NCBI GenBank assembly: GCA_046590325.1
Contig: JBKJUC010000037.1
Location: 3,457-67,456, forward strand
Length of the DNA: 64,000 nt
Direction: 5' to 3'
Source of the DNA: Burkholderiales bacterium
Lineage (GTDB): Bacteria > Pseudomonadota > Gammaproteobacteria > Burkholderiales > JACQAP01
Part shown: in pieces, positions 1 through 64,000 of the stretch
Layout of the letters: each line of letters starts with the position of its first letter
Numbering within the stretch: the stretch's first letter is position 1
The notes under the pieces: generated by a model
The model's input: only the letters and a program-made list of their open reading frames with translations
What the model was told of the DNA's origin: nothing
Databases searched by the model: none
Translations under genes and position numbers: made by a program

Positions 1-133
1 CGGGCTGAACATCAGGTAAAAGCACAAAAAGCCGGCCGCGAGGACTAGTATCCATGAGAAAAAAAGAGGCTCGGAGCGAAATGTAATTGCCGACATGGAT
101 CGATTCCGTTGGTCCGACGATGGGCCTTGGCAA

Positions 134-169
134 CAAAAGAAAAAAAGAGGGCGCCCTGCGGCACCCTCT
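134..169 (-). terminator. Rho-independent terminator downstream of the pilin gene
   Basis: Plus strand 146-169 agagggcgccctgcggcaccctct folds into a GC-rich stem with one mismatch and a 4-nt loop. On the minus strand it is followed by TTTTTTCTTTTG (134-145). It lies about 60 nt past the pilin stop at 229. Confidence 0.7.
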
Positions 170-228
170 TTCACTACGTCCGCGGCTAAAGAATCGCCGT
201 GGTCAACAAGAACTCCAGAGCAAAAATA

Positions 229-747
229 TTAGCTCGTGCTCTCGGAGAACGTGCCGGTACCGACAGCAGTGGCAGCACGGCAGGAACCCGGCAGGTACTT
301 GTCCATGTTCGGGGCACCACCGTCACCACCGCAATCCCAGATCGCAATCGCGGAGCCGGCGGTCGGCGCAGCGGCACGGAGGGTGTCAGCCCAGGGCTTC
401 AGGTAGACGAAGCGGCCGTTCAGCTCGGAATTGATGCCGGAACTGACCGTAACCCGGATCTCGCCCAGGTCGCTGGTCTCGATCATCTGCACGTACTTGG
501 TGATCGGCTTCGGGTCGGTGGTGCGCGACTCGCAACCCCACTGGCCGCCAGCGGGCAAGGTGGAGGAAGACTGGACGGTCTCGGTGATGCTGGTACGGCA
601 AGCCGAACCGGCCAGAATGACTTCAGACATCTTGGCACGGGCGGTGTAGTCCTGGTACGCCGGCAGCGCAACCGCGGCCAGAATACCGATGATCGCGACA
701 ACGATCATCAGTTCGATCAGGGTAAAACCCTTTTGTACGGCCTTCAT
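229..747 (-). CDS. pilA: Type IV pilin (major pilin, PilA/PilE-like)
   Basis: N-terminus [34 protein letters not shown] is the prepilin leader and N-methylation motif (Gly-1, Phe+1, Glu+5). Four Cys in the C-terminal half. ATG at 745-747 with AAGGAG 7 nt upstream. Confidence 0.92.
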
Positions 748-813
748 GGAATTGCTCCTTAACTGGTTGGATGATCAAACACACCTGTTTTCCGTGTGTT
801 CGGTGTCCATATC

Positions 814-828
814 GCAAACCCTGTGCCA
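814..828 (-). promoter_or_regulatory. Sigma54 (RpoN) -24/-12 promoter for the pilin gene
   Basis: Minus strand reads TGGCACAGGGTTTGC, an exact TGGCAC-N5-TTGC with GG-N10-GC spacing. It ends 66 nt upstream of the pilin ATG. Type IVa pilin genes are classically RpoN/PilR dependent. Confidence 0.7.
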
Positions 829-1034
829 ACAGTTCCGCAAGTTTAAAAACAGGGGTCAGAAATCGCGAAATGCCATAAAAACTCGCCTGATATCAGACCC
901 ATGTGCAAGGTTCTTAAATACCCGAGCATCCGGCAAAGTGCGTGCGCCACAGGATTTCCGGGGTTTTGTCCGGCGTCTGCCCAAACGATTTTCCGATGCC
1001 GCTTCAAGCAACTGTCAGGAACTGACGCAGTTTG

Positions 1035-2672
1035 TCACTGCGGCTGAAACCCCGGAATGGCGGCCTCGTCGACGACGTCGATCTGTTCCGGATCCAGGAA
1101 CTGTTCCGCATATCGGAGATAAACCTTCTCCCGGACGAATACGTTGAACAGGTCGGGATCGACATGGCCGTTGAGCTTGAATCTACCCAGGATGTTCAGA
1201 GATTCGGTGAGGGTCTTGCCTTTCTTGTACGGACGATCCCTGGCGGTTAAGGCCTCGAAAATGTCGGCGATGCCCATGACGCGGGCCTGGACAGACATCT
1301 GCTCGCGCATAAGCCCCCGGGGATAGCCCTTGCCGTCCATGCGCTCATGGTGGCCGCCGGCATACTCAGGAACGTTCTTGAGGTGTCGGGGCCAGGGCAG
1401 CGACTCCAGCATCTTGATCGTGACCTCGATGTGGTGATTGATGGTGTGGCGCTCTTCAGGCGTCAGCGTCCCAGAGCGGATGGTCAGGTTCCTGGCCTCT
1501 TCGTCGGTCAAAAAATCAACGCCGTTGCCATCCACGTCCCGCCAGCGATAGTTCCGCGAGATCTCGCGCACGCGCTCCTGGTCGTCGTCGCGCATCGCTT
1601 CAGACCCGAAGTTGCAAAAGCGCAGGAACTGGCGGTCCTCGTTGATCTTGCGCAGCCGCACGGTGAGGTCACGATCGGCGTTCTGCCACTCGCCATTGGC
1701 ATTCGAGGGTGCCGCCAGCTTCTCTTTCATCGCCGCTATTTCCGCGTCGCGCTTGATCACTTCGAAGCGCGTATCCACCAGCCCGATGCGGTCGAAAATG
1801 GTCTGCAGCTTGGTAGCCTTGTCGACGACGTGCACCGGCGTCGTGACTTTGCCGCAATCGTGCAGAAGTCCGGCGATCTTCAGTTCGTAGCGATCCTTCT
1901 CGCTCATGGTGAAATCCGCCAGCGGGCCCTGCTTCGTGGCGTTCACCGCCTCCGCCAGCATCATTGTGAGGGTCGGCACTCGCTGACAGTGTCCGCCGGT
2001 ATAGGGCGACTTGTCGTCGATCGCGGCGTTGATCAGGCTGATGAACGATTCGAACAGGCCTTCCAGCTGGTTGATGAGCTGCCGGTTCGTCAGGGCAACT
2101 GCCGCCTGCGACGCCAGCGACTCGGCCAGATGCTGGTCGGCCTCCGAGAAGGGCACGATGCCCCCGCTGACGCGATCCTTGGCGTTGATCAGCTGCAACA
2201 CCCCGATAATCTCGTCCTCATGGTTCTTCATCGGCACCGTCAGGAAAGACTTCGACCGGTAATTGGTCTTCCTGTCGAAGTTCTTGGTGCCGGTAAAGTC
2301 GAACCCCTTCTCCGTGTAGGCGTCGGCAATATTTACGGTCTCGTCACGCAGTACCGAATACGCCACCACCATGGAATTGTTGGCCCGGCCTTCGTCATCG
2401 AACAGGCGCACCGGATAGAACGGCACGGTAACCCCGGTCGTTCCGCCCATCGCGACGTTCAGGGAATCGGTGCGCAGGATCTCGAAGTAAACGAGCTTCC
2501 TGTCGTTGTCCACGCGGTAGAGGGTGCCGCCATCAGCATTGGTGATTTTCTTGGCGGCTACCAGGATTGCCTCGAGCAGGCGATTGGTGTCCTTTTCCTG
2601 GGAAAGGGAGATTCCGATGCCGTTCAGCTCTTCCAGGCGGCGGAACATTTCCGCCGTGCTCGATTCGCTCAT
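1035..2672 (-). CDS. GAF domain-containing HD-GYP protein (putative c-di-GMP phosphodiesterase)
   Basis: N-terminal GAF-like region (about 200 aa, ...IGVLQLINAKDRVSG...). HD motif LLHDCGKVTTP. C-terminal GGHHERMDGKGYPRGL (HHExxDGxGYP). ATG at 2670-2672, 34 nt after the upstream ATPase stop. Confidence 0.85.
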   Translation of the reverse strand: MSESSTAEMFRRLEELNGIGISLSQEKDTNRLLEAILVAAKKITNADGGTLYRVDNDRKLVYFEILRTDSLNVAMGGTTGVTVPFYPVRLFDDEGRANNSMVVAYSVLRDETVNIADAYTEKGFDFTGTKNFDRKTNYRSKSFLTVPMKNHEDEIIGVLQLINAKDRVSGGIVPFSEADQHLAESLASQAAVALTNRQLINQLEGLFESFISLINAAIDDKSPYTGGHCQRVPTLTMMLAEAVNATKQGPLADFTMSEKDRYELKIAGLLHDCGKVTTPVHVVDKATKLQTIFDRIGLVDTRFEVIKRDAEIAAMKEKLAAPSNANGEWQNADRDLTVRLRKINEDRQFLRFCNFGSEAMRDDDQERVREISRNYRWRDVDGNGVDFLTDEEARNLTIRSGTLTPEERHTINHHIEVTIKMLESLPWPRHLKNVPEYAGGHHERMDGKGYPRGLMREQMSVQARVMGIADIFEALTARDRPYKKGKTLTESLNILGRFKLNGHVDPDLFNVFVREKVYLRYAEQFLDPEQIDVVDEAAIPGFQPQ

Positions 2673-2706
2673 GGAGAGTGTGTTGCGGTTTTGCCCGGGG
2701 AGACCG

Positions 2707-5103
2707 CTACTTGATGCACACGGCGCGCACCTGGAGCATGTCGGTCACGCCCATAAGGACCTTCTCGATACCGTCCTGCTTGAGCGTGCGCATGCCCTCG
2801 GCCAGCGCCGTGGCGAAAATCTCCGCAACCCGCGCGTGTTCCTGGATGTGTTTTTTCACCGTGTCGGTCCCGACCAGCAGTTCATGCAAACCGACCCGGC
2901 CCTTGTAGCCGCTGCCGCCGCAGGTATCACATCCCACGGGGGTGTATACGGTGAATTGCCCCTTGTCGTCCGCGAACAGCTTGCTCCAATCGCGGTAGAC
3001 GCCTTCGTACGCCGCTTTCGGATCGCGTTTCCAGGCGTCGGTGGCCTTCAGCTCGACGCAGTATTCCTCGAGCATGCTTCTGAGTTCTTCCTGGGTGGCG
3101 GTATGCGGCGACTTGCACTTGGAGCACAGGCGCTTGGCCAGGCGTTGAGCCAGAATGCCGAGCAGCGCATCGGCGAAATTGAACGGATCCATGCCCATGT
3201 CCAGCAGGCGGATGATCGACTCCGGCGCGCTGTTGGTGTGCAGCGTTGCGAACACCAGATGGCCCGTGAGCGAGGCCTCGATACCGGTCGAGGTCGTTTC
3301 CTTGTCGCGCATTTCGCCGACCATGATGATGTCCGGATCGGCGCGCAAGAAGGCTCTCATCGCCACGGCGAACGTAAGGCCTGCCTTCGGGTTCATCTGC
3401 ACCTGGCGCAGGCCCTTTTGCGTGATTTCAACCGGGTCCTCCGCCGTCCAGATCTTGGTATCCGGCGTATTCAGGAAACCCAGGACGGAATGCAGCGTGG
3501 TCGTCTTGCCCGAACCCGTTGGGCCGCATACGAAAAACAATCCGTAGGGCTTGGTCACCGTTTCCTTGAGCGTGCCGAGATTGCGTTGCGACAATCCGAG
3601 CTTGTCCAGCGGGATCGGTTCACCGGCCGCGAGGATACGCATGACGATGTCTTCGACCCCGCCCGCCGAGGGTATGGTTGCCACCCGCAATTCGATGTCG
3701 AGCGGCCCGAATTTCCTGAACTTGATCTTGCCGTCCTGCGGTTTACGCTTTTCGGAAATATCCAGGTCGCACATGATCTTCAGGCGTGCGGCGATGGCGT
3801 TGCGGTAGCTCGCCGGAACCGAAATATAAGGCTGCAGGGTGCCATCCCTGCGGAAGCGGATTTCCGTTTTGCCCTTGCCGGGATAGGGTTCGATGTGGAT
3901 GTCCGACGCGCCCTGATTGTAGGCGTCGATGATCACTTTGTTAACCAACTTGACCAGCTCATTGTCCTGGGCGAGCGAAACATCATCGGTGCTCCCGTCC
4001 TCGCCGATTTCCTCGTCGTCCATCCCGGACAACAGGTCGCTGATGTTGCCGGAATCCCCGCCGCCGGTGCCGGCACCAAACAGCTGGTCCAGCGTGGCGC
4101 CGAACTCGCGCCGGGTGCAAACCTTGTAGACGATCTTGTGCTTGGGGAAGATGTTGGTGACCACCTTCGACGCCCGCACTTTTTCCGGGTCCGTGGTGAG
4201 CACGATCAGGCCCTCCTTCACGTCTTCCACAGGCACCCAGGAGCTGCTCTCGACGAAATCCCGCTTGAGGTTCTTAAGCAGGTCGAGTGGTTTTACGCGA
4301 TCCTGCCTGAAAGGCTCGTAGGGAACCTTGAAGAACTGCGACAGTGCCTCGCCGATCGCGGGCGCCTTGACCTGAAACTCGTCGATCAGCACTTCCTCGA
4401 TATCGAGGTTCTTGCGCCTGGCGGAGCGAGTCGCAAGGTCCATCTCCTCAGCCGACAGCACGGCATCGGTAACCAGATAGTCGTACTTTCCGCGCAGCAT
4501 CGTCGCCGGACGGCTGCGCTGCTTGAGCGCAATGGCCAGGGTTTCGCTGAGGTGCGACGCGCCCTCTTCGGCGACCGTCGAGAACGGGTGCCCGCTCTTG
4601 GCGTTGATCACCTGCACGACGCCGATCAGTTCGCCGTTGGGACCGCCGTCGATCACCGGAGCCACCAGCATCTGCTTGGTGCGATAGCCGGTACGCCGGT
4701 CCACTTCCTTGAGGAACTTCAGGTTCGGAGTGTGGCTCCGCAGCTCCGCGTCGTCATAGACGTCGCGGATGTTGATCAGCTTTCTGGACAGCGCGACAAA
4801 GCCGGCAATGCTTTGCTCGTTGATTGGTAGCTTCAGGTCCTTGAAGGAGGACAGGCCGGTTTTGACCTTCGAAATGATCGAAGTCCTGTCGTCGGACGAA
4901 ACGTAGATGGTGAGGCGATCGGCATCGAACAGAGAGCAGATATCCTGCGACAGCTCCAGCATGATCTCGTCGATGTTGCTGGTGGCGTGGACTTTGTTCG
5001 TCACCGCCTGGAGTTTCTTCTGAAACTCCAGCTTGTTGCTCATCTCGGCCAGGTTTTGCCCGGCTTGTGGCTTCGTCTCAAAGACTGTGCTCATGGCGTG
5101 CAT
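2707..5103 (-). CDS. GAF-fused type II secretion / type IV pilus assembly ATPase (GspE/PilB family)
   Basis: 798 aa. N-terminal GAF-like region (...LIGVVQVINAKSGHPF...), then a T2SSE_N-like region. Walker A is GPTGSGKTTTL, Walker B/Asp box is DPDIIMVGEMRD, His box is TGHLVFATLHTN. Tetra-Cys motif CSKC...CDTCGGSGYKGR. ATG at 5101-5103 preceded by GGAAGG. Confidence 0.9.
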   Translation of the reverse strand: MHAMSTVFETKPQAGQNLAEMSNKLEFQKKLQAVTNKVHATSNIDEIMLELSQDICSLFDADRLTIYVSSDDRTSIISKVKTGLSSFKDLKLPINEQSIAGFVALSRKLINIRDVYDDAELRSHTPNLKFLKEVDRRTGYRTKQMLVAPVIDGGPNGELIGVVQVINAKSGHPFSTVAEEGASHLSETLAIALKQRSRPATMLRGKYDYLVTDAVLSAEEMDLATRSARRKNLDIEEVLIDEFQVKAPAIGEALSQFFKVPYEPFRQDRVKPLDLLKNLKRDFVESSSWVPVEDVKEGLIVLTTDPEKVRASKVVTNIFPKHKIVYKVCTRREFGATLDQLFGAGTGGGDSGNISDLLSGMDDEEIGEDGSTDDVSLAQDNELVKLVNKVIIDAYNQGASDIHIEPYPGKGKTEIRFRRDGTLQPYISVPASYRNAIAARLKIMCDLDISEKRKPQDGKIKFRKFGPLDIELRVATIPSAGGVEDIVMRILAAGEPIPLDKLGLSQRNLGTLKETVTKPYGLFFVCGPTGSGKTTTLHSVLGFLNTPDTKIWTAEDPVEITQKGLRQVQMNPKAGLTFAVAMRAFLRADPDIIMVGEMRDKETTSTGIEASLTGHLVFATLHTNSAPESIIRLLDMGMDPFNFADALLGILAQRLAKRLCSKCKSPHTATQEELRSMLEEYCVELKATDAWKRDPKAAYEGVYRDWSKLFADDKGQFTVYTPVGCDTCGGSGYKGRVGLHELLVGTDTVKKHIQEHARVAEIFATALAEGMRTLKQDGIEKVLMGVTDMLQVRAVCIK

Positions 5104-5183
5104 CCTTCCATCATGACCGGGGCCACTGCGGGGATACTACCCCAGCGTCGACCCGGCGGCTAACATCGGTCGTTGTTGCCGCG

Positions 5184-5948
5184 CTAGAACTTGAATACCT
5201 GGCCGTTGGACAGCATCCGCGGGTTGTAGCTCTCCGCGCATTCCTCGACTTCCTGCATGGTGAGCGTTCCGGCGCCGGGCTTCAGATGCGTAACGAACAC
5301 GCGCGTGCTGCGCTTGAGTTTCGACAACTCTTCTGCAAGCATGCTCGGACAGAGATGCTTGGAGGCAATCGCCAGTTCCTTCTCCATGTTCGGGAAGGCG
5401 GTTTCAATGATCAGATAACGCAGATTCTCGATCTTGTTGACCTCGGTCCACAAGGCATCGTTGGCCGTCGTATCCCCTGTGAAGACCAGGCTTGACTCCC
5501 CGCTGTCAAGCTGGAAACCGACGGCCGGAACGACGTGATTGGCGGGCAGCACGGTGATGCGCCTGCCATCGAGGACCTTGGTTTGCCCGATCTCGAGTGT
5601 GGAGTAACGCATGCAGGGCGCCGCCTTGCTGGGTATCTCTGTGAAATCCGGCCACACCTTCCAGTTGAAAATGTGGTCCTGCAGGATCCTGCGTGTCGCT
5701 TCCGTGCAATAGACGGTGATCGGCGTGTCCCGCATCGGCCCCACGGTATCCACCAGGAACGGCAGCGAAGTAATGTGGTCGAGGTGCGAGTGCGTAAGGA
5801 AAACATGGTCGATCTTCAGCAGATCGGTCAACGTCAGATCGCCGACGCCCGTTCCGGCATCGATGAGCATGTCGTTGTCGACCAGCATCGACGTGGTGCG
5901 CAGGTTGCCGCCAATGCCGCCGCTGCATCCGAGTATTCTGATCTGCAT
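5184..5948 (-). CDS. Class II 3',5'-cyclic-nucleotide phosphodiesterase (metallo-beta-lactamase fold, CpdP-like)
   Basis: MQIRILGCSGGIGG... and HSHLDH metal motif, 254 aa. This architecture is typical of class II cAMP/cGMP phosphodiesterases. The start is 2 nt after the cyclase stop. Confidence 0.75.
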   Translation of the reverse strand: MQIRILGCSGGIGGNLRTTSMLVDNDMLIDAGTGVGDLTLTDLLKIDHVFLTHSHLDHITSLPFLVDTVGPMRDTPITVYCTEATRRILQDHIFNWKVWPDFTEIPSKAAPCMRYSTLEIGQTKVLDGRRITVLPANHVVPAVGFQLDSGESSLVFTGDTTANDALWTEVNKIENLRYLIIETAFPNMEKELAIASKHLCPSMLAEELSKLKRSTRVFVTHLKPGAGTLTMQEVEECAESYNPRMLSNGQVFKF

Positions 5949-5950
5949 AA

Positions 5951-8179
5951 CTATTTGGTATCAAACCTCCACGAGCCGTCCCAGCCGTCTTCCGGTGGAT
6001 TAGCGCGAAAATGCACTATGCGCTCGAGGAAAAGTTTGTAAAGTCCGCTGTTCGCATTGATCTTGAGCAGGTTGAGCAGTTGCAATTCTGCCATATCCCA
6101 GTCCCTCAACCGGTACAGCTTGAGGGCCTGCCCCCACAGTTTCATTTCGTCCTGAACCGGCTTTCCGACCTCCCCGGCCACCCCAATCGGCTCAAAAATG
6201 GCCACGGGCGCGTCCTTGCCCTTCACTTTGACCCGGTCGAGCTCGCGGAACGCCACGTCGGGGACCTGAATGCGGGTCGATTCCCCCACGATCATGCCGA
6301 CCCCATACTGCTTGGTGATCCCTTCCAGCCGGGAGGCCAGGTTCACGGCATCGCCCATCACGGTGTACGCAAGCCGGATTTCCGACCCCATGTTGCCCAC
6401 ATTCATGCGGCCGCTGTTGACACCCACGCCGATGTGTATCGGCGGCCAGCCTTTATCCTTGAAATGCGGTTGCAGCGATTCCAGGGCCTTGTGCATCTCC
6501 AGGCCCGCGAGCAGCGCATTGCGGGCATTCTGCGGGTCGCTCAGGGGCGCGCCCCAGAAGGCCATGATGCAATCGCCCATGTACTTGTCGATGGTGCCAC
6601 GGTGCTTGTAGATGATGCGGCTCAGCGGCGTGAGGAACTCGTTCATGAGTTTGGAGAGCTCCTTCGGATCCAGCCCTTCGGAGATCGTGGTGAATCCCCG
6701 AACGTCGGTGAACAGCACCGTCAGTTCCCGGCTTTCGCCTTCCATCGAGAACGCCTCTGGATCCTTGCTCATCTCGTCCACCAGTTCGGGCGGAACGTAC
6801 TGGCCGAACAATCCGCTGATCTGGCGCTTGGCGCGCGATTCGACAAAGAATCCGTAGGACATGTTCAGGGCGAACAGCATCGCGATCATCAGCAGCCCGG
6901 ATGCCAGTGGCAGGATCAGGTTGCCTTCCGTCCAGACCATGACATTGGTTGCGAACACCACTACCAGCACGACCCCGGTAAGGACGGTGGAGCGCAGCGG
7001 ACTGATGATCGGCAGCAACAGTGCCATGACAACGCCGGAGAACAACAGGAGCATGACCTCCGCGCCGAGCACATAGGGCGGGCGCTGCTTGATGTTTCCG
7101 TCCAGCATGCCGGCAATCAGATTGGCATGGATCTCGACTCCGGGATAGACGTTCGCGACTGGCGTTGCCCGCAGGTCGAACAAGCCTGGGGCGGTAGTTC
7201 CTACTAGGACGATCTTGTTTTTAAGTTCCTCGACCGGAGTGGCTCCGTGCAGTACGTCCGTCGCGGAAATGTACTTGAAGCTGCCCTGCCTGCCGCGATA
7301 GGGTACCAGCGTGGTAACGAGGTCGTCGACCGGTACGCGAACGTCGCCGATTTCTATCCATTCCAGGCCTGGATAATCCTTCGACCAGAGCTTGCCCTCC
7401 GGGAATCCCGGCACGACTCTTGGTGAACCCAATCCGAGGCGGATCACCGCCATCGACAGGGATTCGAAATAGGCGCCGTCGTACTCGGCGATCATCGGCA
7501 CCCGCCGCGTGACGCCATCCTCATCGGGGTAGGGATTGAAGTGGCCGCCGCTCGCAGCCGCCTTCTGGAACTCGGGCAGGTTCGCGCCGAAGCCCAGCCA
7601 GCGCGTAAACGTAACATTCCTTCCCTTAAAGGTTCCGGACGGCAGGACAGGTTCCGGCAGCAGGCCGTTGGTCCGGCCCTTGCCATCGTCCGACTGAAGG
7701 CTGGAAAAATAGTAGCCGAGTACCACGGCGCGATTCTTCAGCTTTTCCGCGAATAAGCGGTCGTATTCGAGTTGCGGACCGACTTCCTTAAGCACCGCCT
7801 GAAATTGCGGGTTACCTTTCAGTTCGTTCTGTCCCAATTGCTGCAACATCCCGAGACCGGAACTTTCGTCACGCTCCGCGAATACCACATCGAAGCCCAC
7901 GATACCGACGTGATAGTGGTCGAACAACTGGTCCAGCATCGTCCCCAGCTTGTCGCGGCGCCACGGCCAGCGGCCTTCGACGGCCAGGCTCTTCTCGTCG
8001 ATGTCGATGATGACAATGCGGGGATCGACGGTATTCGCCATCGTCAGGCGCAGGCGCGCGTCATAGACGATGTTCTCGAAACGCTTGATGAATGGGATGT
8101 CGTAGTACTGCGCGGCGTGCCCGACAAAGACCAGAACGACAACGAGCCCGAGCGCGATACGCACCAGGTGCTTTTTCAA
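5951..8179 (-). CDS. CHASE2 sensor domain-containing class III adenylate/guanylate cyclase
   Basis: N-terminal TM segment, then a CHASE2-like periplasmic region (IIDIDEKSLAVEGRWPWRRD) and a hydrophobic TM block. Cyclase core is LTVLFTDVRGFTTISE...DKYMGDCIMAFWGAP...YTVMGDAVNLASRLE. TTG start at 8179 preceded by AAGGGGGG; a GTG at 8164 is the alternative. Confidence 0.85.
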   Translation of the reverse strand: MKKHLVRIALGLVVVLVFVGHAAQYYDIPFIKRFENIVYDARLRLTMANTVDPRIVIIDIDEKSLAVEGRWPWRRDKLGTMLDQLFDHYHVGIVGFDVVFAERDESSGLGMLQQLGQNELKGNPQFQAVLKEVGPQLEYDRLFAEKLKNRAVVLGYYFSSLQSDDGKGRTNGLLPEPVLPSGTFKGRNVTFTRWLGFGANLPEFQKAAASGGHFNPYPDEDGVTRRVPMIAEYDGAYFESLSMAVIRLGLGSPRVVPGFPEGKLWSKDYPGLEWIEIGDVRVPVDDLVTTLVPYRGRQGSFKYISATDVLHGATPVEELKNKIVLVGTTAPGLFDLRATPVANVYPGVEIHANLIAGMLDGNIKQRPPYVLGAEVMLLLFSGVVMALLLPIISPLRSTVLTGVVLVVVFATNVMVWTEGNLILPLASGLLMIAMLFALNMSYGFFVESRAKRQISGLFGQYVPPELVDEMSKDPEAFSMEGESRELTVLFTDVRGFTTISEGLDPKELSKLMNEFLTPLSRIIYKHRGTIDKYMGDCIMAFWGAPLSDPQNARNALLAGLEMHKALESLQPHFKDKGWPPIHIGVGVNSGRMNVGNMGSEIRLAYTVMGDAVNLASRLEGITKQYGVGMIVGESTRIQVPDVAFRELDRVKVKGKDAPVAIFEPIGVAGEVGKPVQDEMKLWGQALKLYRLRDWDMAELQLLNLLKINANSGLYKLFLERIVHFRANPPEDGWDGSWRFDTK

Positions 8180-8308
8180 ACGCCCCCCTTTGCAATAGTG
8201 CGTGCCCGGCTCACCGCTTCAAACTCACGAGCCTGGGCCGGCGGTTCTTTTGGTAATCGAGCCGGACGGCTTCCGCAACTCCGCCCGTAACGCCCGCGAG
8301 GCAAAGGC

Positions 8309-9130
8309 TCAGGCCTTCAGGAAAAACTCCATTTTCACGCCGGCCAGCTCGATGATGTCGTGGTCGCTCAACTGGTGGGCCTGCGCATCGAGCGTCTTGC
8401 CGTTGACCACGGGGAAATTGGCGCCTTCCACGTGCGTGATGAAGTAGCCCTGCGGGCGTTTTGCGATAACCGCCACCTGGACGCCTGGCTTGCCCAGCGT
8501 GGTTAGGGGCTTGGCCAGCGGCAGTTCCTTGCCGGCGTTTGGGCCGGACAGGATCTGGATCATGCCCTGAGCGCCGGCGGTCGGAGCCGGCATTGCGGGC
8601 GTTGCGGCCGGATGTGCGGGGGCTGCGGGCTTTGGCGCGACAGGCGGAATGGTTGCCATCCCTGCCGGTGCGGCGACGGGTGCAGGCGCAGGTTGGGCAC
8701 TGATCGATGTATCGCCGAGATTCACCGCTTGCGTGTTGGTCTGCGTATCCGTGGGGTTTCTTTCGACCTTGGGTGCAGGCGCGGCAGCCGGAGCGCGCAA
8801 CACCATGGTCTTCTCAAAATCTTCCTGGGTCAGGTTGCTCGGCGCTTCACTCGCGTACTTGATCTTGTATTTGCCGATTTCGATGACGTCGTTATTCTGC
8901 AGGAAATGCTTCTTGACCGGCTGGCCGTTGATCAGGGTGCCGTTGGTGCTTCCCAAGTCTTCCAGGAAGGAGTCGTTGAGGATAGTCATGATCATGGCGT
9001 GCTCGCCGCTGACAGCCAGATTGTCGATCTGGATGTCGTTATGGGGCTTGCGGCCGATGGTGGTGCGCTCTTTCGAGAGCGTGAACTCCTTGATCACCTG
9101 TCCATCGAGACTCAATATCAACTTCGCCAT
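8309..9130 (-). CDS. FHA domain-containing protein (N-terminal FHA, Pro/Ala linker, C-terminal FHA-like domain)
   Basis: N-terminus has TIGRKPHNDIQIDNLAVSGEHAMI...GSTNGTLINGQPV (FHA signature G-R...S-x-x-H...NG). The central part is a PAPA-rich linker. The C-terminus has TLGKPG...VVNGKTL...DIIELAGVKMEF. Confidence 0.85.
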   Translation of the reverse strand: MAKLILSLDGQVIKEFTLSKERTTIGRKPHNDIQIDNLAVSGEHAMIMTILNDSFLEDLGSTNGTLINGQPVKKHFLQNNDVIEIGKYKIKYASEAPSNLTQEDFEKTMVLRAPAAAPAPKVERNPTDTQTNTQAVNLGDTSISAQPAPAPVAAPAGMATIPPVAPKPAAPAHPAATPAMPAPTAGAQGMIQILSGPNAGKELPLAKPLTTLGKPGVQVAVIAKRPQGYFITHVEGANFPVVNGKTLDAQAHQLSDHDIIELAGVKMEFFLKA

Positions 9131-9142
9131 GGCTGCTTCCTC

Positions 9143-9967
9143 TTATTTGAACCACCCAAGGAACTTCGTCATCCAGCCGTCGTCGGCCGGAAATTCCTTT
9201 TTGACCTTCATCAGGATCACGGACACATTATCGCGTCCGCCGTTGTCATTGGCCATCTGCACCAGCTGCTCCGCAGCCAGTTGCAGATTCGCCCCGAACG
9301 CGCCCAGGGTCATTTCGATGTCCTCGTCCTCGACCATGTCGTTGAGGCCGTCCGAGCACAACAGGTAAATATCACCATTCTGCACGGGATAGGTGTGGAT
9401 GTCGGCCTCGACCTGCGGTTCGATGCCGAGGGCCCGGGTCACCAGGTTCTTGTTCTGGGAACGCCGCGCCGCCTCCTTCGTGAGCAAGCCGCTGTCGATC
9501 TGTTCCTGGAGCAGGGAATGGTCCCGTGTAATCTGTTCGAGCTTTTCGCCCCGGTAGCGATAGCCGCGCGAATCGCCGATATGCGCAATCGTAATCTGGT
9601 TGTCGCAGAGCAGTGTTACCACCAGTGTCGTGCCCATTCCGGCGTACTGCGGCTGGCTGTTCGCCGACTGGTAAATTGAGGTATTGGCCTTGGCTATGAT
9701 TTCGCGAAGGAGCCGGGTCGCCACCGGCGCGCCGGTGTTCCTGTCGATCTGGTGCGGGGCCTGGCGCACCATGGCTTCCCGTGTCTCGCTGGAAATCAGC
9801 GCGGTTGCTATGCCGCTGGCCACCTCGCCCGCGTTGTACCCCCCCATGCCGTCGGCTAGCACGGCCAGGCCGAAGTCCGCGTCTGCGGTGATGCTGTCCT
9901 CGTTATGCGACCGGACCATCCCCGTGTGGGTGGCTTTTACCATCTGAATCGAGGTGCTGAGGCTCAT
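9143..9967 (-). CDS. PP2C-family Ser/Thr protein phosphatase (Stp1-like)
   Basis: ATHTGMVRSHNEDS...LADGMGGYNAGEVAS...GGRDNVSVIL. The start is set to the ATG at 9965-9967 (MSLSTSIQ). The longer track ORF to 10111 would overlap the upstream kinase gene. Confidence 0.85.
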   Translation of the reverse strand: MSLSTSIQMVKATHTGMVRSHNEDSITADADFGLAVLADGMGGYNAGEVASGIATALISSETREAMVRQAPHQIDRNTGAPVATRLLREIIAKANTSIYQSANSQPQYAGMGTTLVVTLLCDNQITIAHIGDSRGYRYRGEKLEQITRDHSLLQEQIDSGLLTKEAARRSQNKNLVTRALGIEPQVEADIHTYPVQNGDIYLLCSDGLNDMVEDEDIEMTLGAFGANLQLAAEQLVQMANDNGGRDNVSVILMKVKKEFPADDGWMTKFLGWFK

Positions 9968-9981
9968 TTTTTTATATTCCG

Positions 9982-12528
9982 TCAGAGTGCCACGTCCACT
10001 TCGCCGAACTGCGCGGCGCATTCCCGGACCGCTTTCGCGAACTCGTCGCCTGTCTTGTAGCGCTGCGTGACGTCTTTTGCCAGCGCCTTGTTGATGATCG
10101 CCACCAGGCACTCCGGAATCGCCGGATTGATGCCCAGGATGTCTACCGGCGGTTCATTGGCGATCTTGAACATCAATTGGGTCATCGAGTCGCCCTGAAA
10201 AGGCAGGCTGCCGCATGAAAGCTGGTAAAGGGTCACGCCCAGGGAAAACAGGTCGGACTGTCCGTCGATCTTCCTGCCCGCAAGTTGCTCCGGCGACATG
10301 TAGGACGGCGTGCCAAGCACCATGCCCGTCTTGGTCTTCGAGGAATCGGTGATGCGGGCAATACCGAAGTCGGTGACCTTGACAGCGTCCGCATCGGGGT
10401 CGTACATGATGTTAGCCGGCTTGATGTCACGATGGACCACGCTCTGCAGATGCGCGTAAGACAGCGCCTCTGCAACGCGGGCGACGATCGAAAGGGTCTT
10501 GGGCAGCGGCAGGAGGGCGGCCAGCTTGGTCTGCGGCACCAGGTCCTTGCCCTTTAGGAACTCCATCGCGATGTAGGCGAGATCGTGCTCTTCGCCCGCG
10601 TCGTAGATGGTGACGATGTTCGGATGATTGAGCCGACCCGCCGTCTCAGCCTCGCGGAAGAAACGCTGCTTGACGTCCTCGAGTTCGTCGGCTTCGAACT
10701 CCTGGGAAAGGGCCATGGTTTTGATTGCCACGACCCGGCCGATCTTGGGATCTTTGCCAAGGTAGACCACCCCCATTGCACCCTTGCCGAGCTCCTTCTC
10801 CACCTGATAGCGGCCCAGCATCGGCTTTTCCACCGAACCGCCTTCCAGCATCAGCGTGCTGGCATTGGTGCGCCCGCTGCTGCCGCCGAGGATGACGGTC
10901 TCCGACATCTGCTTGGCGCGGTTGAGCTTCTTGTCGAGGTCACGGAATTTCGGATTGTAGGTGGCCATGTACTCGTACACCGCCTGCGCCTTGTTGAACT
11001 GGCGCTTGCGCTCAAAGTCCAGTGCAAGGTTGTACATGTTGTCCATCACCGCATCCTCAAGCGGCACCTTCTTGAATTTGTCGAAGGCCATGTCGAGCTG
11101 GCCCTGGCCCTGGAAGGCTAGGCCGAGCATGCGGTTCGATTCGGCCGACTCGAGGTCCGACTTGGCCTTGCCACGCTCCGTAACCAGGAAGCGCTTTGTG
11201 GTCAGCAGTACGTGACCGATTACCAGCAGCACAGCCGAAGCCATCAGCTGGATCCACATTAGCTGGCTCGTCATCAGCACGAAATGCACGGCGATGAGCG
11301 CGATCAGCACGGCCGCGCTGATCGCGAATCCCATTCCGGCCTTAAGGCGCGGCAGCAGCAGAATCAGGTAAAGAGCCACTGCCAGGAAGGCCAGTTTCTC
11401 GACCCAGAATCCCCAAGCAGGCACGACGAAGAAATCTTCTTCGAGGATGCTGGATACCGAATGGGCCAGGGTTACCACGGGCGGCATAGCGGGCGAAATC
11501 GGCGTCACCTGGTAGGTGCCAACGCCAGCCGCCGTCGCGCCGATCAGCACCACCTTGTCGCGATACTTTTCGGCTGGGATCTTGTCCGTGATGACGTCGT
11601 AGAAAGAATCCAACGGGAATGCGGGCTTGCCGTCGCGGTCCTTGTAGAAATAGCTGTGCATCTGCAGGTAAGGATCGGTACGGATATTGAGGTTGCCAAT
11701 TTTCACGCCTTCACCCAACCGCATTTCGACGTCTGCGGGTCCGAGGTTCAGACTCCTCGCCGCCAGCATCATAGAGAAGGACGGGAAATACCGGTCGTAG
11801 TAACGCAACACCAGGGGTTCAGTGCGAGTGCTGCCGTCCACGTCAGGCAAGGCATTGAGGTGCCCTATGGCCCCAGCGCCGACCGCAATCTGCTCCAGCG
11901 GCACGACGGCTTGCAGAGTCGGCGGCGGAAAAATATTGCTCTGGGCCGCGCCGACGTTGTCGATAACTTTGGTGATTTGGTTCTTGAGAATGTAATCCGC
12001 CAGCGGGCTGTCAGGATTGCCGAGCGGCTCGCCGACGGTAAACAACATCGGCAACGCTACATTGCCAGCCTCGGTTACCGCGGCGGCAAGTTTTCGGTCG
12101 CTGTTTAGGGCATCGTCGGCTTCGACCAAGACTGAAGCGAATTCGACCATGTTCTGCTGCTGGACGGGCGGAAGCCCCTGAAAGAGTTCCGCGAGCTTGT
12201 GGATATAGGCGAGGCCAGGGTCCACCTGAGGCTCGAAGAAGAAGGAGGAGTAGCCCACGACTTTTACGCCAGCCTGCTTCAGCTTGGCGATCATCTGCGC
12301 GTGAACTTCTCGCGGCCAGGGCCAGCGCCCGATATTGGCGATGCTCTGATCGTCGATGGCAATAACCGCCACGCGCTGCGACGGCGCGAGGTTCGACGCC
12401 CGAACGCCCAGATCGTAAGCCTGGCGTTCCAGACCTTGAATCAGATCGCTGCTGGACGCTACGAGTAGTACCAGCGCAACAACGATGCCGAGAAACCAAT
12501 CGGCTTTCCAAAAAGCCGTTTTCTTCAT
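9982..12528 (-). CDS. CHASE2 sensor domain-containing Ser/Thr protein kinase (Hanks type) with TPR-like linker
   Basis: N-terminal TM segment, CHASE2-like region (IAIDDQSIANIGRWPWPRE), and a TM block. The C-terminal kinase has GKGAMGVVYLG, VAIK, HRDIKPANIM, DFGIA and SPEQ. ATG at 12526-12528 (MKKTAFW); the track ORF starts 9 nt upstream at a GTG. Confidence 0.88.
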   Translation of the reverse strand: MKKTAFWKADWFLGIVVALVLLVASSSDLIQGLERQAYDLGVRASNLAPSQRVAVIAIDDQSIANIGRWPWPREVHAQMIAKLKQAGVKVVGYSSFFFEPQVDPGLAYIHKLAELFQGLPPVQQQNMVEFASVLVEADDALNSDRKLAAAVTEAGNVALPMLFTVGEPLGNPDSPLADYILKNQITKVIDNVGAAQSNIFPPPTLQAVVPLEQIAVGAGAIGHLNALPDVDGSTRTEPLVLRYYDRYFPSFSMMLAARSLNLGPADVEMRLGEGVKIGNLNIRTDPYLQMHSYFYKDRDGKPAFPLDSFYDVITDKIPAEKYRDKVVLIGATAAGVGTYQVTPISPAMPPVVTLAHSVSSILEEDFFVVPAWGFWVEKLAFLAVALYLILLLPRLKAGMGFAISAAVLIALIAVHFVLMTSQLMWIQLMASAVLLVIGHVLLTTKRFLVTERGKAKSDLESAESNRMLGLAFQGQGQLDMAFDKFKKVPLEDAVMDNMYNLALDFERKRQFNKAQAVYEYMATYNPKFRDLDKKLNRAKQMSETVILGGSSGRTNASTLMLEGGSVEKPMLGRYQVEKELGKGAMGVVYLGKDPKIGRVVAIKTMALSQEFEADELEDVKQRFFREAETAGRLNHPNIVTIYDAGEEHDLAYIAMEFLKGKDLVPQTKLAALLPLPKTLSIVARVAEALSYAHLQSVVHRDIKPANIMYDPDADAVKVTDFGIARITDSSKTKTGMVLGTPSYMSPEQLAGRKIDGQSDLFSLGVTLYQLSCGSLPFQGDSMTQLMFKIANEPPVDILGINPAIPECLVAIINKALAKDVTQRYKTGDEFAKAVRECAAQFGEVDVAL

Positions 12529-13012
12529 GCCACCCACCCTGTTGGATGCCTGAAGGCTTTGATTTTAGTAAGTTAAGCCTCTCAAGCTCGAGATATTACG
12601 ATATTCCGGCCGAAAGTATATGATTTTTTTAAACTCTGGGGTCAAAGGGCGTGAACTGGACCTTCTGCCCGACAAGCGACAGGAAACGATGAGCCAGACT
12701 TAACCGCCTTGGCCCCGGTCACGCTGGCCCCGCCGTCTGCGCCGCCTCGGCTTTTTGAAGACCCGGATTTTTCGAACCGTTGCGGTTTGGACTGGCCTTG
12801 CCTATCGCCGCGCCCGAGCCCGGATATCAGCATGCGTAAGCGAACGATGCGCCATTGTCCCAATAAAAACGGGGCCGTCAACTTGCAGAGGCAACGGCTT
12901 CGGTTTGTTTGCTGGAAGCCGACAAGGCAAAGTGGGGACGAGCCTGCCACACCGGGAATCCCCAGCGGTTGATGCGATGGAGCCAGCAAGCCCGAAACGA
13001 ACTGGCGGCAGT

Positions 13013-14212
13013 TCAGGCGTGCACGGACTCCTGCCGGCGCATCACGCCGACCAGGACGTTCTCGAAATCGCTGAACACTTGCTCCCAGTCGATGCGCTCC
13101 GCGACGGTTCGCGCCTGGGCACGGAGCGTAGCGATACGCTCGGGGTCCGTGGCGAGGGCGGCCGCGAGCCGCGTGAATGCGGCGGCGTCCCCGAACGGGG
13201 CCAGCAGCCCGCTGACCTCATGACCTACGTACTGCTGGGCCGCGGCATAGTCAAAGGCAATCACCGCCAGCCCGCTCGCCATGGCCTCCAGCGTCACGTT
13301 GCCAAAGGTCTCCGTCATGCTCGGGAATAGGAATACGTCGGCTGAGGCGAAATGGGCCGCGAGCTCGTCGCCCGTGCGTGTGCCGGCAAAGATTACGCGA
13401 GGATGGCGATTTTGCAGTTCCTTGCGCTCCGGCCCGTCCCCGACCATGATCAGTTTCGTCGCCGGTGCGGCTGCGCGCATTGCTTCGAACGCTTCGACCA
13501 CCACGGGCAGGTTCTTTTCCGCTGCCAGCCTGCCGACATAGAGCGCGACCGGCGCATCCTGAGCCGCGACCCATGAACGGCGCAGTTCCGCGCTGCGTCG
13601 CCCGGGTGTGAACATCCGTGTGTCGACGCCACGGGAAACCACATGGAGATTTTCGAAGCCCTGCGCAGCGAGTTCCAGACGCAGGTCTTCCGTCGGCACC
13701 AGCGTGGCGAGCGCCCGGTTGTGAAACTTGCGCAGATACGCGGCTATGGGCTTTTTCATGAAGCCAACGCCGTAGTGGCGACTGTAACTGTGGAAGTTGG
13801 TGTGGAAGCCGGTCGACACCGGCAGTTTAAGTTTGGACGCTGCGGCCAGTGCCGACCAGCCCAGCGGACCTTCGGTGGCGATATGGACCACGTCCGGACG
13901 CCGCAGGGACCACAGCCGGAACAATGCCTGTTTGGCGGGCAATCCCATCTTCAGCCCGTCATAGCGCGGAATGGATATGCCAGGTTTGAGCACTTCCTCG
14001 AACTGGTCACTGCTGGCGGGATTCTCCGCGGCGTTCTGGCGCGGCCGAATCAGCTGCACCCGATGACGCCGCCGCTGCAAACCTTCAACCATGCGCGCGA
14101 TCGTCATCGCGACACCGTTCACCTCCGGCGGGTAGGTCTCGGTGACGACAGCCACCCGCAGGGAGGATATTGCTTCTGGAAGCTCTTGAAGGACAAAGTC
14201 TTCGTCAATCAT
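13013..14212 (-). CDS. Glycosyltransferase family 4 (GT1 superfamily)
   Basis: LRVAVVTETYPPEVNGVA at the N-terminus and the FPSMTETFGNVTLEAMASG (E-x7-E) region. 399 aa. Confidence 0.8.
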   Translation of the reverse strand: MIDEDFVLQELPEAISSLRVAVVTETYPPEVNGVAMTIARMVEGLQRRRHRVQLIRPRQNAAENPASSDQFEEVLKPGISIPRYDGLKMGLPAKQALFRLWSLRRPDVVHIATEGPLGWSALAAASKLKLPVSTGFHTNFHSYSRHYGVGFMKKPIAAYLRKFHNRALATLVPTEDLRLELAAQGFENLHVVSRGVDTRMFTPGRRSAELRRSWVAAQDAPVALYVGRLAAEKNLPVVVEAFEAMRAAAPATKLIMVGDGPERKELQNRHPRVIFAGTRTGDELAAHFASADVFLFPSMTETFGNVTLEAMASGLAVIAFDYAAAQQYVGHEVSGLLAPFGDAAAFTRLAAALATDPERIATLRAQARTVAERIDWEQVFSDFENVLVGVMRRQESVHA

Positions 14213-14289
14213 GCAGGCGGCACTTTGCCTGCCGTCGGAGAACCTGCGATGACGCTCCGGTTACTGTTTTATTGCGAAACGGGCTACAA

Positions 14290-14673
14290 CTAGCCGAACA
14301 GGACCAGCAGCCAGACAATGACCACGTTGAGCAGGGAAATCATGACCGCGGCACTGCCGATGTCCTTGGCGCGCTTGGCGAGGCGATGATGTTCGAGGGA
14401 AACACGGTCAACGGTCGCCTCGACTGCGGAGTTCAGTAGTTCCACGATGAGCACCAGGAGCACGGAGGCGATCATCAGCGCCTTGCCAAGTCCGGATGAC
14501 GGCAGGAACAGCGCGAGCGGGATGAGAACGACCGCCAGCCAGAACTCCTGCCGGAATGCGTCCTCGTGCCGGTACGCCGCCTTCAATCCTTCGAGCGAAT
14601 AGAACATCGCATTCCAAACGCGGCGCAGTCCGGTCTTGCCTTTGTGCGGGCTTTCTAGCTGGCCGTTATCCAT
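14290..14673 (-). CDS. dgkA: Diacylglycerol kinase
   Basis: 127 aa with three TM helices. TGLRRVWNAMFYSLEGLKAAYRHEDAFRQE and NSAVEATVDR are typical of DgkA. The ATG directly abuts the gcvPB stop. Confidence 0.85.
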   Translation of the reverse strand: MDNGQLESPHKGKTGLRRVWNAMFYSLEGLKAAYRHEDAFRQEFWLAVVLIPLALFLPSSGLGKALMIASVLLVLIVELLNSAVEATVDRVSLEHHRLAKRAKDIGSAAVMISLLNVVIVWLLVLFG

Positions 14674-16143
14674 TCAGATTTGCGGTGTCCATTTCAGATC
14701 CAGTTCTCTTGCGGCCCTGACATCGTCCAGCCGGCGCACGGGCGTGCTGTGCGGGGCGGACTTGACCAGTTCCGGATTATTGCGCGCTTCTGCACGGATT
14801 TCGCTCATGGCCTCGACAAATTTATCCAGCGTCTGTTTCGACTCCGTTTCCGTAGGCTCGATCAACAGGCATTCCGGCACCAGCAGGGGAAAATAGGTGG
14901 TAGGTGCATGGAAGCCCTTATCCAGCAGGCGCTTGGCCACGTCCATTGCGGTGACCCCGGTGGCATCCTTGAGTTCCTTTAGGCTGATGATGAACTCGTG
15001 GCTCGCGCGACGTTGCGGAAAGGCCAGCTCAAAACCTGCGACCCGAAGGCGCGCCATCAGGTAGTTGGCATTCAGCGTCGCAAACTCCGCCACGCGACGC
15101 ATACCGTCGGCGCCAAGCATGCGAGCATAGATGTAAGCGCGCAGCAGCACACCGGCATTGCCGTTGAAAGCGGAGAGCCTGCCGATGGAGTCGGGCCGGT
15201 CGTGCTCGCCAATCCAACGGAAATGCGGGCCATCGGCCGAGACAATGGGCAGCGGCAGGAAAGGCAGCAGCCGGCTCGACACGCCGACCGGTCCGGCGCC
15301 GGGCCCGCCGCCGCCGTGAGGCGTGGCGAAGGTCTTGTGCAGATTCATGTGGATCACATCGAAACCCATGTCGCCCGGCTTGACCTTGCCCAGGATGGCA
15401 TTGAGGTTGGCGCCGTCGTAGTAGAGCAAGCCGCCGGCTCCGTGCACGATTTCTCGGATTTGTTCGATGCTGCGCTCAAAAACGCCCAACGTGGACGGAT
15501 TGGTCAGCATCAACCCAGCGGTCTGCGGGCCCACCGCTGTGCGCAACGCCCCGAGGTCCACGTTGCCGTCGCGCTGCGTCGGAATCTCCCTGACGGCGTA
15601 GCCACACATGGTCGCCGTCGCGGGATTCGTCCCGTGCGCCGCATCGGGAACGATGATCTCGGTTCGCGCGCTGTCGCTACGGGAACGATGGTATGCACGG
15701 ATCATTGCCACTCCGGCCAGTTCTCCCTGCGCCCCGGCCATGGGCGCAAGGCTCACGCCCGCCATACCCGTGACGTTGCGCAACATCTCCTGCAACTCGT
15801 GCATGCAGGCGAGAAAGCCCTGGCCAGTTTCGTCCGGCGCCAGGGGATGGCGTGAGACGAAGCCCGGCAACATGGCCAGCTGGTTGCACGCGCGCGGGTT
15901 GTATTTCATGGTGCAGGACCCGAGCGGATAGAAATGCGTGTCGATGGAAAAATTGCGCTGCGACAGCCGCGTGTAGTGGCGCAGCGCATCCAGCTCCGAC
16001 ACCTCCGGCAAGGCCGGCGCAACTTCCCGCAGCAGGCTGGCCGGAAGATCCGTCGGGAACGGGGCATCCGGTGCCTGCAGACGGGCGCGGCGCCCGCCGC
16101 GGGAAAGCTCGAAAATAAGCGGGCAGGAGTTGTGTATTTCCAT
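14674..16143 (-). CDS. gcvPB: Glycine dehydrogenase (decarboxylating) subunit 2
   Basis: Strong GcvPB-like sequence ([39 protein letters not shown] with the PLP lysine). The start is set to the ATG at 16141-16143; the track ORF begins at a TTG 18 nt upstream. Confidence 0.92.
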
Positions 16144-16185
16144 CGTCGGCAAGGGGTGCAACGCTAACGGCTGATTGCTACCGCA

Positions 16186-16686
16186 TCATTTCAATGCTGA
16201 GAGCGCGGCGTCGTAGTTCGGTTCGTTCGCGATCTCGGGTACCAGTTCCGAGTGCAGGACCTTGTTGTTTTCGTCGAGTACGACGACGGCGCGGGCGGTC
16301 AGGCCCTTGAGGGGTCCATCGGCGACGTCGACGCCGTACTTGCCATGAAAATCCCGGCCCCGGAACGTGGACAGCGTCACCACGTTGTTAAGTCCCTCCG
16401 CGCTGCAGAAGCGCGACATCGCAAACGGCAGGTCCGCGGAAACGACCAGCACGACGGCATTGTTCATGCCGGAGGCTTTCTGGTTGAACACGCGCGTGGA
16501 TTGCGCGCAGGTCGGAGTATCCAGGCTGGGAACGATGTTCAGCACCTTGCGTTTGCCAGCATAAGTTTTCAGCGAAACATCGCCCAGGTCCTTGCCGGTA
16601 AGGCTGAAGTCGGGAGCGGCGTCGCCTTTTTTCGGCAGATTGCCGGCCACGGTGACGGGATTGCCCTTGAGTGTTACGGTTGCCAT
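16186..16686 (-). CDS. tpx: Thiol peroxidase (Tpx, atypical 2-Cys peroxiredoxin)
   Basis: 166 aa. [12 protein letters not shown] active-site motif and overall Tpx-like sequence. Confidence 0.9.
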
Positions 16687-16742
16687 TTGTTTCTCCTTGG
16701 TTGGACTGCTTTTCCTGGTTGGGGCTGGAAATCTTCAGGACC

Positions 16743-18092
16743 TCAGCATGCCTCCGCAAGCGCTGAAGCATGGGCATCGAGATCGGCATCGGTCTTGGTC
16801 TCGGTGGCGCAGATCAACAGGGCGCTGCCGATTTCCGGGTAGTCGGACGAAACGTCGTAACCACCGAGGATGCCCCTGCGGCGCATGTGCGCGAGGACTT
16901 CAGCTGCAGGCCGCGGCAGGCCGAGCACGGTTTCATGGAAAACAGGGCCGCTGAAAAGACGTCGCACGCCGGGTATACGGATTGCCCGCCGCATCAGGGC
17001 TTCGAGATTGGCGTGCGACTGTGCCGCTACGTTTCTCAATCCTTCAGGCCCCAGGACCGCCATGTAAATCGTCGCTGCGGTCACCGCCAGTCCCTGGTTG
17101 GTGCAGATGTTCGACGTGGCCTTGGAGCGGCGGATGTGCTGCTCGCGCGCCTGCAGCGTAAGCGTGAAGCCGGAACGTCCGTCGAGGTCGACCGTTCGTC
17201 CGACGATGCGGCCCGGCATCTGGCGCACCAGGGATTGCTTGCACGCCATGAATCCAAAGTAGGGCCCGCCGTTTGCCAGCGGTACGCCCAGAGGCTGGCC
17301 TTCGCCAACAGCGATATCTGCGCCGGTTGACCCCCATTTTCCCGGGGGTTTGAGCAATGCCAGCGCCATGGGATTGACGCAGGCGATGGCAAGCGCGCCG
17401 CGCGATCCGGCCCAGTCGGTAAGCGCGTCCACGTCTTCGAGGCTGCCGAAGAAATTTGGCTGGGGCACGACCAGGGCGGCCACATCCTCGCCGGCCAGGG
17501 CTTCGACGGATTCAACGCAAAGACGGCCGTCGCGTGCATCGAAGGGCACTTCGACGATCTCGATGCCCTGGCTTGAAACAATGGTCCGCACAACCTGGCG
17601 ATAGCGCGGATTGATGCTGCGTCCGATGAGCACTCTGCGCGACGACTTGTGCAAACGCACCGCCATGAGGACCGCTTCGGCCAGCGCCGAGGCGCCGTCA
17701 TACAGACTCGCATTGGTTGCATCCAGCGCAGTGAGCGACGCCATCATGCTCTGGTATTCGTAGAGCAACTGCAATGTGCCCTGGCTGGCCTCGGCCTGGT
17801 AGGGCGTATACGCGGAATAGAACTCCCCGCGCGTGGCGATCTGCCATACCGCTGAGGGAATGTGGTGCTCATACGCGCCGGCGCCAATGAAATTCAGGAA
17901 CTCACCGTCGAGGCGGGCGCGTTCGTTAAGCAGCCGGGCTACTTCCATCTCCTTCATGCCAGGCGGAATGCCCGCCGGCGCAGCCGTCTTGAGCGCCTGG
18001 GGTATCTCGTCGAACAGTGCCTCGATGCTCCCGACCCCTATGATCGCGAGCATTTCGCGGACGTCTTCCTCGGTATGTGGGATGAACGGCAT
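16743..18092 (-). CDS. gcvPA: Glycine dehydrogenase (decarboxylating) subunit 1
   Basis: [15 protein letters not shown]..., [26 protein letters not shown]. 449 aa. Confidence 0.92.
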
Positions 18093-18122
18093 GGGTAGTG
18101 GCTAGTGGCTAGTGAACGGCAT
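18083..18122 (-). repeat. 10-nt direct repeat of the gcvPA start region plus a heptamer tandem repeat, creating a 6-codon upstream mini-ORF
   Basis: Minus-strand ATGCCGTTCA occurs at the gcvPA start (18083-18092) and again 30 nt upstream (18113-18122). Between the copies lies CTAGCCA x2.5. The upstream copy reads ATG CCG TTC ACT AGC CAC TAG (MPFTSH*). Confidence 0.6.
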
Positions 18123-18167
18123 CGCGCAACAAATGGCCTGCGTAATGGTGGTCATGCCGTCAAGACC

Positions 18168-18557
18168 CTATTTCGATTCGGCTTCGACGAGCTTCTGGTA
18201 AGCAGCGGCATCGAGCAGGGAGGCAAGCTCCGCGACATCGGCCGGCTTGAGCTTGAACATCCAGGCCTGGTAGGCGCCCTGGTTGATTTTCTCGGGCGCC
18301 GTTTCGAGTTCCGCATTCACCGCCACCACTTCGCCGCCGATGGGCGCATAAATATCGGATGCCGCTTTCACCGATTCCACCACGCCGCATTCCTCGCCTT
18401 TGCGCAGATCGCGCCCGACTTTCGGATTCTCGACGAACACCAGATCGCCCAGCAGATCCTGCGCATGGTGGGTGATGCCTACGGTCGCGTTGCCGTCCGC
18501 ATCCAGCCTGACCCATTCGTGGCTGTCGGAGTACTTCAGATCGGCGGGAATGGACAT
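18168..18557 (-). CDS. gcvH: Glycine cleavage system protein H
   Basis: [16 protein letters not shown]... and [13 protein letters not shown] (lipoyl-lysine motif). ATG at 18555-18557 with AGGAG 6 nt upstream. The track ORF starts at an upstream TTG. Confidence 0.92.
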
Positions 18558-18573
18558 GGTTCGCTCCTGGGAT

Positions 18574-19686
18574 TCAGCGGGGTTCGACAAAGGCGGGGAA
18601 ATCCACCAGCAGGCTGTGGCCGCGGCGTACGAAGGGACATTTTACAGTCCTTGCCGCCAGCCACTTGTCGCGGACGCTCACTTTCACCTGCTGATCCGGC
18701 AGCACCGCAACGGGAAGCCGGGCGAGCGCGATGGAAGTCTGCAGCGTGGGCGAAAAGCTTCCGCTGGTGGTCAAACCCGGTCCGCCAGGTGTTTCCACAG
18801 GCTGGTGCGCACGCAGCACGCCACGCTCTAGCAGAACAAGGCCCAGCATGCGCGCGCGGCGCGGGCTGGAGGTTAGCGCTTGCTTGCCGATGAAATCGCG
18901 CGGGCTCTGCAGATCGACCGTCCATTCCAGTCCGCATTCGAGCGGCGTCACGGCTTCATCCATGTCCTCGCCGTACAGATTCATGCCCGCCTCCAGCCGC
19001 AAGGTATCGCGGGCGCCCAGTCCTGCGGGCGCGACACCGTTCCCCAGCAAGGCATCCCACACTTTTCCAGCCCTGTCAGCAGGCAGCATCAGTTCAAATC
19101 CGTCCTCCCCCGTGTAGCCGGTACGGGCAATGAGCAGGTCCGTGACTTCAGCCGCGAAAAAAGGTTCGAGCCGTTCGCTCACCGCTTTCGCTTCCGGCAG
19201 GGCGCGCCATACTTTCTCCCGCGCCGCAGGCCCCTGCACGGCGATCATCGCCAGATCGCGCCGCGGACCAATCTTCAGGGGTCCGGTGATATCCAGCGAC
19301 TGTTCGCGCATCCATGCGAGGTCCTTGTCCGCGGTGGCCGCATTCACGACCACACGGTAGCGGCGTTGATCGAGAAAGTAGACGATCAGGTCGTCGATTA
19401 CGCCTCCCTCCTGGTTGAGCATGCAGGAATAGAGGGCCTTACCCGGCTTCTGCAGGCGATCCACGTTGTTTGCCAGCAGCTTCAGAAGAAAATCGCGCGC
19501 GCCATCACCCGCAATGTCGACCGCCAGCATGTGTGAAACATCGAACATGCCGGCGTCCCGGCGCACGTTCTGATGTTCCGCTATCTGCGAACCATAGTGC
19601 AGCGGCATTTCCCAGCCGCCGAAGTCGACGAGCCTGGCGTTCAGGTCGCGATGCGCTGCATTGAGTGGCGTGACTTTCAGGTTCAT
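18574..19686 (-). CDS. gcvT: Glycine cleavage system aminomethyltransferase T
   Basis: [38 protein letters not shown] is a canonical GcvT N-terminus. ATG at 19684-19686 overlaps the upstream gene's stop (ATGA). The 626-aa track ORF is an artefactual upstream extension. Confidence 0.92.
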
Positions 19687-20480
19687 GGATAGAACAGGTA
19701 CAGGCGATAGCCGGCGGCTCGTAGTTCGCCGGTGTTGAGGAACAGACGCACCGGCAATTCCGCGCCGGGTTTGATTGCGGTTGCGGTCACCGCCTCTGAA
19801 AGATACTCGCGGGGGAAAAAGATGCGCCGGGCAATCGCCTGGTCCTGACCGTCGGTCAGGGTGAGCTCGAACGCCGGATGGGCTAGGTCGACCGGCGCCC
19901 TGTTGCGGATGGAAACGGTCAGTTCGATCTCGTTGGGTATGCCCGCTTCCACGGCCTTTAGATCGGAAGCCTCGATATGCAGGAAGCTGGACAGCGCTGG
20001 CGAAGCCATGCTGCAACCGATGGCGGCGCAGACCTGTTCGTAGAGTTTGCGGGTTTGCGGCAAGGTCAACGACAACTCCGTGCGGAAGACATATGCGGAC
20101 TGTGCGGCAAGCGTAACCAGAAGTAGCGCCGACAACCCGAGCCACAGGCCGGTGCGCGTCGGTGTGGCCGGCATGCGAAATTCCCACTCGTAGAGGCTGG
20201 CCGCGGGATCGGTGCGCGGCGGGGGCGTTGAGGCCTTTTGGGTAGGAAAATCTGTGGCCGCCACGCCCAGTGGCACCGGTATTGCCGCTGCCGACAATGG
20301 CTCCATCGCAATTTGGGTTGCCGCGGATTCCTGACGGGGCTCCTGCGCGGTCAAGCTTGAAAAAGCGTCGAACACCTGGCTGCAGAATCCGCAACGCACC
20401 TGTCCGCCGGAACTCTGCAGCTGCTGCGTCGTTACCCGGAAGGTGGTCGTGCATTTGGGACAGCGGGTGAACAGGTTCAT
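19683..20480 (-). CDS. Zinc-ribbon (MJ0042-type) / DUF3426-like membrane protein
   Basis: N-terminal CPKC...CGFC zinc ribbon, one TM segment ([15 protein letters not shown]), and a C-terminal beta-rich domain. It follows prmA as in many Betaproteobacteria. Confidence 0.7.
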
Positions 20481-20486
20481 GCGCGT

Positions 20487-21377
20487 CTAACCACGCTTGA
20501 CGCCACTCACGCGAACCCAGCCTTCCCTCGCGGCCAACGGGTCGAGGTCGAACCAGCGGACATAGTCGGCGGCAACCGCTTCGGCCTGGGATAGCAGGAT
20601 TCCCGAAAGCACAATGCGTCCTCCCGGATGGACAAGTTCGGCGAGCAGCGGAGCAAGGACCCTTAGCGGGTTGGCCAGGATATTGGCAACGACAACGTCC
20701 GCAGGTTCCGGCCTGGGGTCTTCAGCACGTAAAAACCGGGTGTCAACGCCATTCCTTTGCGCATTGTAGCGACTGGAGATGACAGCCTGCGGATCGATAT
20801 CCACGCCTGAGACGGCTGCAGCGCCAAGGCGGGCGGCGGCTATCGCGAGGATGCCGGAACCGCAGCCGTAATCGATAACGCTGCTGCCCGGAACGAGATG
20901 GCGGTCCAGCCAGTCGAGGCAAAGGTGCGTCGTCGGATGGCTGCCGGTGCCGAAGGCCAATCCGGGATCGAGCACGATGTTGATCGCCGAGGGATCCGGC
21001 GCCGCGTGCCAGCTCGGCACAATCCACAAGCGGGCGGAAACCTGTATCGGTGCGAACTGGTTCTGGGTGAGGCGTACCCAGTCCTGTTCTTCCACTTGCG
21101 CAATTTGATATGGCGGAACCGGCAGGACACCCGCGAGCGCGCAAGCCCGACCCAGAGTTCCGGCCACATCGATCAGAGGATCGAACAATGCCAGCAGCCG
21201 GTTGTCGGCGAACACCACGTCTATCTCTGCGCCCGGTTCCTGGAAGATCGGTGTTTCGGCGTCGGTCCCCGCGTGGGCGTCGGCGACATCCACCGACAGC
21301 GCGCCTTCTTCAAGCAAGGCATCGGACAGCGCCACAACCTGCGCGGCATCGACTTTCAGTTCCAGCGCAAGCCACAC
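20487..21377 (-). CDS. prmA: Ribosomal protein L11 methyltransferase
   Basis: PrmA-like sequence with FGTGSHPTT and the [13 protein letters not shown] motif. GTG start at 21375-21377. Confidence 0.9.
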
Positions 21378-21404
21378 AACGGCGTTCCTTCGCGAAAGCG
21401 GGAC

Positions 21405-22760
21405 TTACTCGACCTTGCTGTATTTGGAAAGTTTCTCTTCCAGATAATGGATGCTGGTGCCGCCCCGCATGAAGGACGTGTCGAGCATCAGTTCCTGGTG
21501 CAGCGGCAGGTTGGTCTGGATGCCCTCGACAATCATTTCCGAGAGCGCGATGCGCATGCGGGCAATGGCCTCGTCGCGCGTATCACCATAGGCAATCACC
21601 TTGCCGATAAGGGAGTCATAGTAAGGGGGGACGAAGTAGCCGTGATAGGCGTGCGAATCGACGCGAATCCCGGGGCCGCCCGGCACGTGCCAGGAAGTGA
21701 TGCGTCCGGGCGAGGGTGTGAACTTATACGGGTGTTCGGCGTTGATCCGGCATTCGATCGCGTGGCCGCGAAAGGAGATGTCCTTCTGCCGGAACGGCAG
21801 CTTTTCTCCCGCCGCGACCCGGATCTGGGACTTGACGATATCGACGCCGGTAATCATCTCGGTGACCGGATGCTCCACCTGCACCCGGGTATTCATTTCG
21901 ATGAAAAAGAACTCGCCCTTTTCGTAAAGGAACTCGAAGGTGCCTGCCCCGCGGTAGCCGATTTTTCGGCAGGCTTCGGCGCAGCGCTCGCCCACTCTGA
22001 CCCGCTCTTTTATCGAAATCAGCGGTGCCGGCGCCTCCTCGATGATCTTCTGGTGGCGCCGCTGCATCGAACAGTCGCGATCGCCAAGATAGACGGCATT
22101 GCGATGCTCGTCCGCCAGGACCTGGATTTCCACATGGCGCGGCGTCTCCAGGAACTTCTCCATATATACGGTCGGATTGCCGAAGGCGTTTTTCGCCTCC
22201 TGGCGGGTCATGGTCACCGCATTGATCAGAGCGGCTTCGGTGTGCACCACACGCATGCCGCGGCCGCCGCCGCCGCCCGCCGCCTTGATGATGACCGGGT
22301 AGCCGATCTTGCGTGCGATCTTTACGATTTCCTGCGGTTCTTCCGGCAGCGCGCCCTCGCTGCCGGGAACCACCGGTACGCCGGCCTTGATCATCGCGTT
22401 CTTGGCGCTGACCTTGTCGCCCATCATGCGGATGGTTTCCGGACGCGGACCGATGAATACGAAGCCGCTTTTCTCGACCCGTTCGGCGAAGTCCGCGTTC
22501 TCGGATAGAAAACCGTAACCGGGATGGATGGCTTCGGCGTCCGTTACTTCCGCCGCGCTGATGATCGCGGGAATGTTTAGATAGCTCTCGGCTGAAGCTG
22601 CCGGCCCGATGCATACCGACTCGTCGGCCAGCCGCACATACTTGGCTTCAGCACCCGCGACCGAGTGCACGGCAACGGTCTTGATGCCCAATTCGCGGCA
22701 GGCCCGCTGCACGCGCAGGGCGATTTCACCGCGATTGGCAATGAGTATTTTTTCGAACAT
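21405..22760 (-). CDS. accC: Acetyl-CoA carboxylase biotin carboxylase subunit
   Basis: [17 protein letters not shown]..., an ATP-grasp core, and [14 protein letters not shown]. Confidence 0.95.
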
Positions 22761-22802
22761 CTGGGTTCCGGAACCGCGGCGGAGCGAACCTGCCGCGAAG
22801 AA

Positions 22803-23261
22803 TCAGCCGATTATAAAAAGCGGCTGGCCGTATTCGACCGGCTGGCCATTCTCGACGAGGATCGCCTTGACCGAGCCGCCTTGGTCGGCCTCGATCTCGT
22901 TCAACAGCTTCATCGCCTCGATGATGCAAAGGGTGTCGCCGGCATTCACCGACTGGCCCAATTCCACGAAGGGCTTGGAGCCGGGTGCGGAGGAAAGGTA
23001 GAAGGTTCCAACCATGGGCGATTTCACCACGTGGCCTTCCGGCACCGCGGGGGCTTCGGGTGCGACGGCGGCAACAGCGGCAGCAGCAGCGCCGGGTGCG
23101 GCGGCAACGGGCGCCGTGTGGGGCATGTTCATCACCGTGGTCTGCATGGCGTTGCCGATGCGGTTGATGCGGACCTTTTCCTCGCCCTCGGTGATCTCCA
23201 ACTCCGCAATTCCCGATTCCTGGACCAGGTCGATCAGCTTTTTGAGTTTTCTCAGATCCAT
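22803..23261 (-). CDS. accB: Acetyl-CoA carboxylase biotin carboxyl carrier protein
   Basis: Ala/Pro linker and [14 protein letters not shown] biotinyl-lysine motif. Confidence 0.95.
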
Positions 23262-23290
23262 GGTGTTCTCGCTCCCGTGTAACTGGGCTC

Positions 23291-23755
23291 TTATTTTGTC
23301 GGTGCGGACGTCACGAACTGCTCGAGTGCATAGTCATAGCCCTTCGAGCCCAGGCCGCAAATAACGCCCACGGCCTGGTCGCTGAAATACGAATGCCGCC
23401 TGAACGGCTCACGGGCATGCACGTTCGACAGGTGGACCTCGATGAACGGAATGGCGACCGCAGCCAGGGCATCGCGCAATGCCACACTGGTATGGGTGAA
23501 GCCGGCGGGATTGATGATGATGAAATCCACCGCAGACCTGGACTGATGCACCCGGTCGATCATTTCCGCTTCGGAGTTGCTCTGGAAACTGTTGAGTTTG
23601 ACCCCAGCCTTCGCCGCTCGTGCCGCAAGACGCTTGTTGATGTCGGCCAGAGTCTCCCGTCCGTAGATCTTCGGCTCACGCGTGCCGAGTAGATTGAGGT
23701 TGGGGCCGTGCAGTACCAGCACACTTCTGGACCTCTTCGCTGCCGAAGACCCCAC
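23291..23755 (-). CDS. aroQ: Type II 3-dehydroquinate dehydratase
   Basis: [21 protein letters not shown] and [19 protein letters not shown]. The start is uncertain: GTG at 23753-23755 is chosen, and the track ORF begins at a TTG at 23788. Confidence 0.88.
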
Positions 23756-24021
23756 GTTCCCGCCTTTCGACGAATTCAATCCGGGCAATTTTGCCGCAAG
23801 TTCAACGAATTTGTCCAGATTTAGCGCTTTTTAAACAACCTGTCTTCGTCGCTGGCGGTACTGATGTCCAGGAAAGGATGCCTCAGGAGTTGCAGTATTG
23901 CCTGGGTCCAATGCTGGGCCATGGCCTATGGCGAGCGTCTAGAATGAGATGTCGATTAATCCGGTTTTTTGGACGAAATTACTGGCTTTTTGCAAGATTT
24001 AAGGTCGTTATCGCAGGAGAA

Positions 24022-24540
24022 CTAAAGCAGGGGCTCAACCAGGGAATTCAATGTTTTCTCGTCCAGTATCCCTGATTCAGACGATACCCACTTCCCCTCC
24101 CGGTCCAGGATCACAGTGAAAGGCAGCCCACCAGCCTGATTACCGGCCTGCTTTGTGATTTCGACCACGGCCATATCGGCAAGCAATACGGGGTAATTCA
24201 TTCGGTATTTAGCAGCAAATTGCCGTACTTTTTCGGGTTGATCGGCGGCGATACCTACAAATTGAACGCCCCTAGCCCTGAGTTTTTCCTGCATCCGGAT
24301 GAAATCCGGAATCTCTTTTAGACAAGGCGGGCACCAAGTCGCCCAGAAATTGACCACGAGCACGCTCCCTCGCCATTCGGCAAGGGAACGGGAGCGGCCC
24401 TGAAGGTCCGGAAACGAGGCTGCCATAAGGGGTCTGATGTCGACCGGATCCCGCACCCCGGTTTGACTGAAGATATAGCCGGAAACCAGGGCGGCCACCG
24501 CAACCACGGCATAAAGTGCGGGGCGCGCGCTTGCGTTCAC
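24022..24540 (-). CDS. TlpA/ResA-like periplasmic thiol:disulfide oxidoreductase
   Basis: N-terminal TM anchor and NFWATWCPPC thioredoxin motif. The GTG start overlaps the dsbD stop (GTGA). Confidence 0.85.
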   Translation of the reverse strand: MNASARPALYAVVAVAALVSGYIFSQTGVRDPVDIRPLMAASFPDLQGRSRSLAEWRGSVLVVNFWATWCPPCLKEIPDFIRMQEKLRARGVQFVGIAADQPEKVRQFAAKYRMNYPVLLADMAVVEITKQAGNQAGGLPFTVILDREGKWVSSESGILDEKTLNSLVEPLL

Positions 24541-26786
24541 CGGTTGATTACCGCATCCAGAACCCGCGTGAACCGTTCGGCCGACTGGAAGCCGATGACC
24601 CGGGTGTCTTTGAGCTCCGCCCCCTGACGATCGAAAAAAATGATTCCCGGTGGACCGAACAGGCCGAAATGCGCCAGTAGCGCCTTGTCGTTCTCGTTGT
24701 TGGCGGTGACGTCGGCCTGAAGCAGCAGCATTCCGCCCAAGCGCTGGCGCACCCCTTCATCGCTGAACGTAAACCGCTCCATTTCCTTGCAGGAGACGCA
24801 CCAGTCGGCATAGAAATCCAGCATCACCGGGCGACCGGCGCCTGCCACGGCAGCATCCAGTTCTGTCAGGGAACGCACCCGCACAAACGGCGTGTGCGAC
24901 AAAACTCCCGCGCCGCCACCTGGACGCAGGCCGGAAAGCGGCTGCAGGATGTCGCGGCCACCGGTGAGGGCGCCCACGAGCAGTGCCATGCCGAGCAGCA
25001 GCGCCATAACGCCGACGCCTTTCCATAGTCTGCGGAAACCACTCGCTCCCGGCGGCAAGGGGTCAATGGCATGCAGGTAAATGGCCGAGACGATCAGCAG
25101 CGTCGCCCACAGCAACATATGAGCAACGGCCGGAATCACCGGTGAAATGATCCAGATCGCTGTTGCAAGCAGCAATACGCCGAACAGGTTCTTCACCGAT
25201 TGCATCCACGCTCCCGCCTTCGGCAGGAGCGCACCGGCGGACGCTCCGATCACCAGCAAGGGCAATCCCATTCCGATCGCCATGGCAAAAAGGGCGGAAC
25301 CGCCCAGGACCATGTCTCGCGACTGGCTTATATAGAGCAAGGCGCCGGCGAGGGGCGCGGCGACACAGGGGCCGACGATGACGGCGGAAAGGATACCCAT
25401 CAGGAACACACCGGTCAGCGTGCCGCCCTTGAGCCGGTTGCTGGCCGTGCTCAGCCTGCTCTGCAGGGCGGAGGGCAACTGCAGTTCGTAAAAGCCGAAC
25501 ATGGAAATCGCTAGTACGACGAACACCAGCGCGAACGCACCCAGCACCCAGGGATTCTGCAATGCGCTCGACAACAGGGTGCCGGTGACCCCGGCGACGA
25601 CACCGGCAATGGCATAGGCCAGGGCCATCCCCAGCACGTATGTTGCGGAGAGCCCAAGACCGCGACCGCGCGTCATATGTTCGCCCTGGCCGGCGATGAT
25701 GCCGGACAGAATGGGAATCATCGGCCACATGCACGGGGTCAGGGACAGGAGCAGGCCAAAGCCGAGGAAGCTTGCAATGACCAGCACGAAGTTGCCGCCT
25801 CTGAGCAGGCTGGCGATCCGGCTGTCGTCGGCAAGTGTCGTGGAGGCCGATGAAACGGAATCCGACGCCGAAGCCGCGGCCGGCGAACCGTCGGCAACGA
25901 ACGCCAGCGGGAAGATCTTTTTTTCGGGTGGATAGCACAGACCCTTTTCGCTGCAACCCTGATAGCCAACCACGAGAGTGAAGGGACCGCTCGCCGGATT
26001 CTTGAGGCGCACCACTGCCTGAAACGGCTGGTGGAAAACCTCCGTATCGCCGAAATTCGGATCCTTTTTCTTGTCCCCACGCGGCAGTTGAACGGAATCA
26101 ATACCCGCCCCGGCTGCAGCGTCGACAGCAAAAGTAGTCTTGTCCCGATAGAGGTAATAGGTTTTCGCTGGCGCAAAACGCACCACCACGGTCTGCGCAT
26201 CGGGCATGCGGGCTTGCACTTTAAAAGCCTGGTCGACAGGCAGGAATCCGCCGTCATCCTGCCGGGCTGGCACCGGATCGCTCGGCCTGGCCAGCGGCCC
26301 CTGCGATTTGCGTTGCGGGACCACTGAGCTTTCCGCGCTAGCCTTGGCGGCCGGCAGGATTTCCACGTGGTGCGTTTGAGGCGGATAACAGATGCCCGCA
26401 TCGGCGCAGCCTTGTGATACCGCTTTAAGCGTGGCGCCGGTCCGAAGCGGTGCCGACAGCTGCAAACTCAGCACGATCTCGCCGCGATAGGTTTCTACCT
26501 TGCCGAAAAACTCATCCACGTGAACGACACCGCGTGGCAACTTCGGCCGCTCCACTCGCACGGAACCCGCCTGCATTGCGAAGCTGAACTTGTCGCGATA
26601 AAGGTAGTAGCCGTCCGCAATGCGGTAACGCACCTCGATCTGGCCAGGTTCGATCAATTGCGCGGATACGCGAAACGCCTCTTCGGGTCCGAGCAGGTCA
26701 ACGGCCCGCGACGCTGGCGCGGCAAAGAATGCTGCTGAGGCCAGGAGCATCCAGCAGGCGCGGGCAAGGAAGAAGCGAAGGATCAT
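24537..26786 (-). CDS. dsbD: Thiol:disulfide interchange protein DsbD with duplicated N-terminal (alpha) domain
   Basis: Signal peptide, then two DsbD-alpha-like modules, each with YYLYRDK and a C-x5-C-YPP motif (GCADAGICYPP, GCSEKGLCYPP). These are followed by a TM core and a C-terminal thioredoxin domain (FYADWCVSCK). 749 aa. Confidence 0.9.
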   Translation of the reverse strand: MILRFFLARACWMLLASAAFFAAPASRAVDLLGPEEAFRVSAQLIEPGQIEVRYRIADGYYLYRDKFSFAMQAGSVRVERPKLPRGVVHVDEFFGKVETYRGEIVLSLQLSAPLRTGATLKAVSQGCADAGICYPPQTHHVEILPAAKASAESSVVPQRKSQGPLARPSDPVPARQDDGGFLPVDQAFKVQARMPDAQTVVVRFAPAKTYYLYRDKTTFAVDAAAGAGIDSVQLPRGDKKKDPNFGDTEVFHQPFQAVVRLKNPASGPFTLVVGYQGCSEKGLCYPPEKKIFPLAFVADGSPAAASASDSVSSASTTLADDSRIASLLRGGNFVLVIASFLGFGLLLSLTPCMWPMIPILSGIIAGQGEHMTRGRGLGLSATYVLGMALAYAIAGVVAGVTGTLLSSALQNPWVLGAFALVFVVLAISMFGFYELQLPSALQSRLSTASNRLKGGTLTGVFLMGILSAVIVGPCVAAPLAGALLYISQSRDMVLGGSALFAMAIGMGLPLLVIGASAGALLPKAGAWMQSVKNLFGVLLLATAIWIISPVIPAVAHMLLWATLLIVSAIYLHAIDPLPPGASGFRRLWKGVGVMALLLGMALLVGALTGGRDILQPLSGLRPGGGAGVLSHTPFVRVRSLTELDAAVAGAGRPVMLDFYADWCVSCKEMERFTFSDEGVRQRLGGMLLLQADVTANNENDKALLAHFGLFGPPGIIFFDRQGAELKDTRVIGFQSAERFTRVLDAVINR

Positions 26787-26811
26787 CGAAAAGGAAAGAC
26801 CGTGTCCGGTT

Positions 26812-27141
26812 TCAGGCGGTCTCGGCGGCTACCCATTCCAGGTAGGGTGCCAGTCCGTCCACGACAGGGACACTGACGATTTCGGGAAGTTCATACGGGT
26901 GATTGGCACGAATTGCGGCTTCCAGCTTGCGATACGACGCGGCTGCAGTCTTGATCAGCACCGGCACTTCGGATGCCGTTTCGACCTGGCCCCTCCATCG
27001 GTAAACCGAGGTGCATTCGGATAGCACATTCACGCATGCCGCCAGCCGCTGGTCGACCAGCAAGCCCGCCAGCTTCAGGGCGGACTCCCTGTCGGGAAGG
27101 TTCGTCAGCACCACGATGACGCCGGCGCAGGTTGCGGACAA
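26812..27141 (-). CDS. cutA: Divalent-cation tolerance protein CutA
   Basis: 109 aa. VVLTNLPD...LAACVNV...YRWRG...E typical of CutA1. TTG start. Located downstream of dsbD, a common pairing. Confidence 0.85.
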   Translation of the reverse strand: MSATCAGVIVVLTNLPDRESALKLAGLLVDQRLAACVNVLSECTSVYRWRGQVETASEVPVLIKTAAASYRKLEAAIRANHPYELPEIVSVPVVDGLAPYLEWVAAETA

Positions 27142-27186
27142 TTCATTCCCCTCGACGGATTGTTTGAAACTCCACAGGAGGCGGGG

Positions 27187-28062
27187 TCAGGCCCCGGTGC
27201 GGGCTGCGGAAACGCCCTGCGCCACCGAAGGATAACGCAGGCTCACGCGCAGTTCCTTCTTCAGCCGGCCGTTGGCAAGGCGGCGCGACTCGCGCATGAA
27301 GGACAGCATGTTCGCGGGTATCACTTCCTGGGCCGCCTCCCAGGTAATGCGCGGCGGGTGCGGCAGTCCGAATTCGTCGGCAACCAGGTCGAAATAGTCG
27401 CCCATCTTCATCCAGCTGTCGTCAGAGGCGTTGTACGCGCGTCCGGCCCGCGCGCGGTTCAGCGCCGCGATGACGATGCGGGCCAGGTCGTCGGCGTGGA
27501 TGTGATTGGTATAGGGATCCTGTTCCGCGTTAAGTACCGGCGTTCCGGCCTTCAGACGCGCGAGCGGCAAGCGCTCCGCTGCGTAGATTCCCGGCACGCG
27601 CAGGATGCTGACATGCACCCCATTCTCGACGCCCCAGGCGCGCAACCGCCGTTCCGCGTCGACGCGGCGCCTGGCACGGTCGTTCGACGGTCTTACTCGC
27701 CGCGTCTCATCCACCACCGCGCCACCACAATCGCCATAGACTCCGCTGGTACTGATGTACACCAGTCGCTGTGGTAGACTGCCGCCCTTTGCCAGCGCCC
27801 TGACGAGATTGGCGGTGCGGACATCGCGAATACCCGCGCCCTGTGGCGGGGCGAAATGCACCACGTCCTGCGCCAGCCCCGCGAGCCGGCCCAAAGTTTC
27901 GGGATGATCCAGATCTCCGGTTACCGGAATGATTCCGTCGGCACGCAGGAGTGCGTGCCTTTCTTCAGAACGCGTGAGCGCATAAACACGCCAGCGACCG
28001 TGCAAGGCACGCACAGTGCGCAGACCGACGTCGCCGCAGCCGACAATCAACAATCGTCTCAT
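27187..28062 (-). CDS. NAD-dependent epimerase/dehydratase family (SDR) protein
   Basis: MRRLLIVGCGDVGLR Rossmann motif. 291 aa. SDR-like sequence throughout. Confidence 0.7.
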   Translation of the reverse strand: MRRLLIVGCGDVGLRTVRALHGRWRVYALTRSEERHALLRADGIIPVTGDLDHPETLGRLAGLAQDVVHFAPPQGAGIRDVRTANLVRALAKGGSLPQRLVYISTSGVYGDCGGAVVDETRRVRPSNDRARRRVDAERRLRAWGVENGVHVSILRVPGIYAAERLPLARLKAGTPVLNAEQDPYTNHIHADDLARIVIAALNRARAGRAYNASDDSWMKMGDYFDLVADEFGLPHPPRITWEAAQEVIPANMLSFMRESRRLANGRLKKELRVSLRYPSVAQGVSAARTGA

Positions 28063-28116
28063 GCGCGCATTTTACCCCGGAGCCGAATGGCGGACGGGAA
28101 AGAGTAGGCAGAGCCC

Positions 28117-29148
28117 ATGTCGCACCAGATCACCATCAAGCCCAGTAACCATGTGGTCATCGCCAACGAAGGGGAAACCGTACTTGGCGCAGCCTTGCGC
28201 GAGGGCATTACCCTGCCCTATGGATGCCGCAATGGCGCCTGCGGATCGTGCAAGGGAAAAATCCTCGAAGGCAGCGTGGACTACGGCAATTCGCAATCGC
28301 ATGTCCTGGCGGAATTCGAAAAGAAGGCCGGCATGGCCCTGTTCTGCCAGGCGCATCCCCTGTCGGATCTGGTCATCGAAGCGCGGGAAATAAACGGTGT
28401 CGGCGAATTGCAGATCCGCAAGCTGCCATGCAGGGTCCAGGAGATCCACAAGGTTGCGCCGGACGTTGTCGTACTGAAACTAAAGCTGCCGGCCAACGAG
28501 CGCCTGCAGTTCCTGGCCGGCCAGTACATCGACATTCTCATGAAGGACGGCAAGCGCCGCTCCTACTCGATGGGCAATCCGCCCCACGACGACGAGTGCA
28601 TCGAATTGCACGTGCGCAACATGACACAGGGCGCCTTTACCGAGTACGTTTTCAGCCGGATGAAGGAAAAAGACATCCTGCGCTTCGAGGGCCCGCTGGG
28701 CACATTCTTCCTGCGCGAGGATTCGGACAAGCCGATGATATTCGTTGCCAGCGGCACCGGCTTTGCGCCGATCAAGAGCATCATCGAGCATGCCTTGCAC
28801 CTCGGCACCACGCGGCAGATGGTCCTGTACTGGGGCGGACGCCGCCCCTTGGACATCTACATGGGCGAACTCGCCGCCCGCTGGCAGGAGGAACACGACA
28901 ATTTCAGTTTCATTCCGGTAATTTCGGATGCCGCGGCGGAAGACAACTGGAGCGGACGTACCGGTTTCGTGCACCTCGCGGTGATGGAGGATTTCCCGGA
29001 TATGTCCGGTTATCAGGTTTATGCCTGTGGCGCGCCCATCGTGGTCGAGTCCGCACACAAGGATTTCACCGGCCTGGCGAAGCTGCCGGAGGAAGAGTTC
29101 TATTCAGACGCGTTCACGCCCTCGGTCGATCCCAAGCCTGCTGGCTGA
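28117..29148 (+). CDS. 2Fe-2S ferredoxin / FAD-NAD(P)H oxidoreductase (CDP-6-deoxy-delta-3,4-glucoseen reductase-like, Fre family)
   Basis: Plant-type ferredoxin motif CRNGACGSCKGK...C, RSYSMGN flavin-binding motif, and GTGFAP NAD-binding motif. Confidence 0.85.
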   Translation: MSHQITIKPSNHVVIANEGETVLGAALREGITLPYGCRNGACGSCKGKILEGSVDYGNSQSHVLAEFEKKAGMALFCQAHPLSDLVIEAREINGVGELQIRKLPCRVQEIHKVAPDVVVLKLKLPANERLQFLAGQYIDILMKDGKRRSYSMGNPPHDDECIELHVRNMTQGAFTEYVFSRMKEKDILRFEGPLGTFFLREDSDKPMIFVASGTGFAPIKSIIEHALHLGTTRQMVLYWGGRRPLDIYMGELAARWQEEHDNFSFIPVISDAAAEDNWSGRTGFVHLAVMEDFPDMSGYQVYACGAPIVVESAHKDFTGLAKLPEEEFYSDAFTPSVDPKPAG

Positions 29149-29321
29149 AAACTCTACATGCTCACCGCAGAGGCGCGCAGGGTGCGCGGAGGAAACCAAG
29201 GCAAGAATTGGCTGGTTGAATCACCTCACCTGCCTCGATAGCAACCAGTATTGAATCTCGTCGAGTACTTCTCTCTGCAGGGTTTTCTCCGTGCCTCAGC
29301 GCCCCTGAGGTGAAATCGGAT

Positions 29322-32084
29322 CTAGCCGCTGTTGCGAAGTCCCGCCGCAATGCCATTGATGGTCAGCAATATCGCCCGCCTGATGCGCTCGTGGGTTTCC
29401 CCCGAGCGGTAACGGCGCAGCAATTCGACCTGCAGGTGATTCAGCGGATCGATATAAGGCGAGCGGTTGCGCAATGACCGCGACAGCGCCGGGTTCGCCT
29501 CCAGCAACTCGCTCTGGCCAGTGATGGCCAGCAGGTGACGCACGGTGTTGTGCCACTCATCCTGGATGCGCTGAAAAATACCCTCGCGCAACTGCGCGTC
29601 GCCAACCAGCTCCGCATACCGCGACGCGATACTGATGTCGCTCTTGGCCAGCAGCATATCCATGTTCGAAAGCAGTGAACGGAAAAACGGCCAGTCACGA
29701 TACATCTCGCGCAGCAGTTCGATGCCGGCGTCGCCGCGATGGCGGATCAGTTCTTCAACGGCTGCTCCGAATCCATACCAGCCCGGCAACATGATGCGCG
29801 ACAGGGACCAAGAAAACACCCACGGAATCGCACGCAAGTCTTCGATGGCGTCGGATTTCTTGCGTGACGCAGGCCGGCTGCCTACGTTGAGGTCAGCTAT
29901 TTCGGTAATGGGCGTGGCGGTGCGGAAGAACTGTACGAAGCCCGGCGTTTCGTACACCAGGTTGCGATAGGCGGCAAATGCTGTCGCGCTCATGACCTCC
30001 ATTACTTCCATGTGAGCAGGCTTCTCGCTGCTGACCGGCTTGAGGAGCGTGGCCTCTAGGGTCGCTGCGACCAAGGTCTCGAGGTTGCGCCGGCCGATCT
30101 CGGGGTCGGAGTACTTGCTGGCGATGACCTCGCCTTGCTCAGTAATGCGTATCTGGCCGGCAACACTGCCCGGTGGCTGCGCCAGTATGGCCTGATAGCT
30201 CGGTCCGCCGCCGCGTCCGACAGTACCGCCCCGGCCATGGAACAGGCGCAATCCGATACCGTAATGCTCGAATACCTTCACCAGTTCCACTTCCGCTTTG
30301 TAGAGCTCCCAGTTCGCTGTCAGGAAGCCGCCATCCTTGTTGCTGTCGGAGTATCCGAGCATGACTTCCTGGACGTTGCCGCGGCTGGCCAGCAGCGCAC
30401 GGTAGTAAGGAACAGAGAACAGTGCATCCATGATGGGACCGCAGCCGCGCAGATCCGTGATGGTTTCGAACAACGGGATGATGTTGACGTCCAGCCGCGG
30501 CTTCTCGCCCGGGAGCAGCAGGCCGGCCTCTTTGAGCATCAACGCCACTTCCAGCAGATCGCTGACGCCGTCGGCCTTTGAGATAATGTAGTTAGGCAGT
30601 GCCTTCGCACCATAGCGGCGATGCATTTCCGCCGCGGTGTCGAGAATCGCCATTTCCTTGGCGGTATCCTCGCTGTAGGAAAGGAAGGGAGACCGCAGCA
30701 GTCGCGGAACCTGCAACTCTTCCAGCAGCCAAGCCCGACGCGATTGCTCGTCCAGCTCCGCATAGCCGTCCCGCCTTGCGCCCAACGCGAACAATTCGGC
30801 CACCACGTGTTCGTGTACGCCGCTGTGCTGGCGCATATCCAGAGGCGCCAGGTGAAAGCCGAAGATCTCTGCCGCGCGCTGCAGGTTGCGCAGGCGTCCG
30901 GTCGCGACCCGGCGCGAGCCGTTCGCAGCCAGGGAATCAGCCAGAACTGCGAGGTCGCGCGCAAACTCGCCGCTTTCGGCGTAGGGCTGCGAGTCGGCAA
31001 CCGCGCGCCGGCCCGGAACAGCGTGATCGAGCTTGATCGAGGTCGCGGCCAGACGTGCATAGATGCCGGTCAATGCCCGCCGGTAGGGCTCATCGCGGCG
31101 GTGGTCGGAAGTATCCGGGGATCGCGCCGCCAGTGCTTCGAGCTCGGAGGTAGTCTCGACGATGCGCACCGATTGCGAAAGCTCCCCGCCCAGGCGGTGG
31201 ATTTCCTCGAAATAAAAATCCATAGCCGTGGCGGAGTGCCGGTTCATGGCGCGGCGCATGACCTCGTGGGTGACAAAGGGATTGCCGTCGCGGTCCCCAC
31301 CGATCCAGCTACCCAGCCTGATGTAGTGGCCGGTCGGTGCCTTGATCCCCCTGCCGGCCAGCAGGTCCTCGATCTCGCCGTACAGCCGCGGCAGCTGGCG
31401 CAGAAACGTATAGCGGTAATAGGAGAGACCGTTCTCGATTTCATCGGAAACAGTAAGCCTCAGTTCACGCAGGATTCGCGTCTGCCACAGGGTGAGGACC
31501 ACGCGTCGCAGCGCATCCTCGTTCTGGGCCACCTCATCCGGTGTCAACTGAATGCGGTCGCGCTCGGTCAGCAGCCGGGCAATCTCGATCTGGCAGTCGA
31601 GAATGCTCTTGCGCTGCACTTCGGTGGGATGGGCTGTCAGGACCGGCGAAACCAACGTGTTGCGGAAGAATGCCGCCACCGCGTCAGGACAGACGCCTTC
31701 AGCGCCGGCGCGTTCCAGGGCCAGGGCCATGCTGCCTTCCTGTGGCTGGGAGCCGGCGATCAGGTGCGCCCGCCGGCGCCGATTGTGATGCTGGTCCTCG
31801 GCAATGTTGGCGAGCTGAGAGAAATAGCTGAAAGCCCGTACCACAGCGATGGTTCGCACCGGGTCCAGCTTGTTGAGCGTGGCTTCGAGTTCGCGCTTGG
31901 CTTCCGGGTCGCGGTCACGGCGGAAGCGGATGGCGTTCTGGCGGGTGCGTTCGATCAGGTCGAATACGCCCTCGCCTTCCTGCTCGCGCAGCGTGTCCCC
32001 GAGGATGCGTCCCAGGAGGCGGATGTCCTCGCGCAGGGGCAGTTCCTTGTCCGGCACGGTGGGATTCTGTACGGGGGCGTTCAT
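29322..32084 (-). CDS. ppc: Phosphoenolpyruvate carboxylase
   Basis: 920 aa. VLTAHPTEVQRKS, GYSDSNKDGG, FHGRGGTVGRGGGP, and C-terminal AAGLRNSG. Confidence 0.95.
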   Translation of the reverse strand: MNAPVQNPTVPDKELPLREDIRLLGRILGDTLREQEGEGVFDLIERTRQNAIRFRRDRDPEAKRELEATLNKLDPVRTIAVVRAFSYFSQLANIAEDQHHNRRRRAHLIAGSQPQEGSMALALERAGAEGVCPDAVAAFFRNTLVSPVLTAHPTEVQRKSILDCQIEIARLLTERDRIQLTPDEVAQNEDALRRVVLTLWQTRILRELRLTVSDEIENGLSYYRYTFLRQLPRLYGEIEDLLAGRGIKAPTGHYIRLGSWIGGDRDGNPFVTHEVMRRAMNRHSATAMDFYFEEIHRLGGELSQSVRIVETTSELEALAARSPDTSDHRRDEPYRRALTGIYARLAATSIKLDHAVPGRRAVADSQPYAESGEFARDLAVLADSLAANGSRRVATGRLRNLQRAAEIFGFHLAPLDMRQHSGVHEHVVAELFALGARRDGYAELDEQSRRAWLLEELQVPRLLRSPFLSYSEDTAKEMAILDTAAEMHRRYGAKALPNYIISKADGVSDLLEVALMLKEAGLLLPGEKPRLDVNIIPLFETITDLRGCGPIMDALFSVPYYRALLASRGNVQEVMLGYSDSNKDGGFLTANWELYKAEVELVKVFEHYGIGLRLFHGRGGTVGRGGGPSYQAILAQPPGSVAGQIRITEQGEVIASKYSDPEIGRRNLETLVAATLEATLLKPVSSEKPAHMEVMEVMSATAFAAYRNLVYETPGFVQFFRTATPITEIADLNVGSRPASRKKSDAIEDLRAIPWVFSWSLSRIMLPGWYGFGAAVEELIRHRGDAGIELLREMYRDWPFFRSLLSNMDMLLAKSDISIASRYAELVGDAQLREGIFQRIQDEWHNTVRHLLAITGQSELLEANPALSRSLRNRSPYIDPLNHLQVELLRRYRSGETHERIRRAILLTINGIAAGLRNSG

Positions 32085-32246
32085 CGGATGTGGCGTGGGC
32101 TGAATGGTTAGGGGGTCCTGCTTTGTGTGCTATCAAGCAAAGCCTGCGCCTGGCATTGTAGCTGCCTGTTTCGCTTGGCTGCGCTTGCGGAAATTGCCAT
32201 CAGCCGGCCGTTCCGGCGGGCCTGTCTGCTTACTGTTGGTGCGTAC

Positions 32247-33455
32247 TCAGAGCATCGGCCGGCGGCGCCCGCCCGCATGCTGCCGCAGCTGCTCCAATGT
32301 CACCTCCAGGGCCTTCTGGTAGTGGGCGGCGGCCTGCTCCACCCTGCCCTCGCGCTCCAGCAAGCGGGCGAGTTCAAGGTGGGCGGAGTGAGTCGACTCG
32401 ATCGAAAGGCTGGCGTCCAGGTAACTGCGTGCCATGCCCCACAGGCCCTGGTGGGCGCACAGGCGTCCAAGCGTCAGCAGCAGAACCGCGTCCTTACGGT
32501 GCAACTCAAGCCATTTCTCGGCCCGCTCGAGCCGCTGCCTGACGTCGCTGCCGAGGCATTCCGAATAGAGTGAAATCAGCCCCTGGTCCCACACCCGCTC
32601 CACGCTCTGCTCGATGATGCGACGCGCGTCGTCGCAACCCCCGAGTTCGACAAAGCAGGACGTTGCGGCGGCAGCGATGCGCGATTCAGATTTTTCCTCC
32701 TCCGGCAGCCGGTCCCAGTATTCGCGCAGCGATTTGATGTCCAGTGCCTTGTGCTTCAGGCTTTCAATGATGGCCTGGCGGCGCAGTTGGGCCACCACCG
32801 GCCGCTCGAACACCTTGCGTTTTTCCAGCTGCGGGATCAACGCCAGCACCCGGTCCCAGTTCTTCGCCATTTGCTGCGCCCGCAATTCCAGGCGCAGAGC
32901 CGCAGTGTGCTTCTCGGGCAGTTGCCTGAGAATGTCCAGGGCGTCGTGGTAACGGCGCTCGTCCAGCAGCATCTCTACTTGTGCAATGAGCCGCATGCTG
33001 TTCTCGTCAGGGTTCGGGCTTGCCGCTCTGGCAAGATAGTCATCGCGCGCCGAGAACGCGCGCATGCCATGCGCGGCGCGTGCGGCGAGAACGGCCGACA
33101 GCGCCCGGGACTCGCCCGCTTTCAGCGCCGCCGCCGCGGCCTTTTCCGCCCTGCCGAAACGCCCCTCGAAGAAATTGATCAGCGCGACATTGAAGTTCTC
33201 CCTGGCACGCGCGGCGTCGCGGCGCTTGCGAAACTCCCGCACCCTGGCTGGCATAGTGATGGCGATCGTCACCGCGCGCACCGCGGCGTACAGCCCTGCG
33301 GAGGCGGCGACTGCCAGAAGCACGGCAAAATTGAAGGAAAGTTCGATGCGCCAGGGCGGCAGTACCACAAGCACGTAGCCAAGGTTGTAGCGCGCGGCGA
33401 GCACCAGTGCGACGGCAGCCGCAGCCAGTCCCACCAGCCAGATCAGTGCTCGCAT
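32247..33455 (-). CDS. hemY: HemY-like heme biosynthesis-associated TPR membrane protein
   Basis: Two N-terminal TM helices (HemY_N pattern) and a TPR-like C-terminus. Sits downstream of hemX. Confidence 0.75.
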   Translation of the reverse strand: MRALIWLVGLAAAAVALVLAARYNLGYVLVVLPPWRIELSFNFAVLLAVAASAGLYAAVRAVTIAITMPARVREFRKRRDAARARENFNVALINFFEGRFGRAEKAAAAALKAGESRALSAVLAARAAHGMRAFSARDDYLARAASPNPDENSMRLIAQVEMLLDERRYHDALDILRQLPEKHTAALRLELRAQQMAKNWDRVLALIPQLEKRKVFERPVVAQLRRQAIIESLKHKALDIKSLREYWDRLPEEEKSESRIAAAATSCFVELGGCDDARRIIEQSVERVWDQGLISLYSECLGSDVRQRLERAEKWLELHRKDAVLLLTLGRLCAHQGLWGMARSYLDASLSIESTHSAHLELARLLEREGRVEQAAAHYQKALEVTLEQLRQHAGGRRRPML

Positions 33456-33512
33456 CGGTTCAATTGCTCCACCTGGCCTGATTGTTCGACATGGTATTGC
33501 CGCGATATGAAC

Positions 33513-34562
33513 TCAACGCAAGGTGCGCTCGCGCACCAGCCGGATGCTGCGCGCGGCGTCCAAGGTTGCGGAAATGTCCGGCAGTTCGATATTGACGTCG
33601 GTCTGCGCAAGCTGCCGGATTGCGGCCTGGGCTGTGGCGACGGTTTTGTCTTCGGTGTCGTAGTAGCGGGACAACCATTCGGACGCGGCCATCAGGTCGG
33701 CCCGAAAACCGGTCTCGTCGCGCGCCAGCAAAGCAAGCCGCGCCCCAAGCAGGCGGATCTTCAGGTTCTCGCGCAGGAAGAAGGCCTGCCCGGGAGAAAC
33801 CAGGGGCCCTTCCGGCTTCCGCGAGTTCTGAATGCGGATCAGGTCGCGAAAATCCTGCATGGTCTCTTTCCACAATAGCACCCAGAATCCTGCCGGCGCC
33901 GGTGCCGTAGACGCTTCGCCACGCAAAGGACGCCGGTCCATTGACAGGGGGAGCGCATCCACCGAACTGGCGACGTGGTCCAGGCGTACCGCCATGCCGG
34001 TCACATCGACATACGGAGCCGCCTTCAGTCGTTCGATATCCCGGTTGATCGTGCGCCGCAACTGCGTGAGCTGGGGCCGGTCGAGGCGCGCAAGGCGCGC
34101 ATCGGCGGTCTCCATTGCAATCAGCGCCGCCTTGATATTTCCCGCAAGCTGCAACTGCTGGCTGGCGATCAGTAGAACCTGCTCGACTTCCGCCAGCGCC
34201 CATTCGTCCCGGCTGCTCGACATCTCCCTGTACAGGGACTCCAGAGCGAGGCGCTGGTTCTGGGTCTCGATCATGCGCGCCTCGAGCTGGCCCAGGCGCG
34301 CCTCGGCGTCGCGCACTACGTCGCGCGACTGGCCCGCAATCAGACGGGTTTCGCGGCCTGCCGATTCCACCTCCGCCAGCCGCCGGGCGAGTTCCTGCTG
34401 GAGCGTGTCGAGCTTGCTGCGGCTGTCGATCCATTGCCATCCAGCAACAACGCAGGCGGCAAGCGCCAGCAAAAATGCGAGCATGGCGAGTCCCGCGCGC
34501 TTCCTGGGATGCGTGGTGGCGGGCGCTGGTGACGGCTGCGGTTCGTTTGTCTGTTCGGACAT
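33513..34562 (-). CDS. hemX: HemX-like membrane protein (annotated uroporphyrinogen-III C-methyltransferase family)
   Basis: N-terminal charged segment, single TM (LAFLLALAACVVAGW), and a coiled-coil-rich periplasmic part. Sits between hemD and hemY. Confidence 0.75.
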   Translation of the reverse strand: MSEQTNEPQPSPAPATTHPRKRAGLAMLAFLLALAACVVAGWQWIDSRSKLDTLQQELARRLAEVESAGRETRLIAGQSRDVVRDAEARLGQLEARMIETQNQRLALESLYREMSSSRDEWALAEVEQVLLIASQQLQLAGNIKAALIAMETADARLARLDRPQLTQLRRTINRDIERLKAAPYVDVTGMAVRLDHVASSVDALPLSMDRRPLRGEASTAPAPAGFWVLLWKETMQDFRDLIRIQNSRKPEGPLVSPGQAFFLRENLKIRLLGARLALLARDETGFRADLMAASEWLSRYYDTEDKTVATAQAAIRQLAQTDVNIELPDISATLDAARSIRLVRERTLR

Positions 34563-34571
34563 GCGGTTTCT

Positions 34572-35390
34572 TCAAGAAGCAGGGGTTGCTGCGTGTTCCG
34601 GCCGCACACGGCCGAACCAGGTCTCGATTCCGGCGGCAAGCGCTTCGTCCCCGGCGCCGGTAACCATCAAGGCATGAGCGCCGTACTGGAAGGCTGCGGC
34701 CGCGACGCGTGGATGGGGCACGAACATCGGCGTTCGTCGCACCCAGCGCAGGCCCGGTTCGCCGGCCATGCCGAAAAGATTCGCCACGATCTCGGCGCTG
34801 GTCGCAATGGTGGCGCCGATTTCACCGCGCCGCCAGCGCGGCAGCAGCGCTTGCATGTCGCCCTCCGGCCGCACGCGGCGGTAGCACTCGATGTATTCGA
34901 CTTCGGCATCACGCGATCGGAGAGTGTCGCCAAGCAGTTCGCGCCCGCCCTCGCCCCGGAATATCGCGATCCGCTTGCCTGCGACCTGTTCCCGGGGCAG
35001 GACTTCCAGCAGTGCCTCGCTGTCGAAACCGGCCGGACCGGTGATGATCGCCCTCAGGCCGTCCTTTTTCAACCCGGATTTTTCCAGTTCGACGGCAGTC
35101 ACAGGACCGATTGCAGCCACTCTCAGGTGCGCCGGCTTGCCGCCGGCAGCCTCGATCAGGTTCATGCCGATGCGCGCTGCGTTTGGGCTGACGAAGATGG
35201 CGTAGTCGAAGCATGCCAGACGTTTGACACCAGTGGGTACTTGCACGATCGGCTCGATCATCAACGCAGGGAACAATACCGGCTCGCCTCCCAGGCGCCG
35301 GATGATTTCAGCGAGATTGCCGGCCTGATGTGCCGGCCGCGTCACCAGCACGCCGATACCGGCCAACGGCAGGTCCGGGGTTTGTTTCAC
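34572..35390 (-). CDS. hemD: Uroporphyrinogen-III synthase
   Basis: [16 protein letters not shown]... HemD-like sequence. There is no in-frame ATG near the expected N-terminus. The GTG at 35388-35390 overlaps the hemC stop (GTGA). The track ORF to 35648 would overlap hemC by about 260 nt. Confidence 0.8.
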
Positions 35391-36349
35391 GATTGCGGTC
35401 CATCGAGTGCGGCGAGGATTTCCCGCGCACCCTTGGCTATGAGTCTGTCCGCAAGCGCGGCGCCGAGTTCCATCGGAGAAGTCGCAATTTCGGCCTGCAG
35501 TTCGTCGGCGACCAGCTTCTTGCCATCGGGGCTGGCGACGAAGCCGCGCAGCCGGATGCGGCCTGCGCTTAGTTCCGCGTAACCGCCCAACGGCACCTGA
35601 CAACTTCCGGCCAGCGCACGGCTGAGCGCCCGCTCCGCCTCGACACACCAGCGCGTCTCGCGATCATCGAACGGCGCCAGCGCCTCGACCAGATCGGTGC
35701 GCTGTGTGCGGCACTCGATTCCCAGCGCGCCCTGTCCCACGGCTGGCAGGCTTTGCTCCGGCGTCAGGAGGCAGGTGATGCGAGCGGCCAGGCCCAGGCG
35801 CTTGAGGCCAGCCGCCGCAAGGATCACTGCGTCATAGCGGCCGTCGTCGAGTTTGCGCAACCGCGTCTGCACATTGCCGCGCAGGGGTTCGACCTGAAGA
35901 TGCGGAAAACGGGCGCGCAACTGGCTTTCGCGCCGCAGGCTGGAAGTCCCCACCCGGCTCCCTGGTGGCAGTGTCTCGAGGTCGCGATGCCGGTTCGAGA
36001 CAAAGGCGTCGCGCGGATCCTCGCGCGCGGTCACCGCGGCGATAACGAATCCGGATGGCAGATTCATCGGCACGTCCTTCATCGAATGCACGGCAATGTC
36101 CGCCTGGCCCGACTCGAGGGCGGTTTCCAGTTCCTTCACGAACAATCCCTTGCCGCCAATCTTGGAGAGCGACGTATCGAGGATGCGGTCGCCCTGCGTT
36201 GTCATGCCGAGCAGGCTCGTTTTCAACCCGGGGTAGAGGGCCAGCAGACGCGACCGGATGTGCTCCGCCTGCCACAGGGCTAGCGGACTTTCGCGAGTAG
36301 CGATGACGATACTGGATGGAGCGGATTTCGGGCTGGACACGTTGGACAA
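35387..36349 (-). CDS. hemC: Hydroxymethylbilane synthase (porphobilinogen deaminase)
   Basis: [24 protein letters not shown], and the GGCQVP-equivalent GSCQVPLG (cofactor Cys). Start is TTG at 36349 or GTG at 36340. Confidence 0.92.
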
Positions 36350-36443
36350 GACCGGTCGATATGCCGCAAGCGCTTGGCTGCACCGCCGGTAAATCAGAGG
36401 CCGCTGCCGGCTGCAGCAGTGGCCCGGAGAATCTCCGGTGGAA

Positions 36444-36914
36444 TTACTTTTTCAGCAGGCTGCGCAGCATCCATGCCGTTTTCTCGTGCACCTCCATGCG
36501 CTGGGTCAACAGGTCCATGGTCGGCTGGTCATTGGCCTTTTCCGCAGCGGGGAAGACCGAGCGCGCAGTACGGGTGACGGCTTCGTGCCCGTCCAGCAGG
36601 ATTTTCATCATGTCCTGCGCCGTGGGCGCGCCCACCGTTTCCTTTATTGAGGCCAGCTTGGAGAACTGCGCATAGGTACCGGGCGCCGGAGCGTCGAGCG
36701 AACGGATGCGTTCCGCGATCAGGTCGACATTGGTCCACATTTCCGTGTACTGAGTCTGGAACATCAGGTGCAGGGTCTGGAACATCGGACCGGTTACGTT
36801 CCAGTGGAAACTGTGGGTCTTGAGATAAAGCGTGTAGGTGTCGGCCAGCAACTTCGACAAGCCTTCCACGACCTTCTTCCTGTCAGCTTCCTTGATACCG
36901 AGATTTGCAGCCAT
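36444..36914 (-). CDS. dps: Dps family DNA-binding ferritin-like protein
   Basis: 156 aa. [27 protein letters not shown], the typical Dps ferroxidase-site region. Confidence 0.92.
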
Positions 36915-37012
36915 GCGTCACTCCTTGGGCAAGTGGATCCATGCGAACCCGGATGATAGGACAAATTCCGGCCACATTCAGCCCCGGATGTTGCCGTTTG
37001 CAACGTCAGCGA

Positions 37013-37786
37013 TCACAACGCGTTGCGCCCCAGTTCCTTGACGATGTGCTGCTGGCGCCGGCTCACCGGCAGTCTCTCGTCCAGTCCGTCCAGCACCACT
37101 ACCCAGCGGGTCTCCCCACCATCAGCCGCCTCCTTCTCGAACCCTGCAACATGCTCTTTGGCAACCAGGCAACTGCGGTGAATGCGCACGAAATGCTCCG
37201 CGAACTCCTGCTCCAGGCGCGACAAGGGCTCTTCCAGAAGGTATTCCCGTTCCGCGGTGCGGATCGTCACATATTTGAGTTCAGCGCGCAGGTAAAGGAT
37301 TTCCTTCACGGCCACAAGCAGGATCTTGCCGCGTTCCTGTACAGAGAGGTGGCTGCGGGCATCCGGCGAAATCTGCTGCAGGACATCCAGTCTAAGCGGC
37401 GTAATGGCGCGGGCGCGCGTTAGGGCATCGTGCAGGCGCCTGAGCCGGATCGGCTTGACCAGGTAGTCGACCGCATGCAGCTCAAAAGCCTTCAGGGCAT
37501 AGTCGTTATAGGCGGTGGTGAAAATAACGGACGGCGGTTCTTCGATCTTGAGCAAATGTTGGGCAACCTCCAGTCCGTCCATCTCGGGCATGCGGATGTC
37601 GAGCAGGACCACGTCGGCTTCGACTTTCTGCAGCAGTGCCAGCAGTTCGCGGCCGCTTGCCGCCTCGCCGACCACTTCCAGGGGGAACGAGCCAGCGCAA
37701 TCCTCGAGCAGATCACGCATGCGATTGCGTGCCGGCGCCTCGTCGTCAGTAATTACCAGGCGCAAAGTCTGCGGATGCCGGCTCAC
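37013..37786 (-). CDS. algR: LytTR-family response regulator (AlgR-like)
   Basis: Receiver domain (LVITDDE...LLDIRMPEMDG) plus a C-terminal LytTR domain (ILYLRAELKYVTIRT...FVRIHRS). The GTG start overlaps the kinase stop (GTGA). Confidence 0.85.
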   Translation of the reverse strand: MSRHPQTLRLVITDDEAPARNRMRDLLEDCAGSFPLEVVGEAASGRELLALLQKVEADVVLLDIRMPEMDGLEVAQHLLKIEEPPSVIFTTAYNDYALKAFELHAVDYLVKPIRLRRLHDALTRARAITPLRLDVLQQISPDARSHLSVQERGKILLVAVKEILYLRAELKYVTIRTAEREYLLEEPLSRLEQEFAEHFVRIHRSCLVAKEHVAGFEKEAADGGETRWVVVLDGLDERLPVSRRQQHIVKELGRNAL

Positions 37787-38796
37787 GTGCGCTCCTTTAC
37801 ATAGGGCAGGGTGATGTGCACCTCGTAGAAATTGTCACCGACGCTGGCCTTCAGACTGGCCTCCGCGTCGAAATGCAGATGCAGCCGCTCGCGGATGTTA
37901 CCGAGCGCCATCTTGTTGCCGGAATGGTGGCTGCCTTCCTTACGGTACGGATTGCGCAGGACCATGTGGACTTCGTTTCGGACGTGGAAGATGTTGATGC
38001 TGACGACGCCGGGTTCTATCGAAGGCTCAATGCCGTGGTAGACGGCGTTCTCCAGCAGCGGCTGCAGCACCAGCGGTGGAACCAGCGCATCCCCGGGCAT
38101 GTTGTCCACATGCCAGTCGAGCTGCAGGCGTTCGCCCAGACGCAGCTGCTCCAGGCTCAGATACTGGCGGCACAGCTCGATCTCGTTTTGCAGGGGAACG
38201 AGATCGCGGTTGTCGGCCATTAGCACCCGGAACAGGTCCGCCATGTCCTCGAGGGCGGTTTCGGCGCGGCGCGGCTGGCTTCGCACCAGGGAGAGGACGG
38301 CGTTGATGCTGTTGAACAGGAAATGAGGTCGAATGCGTGCCTGCAGCGCCTGCAGGCGGGCCTCGGTGATGGCAGGCGACAGGGCGCGGCTGCGCAGGTT
38401 GAAATAGCCCAGCATTACCGCAGTGGCGACCGCGGTGAACAGCATTGCGCGCACCACGTCGGCCGTAGCGCTTTCGAACAGCGAGGAAGTGAACGAGACC
38501 ACGGCCGACGCAATAACCAGCTCGATCAGGATGACGAGCACGACCGCCACCTTATAGTCGAGGCGGTGCAGCCACCCGGTCACCAGACCCAGCACGACCA
38601 GGGACAGGATGACGATGGGCTGAACCAGGGCCGAGATGCCGAACCACTGGTCCATCAATATGTTCCAGTTCGATGTCCGGATCACCGCCGCGGCCAGAGT
38701 CATCGCAGTTGCCACGAGCAGGATGCGCAGCATGACCCCCAGATTGCGAAAATCCGGAAGAAGGTTCGGATAGCGGTTTTGATTTATACTTGCCAT
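37783..38796 (-). CDS. algZ: LytS/AlgZ(FimS)-type sensor histidine kinase
   Basis: Four N-terminal TM helices, His_kinase motif RPHFLFNSINAV, and a C-terminal HATPase region. Start is ATG at 38796 (MASINQ), chosen to leave a divergent promoter with argH. ATG at 38847 is the alternative. Confidence 0.8.
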   Translation of the reverse strand: MASINQNRYPNLLPDFRNLGVMLRILLVATAMTLAAAVIRTSNWNILMDQWFGISALVQPIVILSLVVLGLVTGWLHRLDYKVAVVLVILIELVIASAVVSFTSSLFESATADVVRAMLFTAVATAVMLGYFNLRSRALSPAITEARLQALQARIRPHFLFNSINAVLSLVRSQPRRAETALEDMADLFRVLMADNRDLVPLQNEIELCRQYLSLEQLRLGERLQLDWHVDNMPGDALVPPLVLQPLLENAVYHGIEPSIEPGVVSINIFHVRNEVHMVLRNPYRKEGSHHSGNKMALGNIRERLHLHFDAEASLKASVGDNFYEVHITLPYVKERT

Positions 38797-38868
38797 CGTC
38801 TGATTCGGGCTAAAAATCGCGCCAGAACAGGCGCTTAACCTTATCATTGTGAACAGGGCAAAGCCTTA

Positions 38869-40293
38869 ATGCAACCCAAGCAGAACACCACGGCCGGAAC
38901 TGCCGCGGCGGCCCCGGCCAAGTCGTGGTCGGGGAGGTTCAATGAACCGGTCGCGGAACTGGTCAAGCGCTATACCGCCTCGGTGGACTTCGACAAGAGA
39001 CTGGCGGAATTCGACATTGCCGGATCGCTAGCGCACGCGCGCATGCTCCATTCCGTCGGCGTACTCGGTGCGAAGGATCTGGCCGAGATCGATCGCGGCA
39101 TGCACGAGATCCTTGCCGAGATCCGCGGCGGCAGGTTCAACTGGTCGCTGGACCAGGAAGACGTCCATCTGAACATCGAGAAGCGCCTCACGGACCTCGT
39201 CGGCGACGCGGGCAAGCGCCTGCATACCGGCCGCTCGCGGAACGATCAGGTGGCGACCGACATCAGGCTCTACCTGCGCTGGGCCTGCGACGAGATCGAT
39301 GGACTGATCCGCGCCTTCCAGGAAAGCCTGCTCGACCTGGCGAACCACCACGTCGAAACCCTGATGCCCGGCTTCACCCATCTGCAGGTCGCTCAGCCGG
39401 TGAGCTTCGCGCATCACCTGATGGCGTACTACGAAATGCTGAAGCGCGATGCCTCGCGCTTTGCCGATTGCCGCGCGCGTCTCAACCAATTGCCGCTAGG
39501 CGCCGCCGCCCTCGCCGGCACCACTTTCCCGATCGACCGGGAGCGGGTCGCGCGGGAACTCGGCTTTGACGGCGTTTGTGAGAATTCTCTGGATGCGGTT
39601 TCCGATCGCGACTTCGCGATCGAATTCTGCGCCTGCGCGGCCCTGACGATGATGCACCTGTCGCGGCTGTCGGAAGAACTGATCCTGTGGATGAATCCGC
39701 GTTTCGGCTTCATCGACCTGGCCGATCGCTTCTGCACCGGCTCCTCGATCATGCCGCAGAAGAAGAACCCCGACGTGCCTGAACTGGTGCGCGGCAAGAC
39801 CGGCCGGGTCAACGGCCACCTGGTGGCCTTGCTGACCCTGATGAAAGGCCAGCCCCTTGCGTATAACAAGGACAACCAGGAGGACAAGGAGCCGCTGTTC
39901 GACACGGTGGATACTCTGACCGCCACGCTGAGGATCTACGCCGACATGATCGGCGGCATCAGCGTGAACAAAGACGCCATGCGCCGCGCCGCGCTGGAGG
40001 GTTATGCCACCGCGACGGACCTGGCCGACTACCTGGTGAAGAAGGGGGTGCCCTTCCGCGACGCACACGAAGCGGTAGCACGGGCCGTGCGCTACGCCTC
40101 GGAAAAGGGCAAGGATCTGGCCGAACTCGGCATCGAGGAACTCAAGGGGTTCTCGCCCGCGATCGAGGCCGATGCCCTGCAGAAGCTTTCGCTGGAAGGC
40201 TCGCTTGCCGCGCGCGACCATGTCGGCGGCACCGCGCCGTCGCAGGTGCGCGCCGCCATTGTTCGCGCACGTGCCGCCCTGGCCGCCGGCTGA
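38869..40293 (+). CDS. argH: Argininosuccinate lyase
   Basis: 474 aa. GRSRNDQV and [12 protein letters not shown] fumarate-lyase signature. Confidence 0.95.
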
Positions 40294-40345
40294 AGCGCAA
40301 TCTTGCCCAAAGACGGTCAAGCTGCTAGATTCCGCGCAAATCTGA

Positions 40346-40399
40346 CTAGTCCAGCACGGCCTCGGCCCGCTGGACTAGATTATTTATTTTTGATTTTTG
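40346..40399 (+). terminator. Rho-independent terminator after argH
   Basis: ctagtccagc...gctggactag is a perfect 10-bp stem (40346-40378) with an internal ggcc/ggcc extension. It is followed by attatttatttttgattttt. Confidence 0.8.
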
Positions 40400-40431
40400 A
40401 TACACAAAAAAAGTTACACAGAGGACCGAAC

Positions 40432-41724
40432 ATGGGCAGGAGATCCCCGTTTTCCCTGAAACTGCTAACCGCCTTGCTCGCTGCCGCTGCACTCAACATG
40501 CCGGCCGCAGGCCTTGCGCAGAACAAACCCATTCGCATCGGCCTAGTCACCTTCCTTTCCGGTCCCGCTGCCGGCCCGTTCGGCGTCCCTGCGAAAATCG
40601 CGGCTGAGGCGATCGTCGAATCGATGAACGCGGGCAAGGTGCCCGCGCCTTACGCGACCAAGGGATTCGGCGGTACTCCGATCGAGCTGGCGATCATCGA
40701 CGAGGCCGGCGGTGCCACCAAGCAGGTAGCCGAGTTCCGCAACCTCGTCGAGCGTCAGAACGTCGACTTCGTGATCGGCTACATCGGCAGCGGCGACTGC
40801 CTCGCCATCGCCCCGGTCGCGGAGGAAATGAAGAAGCTCACCATCCTGTTCGATTGCGGTACCCCGCGCGTGTTCGAGGATGCGAGCTACAAATACGTGT
40901 TCCGCACCCGTTCGCACGCCACCATGGACGCGGTGGCTGGTGCCATGTACCTGCTCGACAACAAGCCGGGCATCAAGAACTACGGCGGCATCAACCAGAA
41001 TTATGCCTACGGCCAGGATTCATGGGCCGACTTCGCCGCCGTGATGTCGGCGCTCAAGCCCGACGCCACGGTCACGACGTCCCAGATGCCCAAGTTCGGC
41101 GCCGGCCAGTACGGACCAGAAATCTCCGCGCTGCTGCAGACGAAATCGGACGTCATTCATTCCAGCTTGTGGGGCGGAGACCTCGAGGCCTTCATGCTGC
41201 AGTCGATGCCGCGCAACCTTTTTGCCACCAACCAGTTGATCCTGGTGGCGGGCGAGCCCTACCTGCACCGGCTGCCGGGCAACATTCCGGACGGTACGAT
41301 CATCGGTGCGCGGGGACCGAATGGAGCCTATGCGCCAAAGAGCGCGCTTAAGGACTGGCTGGTCCAGATCTACAAGCAGAAAGCGGAAATCGAACCGAAC
41401 TATCCGGCCTACAGCGTGGCCATGGCTTTCCTGGGCCTGAAAGCGGCCTACGAAAAGGCCAAGGCCCGGAGCGGGGACGACGCCGAGCAGGTGATCAAGG
41501 CGCTGGAGTACTCGACCTTCGATACGCCGGCCGGCAAGGTAATGATGAAGCTGGGCAAGGGCCACCAGGCCGTCACCGGCACCGCCTATGGCGCGACGCG
41601 CACGGTCAACGGCCAGATCACGCTCGGTAACATCAAGTATTACGCGATCGAGCGCGTGCAGCCTCCCGAAGGCGTGAAGAGCCTGGACTGGATCAAGGAC
41701 GGGATGAAACCCGGCAAGTGGTAA
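40432..41724 (+). CDS. ABC transporter substrate-binding protein (PBP1, Liv/amide-urea type)
   Basis: Signal peptide MGRRSPFSLKLLTALLAAAALNMPAAGLA, then IRIGLVTFLSGPAAG. Followed by LivHMGF-type genes. ATG at 40432; the track ORF starts upstream inside the terminator. Confidence 0.85.
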   Translation: MGRRSPFSLKLLTALLAAAALNMPAAGLAQNKPIRIGLVTFLSGPAAGPFGVPAKIAAEAIVESMNAGKVPAPYATKGFGGTPIELAIIDEAGGATKQVAEFRNLVERQNVDFVIGYIGSGDCLAIAPVAEEMKKLTILFDCGTPRVFEDASYKYVFRTRSHATMDAVAGAMYLLDNKPGIKNYGGINQNYAYGQDSWADFAAVMSALKPDATVTTSQMPKFGAGQYGPEISALLQTKSDVIHSSLWGGDLEAFMLQSMPRNLFATNQLILVAGEPYLHRLPGNIPDGTIIGARGPNGAYAPKSALKDWLVQIYKQKAEIEPNYPAYSVAMAFLGLKAAYEKAKARSGDDAEQVIKALEYSTFDTPAGKVMMKLGKGHQAVTGTAYGATRTVNGQITLGNIKYYAIERVQPPEGVKSLDWIKDGMKPGKW

Positions 41725-41740
41725 GCCTGCAAGCGTAACG

Positions 41741-42652
41741 ATGGGGCAACTCCTCGCAGTCGTCATCGACGGCCTGATTTACTCCTCCTGGCTGTTCATC
41801 ATCGCCGTGGGGCTCACGCTGATCTATGGCGTGATGAAGATCCTGAACATCGCCCACGGCAGCCTGTACGCACTGGGCGCATTCACCTCCGTTTCGTTCA
41901 CCAGCGCGTGGTTCGCGCACGGCTACCCTGTCATGGGAAGCTACGCAATGCTCGCGCTGGCAGCCGTCGTCGTCGGACTGGTGGCCGGGCCCATCATCGA
42001 GCGCGGCTTGCTGCGCTTCCTGTACGGCAAAGATGAAGTCGTTCTGGTTCTGGTGACCTACGCCTTGTTCCTGATCCTGGAGGACCTGATCAAGCTCGTC
42101 TGGGGCGTCGATCCGCTGTTTGTACAGGGACCGAAGGGCGAGACCCCCTATGCCCTGCTCGGCAATTTCGAAGTCGGCGGACTGACGTATCCGGTGTACA
42201 ACTTGTTGCTGATCGCCGTGGCGATCGCCACGGCGGCAATCCTGACATGGGTGCTCGCCCGGACCCGGGCCGGCAAGCTCCTGATAGCCGTCATCCACGA
42301 CCGCGAGACGGCAGCAGCAATGGGGATTGATGTCGGACGCACCTACTTCGTCACCTTCACGCTCGGCGCCATGCTTGCAGCCGTGGGTGGCGCGCTCACC
42401 GCACCAACTGTCTCGGTGGTCACCGGCATGGGGGCCGAGGTCATCGTCATCGCCTTCGCCGTGGTGGTGATTGGCGGACTCGGTAGCCTGCCCGGCGCCG
42501 CGCTGGGGGCGCTCATCGTCGGGATGGTCCGCGCGGCATCCATTCATTACCGCCCTGAGCTGGAGCTCTTCGCGGTCTATTTTGTTATGGCGGTGGTGCT
42601 GATCGTGCGGCCGAAAGGCCTGTTCAGCGCGGCCGAGGTACGCAAGATATGA
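41741..42652 (+). CDS. Branched-chain amino acid-type ABC transporter permease (LivH-like)
   Basis: 303 aa polytopic protein with LivH-like sequence (INIAHGSLYALGAF). Confidence 0.88.
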   Translation: MGQLLAVVIDGLIYSSWLFIIAVGLTLIYGVMKILNIAHGSLYALGAFTSVSFTSAWFAHGYPVMGSYAMLALAAVVVGLVAGPIIERGLLRFLYGKDEVVLVLVTYALFLILEDLIKLVWGVDPLFVQGPKGETPYALLGNFEVGGLTYPVYNLLLIAVAIATAAILTWVLARTRAGKLLIAVIHDRETAAAMGIDVGRTYFVTFTLGAMLAAVGGALTAPTVSVVTGMGAEVIVIAFAVVVIGGLGSLPGAALGALIVGMVRAASIHYRPELELFAVYFVMAVVLIVRPKGLFSAAEVRKI

Positions 42653-43686
42653 GGCTCGATCGCACCACCATCACCATCGCGATCGTCACCGTCGTGCTGC
42701 TGGTCGCCGGCCCCATGGTCCCCGCATGGGTAATGTCGCTGATAAAAATATCCCTTTGTTACGGCATCGTCGTGCTGGGCATGCTGGTGCTGATGCGCAC
42801 TGGACTGGTCTCTTTCGGGCACGGGCTTTACTTCTGCCTGGGGGCGTATGCCGCGGCAGCGCACGACAGACTTGCGAATTCACTCGCCGAGCTCGGCGCC
42901 TCCAGCGACTGGTCGCTGATACGCGGAACGCTGCGGTTGCCAAAGCTGTTTGTGGACGCACTGACAGGCGTATTCGGACCGTATGACATGGCGGTCATGG
43001 TCGGATTTTCCATCGCAGTTACCGGGATCACCGCCTGGATCCTCGGCTTTCTCCTGCGCAAGTACCGGGATATTTTCTTCGCGATGCTCTCGCTTGCATT
43101 CTCGATGATCCTGTACGGACTGCTGGTCAAGAGCTCGGCGCTGGGTTCGACGGACGGCTTCAACATCGCCGCCCGAAGTCTGCTGGGCGTCGGGCTTGCG
43201 GGGGATTCGCTCCGTCAAGCGATATACGTGGTCATCGTGGTGGTGACGATGCTGTCGGCCTGGCTGATCAACCTTTACCTGCGCAGCCATCGCGGGCGCC
43301 TCGCGGAAGCGATCCGGGACAACGAGCTGCGCGTGGAGTACATGGGCGCATCGGTACGCAGGACCATTCACGTGAACTACATCATCTCCGCGGTCCTCGC
43401 CGGAATCGGCGGCGCGCTGATGGCGATCAATATCGGCCACATCGACCCGGAGATGTCCTACTGGACGACGTCCGGCGAGTTCGTCTTCATCGGGATTCTC
43501 GCCGGCACCGGTAATGTGCTGGCGCCTTTCCTCGGCGCACTGATTTTCGAAACCATCCGCAGCTTCGCCTACGAATATTCGCCGAACACCTGGCAGATGG
43601 CGCTCGGAATCACAATGCTAATAGTTATCTTGTTCCTGCCGGGCGGCCTGTGGTCGCTGTTCGGCAAGTTTAGGAAAGCGTCCTGA
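42649..43686 (+). CDS. Branched-chain amino acid-type ABC transporter permease (LivM-like)
   Basis: 345 aa polytopic protein. ATGA overlap with the upstream permease gene. Confidence 0.85.
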   Translation: MRLDRTTITIAIVTVVLLVAGPMVPAWVMSLIKISLCYGIVVLGMLVLMRTGLVSFGHGLYFCLGAYAAAAHDRLANSLAELGASSDWSLIRGTLRLPKLFVDALTGVFGPYDMAVMVGFSIAVTGITAWILGFLLRKYRDIFFAMLSLAFSMILYGLLVKSSALGSTDGFNIAARSLLGVGLAGDSLRQAIYVVIVVVTMLSAWLINLYLRSHRGRLAEAIRDNELRVEYMGASVRRTIHVNYIISAVLAGIGGALMAINIGHIDPEMSYWTTSGEFVFIGILAGTGNVLAPFLGALIFETIRSFAYEYSPNTWQMALGITMLIVILFLPGGLWSLFGKFRKAS

Positions 43687-43687
43687 C

Positions 43688-44470
43688 ATGGCCGTCGTGC
43701 TCGAAGCCAGAGGGCTCAACAAGAGTTTCGGCGCAGTGACCGCCGCATCCGACATCAACGTCGCCGTCGAGCAGGACAGCGTGGTCGGACTGATCGGCAG
43801 CAACGGAGCCGGCAAAACCACGTTCATCAACATGGTGACCGGCTATCTCAAACCGACGTCGGGCACCATCACGTTCCGCGGCCACGACATTACGCCGCTC
43901 AGCCCCAGGCTCATCACCCGGCTGGGCATCTGTCGCTCCTTCCAGATCCCGCAGTTGTTCAATTCGCTGTCGGTATACGAGAACCTGCTGGTCGGCGTCG
44001 GCATCGTGTTTTCCGCCGGCGCGAAATGGGCCGATGCCACGCATCACGCCGGCACGCCCCAGAAGGCGGTGGACAGCATGCTGGAACGTTTTGGGCTCGG
44101 CGCCTATCGCGACAAACCTGCAGGCGTGCTGCCGGAAGGCGTTCGCAAGCTGCTGGACATCGCCATGGCGATGGCCGTCAAGCCAAAGGTCCTGCTGCTG
44201 GACGAGCCGACTTCGGGTGTATCGGCAGACGAAAAGTACGTCCTCATGGACATGGTAATGGAAGCGGTGCGCGCCCAGAACGTAACCGTGCTGTTTGTCG
44301 AGCACGATATGGACATTGTCAACCGCTACACGCAGCGCATCCTGGCCTTCTACGAAGGCCGGATCATCGCGGACGGCGAGCCCGCAAAGGTGCTGGGCGA
44401 TCCGGAAGTGCGCAAGTACGTGACCGGGGAAGTGCGCGCCGGCGATGGAGGCAATCATGTTGCGCATTGA
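43688..44470 (+). CDS. ABC transporter ATP-binding protein (LivG-like)
   Basis: Walker A GSNGAGKTT, LLLDEPTSG, H-loop VEHDM. Confidence 0.9.
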   Translation: MAVVLEARGLNKSFGAVTAASDINVAVEQDSVVGLIGSNGAGKTTFINMVTGYLKPTSGTITFRGHDITPLSPRLITRLGICRSFQIPQLFNSLSVYENLLVGVGIVFSAGAKWADATHHAGTPQKAVDSMLERFGLGAYRDKPAGVLPEGVRKLLDIAMAMAVKPKVLLLDEPTSGVSADEKYVLMDMVMEAVRAQNVTVLFVEHDMDIVNRYTQRILAFYEGRIIADGEPAKVLGDPEVRKYVTGEVRAGDGGNHVAH

Positions 44471-45104
44471 AAGCCTGGACGTCTCCATCCAGTCGGTAGG
44501 CATCTTGCGTGGCGTCAGTATGGACGTGCCGACCGGCAGGTTCGTCGGCCTGATCGGGCGCAATGGCGCCGGCAAGACCACGCTGATGCGCGCGGTAATG
44601 GGCATCCTGCCCGCGAAGCAGGGCAGCATCAGCTTCGACGGCGTCGTGCTGGCCAAGACCCCGACTTACCGGCGCGCGCGCAATGGAATCGGCTACATGC
44701 CGGAGGACCGCCGCCTGGTTCCGCAACTCACCGTGGAAGAGAACGTGCTCATCCCGGCGTGGTCGGCCGGCATGAAGGACCCACGGGAGCGGCTCGCCGC
44801 GATCTACAAGATGATTCCGGAAGTCGAGAATTTCGCCGGACGCAAAGCGCTGCAGCTTTCGGGTGGCCAGCAGAAGCTGGTCGCGCTGGCCCGGGCCTTG
44901 ATGTGCGGCACCAAGCTGCTGCTGCTGGACGAACCCTTCGAAGGCGTGGCGCCGGTGCTCGCGCGCCGGTTGGCCGACGTGATTGCCGCACTCAAGCAGC
45001 AAGGCATGTCGATCATCCTGACCGAATCGGACTTGTCCCATTCGGAAGAAATGCTGGACGTGGTCTACACCATTGACCGCGGCCAGGTCTCGATCGGCAG
45101 CTAG
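44445..45104 (+). CDS. ABC transporter ATP-binding protein (LivF-like)
   Basis: Walker A GRNGAGKTT, signature LSGGQQK, LLLDEP. The start may instead be the ATG at 44457 (MLRIESL). Confidence 0.9.
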   Translation: MEAIMLRIESLDVSIQSVGILRGVSMDVPTGRFVGLIGRNGAGKTTLMRAVMGILPAKQGSISFDGVVLAKTPTYRRARNGIGYMPEDRRLVPQLTVEENVLIPAWSAGMKDPRERLAAIYKMIPEVENFAGRKALQLSGGQQKLVALARALMCGTKLLLLDEPFEGVAPVLARRLADVIAALKQQGMSIILTESDLSHSEEMLDVVYTIDRGQVSIGS

Positions 45105-45373
45105 TCCTTCAATCCCGCCGCCTGGCGGCGGTGGAATTCCACGGTCTTGATTGCAGGCGATGACGCCTTCGCGTCCGTCGCACAACCCTTGCAAGTACTG
45201 CAGCCCGTGTCTTCGGCTGCGCTTTCCAGGCGCACAATCCAGCTTCGCTGAGAGGCGGGTGCGGCTGACTTGAGCCGGGCGACGAACCAGCGGCGCAGGA
45301 CCTGCGGCATGAGCAACCACGCAGAATAGAACATGGCGGCAGCGACGATGGAATAAGCGATCAGTGCCTGCAT
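45101..45373 (-). CDS. Small FeoB-associated Cys-rich membrane protein (FeoC substitute candidate)
   Basis: 90 aa. N-terminal TM (ALIAYSIVAAAMFYSAWLL) and a GCSTCKGC Cys cluster. The ATG is 3 nt after the feoB stop. Confidence 0.6.
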   Translation of the reverse strand: MQALIAYSIVAAAMFYSAWLLMPQVLRRWFVARLKSAAPASQRSWIVRLESAAEDTGCSTCKGCATDAKASSPAIKTVEFHRRQAAGLKD

Positions 45374-45376
45374 GGA

Positions 45377-47230
45377 TCAGGTTCCCGTAAACATCAGCGT
45401 GACCCGATAGGTGATGAAGGCCGCGGTGTACGCAAGCGCGAACAGGTAGGCCGCCATCAGCAGTGGATAGCGGATCGAGTTGGTCTCGCGCTTGACGATC
45501 GCCAGCGTGGATATGCACTGGGGGGCGAAGACGTACCAGGCAAGCAGCGAAAATGCAGTCGCCATGGACCAGCTTCCGGCGATCATCGGCGTAAGCTGGG
45601 CCGCGACGTCATCGCCGGTCGCGGACAATGCGTAGACGGTGCCGAGAGCGCCAACCGCCACTTCACGCGCCGCGAGACCCGGGATCAGGGCGATGGATAT
45701 CTGCCAGTTGAACCCGATCGGCGCGAGCAGGACTTCAAGGCCCCTGCCGATGATGCCGGCCAGGCTGTACTGGATCGCCGGTCCCGTGGCGTCGACCGGC
45801 GGCGCCGGGAACGAGGACAGGAACCAGAGCAGGATGGTCAGCGACAGGATGATGCCGCCGACGCGTGCCAGAAAGATTTTCGCGCGCTCGTACAGGCCCA
45901 TCGCCAGATTCGTGGGATTGGGCCAGCGGTAGGAGGGCAATTCCATCATCAGCGGATGCTGCAACGTGCGTCCCGCGGCCATTTTTATCACCCAGGCTAC
46001 CGCCATCGCGCCGACGATGCCTGCGAAGTAAAGGACGAACAGCACCACCCCCTGCAAGTTAAGGAAGCCCAAAACCGTGCGCTCGGGAATGAACGCCCCG
46101 ATGATCAGGGCGTAGACGGGCAGGCGCGCCGAACAGGTCGTCAGGGGCGCGATCATGATCGTCGTCAGCCGGTCCCTCCAGTTCGCTATGTTGCGGGTGG
46201 CCATGATGCCTGGCACCGCGCAAGCAAAACTGGACAGCAGCGGAATGAAAGAACGGCCGGACAGCCCGACGGTGCTCATGAGGCGGTCGAGGATGAAAGC
46301 CGCGCGCGGCAGGTATCCGGAATCCTCCAGTGCCAGGATGAACAGGAACAGAATCAGGATCTGCGGCAGGAATACCACCACGCTCCCCACTCCCGCTACG
46401 ACACCGTCGACCAGCAGGCTTTCTAGCACGCCCTCGGGCAGCCATTTCGTCAGTGTCCCGCCGGTGAATTCAACCGCTGCCTTGATCCAGTCCATCGGCA
46501 ACTGGGCCCAGCTGAACACCGCCTGGAACATGAGGAACAGCGTCACGGCGAGGACGAGGAAGCCCCAGAGCGGATGCATGACGACGCGGTCCAGCGCATC
46601 GTCGACGACCAATTGCCGGACCGGCTGCTGCACGGCGAGGGCAAGGATACGGCGGACCTCGCGCTGTGAGGCGCCGACATCCTCCACGTCCGGGGCTTTC
46701 CACGCCACCACCGGCACGGGGCGATCGGACAAGTGGGCCTGGATGGCGCTGACGAGTTCGTCGGCACCACCGCGGCGCACCGCCACCGTTTGCACCACGG
46801 GCATGCCCAGCTCGCGCTCCAGGGCGGGAAGATCGATTTTGACGCCGCGGCTCCTGGCCACGTCAGCCATGTTGAGCGCAAGGACCATGGGCAATCCGAG
46901 GCGCTTGGCCTCGACCACCAGCCTCAGGTTCAGGCGAAGGTTGGTCGCATCCGTCACGCAAACCAGCAGTTCCGGTCGCTCTTCACCCTCCCTGGCGCCG
47001 AGTACGACATCGCGGGTGATCATTTCGTCCAGGCTCAGCGCATTCAGGCTGTATGCGCCGGGAAGATCAAGGACGCGGACACGCTGACCCGAAGGAGTCT
47101 CGAATGAACCTTCCTTACGCTCGACGGTGACGCCCGCGTAGTTCGCCACCTTCTGCCGGCTGCCGGTCAACAGGTTGAACAAGGCTGTCTTGCCGCAGTT
47201 GGGATTGCCCAGCAGGGCGATGCGCAGCAT
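45377..47230 (-). CDS. feoB: Ferrous iron transporter FeoB
   Basis: G-domain GNPNCGKT, DLPG, NMAD, followed by a polytopic membrane domain. Start is ATG at 47228-47230 (MLRIALLGNPN); the track ORF begins at a TTG 21 nt upstream. Confidence 0.93.
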   Translation of the reverse strand: MLRIALLGNPNCGKTALFNLLTGSRQKVANYAGVTVERKEGSFETPSGQRVRVLDLPGAYSLNALSLDEMITRDVVLGAREGEERPELLVCVTDATNLRLNLRLVVEAKRLGLPMVLALNMADVARSRGVKIDLPALERELGMPVVQTVAVRRGGADELVSAIQAHLSDRPVPVVAWKAPDVEDVGASQREVRRILALAVQQPVRQLVVDDALDRVVMHPLWGFLVLAVTLFLMFQAVFSWAQLPMDWIKAAVEFTGGTLTKWLPEGVLESLLVDGVVAGVGSVVVFLPQILILFLFILALEDSGYLPRAAFILDRLMSTVGLSGRSFIPLLSSFACAVPGIMATRNIANWRDRLTTIMIAPLTTCSARLPVYALIIGAFIPERTVLGFLNLQGVVLFVLYFAGIVGAMAVAWVIKMAAGRTLQHPLMMELPSYRWPNPTNLAMGLYERAKIFLARVGGIILSLTILLWFLSSFPAPPVDATGPAIQYSLAGIIGRGLEVLLAPIGFNWQISIALIPGLAAREVAVGALGTVYALSATGDDVAAQLTPMIAGSWSMATAFSLLAWYVFAPQCISTLAIVKRETNSIRYPLLMAAYLFALAYTAAFITYRVTLMFTGT

Positions 47231-47247
47231 GCCGGGCGACGTTGCGC

Positions 47248-47553
47248 TCAAGCAACCGCTCCCGGTGCTGCCACGACCAACACACGGTCGGCTTCGAAAC
47301 GGCGCAAAGCGAATGTGGTGCTGCCGATGCGGATCGCTATCGGCTCGTGGCCGGGGAATCCATGCGCCACCACCCGCAGGGTTTCGCCTTCGACAAACCC
47401 CAGTTCAAGCAGTCGCAGGCCGATATCCCCCACTTCGGGCTGGGCGGCTCCGGTGAGGACCTTGCGGATGGTGACTGTCTGACCCACGGCAACCTCGCTC
47501 AGCGCGATGGCCTCGATGACGGCGGCGGATTTGAGGGCGGGTTCGGCGTGCAT
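47248..47553 (-). CDS. feoA: Ferrous iron transport protein FeoA
   Basis: SH3-like FeoA pattern (VGQTVTIRKV...LRLLELGFVEGETLRVV...IAIRIGSTTFALRR). Start at the ATG at 47551-47553; the longer track ORF is unlikely. Confidence 0.8.
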   Translation of the reverse strand: MHAEPALKSAAVIEAIALSEVAVGQTVTIRKVLTGAAQPEVGDIGLRLLELGFVEGETLRVVAHGFPGHEPIAIRIGSTTFALRRFEADRVLVVAAPGAVA

Positions 47554-47718
47554 TCGCGGCCTGGTTTGGGTAAGGACTTGGCTAGCTGAAGGATAAGGGG
47601 AATGCGAATCGTTACTGATTATGTCCCTTTTCAGGGGGGTTCGCATCAGCCACAACTGTCCTGGAAAACAGCGGCAAAGGGCGCGGGGAGCGCATTGCCC
47701 GGGCAATCGGGGAAAACC

Positions 47719-48525
47719 TCAGCTGCGTTGGGCGAAAAAGGCGGCCATCGCCTTCCAGTACTCCGGGTCGGCTTCCAGATCGTTGTGCCCGGCTTCCGCA
47801 AACTCGCGCCAGGTCTTGGGTCCGGCCCATTTCGAGAACAAGGCCCGCGCATGGGCCACAGGAACAATGTTGTCGCGCCGGGCGGCCAGCAGGAGCAATG
47901 AGGTGGAAATACGCGGCGCGCGTCCAATCGAATCAAAGCTGTGCTTCAGCAACAGCGATACCGGCGCATAGGGATAGTGTCGTTGCGCCACGGCCCGGAG
48001 GCTGTCGTAGGGTGTAGTCAGCACCACGCCCGCCAGCGGGCGTTCGGCAGCGAGGTAGACGGCAACCCCGCTGCCGAGGCTGCGGCCGATGGCGACGATG
48101 CGCGCCGGGTCGACATCGGGACGGCGGGTAGCCCAATCGTGCAGCACCAGCGCGTCGGCACACAGCGCACGTTCCGACGGAGTGCCTGAATTGCCGCCGT
48201 ACCCGCGATAGTTCACCGCCAGCAGGGCCCAGCCCGGTAAACGCCCGGCCAGCGTCGCCATGTGCGACACCTCTTCCGCGTTGCCGCCGAAGTAAATCGC
48301 CAGCGGCAGGCGCGGGACAGCAACCGATCCCGGTTTCGCCAGCCAGCCGCGCAGCGTCACGCCGTCCGGTGTGGCGATCTGCACTTCGCTGATTGCAAGG
48401 TCCGCTGCGCGCGGCGGGATGCCCGGCGCGGCCTGGGGATAGAAAATCAGCCGGTCCTGCGCAAAGTACAGCAGCGCCGAAAGGCCGATGGCCGCGAGGA
48501 CTAGAACGGAGATTGCACTGATCAT
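47719..48525 (-). CDS. Alpha/beta hydrolase
   Basis: N-terminal TM, then LYFAQDRLIFYP. Nucleophile elbow GRSLGSG and a C-terminal GHND. Start at the ATG at 48523-48525. Confidence 0.75.
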   Translation of the reverse strand: MISAISVLVLAAIGLSALLYFAQDRLIFYPQAAPGIPPRAADLAISEVQIATPDGVTLRGWLAKPGSVAVPRLPLAIYFGGNAEEVSHMATLAGRLPGWALLAVNYRGYGGNSGTPSERALCADALVLHDWATRRPDVDPARIVAIGRSLGSGVAVYLAAERPLAGVVLTTPYDSLRAVAQRHYPYAPVSLLLKHSFDSIGRAPRISTSLLLLAARRDNIVPVAHARALFSKWAGPKTWREFAEAGHNDLEADPEYWKAMAAFFAQRS

Positions 48526-48712
48526 GAGTCTGCTCAGAATGCGTTTCCAGTCCACCCCGCACCTCGCCGATCGAGACCTGATTAACCCGAAGCATACCGA
48601 ACCGCCCGCCCGGGCAGCGCGGACATTCACCCGGAACGGGCCCGGGTTAAACTTCCCCCTTCGCGCAGGCGTTCCGCCGCCGGAACGTCACCTTGCGCCG
48701 TAGGTCCCAACA

Positions 48713-50107
48713 ATGGCAATCAGCCTGCCCCAGGAGAACCATCCCGTGCCCGCGCAACAAGTCCTTGACCTGATCGGAAACACGCCGCTGGTGGAAGTTA
48801 CACGCATGGAGGCCGGGCCCTGCCGGTTATTCCTTAAACTGGAAAGCCAGAATCCGGGTGGATCCATCAAGGATCGCATCGGACGTTCCATGATCGAAGC
48901 GGCAGAGAAAGACGGCAGCCTCAAGCCAGGCGGCACGATCATCGAGGCGACGGCGGGGAATACCGGCCTCGGCCTGGCTCTGGTTGCGGCGTTGAAAGGC
49001 TACAAGCTCGTCCTTGTCGTTCCGGACAAGATGAGCCGGGAGAAAATTTTTCATCTCAAGGCGATGGGCGCGGAAGTCAGGCTCACGCGTTCCGACGTCG
49101 GCAAGGGGCACCCCGAGTACTACCAGGACATGGCCGAGCGCATCGCAAGGGAAACTGGCGGATTCTTCGTCAACCAGTTCGGCAATGCCGCCAATCCGCT
49201 GGCGCACGAGACCACCACGGGTCCGGAAATCTGGTTGCAGATGAAGCACGACGTGGATGCCGTGGTCTGCGGTGTCGGTTCCTCTGGCACCCTTACCGGG
49301 CTGTCACGCTATTTCGCCAAGGTGTCTCCGAATACGGAAATGGTGCTGGCCGATCCGGTCGGCTCGGTGCTCGCGGACTACATCCACACGGGCAAGTACG
49401 GCGAGGCCGGCAGTTGGATCGTCGAGGGCATTGGCGAGGATTTTATCCCGCCGATCGCGGATTTTTCGCGCGTCAAAAAGGCCTATTCCATTACCGACGA
49501 AGAGGCCTGCACGACGGTGCGAAACCTGCTGAAGAAGGAGGGCATACTCGCCGGATCGTCGTCGGGCACGCTGATCGGCGCCGCGCTGCGTTACTGCCGC
49601 GAGCAGAAAACACCAAAGCGCGTCGTGACTTTCGCCTGCGACAGCGGCAACAAATACCTGTCGAAGGTCTTCAACGACTATTGGCTGATCGACCAGGGCC
49701 TGCTCAAGCGCGAGCAGTTCGGGGATTTGCGCGACCTGATCACCCGGCGCCACGATGAGCGCGCAACGGTGATCATCAACCCTGACGACAAATTGATGAC
49801 CGCCTACGCGCGGATGAAGCTCTATGACATCTCGCAGTTGCCAGTCCTGGAAAACGGCAAGGTGGTCGGCATCATCGACGAGTGGGACCTGCTCACCGCG
49901 GCCCAGGAAAACCCTGTCCGCTTCAGCGATCCGGTGCGCACGGCCATGACCCAGCGCATCGATACCGTCGGCCTGAAGACACCGCTGGCCGATCTGATGG
50001 GCGTTTTCAACAAAGGGCATGTCGTGATCGTCGTCGAAAAGGGCCAGTTCTACGGCCTCATCACCCGCATGGATATCCTCAATCACCTGCGCAACAAGGC
50101 GCACTGA
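48713..50107 (+). CDS. Cystathionine beta-synthase (PLP domain plus C-terminal CBS pair)
   Basis: GNTPLV, NPGGSIKDRIG (PLP lysine), EATAGNTG, GVGSSGT, and a C-terminal tandem CBS-domain region (ISQLPVLENGKVVGIIDEWD). Confidence 0.88.
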   Translation: MAISLPQENHPVPAQQVLDLIGNTPLVEVTRMEAGPCRLFLKLESQNPGGSIKDRIGRSMIEAAEKDGSLKPGGTIIEATAGNTGLGLALVAALKGYKLVLVVPDKMSREKIFHLKAMGAEVRLTRSDVGKGHPEYYQDMAERIARETGGFFVNQFGNAANPLAHETTTGPEIWLQMKHDVDAVVCGVGSSGTLTGLSRYFAKVSPNTEMVLADPVGSVLADYIHTGKYGEAGSWIVEGIGEDFIPPIADFSRVKKAYSITDEEACTTVRNLLKKEGILAGSSSGTLIGAALRYCREQKTPKRVVTFACDSGNKYLSKVFNDYWLIDQGLLKREQFGDLRDLITRRHDERATVIINPDDKLMTAYARMKLYDISQLPVLENGKVVGIIDEWDLLTAAQENPVRFSDPVRTAMTQRIDTVGLKTPLADLMGVFNKGHVVIVVEKGQFYGLITRMDILNHLRNKAH

Positions 50108-50202
50108 GGTTCTCAAGATCTACAAACTCGATCTGAACCACGGATATAGGTGATATTTAGCCAGCTGCAGATACCACATAAAACAAAGGTTAAGATTCGA
50201 CC

Positions 50203-51372
50203 ATGGCAAACGACAAATCCAAACCGGGCTTCGCCACCCGTTCCGTCCACGCCGGGCAATCGCCGGATCCGACCACCGGCGCGGTGATGACGCCGATTTT
50301 CGCGACGTCCACGTTCAAGCAGCATTCGCCGGGCGTGCATACCGGCTACGAGTACGGGCGCAGCCAGAATCCGACGCGCCATGCCTTCGAGCGCTGCATC
50401 GCCGATCTCGAAGGCGGCATTCAGGCTTTTGCTTTTGCGTCCGGCCTGGCTGCAACCGGCACGGTGCTCGAACTCCTGGATGCCGGCAGCCATATCGTTG
50501 CGGCGGACGATCTATATGGAGGCTCGTGGCGCCTGTTCGAAAAGGTGCGCAAGCGTTCGATGGATCTGCGCACTGGCTATGCCGATTCCAACGTAGCCGG
50601 ATCCCTGGAGAAGGCGCTCCAGCCGGAGACGAAAATGATCTGGGTCGAGACCCCGTCGAATCCGGTGCTCAAGATCACCGACCTGGAACAGGTCGCGAAG
50701 ATCGGCAGGCAGCGCGGCATCCTGACGGTGGTGGACAACACCTTCGCTTCTCCTTACGTGCAGCGCCCCCTCGACCTTGGCATAGACCTGGTGGTGCACT
50801 CCGTGACCAAGTACATCAACGGCCACTCCGACATGATCGGCGGCATTGTCGTGGTCAGGGACCGCAAGGACATCGCCGAAAAGCTCGAGTTCATGCAGAA
50901 CGCCATCGGTTCGATCCTCGATCCGTTTTCCAGCTTCCTGGCCCTGCGCGGTGTCAAGACGTTACCCCTGCGCATGAAGCAGCACTGCGGCAACGCCATG
51001 CACCTGGCCGCCTGGCTGCAGAGACATCCGAAGATCGAGAAAGTAATCTATCCCGGACTGCCACAGCATCCCCAACATCTGCTGGCCGCAAAACAGATGA
51101 ACGGATTCGGCGCGATGATCGCCGTTTACCTGAAGACCGACATGGATGGCGTGCGCCGCGCCCTTGAGGCCTGTGAGATCTTCACCCTGGCGGAGAGCCT
51201 GGGCGGTGTCGAAAGCCTGATCGGGCATCCGGTCACCATGAGCCATGGCTCGGTGCCAATGGAACGGCGTGCCCAACTGGGCATCACCGACAACCTGGTC
51301 CGCCTGTCCGTTGGTGTCGAGGACGTGGAAGACCTGATGGCAGACCTAGAGCAGGCCCTCGCAAAAATCTGA
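50203..51372 (+). CDS. Cystathionine gamma-lyase / Cys-Met metabolism PLP enzyme
   Basis: TGAVMTPIFATSTF, VVDNTFASP, HSVTKYINGHSD (PLP lysine). Immediately downstream of CBS. Confidence 0.88.
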   Translation: MANDKSKPGFATRSVHAGQSPDPTTGAVMTPIFATSTFKQHSPGVHTGYEYGRSQNPTRHAFERCIADLEGGIQAFAFASGLAATGTVLELLDAGSHIVAADDLYGGSWRLFEKVRKRSMDLRTGYADSNVAGSLEKALQPETKMIWVETPSNPVLKITDLEQVAKIGRQRGILTVVDNTFASPYVQRPLDLGIDLVVHSVTKYINGHSDMIGGIVVVRDRKDIAEKLEFMQNAIGSILDPFSSFLALRGVKTLPLRMKQHCGNAMHLAAWLQRHPKIEKVIYPGLPQHPQHLLAAKQMNGFGAMIAVYLKTDMDGVRRALEACEIFTLAESLGGVESLIGHPVTMSHGSVPMERRAQLGITDNLVRLSVGVEDVEDLMADLEQALAKI

Positions 51373-51863
51373 TGGAGAAAAATCCGCGCCTGATTTTCGC
51401 CGCGATGTTCGTGGTTTGCGCCGCACTGGTCAGCTTCGGGTTGTTTTTGCAGCACGCAAAGGGCCTCGAACCCTGCCCGATGTGCATCCTGCAGCGCTAT
51501 GCCTTCGTGGCAATTGCGCTAGTGGCACTCCTCGCTGCGCTCCACAATCCGCGGACCATCGGCCGGCGTGTCTACGGCGGACTGCTGGCGCTAACGGCGG
51601 TGGCTGGCGGCGGCGTGGCGATCCGCCATGTCTACCTCGAGCACAACCCGCCGCAGATCTACGACTGCGGCGCGGACTTCGGCTACATGCTTGAATCGTT
51701 TCCGCTCGCCGATCTGCTGCCGATGATATTCAAAGGTACGGGAGACTGTAGCAAGGTTCCCTGGCGTTTCCTCGGACTGTCCATCGCCGAGTGGGCGCTG
51801 GTCTGGTTCGCAATCTTTCTGATCGCCGCCGTGATTGCTGCGTTGATGAGGCCGCGGCGTTAA
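51372..51863 (+). CDS. dsbB: Disulfide bond formation protein B
   Basis: 163 aa with four TM helices. CPMCILQRY CxxC and a second Cys pair (DCGADF...GDCSKV). The ATG overlaps the upstream TGA (TGATG). Confidence 0.88.
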   Translation: MEKNPRLIFAAMFVVCAALVSFGLFLQHAKGLEPCPMCILQRYAFVAIALVALLAALHNPRTIGRRVYGGLLALTAVAGGGVAIRHVYLEHNPPQIYDCGADFGYMLESFPLADLLPMIFKGTGDCSKVPWRFLGLSIAEWALVWFAIFLIAAVIAALMRPRR

Positions 51864-51894
51864 TGAGGCCACGGCGTTATGAGGCCACGGCGCT
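51846..51894. repeat. Three tandem copies of a 16-17 nt unit spanning the dsbB stop codon
   Basis: atgaggccgcggcgtta (51846-62), atgaggccacggcgtt (51863-78) and atgaggccacggcgct (51879-94). A degenerate fourth unit, gatcaagtcacggcgct, follows (51895-51911). Confidence 0.8.
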
Positions 51895-51920
51895 GATCAA
51901 GTCACGGCGCTGAGGAACGC

Positions 51921-52589
51921 TCAGCGTTCGGGCAATTGGCCCCACTGTTCCGGTGTAAGGCGCGCGACCAGGACATAACCGCCCCGGCCATTGGGGAGGA
52001 AGATGGCCGCTTCCCCCTGCGTGCCAAGGTGAAAACCTTCGGCGTCCCAAAGGTTGTATCCGTGCGAAACCAGCACGGTATTGGTTGCCGGGCCCGGCAC
52101 CGTGGCCAAAAGCTTCTTCAGGCCGGCTGTGGCGAGCTCGCGCCTTGGCGCGGCTTCGGAAGAGCGGCTCACCCCGGTGAGCGACGCCTCGATCGTGTAG
52201 CGTTCGAACGCCAGTTCCGCAGTTTCCCGGCAACGGCAGAACTCGCTGGACAAAACTTCTCCGACCGGGATCGCCAGCCGCCTGAACTGACCGCCGATCT
52301 GCTCCGCTTCGAAGCGCCCCTTGTCGTCGAGATTGCGCTGCGTATCGCAGCGCTTCAAGTCCACGCCCTGCTCCTGATAAGCCGGTCCGGTGTCGGCATG
52401 GCGGAAGTAGATGACCAGTCCGCCCTGTCGCAACGCCGAGACCAGTGCGGCCCCGGACTTTGCATTGCTGGAATCCGGTGTCCCGGCGTCTGGCGCAGCC
52501 GCGCAAGCCCCGGCAAACCAGAGCAGGACCGCGAGGCCGGCCATGAGATTGCGTGGATTAAAGCATCGGCTGAATGTCGTCATCGACAT
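51921..52589 (-). CDS. Secreted histidine phosphatase superfamily (branch 1) protein
   Basis: Signal-like N-terminus (LMAGLAVLLWFAGACAA), YFRHADT (RHG-type catalytic motif) and VSHG. Start at the ATG at 52587-52589 avoids overlap with the upstream gene. Confidence 0.7.
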   Translation of the reverse strand: MSMTTFSRCFNPRNLMAGLAVLLWFAGACAAAPDAGTPDSSNAKSGAALVSALRQGGLVIYFRHADTGPAYQEQGVDLKRCDTQRNLDDKGRFEAEQIGGQFRRLAIPVGEVLSSEFCRCRETAELAFERYTIEASLTGVSRSSEAAPRRELATAGLKKLLATVPGPATNTVLVSHGYNLWDAEGFHLGTQGEAAIFLPNGRGGYVLVARLTPEQWGQLPER

Positions 52590-52597
52590 CGGCAGAG

Positions 52598-53500
52598 TTA
52601 GCTCAGATCGCCGGCAACGGCGGAAATTTCGCGCCAGAACTCCAGCGCGGTCTGTGTCCTCCACTCGACATGGCGGCGCAATGCCTTGGCGATGATCGGA
52701 CCGAATCTGGATTCGTGCTTCGCCGCCAGCGCCTGCGGAATTCCGCCGAGGATCTCTTCGCGCGTGAAGTACGGAATCTCCTTGAGCAGCAGCGCCAGCA
52801 GAAGCAGGCCGGTCTGGTAGATGTCCACGTGGCGTCCGACCGCGCCATACTCCTCGGGATCAAAGGCCTCGGGCGGGCGCATCCATTCGGCAAGCAGCGT
52901 CTGGAATACCCGGATATCCGACTCCAGCCGGGTCAGGCCCAGATCCCCGACCTTGAATGACCATACCGGCTCCTTCAGCAGGAGGCGGCGGCGACGGGTT
53001 TCGGTAACGAACACGTTACCCGGGTGCAGGTCCTTGTGCACATAGCCGCTCGCATGGATGTAATCGAGCGCCTGCAGGATGTCGCGGGCCACATAGGGGA
53101 TCCAGCGGTCGGCGTCGACGCCGCGTCTCGTGATGAGTTTTGTCAGCGCGAAGTTGCAGCGCTCGATGATGAGATAGAACGTGTCCTTGTGTTCGAAGGC
53201 GTCGTAGACGAAAGTGATGCCGGGATGGCGCAGGACCACCAGCTTGCGCAGTTCCTCCTGCCAGTTTTGGCGCACCTGGCGGTAAGACTGGTCATGAGGC
53301 AGCAGGATTTTCGCTACCAGCGCGTTGCCCCAGTCGTCCGTGCATTCGTAGACGACGCCGAAGCCGCCCTTGCCCACTTCCTTGCCCATGAAATAGCGGC
53401 GGCCCTCGTTGACAATCACTTCGCCTTTCTCGGGGGGCTGAAAACGCCGCGGCTGGCGGAAAGCCAGGTTCCGGATCGCGGCAAGGCGGGGGGACATCAT
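52598..53500 (-). CDS. Stand-alone Hanks-type protein kinase-like protein with atypical catalytic loop
   Basis: GKGGFGVVY glycine loop and VAKIL lysine. The catalytic loop is HKDLHPGNV where HRDLKPxN is expected, and DLG stands where DFG is expected. 300 aa, with no TM segment or extra domains. Confidence 0.75.
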   Translation of the reverse strand: MMSPRLAAIRNLAFRQPRRFQPPEKGEVIVNEGRRYFMGKEVGKGGFGVVYECTDDWGNALVAKILLPHDQSYRQVRQNWQEELRKLVVLRHPGITFVYDAFEHKDTFYLIIERCNFALTKLITRRGVDADRWIPYVARDILQALDYIHASGYVHKDLHPGNVFVTETRRRRLLLKEPVWSFKVGDLGLTRLESDIRVFQTLLAEWMRPPEAFDPEEYGAVGRHVDIYQTGLLLLALLLKEIPYFTREEILGGIPQALAAKHESRFGPIIAKALRRHVEWRTQTALEFWREISAVAGDLS

Positions 53501-53520
53501 GACTAGAGCGCTGTCGTTTC

Positions 53521-54018
53521 CTATTTCGGTTGGGGATGCGGGATCAACGGCGCCTGCCCGCGCTTGAACACCATCACGGTCCGCTTGAAAGTGATCACCA
53601 CGGTACCGTTCTGATTGTACCCGCTTGTAAACACGGTCACGATGCCCACATTGGAGCGGGATTTGGATTCGCGCTTGTCGAGCACTTCCGACTGCGAATA
53701 GATCGTGTCGCCCTCAAATACGGGACTCGGAAGCCGGATCTCGTCCCAGCCGAGGTTGGCGAAAACATTCTGGGAAATGTCGGTGACGCTCTGTCCGGTA
53801 ACCAGGGCCACCGTGAAAGTGGAATCGACCAGCGGCTTGCCGAACTCGGTTTGCGCAGCATAGTGCGCATCGAAATGGATCGGCGCCGTGTTCTGGGTAA
53901 GTAGCGTGAACCAGATATTGTCGGTCTGCGTAACGGTGCGACCGAGCGGATGCCGGTAGAGGTCGCCGACCTCGAAGTCCTCGTAGAACCTGCCGCGCCA
54001 GCCTTGTTTCTCGCTCAT
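53521..54018 (-). CDS. MaoC-family (R)-specific enoyl-CoA hydratase/dehydratase
   Basis: 165 aa hot-dog fold pattern (FTLLTQNTAPIHFD, GWDEIRLPSPVFEGDT). Confidence 0.8.
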   Translation of the reverse strand: MSEKQGWRGRFYEDFEVGDLYRHPLGRTVTQTDNIWFTLLTQNTAPIHFDAHYAAQTEFGKPLVDSTFTVALVTGQSVTDISQNVFANLGWDEIRLPSPVFEGDTIYSQSEVLDKRESKSRSNVGIVTVFTSGYNQNGTVVITFKRTVMVFKRGQAPLIPHPQPK

Positions 54019-54026
54019 TGTGGTAT

Positions 54027-55205
54027 CTAGATCGCCTTGTCTTTTTCCAGCTTACGAATAAAACCGTCATCGAAACCCAATTCGAGCAGTATCGCCCTGG
54101 TCTGCTGTCCCACCGCGGGAATTTCGTCCATTCGCGGCTCGACGCCGCGCATCGTCACCGGTGGCACCAGGGCCTTGATCTGCCCCTTCGGAGTATCCAC
54201 CGCGCGCCAGCGATCACGCGCCTTGAGTTGCGGATGCTCCCAGAATTCCTGCATCGTGTTCAGGCGCGCGTTCGCGATCTGCGCCTTGTCGAGCCGGTCG
54301 ACGACCTGCCGCACATCCATTTTCGAGAATGCACCGGTAATGACGGCGCTGAGCGCCTCCCGGTTGGCATGGCGGTGGCTATTGCTGTCGAAGCGGACAT
54401 CCGTTGCGAGGCCCGGTTGTTCCAGCACGGTGGCGCAGAAACCTGCCCATTCGCGTTCGTTCTGGATGCCGAAGAAAACCGTGCCGCTGTTGCCGGTGGG
54501 AAACGGGCCATAGGGATAGATGGTTGCGTGCGCAGCCCCCGTGCGCGGCGGCGCCGTGCCACCGTAGCTCGCGAAGTAAGCCGGGTATCCCATCCATTCC
54601 CCCAGCGCCTCGAACATGGAAACGTCGAATGCCGTGCCCTTGCCGGTGCGCTCGCGCTGAAACAGGCCGGTCAGTATTCCCGTATAGCCGTACATGCCTG
54701 CTGCGATATCGGCGATCGAGATGCCGGATTTCGATGGCGTATCGGGCGTTCCGCTCACGGATACCACGCCGGATTCGCACTGGATCAACAGGTCGTAGGC
54801 CTTTTTCAGGCTGTACGGCCCATCCGGTCCGTAGCCGGAAATATTGCAGGCGACGATGCGCGGATTCTTTGCCAGCAGGTCGTCGGACGATAACCCGAGC
54901 CGGGCAGCGGCGCCCGGTATCAGGTTCTGTACGAAAACGTCGGCTTTTTTGACAAGACGATCTAGAACGTCGGGCGCTTGCGCGTGCTTGACGTCTAGCG
55001 TCAGACTTTCCTTTGAGCGATTGAGCCAAACGAAGTGGGAGGACTGACCGAGGACGGTCTTGTCGTAGCCGCGAGCGAAATCCCCAACCCCGGGCCTTTC
55101 GATCTTGATGACCCGCGCGCCGAGATCGGCGAGCTGGCGGGTGGTAAAGGGAGCGGCAACGGCCTGCTCCAGCGAAACAACTGTAATTCCCTGCAGCGGC
55201 AGCAT
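54027..55205 (-). CDS. Family III CoA-transferase (CaiB/BaiF)
   Basis: MLPLQGITVVSLEQAVAAPFTTRQLADLGARVIKIERP is a typical family III N-terminus. 392 aa. Confidence 0.88.
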   Translation of the reverse strand: MLPLQGITVVSLEQAVAAPFTTRQLADLGARVIKIERPGVGDFARGYDKTVLGQSSHFVWLNRSKESLTLDVKHAQAPDVLDRLVKKADVFVQNLIPGAAARLGLSSDDLLAKNPRIVACNISGYGPDGPYSLKKAYDLLIQCESGVVSVSGTPDTPSKSGISIADIAAGMYGYTGILTGLFQRERTGKGTAFDVSMFEALGEWMGYPAYFASYGGTAPPRTGAAHATIYPYGPFPTGNSGTVFFGIQNEREWAGFCATVLEQPGLATDVRFDSNSHRHANREALSAVITGAFSKMDVRQVVDRLDKAQIANARLNTMQEFWEHPQLKARDRWRAVDTPKGQIKALVPPVTMRGVEPRMDEIPAVGQQTRAILLELGFDDGFIRKLEKDKAI

Positions 55206-55248
55206 GTCGTAAATCGAATCCGGGAAAACCTACAGGCCGAAACCGGCG

Positions 55249-55911
55249 TCAGGGCGTATCGACAAAGGCGACGCCGATCATGGCATCCCGCGTGACCAGC
55301 GCCGCGAGTTTCTCCTCCGACCAGCCGTCGGTGCCACCGGGGCGTTTCGGCAATACCAGGTAGCGCATGTCCGCGGTGGAATCGTGCACGCGCACGATAA
55401 TGTCGTCCGGCACGGTGGTGCCGAATTCCTTGAGCACATCGCGTGGCTGGTTGATGACGCGTGAACGGTAACTGCGGCTCTTGTACCAATCCGGCGGCAG
55501 GCCCAGCAGCCAGCGCGGATAGCAGGAACACAACGTGCACACGATGACGTTGTGCACCTGTTCCGTGTTCTCCACGACCACCAGCGTGTAAGGCCCCCGG
55601 TCGACGCCGATCGCTTCGCAGGCGGCATTGCCGTCGGTCAACAGCAGCTTGCGGTACTCGGGGTCGGTCCAGGCCCTCGCGACGACGCGCGCTCCCTGCA
55701 AGGGCGTGCGATTGTCCATGTCCTCGACCTGGCGGCGCACCTCGTCCGCGCTGAGGATGCCTTTGTCGATCAGCAGGCCGCGAACGGCGATCTCCATCGC
55801 GCGCCAGGTGGTGATGGTGTCGTCCTGGTCGGCACGGATCGGATGCCGGTGCGGCTTGGCATCATCATGCTCGTGATGATCGTGGTCGTGATGGTCGTGG
55901 TCGTGTGCCAT
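55249..55911 (-). CDS. Nitrile hydratase alpha subunit / thiocyanate hydrolase gamma-like subunit (cobalt type)
   Basis: Metal-binding claw VCTLCSCYPRWLLGLPPDWYKSRSYRSRV (the C-T-L-C-S-C-Y form is the Co-type signature). His/Asp-rich N-terminus MAHDHDHHDHDHHEHDD. Confidence 0.88.
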   Translation of the reverse strand: MAHDHDHHDHDHHEHDDAKPHRHPIRADQDDTITTWRAMEIAVRGLLIDKGILSADEVRRQVEDMDNRTPLQGARVVARAWTDPEYRKLLLTDGNAACEAIGVDRGPYTLVVVENTEQVHNVIVCTLCSCYPRWLLGLPPDWYKSRSYRSRVINQPRDVLKEFGTTVPDDIIVRVHDSTADMRYLVLPKRPGGTDGWSEEKLAALVTRDAMIGVAFVDTP

Positions 55912-55912
55912 G

Positions 55913-56215
55913 TCAGGCCGGCTCCAGCCAGTGTTGGAAAATCTCTATGTCCACGGTGTCGTCCCGGTTACCTGAATATGCCGGCCAGACTTCGTCCTGC
56001 CGGAAGCGAACGCGATATAACGGCTGCCGCGGCAGTCCGGAGCGGGCGTAGGCCAGCTCTTCGGGATTGCCATAGGTGCCGCAAAATCGTTCTACCACTC
56101 CCTGCTTCCCGCGGATGTAGTAGGGAGTGCGCACGTGGCCGATCGGATAGGCAACCCTGACGGCGACCCGGTCGCCGGGTGAAAACCTGGCCGGCACGGC
56201 ATCACTGGTGGTCAT
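55913..56215 (-). CDS. Nitrile hydratase beta subunit, C-terminal half as a separate polypeptide (ScnA/ToyL-like)
   Basis: RFSPGDRVAVRV...GHVRTPYYIRGKQGVVERF...LYRVRF...VDIEIFQHWLEPA matches the SH3-like C-terminal domain of NHase beta. The ATG at 56213-56215 overlaps the upstream gene by 14 nt. The stop is 1 nt before the alpha ATG. Confidence 0.8.
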   Translation of the reverse strand: MTTSDAVPARFSPGDRVAVRVAYPIGHVRTPYYIRGKQGVVERFCGTYGNPEELAYARSGLPRQPLYRVRFRQDEVWPAYSGNRDDTVDIEIFQHWLEPA

Positions 56216-56516
56216 CAGCTTGCTCAGCTTCCGCCATTTTGCGGCCCAGTTCGTCAACGCTAATGACGCCGCGCTGGATCAGCGTCTGCGTGATCGCATA
56301 AATCCAGCGTTCGTAGTAACTCATCTTTTCGTAGGCATCGACGCCGAGGCTCTCGATGTTGCGGCGAAGCTCGTCGACGGTAATGTGACCCTTCTTTGAC
56401 AGCAGGACCAGCAGCGCGTCCACCCGCTTTTCCCAAATCGCATAGTCGTGCTCGGTAGCCTCCATCGGACCCGCGGACAGGCCGCCAATGTCGTGAATGC
56501 CGCGATAGTTGCTCAT
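56202..56516 (-). CDS. Nitrile hydratase beta subunit, N-terminal half as a separate polypeptide (ScnB/ToyK-like)
   Basis: MSNYRGIHDIGGLSAGP...WEKRVDAL...YYERWIYAI matches the NHase beta N-terminal helical domain (IHDxGG start). Start at the ATG at 56514-56516; the upstream part of the track ORF is a different gene's remnant. Confidence 0.8.
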   Translation of the reverse strand: MSNYRGIHDIGGLSAGPMEATEHDYAIWEKRVDALLVLLSKKGHITVDELRRNIESLGVDAYEKMSYYERWIYAITQTLIQRGVISVDELGRKMAEAEQADDHQ

Positions 56517-56671
56517 GGATTCTCCGCGGGACTGGAATCGCCCTGCAATGGCCCCGCAATGATCACAGGGGACGCACGCATTATAGTCGGCGTCAGCGCT
56601 GCTGCGAACCGGCGGCCGGGAGCGGTTGCGTTGGGGGGGCGCAGCAGCGGGCACCGGCGCCCCGGGTGGGG

Positions 56672-56924
56672 TGGCCGGATTGACTTTGGCGCCATCGGGA
56701 ATCGTATTGGCGAGGCTCAGTGCGCCGCGGGATCCTTCGTTCAGGCCACCCAGTATCCGGATCGCACGGCCGTCGGTACCTGCGATTTCGACAGGAGTAA
56801 GTTTGATGTGGTTGTCGGATCCGACCACGACGACATAGTTTTTCTTTTCGCGGACGACCAGTGCCGACGCCGGCACTTCGACGTGTTCGGCAGCAGCCCT
56901 ACTACAGCAACCCGGACCCGATTG
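56672..56924 (-). pseudogene. 3'-terminal remnant of an RND/MFP efflux periplasmic adaptor gene
   Basis: The frame reads ...AEHVEVPASALVVREKKNYVVVVGSDNHIKLTPVEIAGTDGRAIRILGGLNEGS...IPDGAKV. This is the characteristic C-terminal beta-barrel/MP-domain pattern of HlyD/AcrA-type adaptors. An in-frame stop lies at 56925-56927 and there is no N-terminal part. Confidence 0.45.
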
Positions 56925-57019
56925 TCATTTTTCCACTTTCGGGAAACTTGTGCAGCAACCCTGGTTTCGGAATGATGGTTTCTTGAATAACGCTTATGCG
57001 CCCTCGTCATGGAAGCCAT

Positions 57020-58177
57020 TCAATACGAACGCGGCAGACCGAGCACATGTTCCGCTATGTGGGCAAGGATCAGGTTGGTGGATATCGGGGCGACCTGATA
57101 CAGGCGTGTTTCGCGGAATTTGCGTTCCACGTCGTATTCCGCGGCGAAGCCGAATCCGCCGTGGGTTTGCAGGCAGACGTTTGCCGCTTCCCACGACGCA
57201 TCGGCCGCCAGCATCTTGGCCATGTTGGCCTGCGCCCCGCAGGCCTGGCCGGCTTCGAACATCGCTGCCGCCTTGAATCGCATCAGGTCCGCCGCTTCGA
57301 CGTTCACATAGGCGCGCGAGATCGGAAATTGAACGCCCTGGTTCTGGCCGATGGGCCGGCCGAAAACCACTCGTTCCTTCGCATACGCTGTGGCGCGCTC
57401 GATGAACCAGTGACCGTCACCGATGCATTCGCCCGCGATGAGGATGCGCTCCGCATTCATGCCGTCGAGAATGTAGCGGAAACCTTTGCCCTCTTCGCCG
57501 ATCAGCGTGTCCGCGGGGATTTCCAGGTTATCGAAGAACACCTCGTTGGTCTCGTGATTCGGCATATTGCGGATCGGCCGCACTGTGATTGCCCCGGCCG
57601 GAGTGTTGCGCAGATCCATCAGGAAGACAGACAGGCCTTCGGATTTTTTGTGCACCTGGTCCAAGGGGGTCGTGCGCGCCAGCAGCAGCATCAGGTCGGA
57701 ATGCTGGACGCGGGAAGTCCACACCTTCTGCCCGTTGACCACGTAATGCTCGCCCTTGCGCACCGCCGTGGTCTTGAGCCGGGTGGTATCCGAACCCGTC
57801 GTGGGCTCAGTGACGGCAAACGACTGCAGCCGCAGCTTCCCCGACGCGATGTCGGGAAGGTACTTGCGCTTCTGCGCTTCGGAACCATGGCGCAGGAGCG
57901 TGCCCATGATGTACATCTGCGCGTGGCAGGCGCCCGAGTTTGCCCCGGAGCGGTTCACTTCCTCGAGGATGACCGAGGCTTCGGTGATGCCCAGCCCGGC
58001 GCCGCCGAATTCCTCGGGTATCAGCGCCGCAAGCCAGCCTGCATCGGTAAGCGCCTTCACAAATTCCTCCGGATAGGCGCGTGCCTCGTCCAGCTTGCGC
58101 CAGTACTCACCGGGATAGCCCGAGCAAAGGTCGCGCACCGCGGCGCGGATTTGCTGGTGGGATTCCTCTTTGCTCAT
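57020..58177 (-). CDS. Acyl-CoA dehydrogenase
   Basis: ACAD fold throughout (PEEFGGAGLG, FAVTEPTTGSD, QTHGGFGFAAEY). Start at the ATG at 58175-58177; the upstream TTG of the track ORF lies inside a strong hairpin. Confidence 0.88.
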   Translation of the reverse strand: MSKEESHQQIRAAVRDLCSGYPGEYWRKLDEARAYPEEFVKALTDAGWLAALIPEEFGGAGLGITEASVILEEVNRSGANSGACHAQMYIMGTLLRHGSEAQKRKYLPDIASGKLRLQSFAVTEPTTGSDTTRLKTTAVRKGEHYVVNGQKVWTSRVQHSDLMLLLARTTPLDQVHKKSEGLSVFLMDLRNTPAGAITVRPIRNMPNHETNEVFFDNLEIPADTLIGEEGKGFRYILDGMNAERILIAGECIGDGHWFIERATAYAKERVVFGRPIGQNQGVQFPISRAYVNVEAADLMRFKAAAMFEAGQACGAQANMAKMLAADASWEAANVCLQTHGGFGFAAEYDVERKFRETRLYQVAPISTNLILAHIAEHVLGLPRSY

Positions 58178-58199
58178 ATCCGTTTGCAGGGTCCCTGAA

Positions 58200-58235
58200 G
58201 TAAACAAGGCTGGCGCGATGGCCAGCCTTGTTTAC
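58200..58235 (-). terminator. Perfect 15-bp stem-loop downstream of the glutaredoxin gene (terminator-like, no U-tract)
   Basis: gtaaacaaggctggc / gcgatg / gccagccttgtttac, with its near edge 13 nt past the grx stop (58249). The flanks are not T-rich. Confidence 0.55.
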
Positions 58236-58248
58236 GGTGCGATTGCGC

Positions 58249-58557
58249 TTACTTGCCCAGCAGCTTCTGGAGTTCGCCGGACTGGTACATCTCGCGCATG
58301 ATGTCCGCGCCGCCGACGAACTGCCCGTTGACGTAGAGCTGTGGAACAGTGGGCCAGCTCGAGAACTCCTTGATGCCCTGGCGGATGTCCTGGTCGGCGA
58401 GCACGTCCACGGTAGCAACGTTCTCGACACCACAGGCTTCCAGGATCTGCACCGCTGTCGCGCTGAACCCGCACATTGGCGCATCCGGCGAGCCTTTCAT
58501 GTAGAGCACCACCGGATTACCGCTAACCTGCTGCTTGATTTTTTCCTGAGCGTTCAT
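58249..58557 (-). CDS. grxD: Monothiol glutaredoxin (Grx4 family)
   Basis: VVLYMKGSPDAPMCGFS (CGFS active site), WPTVPQLYVNGQFVGG. ATG at 58555-58557 with GGAGG 8 nt upstream. Confidence 0.92.
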   Translation of the reverse strand: MNAQEKIKQQVSGNPVVLYMKGSPDAPMCGFSATAVQILEACGVENVATVDVLADQDIRQGIKEFSSWPTVPQLYVNGQFVGGADIMREMYQSGELQKLLGK

Positions 58558-58637
58558 GCGCAATACCTCCAGAAACAGAAGGGAGTGCCCGTTCCGGATT
58601 CATTCCCGGTGTAGTCACTCCCGTTGACGCGATAATC

Positions 58638-59531
58638 TTAGCGGCTGGGCCCGCTCCGCACAAGCCGCCCGCCCGCCACCCGGGGTATTCCGGCCAGGTC
58701 GGCAAGACTGACCAGCTTGCCGAAACCCGCACCGCGCAAGAGGTCTCTGCAGGCTTCGGCCTGGTCGTAACCATGCTCGAACAGCAACCAGCCGCCGGGA
58801 TTGAGGTAATCGGACGCCTCGCTGACGATGTGGCGGATTTCATCCAGGCCGTCCTCCCCGGCTGTCAGCGCCATCGAGGGCTCGAACCGCAGGTCGCCAC
58901 GCTGCAGATGTGCATCCGCCGCCCGGATGTAGGGGGGATTGGAGGCAATCAGGTCGAAACGCCGTCCGCACATTGGGGTAAACCACGCACCCTGCAGAAA
59001 CTCGATCCGCGCCCCGAGCGCCTCTGCATTTTTGCGCGCAACTCTCAGGGCGGAGGGCGATATCTCCACCGCGGTAACCCTTGCCGCGGGCCGTTCCAGC
59101 GAGAGCGTGACCGCGATGCATCCGCTGCCGGTGCCCAGGTCGAGGACTTCGGGGAGCGACTTCGGAGGCATCTTCCCGAGCACCGCCTCGACCAGCGTCT
59201 CGGTGTCCGGACGCGGTATCAGCACATCGGGCGTGACACTGAATTCGCGCCCGTAGAACTCGCGCTTGCCGGTGAGGTAGGCTACCGGCTGTCCGACGGT
59301 TCTTTGTTTCAATAGCATGCGGAACATCCGGGCGTTGCCGGCGTCTGCCGGATCGTCGTGGTGCGCGGTCAGCCATGCCCGGGACACTCCCAGCGAATGG
59401 CCAAGCAACACTTGTACTTCGCGCCGCGCCTCTTCCACGTCAGCCTGCGGCGACAATGCGCGCACGCCCTCGTCGAGCAGGCTGCCGATGGTCAGGCCCA
59501 CTGCGGCTGGATTCAGTGCTGCAGGGCGCAT
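58638..59531 (-). CDS. prmC: Peptide chain release factor N5-glutamine methyltransferase
   Basis: LDLGTGSGCIA SAM motif and SNPPYI (NPPY). Start overlaps the prfA stop. Confidence 0.9.
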   Translation of the reverse strand: MRPAALNPAAVGLTIGSLLDEGVRALSPQADVEEARREVQVLLGHSLGVSRAWLTAHHDDPADAGNARMFRMLLKQRTVGQPVAYLTGKREFYGREFSVTPDVLIPRPDTETLVEAVLGKMPPKSLPEVLDLGTGSGCIAVTLSLERPAARVTAVEISPSALRVARKNAEALGARIEFLQGAWFTPMCGRRFDLIASNPPYIRAADAHLQRGDLRFEPSMALTAGEDGLDEIRHIVSEASDYLNPGGWLLFEHGYDQAEACRDLLRGAGFGKLVSLADLAGIPRVAGGRLVRSGPSR

Positions 59532-60628
59532 CAGGCCTGCAGCACCATGGTTTCTTCCGCCATGGCCGCAAGCAGCTCGGTCTGGTGCTCGGCCTGCAAG
59601 GCATCGATCAACTCGTCGAGCGCGCCGTCCATGATCTGGTCGATCTTGTACAGGGTCAGGTTGATGCGATGATCCGTCACCCTCCCCTGCGGGAAATTGT
59701 AGGTGCGGATGCGTTCGGAACGGTCGCCGCTTCCGATCAGGGACTTACGGGTGGCCGCCTGTTTCGCCTGTTGCTCGCGCAACTGCTTGTCCCTGATCCG
59801 GGCGGCGAGCACCGACAAAGCCTGCGCCTTATTCTTGTGCTGGGAGCGGTCGTCCTGGCACTCGACCACGATGCCCGTCGGCAGGTGCGTCACGCGCACC
59901 GCTGAATCGGTTTTGTTAATGTGCTGGCCTCCGGCGCCGGACGCGCGGAAGGTATCGATGCGCAGTTCCGCCGGATTGAGCACCACATCTTCGATCGCGT
60001 CCGCCTCCGGCATCACCGCAACCGTGCAGGCGCTGGTATGGATGCGGCCCTGGGTTTCCGTCGCCGGCACCCGCTGCACACGATGGCCGCCAGACTCGAA
60101 CTTGAGCTTGGAATAGGCGCCGAAGCCGAGGATCTTGGCAATCACTTCCTTGTAGCCGCCGAGTTCGCTCTGGCTTTCGGAAATGAGTTCGACTTTCCAT
60201 CCGGCGCGCTCGGCGTAGCGCACGTACATGCGGAACAGGTCGCCCGCGAACAGTCCGGATTCATCCCCGCCGGTGCCGGCCCGGATCTCCAGGAATATGT
60301 TGCGCTCGTCGCTGGGGTCCCTGGGCAGCAGCAGCTTCTGTAGTTCTGCTTCGATGTCGACCAGGCGCTGGCGGCCTTCGCGTACTTCCGGCTCCGCCAG
60401 CTCGCGCATCTCGGGATCGCTGGTCAGGTCCAGCGCCGCCGCGACATCCCGCTCGCTCTTCTGGTACGCATGGAACAGCTCGACCACCGGACCGATTTCA
60501 GCGTGCTCGCGGGTCAGCTTGCGATAATTATCCAGATTCCTGGTGACGTCCTCGCTGGACAGCAATGCATTGAGCTCCTCCAACCTGGCGGACAACTGCG
60601 CCAGTTTGGAGGCGATCGTCGGCTTCAT
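59531..60628 (-). CDS. prfA: Peptide chain release factor 1
   Basis: PATETQGR (the RF1-specific PxT tripeptide) and [11 protein letters not shown] (GGQ). Confidence 0.95.
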
Positions 60629-61878
60629 TCCTGGGTGCCGACCTGGTAGAGGCGGGCCAACGCAGCAACCAGCGCTTCGCGGTCCTTGGCTTCGGCGGCG
60701 TTGAGGGCATGCGTTGGCGCATGCAGGAATTTATTGGTCAGCGAATGGGACAATTGTTCCAGCACTTTCTGCGGATCCTCTCCCTTCGCCAGGAGCTTGG
60801 CCGCGCGCTCCAGCTCGAGCTGGCGCATGCGCTCGGCGCTGTCGCGCAGCGCGCGAATGGTCGGCACCAGCTCGCGGCTTTCCAGCCAGTGCATGAAATC
60901 GTGCACGTTGGCGCTGATGATCGCCTCGGCCTCCGCGACGGCGGCCTGGCGTGTGTCGAGGCCTTCCTGGACGATCTTGCCGAGGTCGTCTACGCTGTAC
61001 AGGAACACGTCGTCCAGTTCACCGGCTTCGACTTCGATGTCGCGCGGAACCGCCAGGTCGATCATCAGCATGGGACGGTGGCGCCGCGCCTTGATGGCGC
61101 GCTCGATCATGCCCTTGCCAAGGATCGGCAGCTGGCTCGCCGTACAGGAAACCACGATGTCGTAGTGCGACAGCTGTTCCGGCAGTTCGTTTAGCGTGAT
61201 GGCGCGGCCGCGGAAGCGCGCCGCGAGATCCTCGCCGCGCTCTATTGTCCGGTTGGAAAACGTCGTCTCACGCGGCTGTTTGGCGGCAAAATGCGCCGCG
61301 CACAATTCGATCATCTCACCTGCGCCGATGAACAGCACTCGCTGTCCGGCGATGCTTGGATAGATGCGTTCGGCAACTCTTACGGCCGCTGCCGCCATGG
61401 AAACGGAACTGGTGCCGATCTCGGTCCGCGTCCGCACTGCCTTGGCCACCGAGAATGTCGACTGGAACAGCTTGTGCAGCACTGTGCCCATCGTCCCGGC
61501 ATGCTCGGCGGATCTCACCGCATCCTTGATCTGGCCAAGAATCTGCGGTTCGCCGAGCACCATCGAATCCAGCCCGCTGGCCACACGGAATGCGTGGGCG
61601 ACCGCGCGCTCATGCGGCAGGGTGTAGAGGAAAGGTTCCAGCGACTGGGCCTTCAAGTGATGGAAGCGCGCCAGCCAGTCAATCGCCCGGCCCGGTTCAG
61701 GCGTGCTGCAATAGACCTCGGTGCGATTACAGGTCGAGATGATCGCCGCTTCCCGCACCGATTCCCGGCTGACCAGATCGTGCAATGCGTGTTCCAGATT
61801 CTCGGCGTGAAAGGTCACCTGCTCGCGGACCGCGAGCGGGGCCGTATGGTGATTCACGCCAAAGGCGAAAAGCTGCAT
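60625..61878 (-). CDS. hemA: Glutamyl-tRNA reductase
   Basis: [10 protein letters not shown] active-site Cys region and [13 protein letters not shown] motif. ATGA overlap with prfA. Confidence 0.93.
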
Positions 61879-61980
61879 CGAGTCTTAAGGTGGCAGAGGG
61901 CGACCCGCCCAGAGAGGCCCCTGATTATAAGGCAAATCCACGCCTTTCCCTTGGATTCAGGGCCTTGGCGAGGGAAATGA

Positions 61981-63258
61981 CTAGTGGAGCTGCCCGGGCA
62001 GCCAGGTGGTGATCGGCGGAAAAACGATGGTCAGGCCAAGGACAATCAGCGCCCAGGCCAGGAACGGCAGGATTTCCCACATGACAGGCGCAATCCGGAT
62101 CTTGCCAACGCTGGAAACCACGAACAGCAGCAGTCCGATGGGGGGATGCATCAGGCCGATCATAAGATTGAGCACCACCACTGCGCCAAACTGGATCGGA
62201 TCGATGCCCAGTTCCGCGCCGAGCGGGATCAGCACCGGCAGGAAGATAATCATCGCAGGCAGGGGCTCGATGATGCAGCCGATCAGCAGCAGGAAAGCGT
62301 TGATGATCAGCAGCACCACGACGGGATTGGTCGACCAGCCCTGGATGGTCTCGACCACGGTCTGGCTGACCTGGCTTTCCGCCACCAGCCAGCTGAACGG
62401 ACCTGCAGCCGCGAGCAGGAACAGGATGACTGCTGTGGATCGCCCGGATTCGTACAGCAGCTTGGGCAGTTCTCCAAATTTGAGGCCGCGATAGATGAAC
62501 AGGCTGACGATCAGGGCATAGATCACCGCCACCGCAGCGGCTTCCGTGTCCGTGACCAGGCCGAAACGGATGCCGCCGATGATGATGACCGGCATCAACA
62601 GCGCCCAACCGGCGCGGCCGGTTGCCGTCGCCTTGCCGCGCCAGGGCACTGGCGGACGGCTCGGATAGTTGCGCACGCGGGCAACGATGGAACACACGGC
62701 CATGAAACCTGCGGCCAGCAACAGGCCGGGCATGACCCCGGCCATGAACAGCTTCACCACCGACTGGCTGGAAAGCTGCGCGTAAACCACCATGGGGATC
62801 GACGGAGGGATGATAGGGCCGAGCAGCGCACCCGCCGCGATGACGGCGCCGGCGAAACCTTCGCCGTATTTTTCCCGCTTCATTGCCGGGATCAGCGGCT
62901 TGCCCGTTGCCACGGCATCGGCAACGGCCGAGCCGGACACACCCGCCATGATGAGGTTGGTAAGGATCGAAACGTGGCCGAGGCTGCCCTTTACGCGGCC
63001 CACGATCGCCTGCGCCCAGTCGATCAGTCGCAGGGTCAGCCCACCGCGGTTCATCAGTTCACCGGCCAGGATGAACAGCGGCACTTGCACCAGCGCGTAA
63101 GTATCGACGCTTGCGATCATGGATAGCGGCATCATCGCGGCATCGACGGCATCGCCGCGGTATTCCACGCCCAGCCACGCCGACAGGATCATGGAATAGC
63201 CCACGTCGAAGCCGATGATCAGGGCCAGCATGAAAGCGATGAACAGAATGAGTAGCAT
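61981..63258 (-). CDS. dctM: TRAP transporter large permease subunit
   Basis: 425 aa polytopic DctM-like sequence. Confidence 0.88.
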   Translation of the reverse strand: MLLILFIAFMLALIIGFDVGYSMILSAWLGVEYRGDAVDAAMMPLSMIASVDTYALVQVPLFILAGELMNRGGLTLRLIDWAQAIVGRVKGSLGHVSILTNLIMAGVSGSAVADAVATGKPLIPAMKREKYGEGFAGAVIAAGALLGPIIPPSIPMVVYAQLSSQSVVKLFMAGVMPGLLLAAGFMAVCSIVARVRNYPSRPPVPWRGKATATGRAGWALLMPVIIIGGIRFGLVTDTEAAAVAVIYALIVSLFIYRGLKFGELPKLLYESGRSTAVILFLLAAAGPFSWLVAESQVSQTVVETIQGWSTNPVVVLLIINAFLLLIGCIIEPLPAMIIFLPVLIPLGAELGIDPIQFGAVVVLNLMIGLMHPPIGLLLFVVSSVGKIRIAPVMWEILPFLAWALIVLGLTIVFPPITTWLPGQLH

Positions 63259-63261
63259 CGC

Positions 63262-63771
63262 TTACTCCACTTCCAGCGGCATGTGGCGCGGCAATTCCCG
63301 GCCGGAAAAACGCAATGCGATGCGCAGCACGAGGAACAGGACGAGGAGAATGCAGGACACGAACAGCGCGGCCGACGGCCAGACTTCTGACATTCCCGTG
63401 CCCAGACGCTCCTGATCCCGGCCAATGACCACCAGCCGCCAGCCGTTCACGCCGAGCATTACGGTAAGCCCAAGCATCATCAAGTCGAAAACGTAATCGA
63501 GAATCCGCCTCGCCTTGGCAGGCAGACGCGCATCGATCAAGTCGACCCGGATGTTGAGGCCCCCTTTCACGGCAAGTGCAAAGCCGATGAAAGTCAGCCA
63601 GACGAGAATGATCCGGGCGTAGGCGTCCGGCGCCGCCATGGGCAAGGCAATAAAGTGCCGGTCGATAAAGGTGGACGAGACGATGAGGAGCAGTGCGGCC
63701 ACGAGCACGGCGATGAGCCACTCGAGAGCACGCTCGACCAGGCGCAGCGCCTTGTCCAGGAAATCGACCAC
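63262..63771 (-). CDS. dctQ: TRAP transporter small permease subunit
   Basis: 169 aa with four TM helices, immediately upstream of dctM. GTG start. Confidence 0.8.
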   Translation of the reverse strand: MVDFLDKALRLVERALEWLIAVLVAALLLIVSSTFIDRHFIALPMAAPDAYARIILVWLTFIGFALAVKGGLNIRVDLIDARLPAKARRILDYVFDLMMLGLTVMLGVNGWRLVVIGRDQERLGTGMSEVWPSAALFVSCILLVLFLVLRIALRFSGRELPRHMPLEVE

Positions 63772-63773
63772 GA

Positions 63774-64000
63774 TTACTTCTGCGCGGCCTTGATCCGCTG
63801 CACCAGTCCCTCGGGCCAGACCTTGCCTTCGTAGCTCTTGTAAACGTTGGCCCAGGCTTTCTCGAACGCCACGCGATCGGGCACGACGTAGTTCACGCCA
63901 GCCTTCCTGAGTTCCTCGATGCCACGCTTGTCGAACTCCTCGCCCAGTTGCGTCGCGAGCTTTCCGCCTTCGGCGGCGGCGCGCTTGAACAGCGCCTTCT
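63774..64000 (-). CDS. dctP: TRAP transporter substrate-binding protein, C-terminal fragment (gene continues beyond the window)
   Basis: My own translation of the minus strand gives 75 codons without a stop (...EELRKAGVNYVVPDRVAFEKAWANVYKSYEGKVWPEGLVQRIKAAQK*). It ends at TAA 63774-63776, 2 nt before dctQ. It is absent from the ORF track because its start is outside the window. Confidence 0.6.
   Translation of the reverse strand, partial: KALFKRAAAEGGKLATQLGEEFDKRGIEELRKAGVNYVVPDRVAFEKAWANVYKSYEGKVWPEGLVQRIKAAQK

Follow-up and report, generated by a model that had tools for sequence, protein, structure and literature searches.

A conserved betaproteobacterial gene cluster with a predicted cAMP circuit, a PilB-like ATPase and an HD-GYP enzyme

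Do the signalling genes that lie together in the 64 kb stretch of Burkholderiales DNA analysed here (the window) form one circuit, and what would that circuit control? An initial annotation had listed eight minus-strand genes, from a CHASE2 kinase to a type IV pilin, and had read them as a linear cascade. In an ORF listing, all eight were recovered with identical coordinates, strand and intergenic gaps, the latter being, from kinase to pilin, 14, 12, 129, 2, 80, 34 and 287 nt (Table 1). Every domain call also held, Pfam matches being accepted at the gathering score and all lying above it, and with them the claimed composition: writer and eraser, two readers with GAF domains, and the trio of kinase, phosphatase and FHA protein.

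Composition and conservation of the cluster

The kinase measures 851 aa if translated from a GTG, or 848 aa if the ATG at 12528, the end coordinate given in the initial annotation, is used; the 848-aa form is the one annotated for a 98%-identical relative. The longest PP2C ORF extends to 10111, overlapping the kinase gene. The operon probably starts in the intergenic region upstream of the kinase gene, which holds a sigma70-like site at 12881-12854 (minus strand) and, 5' of the kinase gene, an AT-rich stretch at about 12640-12560. The sole ORF of this region (12642-12989) had no Pfam match, and the region itself had no Rfam match. Housekeeping genes surround the module.

Table 1. Features of the cluster, listed from the upstream region to the pilin terminator (window coordinates).
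Feature	Length	Coordinates	Strand	Evidence
Upstream intergenic region, probable operon start		12538..13012	.	AT-rich, promoter-like stretch
Membrane CHASE2 sensor + Hanks-type Ser/Thr kinase		9982..12537	-	Pfam CHASE2 2e-51, Pkinase 1e-53
PP2C-type Ser/Thr phosphatase	274 aa	9143..9967	-	Pfam PP2C_2/PP2C
FHA protein		8309..9130	-	Pfam FHA 4.6e-22
Membrane CHASE2 sensor + class IIIb adenylate cyclase (predicted)	742 aa	5951..8179	-	Pfam CHASE2 2e-56, Guanylate_cyc 1.5e-20
Metallo-beta-lactamase-fold phosphodiesterase (PDE)	254 aa	5184..5948	-	Pfam Lactamase_B_2, partial PDEase_II
GAF + MshEN (= T2SSE_N) + T2SSE ATPase	798 aa	2707..5103	-	Pfam
GAF + HD-GYP phosphodiesterase	545 aa	1035..2672	-	Pfam GAF, HD, HD_5
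Sigma54 -24/-12 pilin promoter		814..828	-	TGGCACAGGGTTTGC, perfect consensus TGGCAC-N5-TTGC
Type IVa major pilin	172 aa	229..747	-	Pfam Pilin 1e-11, N_methyl 7e-10
Intrinsic terminator after pilin gene		143..172	-	13-bp stem, 7 GC pairs, then T-run

Among 80 species-level genomes of Betaproteobacteria, the majority show the order kinase, PP2C, FHA, cyclase, PDE, ATPase, HD-GYP. The flanks around this conserved module vary among the compared loci, the median identity of the module across the 80 species is 60-70%, and the catalytic motifs of its proteins are invariant throughout the aligned orthologues. So frequent a recurrence of one gene order puts the cluster far beyond chance, and the conservation of the neighbourhood, which the initial annotation had left to be checked, is established. 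When neighbours were counted only among loci with enough flank, the HD-GYP gene was kept in 65/70, the PDE gene in 62/74, the FHA gene in 56/64 (88%), the PP2C gene in 55/63 (87%), the cyclase gene in 49/66 (74%) and the kinase gene in 38/57 (67%); the last two are absent from between a quarter and a third of loci. Neither a CHASE2 kinase nor a CHASE2 cyclase lies within 10 kb in seven loci (L014, L015, L055, L056, L062, L063 and L080), which keep the series PP2C-FHA-PDE-(cNMP/rhodanese)-ATPase-HD-GYP. The gene with cNMP_binding and Rhodanese domains, an extra reader, stands between the PDE and ATPase genes in 27 of 76 loci. Two further arrangements provide a link to c-di-GMP: a PAS-GAF-GGDEF gene follows the ATPase gene in Methylotenera, and in Nitrospira the ATPase homologue is stand-alone with two flanking PilZ genes.

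Predicted cAMP enzymes and the two GAF proteins

The best PDB matches of the cyclase are Cya2, P. aeruginosa CyaB and Spirulina CyaC. In 58/58 sequences its metal-binding Asp residues (D492/D536), its specificity pair (K532/T606) and N613/R617 are unchanged. Whereas the guanylate cyclase Cya2 has E/G at the positions aligned with the specificity pair, the cyclase described here has K/T, and its predicted product is therefore cAMP. The nucleotide cyclase of the initial annotation is thus retained, with its messenger narrowed, as a prediction, to cAMP.

The PDE is probably the cNMP eraser of the cluster. Its PDEase_II match spans only 62 residues around HxHLDH, a motif that is invariant among orthologues, and the domains of the phosphodiesterase first proposed are to this extent upheld. 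A 98%-identical protein carries Anti-Pycsar_Apyc1 and PDEase_II in its precomputed Pfam record, and the orthologues are named 3',5'-cyclic-nucleotide phosphodiesterase by NCBI. Foldseek searches with an AF2 model (pLDDT 89.9) gave YhfI, yeast PDE1 (TMq 0.81), ElaC/RNase Z and Apyc1 as top matches, with the fold resembling RNase Z/ElaC about as much as it does PDE1 and Apyc1.

Its sequence identifies the ATPase as PilB-like, an extension ATPase of full length to which a GAF of the cNMP type has been added at the N-terminus. Walker A, Walker B and the His box do not vary among 81 sequences, and the entire part that follows the GAF is best matched in the PDB by PilB/PilF. It scores 490 bits against NCBIfam PilB (cut-off 675.65) and 440 bits against GspE, also under the cut-off. 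From the GspE/PilB label given initially, these comparisons preserve the PilB-like part and remove the GspE secretion ATPase. The MshEN domain has lost its c-di-GMP-binding motif, whose R, G and Q are replaced in 81/81 sequences.

The GAF of the ATPase is a candidate cAMP sensor. A PDB sequence search placed CyaB2 first (4e-25), followed by PDE10A, PmGH and PDE2A, and Foldseek with a model of the domain returned PmGH, CyaB2, PDE5/2/6/10 and Lcd1-cAMP. The fold assignment of the initial annotation applies to both GAF proteins of the cluster, whose GAFs match cNMP-binding GAFs best. In CyaB2, cAMP is contacted by R291, T293, I308, D356 and N359 (PMC4411481); the corresponding residues of the ATPase GAF are R63 (80/80), T65 (79/80), V80, D135 (81/81) and T138 (81/81).

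The HD-GYP protein, whose best PDB match is PmGH (4MCW), is a predicted c-di-GMP hydrolase, since its HD, HHExxDGxGYP and R480-P-Y-K483 (RxxK) motifs are all kept, being invariant in 66 orthologues; RxxK is the motif of c-di-GMP-type HD-GYP domains (10.1101/600031). An insertion of about 110 aa lies inside the domain and is conserved, with 122-184 aa separating the HD motif from the next conserved His. The ligand of its GAF, which precedes the HD-GYP domain and is related to the ATPase GAF, is less certain because Gly/Ala replaces the adenine-contacting Arg of CyaB2 (Arg291).

Pilin unit and phosphothreonine genes

The pilin, which begins with a 7-residue leader followed by G|FTLIE, is a transcription unit of its own, with its own promoter and terminator. 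Its sigma54 site, 67 nt upstream of the ATG, is one of two perfect matches in 64 kb, and an equivalent element is found at about the same distance in 36 of 37 related loci. The claim of a sigma54-driven pilin is therefore well founded; its assignment to the same gene set is weakened, since the pilin forms a separate unit and keeps its place beside the cluster in roughly every second locus only (30/61 loci have a prepilin gene no more than 2.9 kb downstream of the ATPase gene). In the closest relatives, an O-antigen-ligase-like gene follows the pilin. None of pilC, pilD, pilT and pilMNOPQ was found within 10 kb of the ATPase gene in any locus, so that the machine served by this ATPase can be deduced only from its similarity to PilB and from pilin adjacency.

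The kinase has 1 + 3 TM segments and VAIK, HRD, DFG and SPE motifs that are invariant in 42 orthologues. The PP2C protein scores 252.7 bits against NCBIfam Stp1/IreP (cut-off 230), and its metal-binding motifs DGMGG, SDGL and DN are invariant in 59 orthologues. The FHA protein consists of an N-terminal FHA domain, a Pro/Ala-rich linker and a C-terminal domain that is faintly FHA-like, its last 85 aa giving a faint Yop-YscD_cpl match. The pThr-binding residues (GR, SxxH, NG) are invariant in 44 orthologues, and an invariant DFEK-T108-MVL motif is located C-terminal to the FHA domain.

A proposed circuit and its alternatives

Taken together, these features make it somewhat probable that the operon encodes a self-contained cAMP circuit, the readers of which would be a pilus motor and a c-di-GMP hydrolase, with a second, pThr input. 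The CHASE2-cyclase receptor would make cAMP and the PDE would remove it. Binding of cAMP to the ATPase GAF would alter the activity of the hexamer and hence type IVa pilus extension, the pilus being built from the sigma54-expressed pilin next door. The HD-GYP enzyme would also be switched by cAMP or a related cNMP, coupling cAMP to the level of c-di-GMP. The CHASE2-kinase and PP2C would together determine how far a target recognised by the FHA protein is phosphorylated.

How the FHA step is wired is where we depart from the initial annotation, whose cascade, spelled out, would have an extracytoplasmic cue sensed by CHASE2 lead the kinase to phosphorylate the cyclase or a partner, and FHA read the mark and gate a cyclase whose cNMP pulse switches the ATPase and the HD-GYP protein. 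Such a cascade would suit the kinase-PP2C-FHA-cyclase order with its short gaps, the paralogous CHASE2 domains of kinase and cyclase (29% identity, same 1+3 TM topology) and the juxtamembrane Thr present in 45/58 cyclase orthologues; FHA-cyclase fusions also exist, such as Synechocystis Cya1. Nevertheless, FHA and PP2C are kept more often than cyclase and kinase, the seven loci retain PP2C-FHA and the effectors without either CHASE2 gene, and the invariant Thr108-x-x-Leu site suggests a different logic. Simple FHA gating of the cyclase is thus disfavoured, and we regard the cascade as unlikely. The persistent linkage of PP2C-FHA to PDE-ATPase-HD-GYP makes it most likely that the FHA step would be directed at the effectors (ATPase, HD-GYP or PDE), or else at Thr108 of the FHA protein itself in a GarA/OdhI-like switch, and not at the cyclase alone. 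A Pycsar-type anti-phage island, with a cNMP cyclase, an Apyc1-like nuclease and a defence kinase, is brought to mind by PADLOC matches of PycC to the cyclase domain (1.4e-29) and of PD-T4-6 to the kinase domain, and by the resemblance of the PDE to Apyc1. These matches are generic and domain-level, and PADLOC found no Pycsar effector or other defence protein. The K/T pair and CHASE2 receptor of the cyclase, the housekeeping surroundings and an order and identity so widely conserved, as opposed to patchy defence islands, make this reading extremely improbable.

Two further alternatives concern the readers. The GAF-ATPase might serve another filament or secretion system, or be a stand-alone nucleotide-regulated ATPase beside which the pilin is incidental, as could be argued from its sub-threshold equivalog scores, the separate and often non-adjacent pilin unit, the solitary Nitrospira homologue beside PilZ genes, and the lack of platform, peptidase or alignment genes nearby in 80 loci. 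Yet no alternative machine is encoded nearby either, PilB/PilF remain the best matches after the GAF, and many species have, directly following, a major pilin of type IVa whose neighbours are of the pilin-glycosylation type, so that we find this quite doubtful. The GAFs could instead bind cGMP, another nucleotide or a metabolite, leaving cyclase and PDE to signal mainly to Crp-type or cNMP-binding proteins elsewhere. GAF ligands are diverse, and CyaB2 GAFb on its own can bind cAMP as well as cGMP (PMC4411481); the ligand of the PmGH GAF is unknown, the HD-GYP GAF has no Arg291 equivalent and is closer to the cGMP-specific PDE5 GAFs than to CyaB2, and cNMP-binding proteins of the CAP type are encoded within the module and close to it. 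We nonetheless consider this option rather improbable: the solved GAFs that match the ATPase GAF at E below 1e-4 are all cNMP binders or PmGH, the cAMP-contact side chains of CyaB2 are mostly identical or conservatively replaced in it, and the close association of PDE, ATPase and HD-GYP is difficult to account for unless they have a nucleotide in common.

The cAMP circuit that we favour would unite in one cluster a maker and breaker of cAMP, a phosphorylation switch, a pilus motor with a predicted cAMP sensor and an enzyme predicted to degrade c-di-GMP. Literature searches found no characterised system with this composition, in agreement with the initial annotation. We read the cluster as a conserved but so far uncharacterised form of second-messenger control over type IV pili, with the mechanism as proposed above. 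For the cAMP-to-c-di-GMP coupling proposed for its HD-GYP protein, a precedent is provided by Tlr0485, a cAMP-dependent GAF-HD-GYP enzyme (10.1101/2021.11.05.467447).

Extent and conservation of the gene island

Eight minus-strand open reading frames occupy the first part of the window, in the order and with the gaps that the initial annotation had described (287, 34, 80, 2, 129, 12 and 14 nt, from the pilin gene to the kinase gene). Its domain calls were likewise recovered by Pfam above the gathering score, the PDEase_II match being partial. Two starts are possible for the kinase gene, GTG 12537 and ATG 12528, the latter being annotated in a 98%-identical relative. The only membrane proteins of the island are the two CHASE2 proteins, each with 1 + 3 transmembrane segments, and their CHASE2 domains are 29% identical to each other.

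Genes of the island. Occurrence is given among the best 80 of more than 591 related loci, the denominators being the loci with sufficient flank.
Feature	Window position	Strand	Evidence	Loci with the gene
Pilin	229-747	minus	ORF table	30/61 (prepilin gene within 2.9 kb downstream)
GAF-HD-GYP protein	1035-2672	minus	ORF table; Pfam GAF, HD/HD_5	65/70
GAF-MshEN-T2SSE ATPase	2707-5103	minus	ORF table; Pfam GAF, MshEN, T2SSE	
Putative phosphodiesterase (PDE)	5184-5948	minus	ORF table; Pfam Lactamase_B_2, partial PDEase_II	62/74
CHASE2-cyclase	5951-8179	minus	ORF table; Pfam CHASE2, Guanylate_cyc	49/66
FHA protein	8309-9130	minus	ORF table; Pfam FHA	56/64
PP2C phosphatase	9143-9967	minus	ORF table; Pfam PP2C	55/63
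CHASE2-kinase	9982-12537	minus	ORF table; Pfam CHASE2, Pkinase	38/57

Beyond 12.6 kb, a housekeeping GT4 glycosyltransferase gene, a diacylglycerol kinase gene, a split gcvP, gcvT, prmA and accC were found. Because the remaining genes of the window are likewise of the housekeeping type, the island can be delimited by the window start on one side and by a point at about 12.5-13.0 kb on the other. A few features of this remaining part can be recorded here. Glycine dehydrogenase is encoded by two genes at 14674-18092 (GcvP1, 449 aa, and GcvP2, 495 aa, about 580 nt apart). A His_kinase (PF06580) and LytTR pair at 37013-38847 adjoins hemC/hemD/hemX/hemY and argH, which is the AlgZ(FimS)/AlgR arrangement of Pseudomonas, where AlgR regulates minor-pilin genes. 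A 300-aa Ser/Thr kinase with a Pkinase domain only (51921-53500) overlaps or abuts an ORF of the histidine-phosphatase superfamily, and appears unconnected with the island. At 55249-56876, nitrile-hydratase-like alpha and beta genes (NHase_alpha, 1e-79) adjoin a CoA-transferase family III gene. A weak match to a family of ribosomally synthesised peptides was additionally obtained with the alpha subunit.

Related loci were collected by an ATPase-based scan with one genome per species. More than 591 loci were obtained, and the best 80 were analysed with 10 kb on each side. All of these 80 are from Betaproteobacteria (Burkholderiales in the GTDB sense), with Gallionella, Sideroxydans, Sulfuricella, Nitrosomonadales, Rhodocyclaceae, Methyloversatilis, Propionivibrio, Chitinimonas and Pelomicrobium among the carriers; the nearest relatives are uncultured Burkholderiales MAGs. 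Conservation of the neighbourhood, on which the initial annotation had made its proposal depend, was evident: the order and strand kinase-PP2C-FHA-cyclase-PDE-ATPase-HD-GYP are kept in most of the best 80 of more than 591 loci, and the median identities are 60-70%. The cluster is a conserved module and not a chance neighbourhood. Since the flanking genes vary between lineages (gcv, diacylglycerol kinase and GT4 genes in the closest relatives; Usp, TerC or formyltransferase genes elsewhere), the module travels as a unit.

Clustering of all ORFs from the 80 loci yielded a single additional recurrent member, a protein combining a cNMP_binding domain (CAP-type) with a Rhodanese domain, whose gene intervenes between those of the PDE and the ATPase in 27 of 76 loci (for example at 8900-9966 in L021 and 8677-9750 in L055, in the coordinates of these related loci) and absent from the window. 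This third class of cyclic-nucleotide reader strengthens the cyclic-nucleotide theme of the module. No conserved neighbour beyond these nine families emerged from the clustering; several apparent extra families were antisense shadow ORFs. In six loci, the 10 kb downstream of the module include a gene for a Ser/Thr kinase with a fused cNMP-binding domain (L001 21298-22725; L027 17872-19245). It would represent a second link between cyclic nucleotides and phospho-threonine, and a counterpart in our contig would precede the window start. An Rfam scan of positions 1-13100 gave no match at E ≤ 0.1, so that no riboswitch or leader RNA accounts for the intergenic gaps. We also considered a Pycsar-type defence system, which would combine a pyrimidine cyclase with an effector activated by cNMP. 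PADLOC returned generic PycC/cyclase-domain and kinase-domain matches only, with no effector, and the housekeeping context and stable synteny are opposed to the variable setting expected of a defence island; this reading was rejected.

The pilin is of the type IVa major class, with a short leader, a G|FTLIE cleavage motif and Pfam Pilin and N_methyl domains. The sequence supports the sigma54-type promoter attributed to it: a perfect TGGCAC-N5-TTGC element (GG-N10-GC, -24/-12) lies at 814-828(-), 67 nt upstream of the pilin ATG, and the element is present upstream of the pilin gene in 36 of 37 related loci. A strong terminator follows the gene at 172-143(-). The pilin gene is a neighbour of the set, not a member of its operon, and adjoins it in roughly half of the species. 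The only other perfect TGGCAC-N5-TTGC in the window, at 20271-20285(+), falls within the gcvT ORF, which runs on the other strand, and has probably arisen by chance. Downstream of the pilin gene, close relatives carry O-antigen-ligase-like, TPR and GT41 genes with likely roles in pilin glycosylation; in individual loci the product is often O-antigen-ligase-like, a TPR + GT41 glycosyltransferase, or a TPR protein (L001 15159-16613; L071 18160-20109; L016 11637-13403). This suggests species-variable pilin glycosylation cassettes.

The GAF-bearing pilus-type ATPase

Beyond residue ~205, the ATPase aligns with nearly the entire PilB model, and its T2SSE domain is recognised by Pfam at 5e-114. The Walker A (GPTGSGKTT), Walker B (DPD..MVGEMRD) and His box (TGHLVFATLHTN) motifs are invariant in 81 sequences. 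The top-scoring NCBIfam model is PilB (TIGR02538; 490 bits, below its equivalog cut-off of 675.65), matched over model positions 5-472 and a second stretch, followed by GspE (439.6 bits, below 630.25) and TfpB (382 bits, also below cut-off). The closest PDB relatives of the core are Myxococcus xanthus PilB, Thermus PilF and Geobacter PilB. The CxxC...CxxC zinc motif is present, with a spacer longer than in the Pfam model, and each of its four Cys columns shows 90% conservation or more over distant clades. The protein is a complete PilB-like ATPase carrying an extra N-terminal GAF domain. Among the 80 loci, no pilC, pilD, pilT or pilMNOPQ family recurs within 10 kb of the ATPase gene.

The MshEN domain binds c-di-GMP through two tandem copies of the motif RLGxx(L/V/I)(L/V/I)xxG(L/V/I)(L/V/I)xxxxLxxxLxxQ. 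The roles of R9 and Q32 have been described (PMC12943098). In the module ATPases both 24-residue motifs are degenerate, their key Arg, Gly and Gln being replaced in 81 of 81 sequences. Motif 1 has T/S/G at position 1, Y at position 3 and A at position 24 (81/81); motif 2 has D at position 1 and E at position 3 (81/81), F at position 10 and F/Y at position 24.

The GAF domain preceding MshEN retrieved cyclic-nucleotide-binding GAF domains from the PDB by sequence (CyaB2 at 4e-25, PDE10A at 2e-10, PDE2A at 1e-8, and also PmGH, PDE5 and PDE6). An AlphaFold2 model of residues 1-380 (pLDDT 80) retrieved PmGH, CyaB2, PDE5, PDE2, PDE6, PDE10A and Lcd1-cAMP (5W10) with Foldseek. In this model, long helices at 18-40 and 176-200 flank the GAF core, as in dimeric signalling GAFs. 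The residues of CyaB2 GAFb that contact cAMP (R291, T293, I308, D356 and N359; PMC4411481) align with R63, T65, V80, D135 and T138 of the ATPase, each of which is kept in 79 or more of the 80-81 orthologues. Thr also occupies the position equivalent to N359 in the GAF of PDE10A, which binds cAMP. The GAF domain is thus predicted to be a cAMP receptor fused to the motor. Taken together, the loss of the MshEN motifs and the CyaB2-type contacts make the motor look as if it had been rewired from c-di-GMP to cAMP input.

The GAF-MshEN-T2SSE architecture extends beyond the clade, with 268 clusters at 50% identity matching the N-terminal 380 residues at E ≤ 1e-30, including two-GAF and three-GAF forms. 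The position of Arg63, which contacts adenine N1, is Asp in the Nitrospira clade and Arg in most other clades; the genes of the Nitrospira family are solitary, with neither a cyclase nor a PDE gene beside them. This hints that the nucleotide preference of the GAF domain may track genomic context. The Nitrospira protein (10001-12322 in the related loci L081/L082) is 95-98% conserved and adjoins two PilZ genes (12490-13395). In Methylotenera (L053, 12452-13903), a PAS-GAF-GGDEF diguanylate cyclase follows the GAF-ATPase, in the place of the HD-GYP enzyme. The ATPase is therefore tied to c-di-GMP proteins in other lineages too, by the PilZ pair and by the PAS-GAF-GGDEF protein, respectively. In one relative, the pilin gene and a TPR gene are closely followed by the gene of a second regulated ATPase, of 806 aa, with REC, MshEN and T2SSE domains (L056 16202-18622); sensor-fused motors seem common in this group.

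Predicted cyclic-nucleotide enzymes and the phospho-threonine proteins

The best matches of the cyclase domain are Cya2, P. aeruginosa CyaB and Spirulina CyaC. In the alignments, the specificity positions are Lys/Thr in CyaB (3R5G) and CyaC (1WC0), and Glu/Gly in the guanylate cyclase Cya2 (2W01). The window cyclase has Lys/Thr (IDK532YMGD, AYT606VMGD). Metal-binding D492 and D536, specificity residues K532 and T606, and transition-state residues N613 and R617 are invariant in 58 of 58 orthologues. The enzyme displays, on these residues, the class IIIb adenylate cyclase pattern, and the messenger that it makes is predicted to be cAMP.

The assignment of the putative eraser is less straightforward. 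By sequence, the 254-aa PDE weakly resembles RNase Z, CPSF73 and yeast PDE1; its HxHLDH motif is invariant among orthologues, and PDEase_II is matched at 50 bits against a cut-off of 23.7, over 62 residues only. Its AlphaFold2 model (pLDDT 89.9) retrieved, in order, Bacillus subtilis YhfI (7.6e-16), yeast class II PDE1 (1.1e-14, TMq 0.81), an ElaC homologue, RNase Z and the anti-Pycsar nuclease Apyc1 (3e-13), the RNase Z and ElaC matches being comparable at 1e-14. Orthologues are named 3',5'-cyclic-nucleotide phosphodiesterase at NCBI and ribonuclease BN at JGI. Anti-Pycsar_Apyc1 and PDEase_II are among the precomputed Pfam matches of a 98%-identical protein. From its context we read the protein as a putative cNMP phosphodiesterase, a plausible but unproven function.

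For the HD-GYP protein, the best PDB match is PmGH. The HD motif (H271-D272), the HHExxDGxGYP motif (H441-H442-E443...G449-Y450-P451) and the RxxK motif (R480-P-Y-K483) do not vary among 66 orthologues. An Rxx(K/R) motif is typical of c-di-GMP-type HD-GYP enzymes, and Rxx(Q/N) of the cGAMP type (10.1101/600031). The protein is predicted from these motifs to be a c-di-GMP phosphodiesterase. Its HD-GYP domain is split by a conserved insertion of ~110 aa (window 1479-1802, residues ~291-398). Judging by its published description, the GAF-associated insertion in the HD-GYP domain of Leptospira LIC_11189 (PMC12943098) may be of the same kind. The GAF domain of the HD-GYP protein is 33% identical to that of the ATPase over 107 residues; it matched PmGH first and then PDE5 (1.5e-17), the PDE5 GAFs being closer than CyaB2. 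Among its residues equivalent to the CyaB2 contacts, T50, D133 and T136 are kept, and Gly/Ala replaces the adenine-contacting Arg. Lacking an equivalent of Arg291 and being closer to PDE5 than to CyaB2, this GAF domain has a less certain nucleotide preference.

The catalytic Lys, HRD and DFG of the kinase are invariant in 42 orthologues, the metal-binding Asp residues of PP2C in 59, and the GR, SxxH and NG of the FHA domain in 44, the phospho-threonine-binding residues being defined according to PMC1262709. About 15 residues after the FHA domain, the FHA protein carries a DFEK-T108-MVL motif that is present in 44 of 44 orthologues (Thr108, window 8807-8809). Thr-x-x-Leu is the kind of site that FHA domains prefer. 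Thr108 may therefore be phosphorylated, and its pT-x-x-L signature recalls the self-recognition switch of GarA/OdhI. The best NCBIfam matches of the protein are OdhI and FhaB, and its C-terminal domain gave a faint FHA-like match only.

In the initial annotation, a cue sensed by CHASE2 was converted by phospho-threonine/FHA gating into a cNMP pulse acting on the motor and the HD-GYP protein. The cyclase Cya1 of Synechocystis may carry an FHA domain, which the literature searched did not confirm. Gating of the cyclase by the FHA protein is disfavoured in its simple form by the related loci. Seven Pelomicrobium-type loci have the order PP2C-FHA-PDE-(cNMP/rhodanese)-ATPase-HD-GYP but lack, over 10 kb, both the CHASE2 kinase and the CHASE2 cyclase, and FHA and PP2C are retained more often than the cyclase or the kinase. 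Together with the invariant Thr108 and the OdhI/FhaB matches, the CHASE2-less loci point away from simple gating of the cyclase and toward an adaptor or switch on the effector side. Our hypothesis is that the FHA protein acts as such an adaptor or switch, possibly in a GarA/OdhI-like manner.

Integrated reading and comparison with known systems

Type IV pili mediate twitching, surface sensing, DNA uptake and biofilm formation, and their motors are tuned by c-di-GMP. To our knowledge, cAMP acts on them only via transcription factors. The component families of the module are known, and the module is real and widespread; the mechanism is what we infer from sequence. We tentatively propose, at somewhat less than an even chance, that the PilB-type ATPase would be gated directly by cAMP through its GAF domain, taking the part that c-di-GMP and MshEN have in other PilB and MshE proteins, and that a GarA/OdhI-like FHA protein would provide, through the invariant Thr108, a second gate, dependent on the kinase, on the motor or the HD-GYP enzyme. 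If true, the module would provide the first case of an ATPase of the type II secretion/type IV pilus family under direct allosteric control by a cyclic mononucleotide, and a hard-wired node joining cAMP, phospho-threonine and c-di-GMP signalling. A motor that is itself a cAMP receptor would exemplify how an envelope cue can influence pilus dynamics faster, by a post-translational mechanism, and the linked cyclase, PDE, c-di-GMP hydrolase and kinase/phosphatase/FHA proteins would offer a compact model of cross-talk between three currencies. Betaproteobacteria of environmental importance carry the module widely, among them iron, sulfur and ammonia oxidisers, methylotrophs and Rhodocyclaceae; as Nitrospira, for instance, shows that the GAF-PilB architecture also occurs outside this clade, the principle may be general.

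The initial annotation knew of no characterised counterpart, and none came to light in our literature searches on GAF-PilB/T2SSE proteins, CHASE2-FHA-PP2C-cyclase sets and cNMP and pili in Gallionellaceae. Neither the fusion of a PilB motor with a cAMP-type GAF nor the seven-gene combination was encountered in a characterised system there, and the module proteins have generic database names only. Parts of the module do have known counterparts. In P. aeruginosa, cAMP controls type IV pili through Chp-CyaB-Vfr-CpdA. In Synechocystis, this control operates through Cya1-Sycrp1 (PMC7690835). As in these circuits, cAMP from a class III cyclase would govern type IV pili here, and the cyclase domain of the window protein has CyaB as one of its closest structural relatives. 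However, both circuits use Crp-family transcription factors, whereas the predicted cAMP receptor of the window is fused to the motor, and the putative eraser of the window has an MBL fold and is not of the CpdA type of P. aeruginosa.

Hanks kinase/PP2C/FHA trios are known from Mycobacterium tuberculosis (PknB-PstP-FhaA/B, with GarA/OdhI) and from the P. aeruginosa type VI secretion system (PpkA-PppA-Fha1), where the trio gates an envelope machine post-translationally. The window has the same trio with intact catalytic and phospho-threonine-binding residues, but its kinase sensor is CHASE2 and the trio lies inside a cyclic-nucleotide operon. CHASE2 receptors fused to class III cyclases also occur in Sinorhizobium meliloti, where CyaD1, CyaD2 and CyaK produce cAMP upon an external signal (PMC13001267, PMC5498481); in contrast to our module, the output there is the Crp-like Clr, with no linked ATPase, HD-GYP or phospho-threonine module.

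GAF-cAMP input controls cyclic-dinucleotide metabolism in the cAMP-activated GAF-GGDEF proteins M. xanthus GacB and Leptospira Lcd1 (10.1101/600031). The predicted cAMP-GAF input is shared with the window, and the Lcd1 GAF-cAMP structure is one of our structural matches, but the output of these proteins is GGDEF synthesis and not hydrolysis, and no motor ATPase is involved. Closer in architecture are the GAF-HD-GYP proteins PmGH of Persephonella and Tlr0485 of Thermosynechococcus, in the latter of which c-di-GMP hydrolysis depends on cAMP binding to the GAF domain (10.1101/2021.11.05.467447). The window protein shares their architecture, with intact HD, GYP and RxxK motifs; unlike them, it has the ~110-aa insertion and a GAF without an Arg291 equivalent, and it shares an operon with a dedicated cyclase, a PDE and a pilus ATPase. 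On the motor side, the module ATPase resembles the c-di-GMP-binding ATPases of the MshE/PilB type (V. cholerae MshE, the P. aeruginosa type II secretion ATPase; PMC4624772, PMC12943098) in being a hexameric ATPase of the PilB/GspE family with an N-terminal second-messenger input and an MshEN domain. It differs from these in its degenerate c-di-GMP motifs, in the cNMP-type GAF placed before MshEN and in its predicted ligand, cAMP. The logic of the module resembles the control of pili by second messengers, as exerted by c-di-GMP on MshE/PilB, by FimX-PilZ-PilB, or by cAMP with Vfr or Sycrp1.

Follow-up and report, generated by a model that had tools for sequence, protein, structure and literature searches.

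A three-gene cassette for a probable split-beta, activator-less cobalt-type nitrile hydratase in an uncultured soil Burkholderiales genus

Within the window, by which we mean the whole 64,000-nucleotide stretch of Burkholderiales DNA that was analysed, three consecutive genes on the minus strand encode the parts of a nitrile hydratase (NHase)-family enzyme: nhase betaN (56516..56202; 104 aa, 11.9 kDa, MSNYRGIHDIGG...ADDHQ), which corresponds to the N-terminal half of an NHase beta subunit; nhase betaC (56215..55913; 100 aa, 11.5 kDa, ...IFQHWLEPA), which corresponds to its SH3-like C-terminal half; and nhase alpha (55911..55249; 220 aa, 25.0 kDa), the Co-type catalytic subunit. Each product scores above the cut-off of its Pfam family, with 72 bits against 21.5 for betaN (NHase_beta_N, PF21006), 81 bits against 27.7 for betaC (NHase_beta_C, PF02211) and 266.7 bits against 27.2 for alpha (NHase_alpha, PF02979), and alpha also passes the NCBIfam model nitrile_alph (TIGR01323; 256.3 bits, cut-off 249.85). 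At the betaN/betaC junction (ATGACCACCAGTGA), the betaC ATG lies 14 nt inside betaN in another frame, giving a 14-nt overlap, and at the betaC/alpha junction (TGAcATG) the gap is 1 nt. A first-pass annotation of this DNA had already reported the three ORFs at these positions, both junctions, and an order of N-half, C-half and alpha like that of thiocyanate hydrolase (SCNase), all of which we recover at the locus. The three genes are intact and translationally coupled.

The start codons used here fit the lengths of homologues (103-105 aa for betaN, 100-101 aa for betaC and 214-221 aa for alpha) and also match independent gene calls in relatives, and a GGAG motif is found 8 nt 5' of the betaN ATG. 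We additionally found a candidate sigma-70-like promoter (56580..56608, minus strand; TTCGCA-17-TATAAT, 10/12), which precedes the betaN ATG by about 64 nt and is not significant by itself because one such match in 5 kb compares with 1.6 expected by chance. Pfam gave no match in the 136 codons that precede betaN in frame.

The Co-type claw VCTLCSCY that had been picked out in alpha on first reading proved complete and lies within VCTLCSCYPRW (V124-CTLCSCYPR-W134; 55510..55542, minus strand). VCTLCSCY spans residues 124-131, with Cys125, Cys128, Ser129 and Cys130 at the ligand positions; Thr126 and Tyr131 mark the claw as Co-type, and Fe-like loci in the same sample carry C(S/T)LCSCT instead. 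The best PDB matches of alpha are Co-type NHases, and its homologues form more than 8000 clusters, mostly at ~80% identity. Arg133 aligns with SCNase gammaArg136, a position occupied by Trp in classical Co-NHases, which we fixed via PDB 3VYG, an entry that differs from 2DD4 solely by R136W. At its N-terminus, alpha bears a His/Asp-rich tail (MAHDHDHHDHDHHEHDDAKPHRH; 55843..55911, minus strand), and similar tails are present on most Co-type alphas of every architecture, including activator-bearing ones and SCNases. The idea that this His-rich tail substitutes for an activator was rejected, since such tails occur in every architecture and are equally common on alphas whose operons carry activators.

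In PtNHase, the beta subunit contributes betaArg52, betaArg157 and the catalytic betaTyr68 to the active site. Our alignments place betaN Arg51 as the equivalent of PtNHase betaArg52 and SCNase betaArg91, and show that betaN carries Tyr67/Tyr68 and that betaC has an invariant block, His27-x-Arg29...Tyr33-x-Arg35, in which Arg29 is the second active-site arginine. Across all classes, the residues that align with PtNHase betaArg52/betaTyr68/betaArg157 (betaN Arg51 and Tyr67/68, betaC Arg29) are invariant or nearly so, and betaN Arg51 together with betaC His27/Arg29/Tyr33 is 100% conserved in 98 loci of the split-beta clade. The two beta pieces together hold every active-site residue that a single beta chain provides. 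Against the fused-beta model TIGR03888, betaN covers positions 2-100 and betaC positions 134-226; homologues of these lengths form 3848 clusters for betaN (~104 aa) and 4884 clusters for betaC (~100 aa).

The genome carries no separate activator gene: a search of this 98%-complete genome with the activator-family model TIGR03889 returned only betaN itself, as a weak match (20.4-20.7 bits), and a fragment interrupted by stops that scores 12.8 bits, and no beta-N-like ORF follows alpha. Comparing about 160 loci, we observed that CSCYPR in alpha accompanies a split beta and the lack of an activator gene, and that CSCYPW accompanies a fused beta and an activator. On alpha trees, the split/YPR clade includes thiocyanate hydrolase, the Streptomyces three-gene enzyme, the Rhizobiales C-A-N enzymes and the YPRW subclade to which the window's enzyme belongs, with the classical fused-beta, activator-bearing NHases as its sister clade. 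An alpha phylogeny had been suggested in the first-pass annotation as a check, and it puts the window's alpha in one strongly supported clade with true SCNases. In cultured relatives (Streptomyces, Rhizobium, Microvirga), the same pieces are found beside cobalt transporters, and the nearest cultured homologues are just 55-61% identical in alpha and 34-46% identical in the beta pieces. The split-beta layout is not rare, being the rule in a huge bacterial clade. As this arrangement is also already known from a characterised Streptomyces enzyme, the window's enzyme can be regarded as an ordinary member of the clade.

Searching 24 genomes of an uncultured soil Burkholderiales genus, we found the cassette in 22, and it is a syntenic core gene set of this genus. 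The N-C-A order and the 14-nt overlap are kept in relatives, and the gene calls of the relatives L003 and L005 show this overlap as well. When compared with relatives, alpha, betaN and betaC have median identities of 83%, 78% and 74%, respectively, against 88% for the neighbouring grxD and 58% for prmC, and the cassette is under purifying selection.

Besides grxD and a kinase, the neighbours of the cassette are three genes for CoA-linked enzymes on the same strand: an acyl-CoA dehydrogenase (ACAD) upstream (57020..58207, minus strand), which adjoins the cassette in many, though not all, relatives; a family III CoA-transferase downstream (55205..54027, minus strand), 43 nt from alpha; and a MaoC/Ich-like enoyl-CoA hydratase (54018..53521, minus strand), 8 nt from the CoA-transferase. 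In the YPRW subclade, the cassette is usually sandwiched between the ACAD and the CoA-transferase/MaoC hydratase pair, and this pair is variably present in relatives that all retain the NHase genes. An origin of the arrangement by insertion of the NHase into an ACAD/CoA-transferase/MaoC cluster was rejected, as the NHase is constant at the site and the CoA genes are variable. The ACAD was also considered as a 3-sulfinopropionyl-CoA desulfinase, which would have offered a sulfur link to SCNase, but it falls well short with 199 bits (cut-off 600), and PDB 5AF7 is low-ranked. Separately, we note that the ACAD retains Glu at the isovaleryl-CoA-dehydrogenase-type base position. No amidase gene lies adjacent to the cassette, with 13 found elsewhere in the genome, and no cobalt transporter lies adjacent to it, with only weak NicO-family matches elsewhere in the genome.

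Collectively, the domain matches, the claw and the alpha trees support the first-pass reading of the cassette as a three-subunit, split-beta Co-type member of the NHase family, a reading made without a substrate assignment. We put at roughly 85% the probability that the cassette encodes a functional heterotrimeric Co-type NHase (alpha/betaN/betaC) that turns a C-N triple bond into an amide by hydration. Counting against this reading are the modest identities to cultured homologues and the lack of an amidase or cobalt transporter gene beside the cassette. In the mechanism we propose, alpha/betaN/betaC trimers would pair, probably as a dimer of trimers. By analogy with other Co-NHases, each alpha would hold a non-corrin Co(III) through Cys125, Cys128, Ser129 and Cys130, with Cys128 oxidised to a sulfinate and Cys130 to a sulfenate, and two beta arginines would hold the oxidised Cys128 and Cys130 in place. 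If betaN behaves like AnhD of Streptomyces canus (PMC7329996), it is probably a built-in metallochaperone, acting as the self-subunit-swapping partner, and serving as its own chaperone in this way would account for the missing activator. The predicted pocket is richer in arginine than those of the classical enzymes (alpha Arg133, betaN Arg52 and Arg70), and the second SCNase selectivity arginine is missing from it; the pocket arginines held in common with SCNase may leave room for a non-classical substrate.

One more specific proposal is that the enzyme hydrates a small anionic nitrile, such as a carboxylated one, with alpha Arg133 and betaN Arg52/Arg70 binding the substrate and the product passing to the flanking CoA-transferase, ACAD and MaoC hydratase, so that all these genes would form a single pathway of CoA-dependent catabolism. 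This is consistent with the placement of all the genes on one strand with short gaps, with ACAD-NHase-CoAT-MaoC being the commonest layout among close relatives, and with the extra pocket arginines relative to classical NHases. We nevertheless consider the proposal unlikely, as the relatives L003/L106 and L112-L115 have the cassette at this site but none of the three CoA genes, L005 and L100 have only some of those genes beside it, the cluster contains no amidase, and no CoA gene attains any curated equivalog cut-off. In addition, every example comes from related genomes that share a single syntenic block (prmC-grxD ... kinase), which means that the co-occurrence does not count as independent evidence. 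It is similarly doubtful, though conceivable, that the YPRW subclade as a whole has a physiological substrate different from those of studied NHases, e.g., a small polar or carboxylated natural nitrile (cyano-acid). If true, this would be a new specificity in the very clade from which thiocyanate hydrolase arose.

Considerably less probable is that the enzyme is itself a thiocyanate hydrolase (SCN- to COS + NH3), in a short-subunit version of ScnB-ScnA-ScnC. The two systems do have an identical gene order and beta split, they fall in the same large clade on alpha trees, and alpha Arg133 (the gammaArg136 equivalent) as well as betaN Arg52 and Arg70 are common to SCNases; Arg133, however, is common to the whole split clade and is not SCNase-defining. 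The proposed check of the substrate-pocket residues was split in its outcome, with the gammaArg136 equivalent present but the betaArg90 equivalent replaced by Leu50 of betaN (alignment to 2DD4_B). This position, which Yamanaka et al. (2013) reportedly describe as a selectivity arginine of SCNase, is Arg in 7/7 SCNases and Leu in 77 of the 98 other split-clade loci. On the SCNase model TIGR03887, alpha scores 225.1 bits against a cut-off of 291.45, and 7 true SCNases in the same order score 338-400 bits, leaving a clean gap between the groups. Identity to an SCNase operon is just 46% for alpha, 32% for betaN and 33% for betaC, and the SCNase subclade has its own support of 99-100 on alpha trees. 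The beta pieces are indeed shorter than ScnB and ScnA, as first noted (104 and 100 aa, compared with PDB chains of 157 and 126 aa), and the extra length of the latter is N-terminal, because the query alignment begins at ScnB residue 45 and ScnA residue 34; these extensions are absent here. Absent as well is the downstream P15K-like accessory ORF that is present in 6/7 SCNase loci, and no sulfur-oxidation context was seen. On the sequence evidence, the window's enzyme is not an SCNase orthologue.

Finally, conservation effectively refutes the idea that a normal beta gene has merely been broken up here, whether by a frameshift from sequencing or assembly, which the first-pass annotation had named as grounds for refutation, or by decay into a pseudogene. 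An artefact of this kind might be raised for a metagenome-assembled genome in 275 contigs, but the same two-ORF structure, lengths and 14-nt overlap recur across assemblies made independently and across protein clusters numbering in the thousands. Cultured Streptomyces, Rhizobium and Microvirga with complete genomes have separate beta pieces too. The linker that a fused beta would contain is missing, which is not what a frameshift would produce, and betaN and betaC are about as conserved as neighbouring housekeeping genes.

Three-subunit, activator-less Co-NHases have already been characterised biochemically, and the cassette by itself therefore matters little. More significant is that three traits travel together, namely a beta in two pieces, the lack of an activator and Arg in place of Trp by the claw, and that they define a single clade, ancient, very large and hardly studied, in which thiocyanate hydrolase is one specialised twig. 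Within it, the YPRW subclade, with protein clusters in the thousands at ~80% identity, is plentiful in soil metagenomes and is without a cultured representative, and its substrate would matter for how nitriles and pseudohalides are turned over in soil. Enzymes of this type are also convenient biocatalyst candidates, since no helper gene is needed.

Among known systems, the closest by architecture is the activator-less three-subunit Co-type NHase AnhD-AnhE-AnhA (ScNHase) of Streptomyces canus CGMCC 13662 (Guo et al. 2019; PMC7329996), whose subunits are 10.4, 11.35 and 21.3 kDa and whose genome has no activator gene (PMC7329996). As in the window, the order anhD-anhE-anhA is that of beta-N-half, beta-C-half and alpha (PMC7329996), both systems are Co-type with no activator gene in the genome, and the sizes are comparable to the 11.9, 11.5 and 25.0 kDa found here, where alpha includes a 24-aa His tail. 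ScNHase comes from another phylum and is likened here by the description of the S. canus system, with identities taken from a proxy, the plasmid N-C-A operon of Streptomyces sp. NBC_01176, whose products are 55% (alpha), 40% (betaN) and 43% (betaC) identical to those of the window. This operon belongs to the same split/YPR clade as the window's enzyme but to a different subclade, with YPRP, and Lys at the position of betaN Leu50, in the Streptomyces homologue and YPRW in the window. The ScNHase substrates acetamiprid, thiacloprid and benzonitrile (PMC7329996) are xenobiotics and so say little about the natural substrate of the window's enzyme.

A plasmid-encoded three-subunit NHase is also described from Microvirga flocculans CGMCC 1.16731 (Zhao et al. 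2020, cited in PMC11573777), and three-subunit, activator-less enzymes of such layout are active nitrile hydratases according to the accounts given in PMC7329996 and PMC11573777. The Microvirga/Rhizobiales NHases resemble the window's enzyme in their split beta, their Co-type CSCYPR alpha and their lack of an activator, and the alphas of Microvirga terrae and Rhizobium ruizarguesonis, at 60-61% identity, are the most similar to the window's among cultured organisms. They differ in that the beta genes flank alpha (C-A-N) with a cobalt transporter adjacent, whereas the window has N-C-A and none adjacent; in Rhizobium, an aquaporin also adjoins the NHase genes. ScnB-ScnA-ScnC of Thiobacillus thioparus (PDB 2DD4) likewise has a His/Asp-rich alpha N-terminus, but bears 40-aa and ~30-aa N-terminal extensions that the window's pieces are without.

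ToyJKL of Streptomyces rimosus, described as a three-subunit toyocamycin NHase (Nelp et al. 2014, as cited in PMC7329996), is comparable in that two small polypeptides share the role of beta there as well. It is set apart, by description, from the window's cassette, in which alpha comes last and no nucleoside-cluster neighbours are present. The ToyJKL operon has alpha (toyJ) first and lies within a nucleoside-antibiotic (pyrrolopyrimidine) biosynthetic cluster, and ToyJ alone is reportedly active. Classical Co-NHases, such as those of Pseudonocardia thermophila (1IRE), Pseudomonas putida (3QXE) and Bacillus smithii (1V29), match alpha with E = 1e-59 to 1e-72 and have the same fold families, claw, and catalytic Arg and Tyr residues, but they combine a fused beta with linker, a separate activator gene and Trp after CSCYP, where the window's enzyme has a split beta, no activator gene and Arg.

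All three open reading frames that the first-pass annotation had placed at 55249-56516 were found there on the minus strand, each with the matching Pfam nitrile hydratase (NHase) domain: the beta N-half gene betaN (56516..56202, 104 aa; NHase_beta_N, 72 bits), the beta C-half gene betaC (56215..55913, 100 aa; NHase_beta_C, 81 bits), and the catalytic subunit gene alpha (55911..55249, 220 aa; NHase_alpha, 267 bits). The junction sequences agree with the arrangement it described, a 14-nt overlap between betaN and betaC (ATGACCACCAGTGA) followed by a 1-nt gap before alpha (TGAcATG), and a GGAG lies 8 nt upstream of the betaN ATG. The alpha claw reads V124-CTLCSCYPR-W134, and alpha scores 256.3 bits against NCBIfam nitrile_alph, slightly over the curated cut-off of 249.85. 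Every essential beta residue is retained and does not vary between classes (betaN Arg51 and Tyr67/68; betaC His27, Arg29, Tyr33, and Arg35). The His/Asp-rich alpha tail is seen in most Co-type alpha subunits of all architectures and is nothing special to this enzyme. We also observed that a betaN-sequence profile picks up split-clade alpha subunits, scoring 22-54 bits over their N-terminal helical region (WRAMEIAVRGLLIDKGILSADEVRRQVEDM vs. WEKRVDALLVLLSKKGHITVDELRRNIESL; residues about 26-85 of the window alpha, gene 55249-55911), which suggests an old internal homology between the alpha and beta N-terminal helices.

A sequencing frameshift in a normal fused beta gene, the reading that could have undone the split, is excluded on sequence comparison by four lines of evidence. 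Length-restricted searches for small proteins returned 3848 betaN-like and 4884 betaC-like clusters, nearly all of 100-105 aa and 70-93% identity to the window pieces (alpha-like clusters exceeded 8000). Independent gene calls on two long contigs of relatives recovered all three cassette genes as in the window and kept the 14-nt overlap (7393-7707 and 7694-7999 in L003; 7404-7715 and 7702-8004 in L005). Against the fused-beta model TIGR03888, betaN covers positions 2-100 and betaC positions 134-226, so the linker that a frameshift would have left is missing. Finally, cultured Streptomyces, Rhizobium, and Microvirga have complete genomes in which the beta pieces are likewise annotated separately.

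To place the cassette in its family, we assembled a set of about 160 alpha loci, drawn from 401 genomes belonging to the same order, from named genomes of various phyla, and from plasmids of cultured bacteria. Classing the beta domains around each alpha by profile searches revealed an essentially perfect association between architecture and motif. With N, C, A, and n denoting beta N-half, beta C-half, alpha, and accessory gene (NC, fused beta), split-beta loci lacking an accessory gene carry Arg after CSCYP (Lys at one locus) and are ordered N-C-A, C-A-N (Rhizobiales, Paraburkholderia), or C-A alone (Binatia, Nitrospinota). Trp (CSCYPW) is found with a fused beta plus a beta-N-like accessory gene (A-NC-n or NC-A-n), and at the few loci with a split beta after alpha plus an accessory gene (A-N-C-n). 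When the alpha trees are rooted on Fe-type-like sequences, two sister clades emerge, a classical YPW clade and a split/YPR clade, the latter with SH-aLRT support of 99 (81 rows) and 91 (164 rows). Within it fall the window's YPRW/F subclade (36 rows, support 100), a Streptomyces N-C-A operon, Rhizobiales C-A-N operons, several further groups, and, as a separate, single long-branched subclade (support 99-100), the true thiocyanate hydrolases (SCNases). The beta split is the norm for a large clade, as is the active-site arginine. The A-N-C-n loci (L075, L081, L151, L164, L170) represent another form of split beta, independent of the first, within the classical YPW clade. Among other variants, L091 (G345:C71) is one 378-aa open frame with a beta-N-half domain (40-145) fused ahead of an alpha domain (185-373; CSCYPRN) and no betaC found nearby, and four C-A loci (L131, L132, and L137 from Binatia and Thermodesulfobacteriota; L140 from Nitrospinota) lack a beta N-half in the surrounding 2 kb or so.

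The enzyme is not an SCNase. One of the SCNase operons of the order sample (L025; ScnB 159 aa, ScnA about 123 aa, ScnC 244 aa, accessory gene 141 aa) is about 95% identical to the Thiobacillus thioparus enzyme (PDB 2DD4), whereas the window proteins are only 46% (ScnC/alpha), 32% (ScnB/betaN), and 33% (ScnA/betaC) identical to L025. Against the NCBIfam thiocyanate-hydrolase gamma model, alpha scores 225.1 bits, well under the cut-off of 291.45; across the order sample, gamma subunits of 338-400 bits occur in seven genomes, and all others, including the window at 224 bits, reach at most 235 bits. In 2013, Yamanaka et al. reportedly traced SCNase selectivity to betaArg90 and gammaArg136. Alpha Arg133 is identified as the gammaArg136 equivalent because PDB 3VYG differs from 2DD4 by R136W within CSCYPR, and it is common to the whole split clade rather than to SCNases alone. 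Aligned to 2DD4_B, betaN Leu50 corresponds to betaArg90, Arg51 to the universally conserved betaArg91, and Arg52 to Arg92; position 50 is Arg in 7/7 SCNases and Leu in 77/98 other split-clade loci. BetaN Arg52 and Arg70 are common to the split clade and SCNases and variable in classical enzymes. With Arg133, Arg52, and Arg70 present and Leu50 at betaArg90, the predicted pocket is richer in Arg than that of classical NHases yet is not an SCNase pocket.

The window is contig 71 of a metagenome-assembled genome (3.69 Mb, 98% complete) with one NHase copy and 13 amidase-signature genes, none of which adjoins the cassette. Close alpha relatives (76-98% identity) all come from uncultured Burkholderiales or Betaproteobacteria genomes, most from soil, and identity to the nearest cultured organisms is 57-61%. 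Within the genus, 22 of the 24 genomes searched have an alpha homologue, with high identity in 19. In three genomes of the genus (G016, G020, G024; L076, L077, L078) the split cassette is missing among the matches and an Fe-type-like NHase occurs instead (C(S/T)LCSCT claw, alpha then fused beta, no accessory gene); seven genomes of the sister genus g16 (G039, G097, G146, G189, G347, G382, G418) have 4-6 NHase alpha paralogues each, the majority of split N-C-A type.

The cassette site is constant, prmC-grxD-[ACAD]-betaN-betaC-alpha-[CoA-transferase]-[MaoC hydratase]-kinase, where ACAD is an acyl-CoA dehydrogenase. Most relatives have the bracketed CoA genes, but L003/L106 and L112-L115 have none and L005 and L100 only part, so NHase is the constant element of the block, flanked by CoA genes that come and go. 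A protein-kinase-like gene (51921-53500, minus strand), downstream in nearly all relatives, and a histidine-phosphatase-fold gene, usually also downstream, belong to the same conserved syntenic stretch. Median identities of window proteins to syntenic-block relatives (alpha 83%, betaN 78%, betaC 74%; grxD 88%, prmC 58%) indicate that the cassette is under purifying selection.

The ACAD (57020-58207, minus strand) has Pro (VAPIST) in place of the YEG-motif catalytic Glu of most such enzymes, keeps Glu at the isovaleryl-CoA-dehydrogenase-type position (NAER), and falls far under the cut-offs of its best NCBIfam matches (acryloyl-CoA reductase, glutaryl-CoA dehydrogenase, 3-sulfinopropanoyl-CoA desulfinase). 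Its stop lies about 500 nt from the betaN start (56517-57019) in the window and in a 98%-identical relative (L096), but in other relatives the distance is just 40-90 nt or so. Read in the betaN frame, the additional stretch stays open as far as a stop at 56925-56927, its 136 in-frame codons give no Pfam match, and it holds the sole sigma-70-like match of the region (56608..56580, minus strand). The cassette's neighbours are CoA-dependent acid-catabolism genes, none of which reaches a curated equivalog cut-off; their frequent adjacency is weak pathway evidence because every example lies within one syntenic block, and we consider it improbable that the cassette is tied to them and to an anionic nitrile substrate. 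In cultured relatives, split NHase operons adjoin cobalt transporters (HoxN/NiCoT or CbtA/CbtB) on plasmids of Streptomyces sp. NBC_01176 (L176), Microvirga terrae (L177), and Rhizobium ruizarguesonis (L178), with an aquaporin gene downstream in Streptomyces and Rhizobium and a cytochrome P460 gene also adjoining in the latter. The window's genome gave only weak NicO-type transporter matches and no CbtA, and it has no activator, the TIGR03889 profile matching betaN only, at 20 bits.

Among three-subunit enzymes, the Microvirga flocculans NHase has alpha between its two beta genes (PMC11573777), the arrangement of the C-A-N loci found here. The closest known enzyme by architecture is ScNHase of Streptomyces canus, whose subunits AnhD (beta N-half, 10.4 kDa), AnhE (beta C-half, 11.35 kDa), and AnhA (alpha, 21.3 kDa) are encoded in that order in a genome without an activator and assemble as AnhD2E2A2; under reducing conditions AnhA can take up cobalt directly, and an AnhD2A complex activates the apo-enzyme through self-subunit swapping (PMC7329996). 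By analogy, the window enzyme would be a Co(III) hydratase, and betaN may also act as a chaperone, the two pointers to that role being the missing activator and the weak similarity of betaN to activator families. Sharing the split beta, N-C-A order, and lack of an activator with ScNHase, the window cassette is a further representative of an already known, characterised architecture rather than a new layout.
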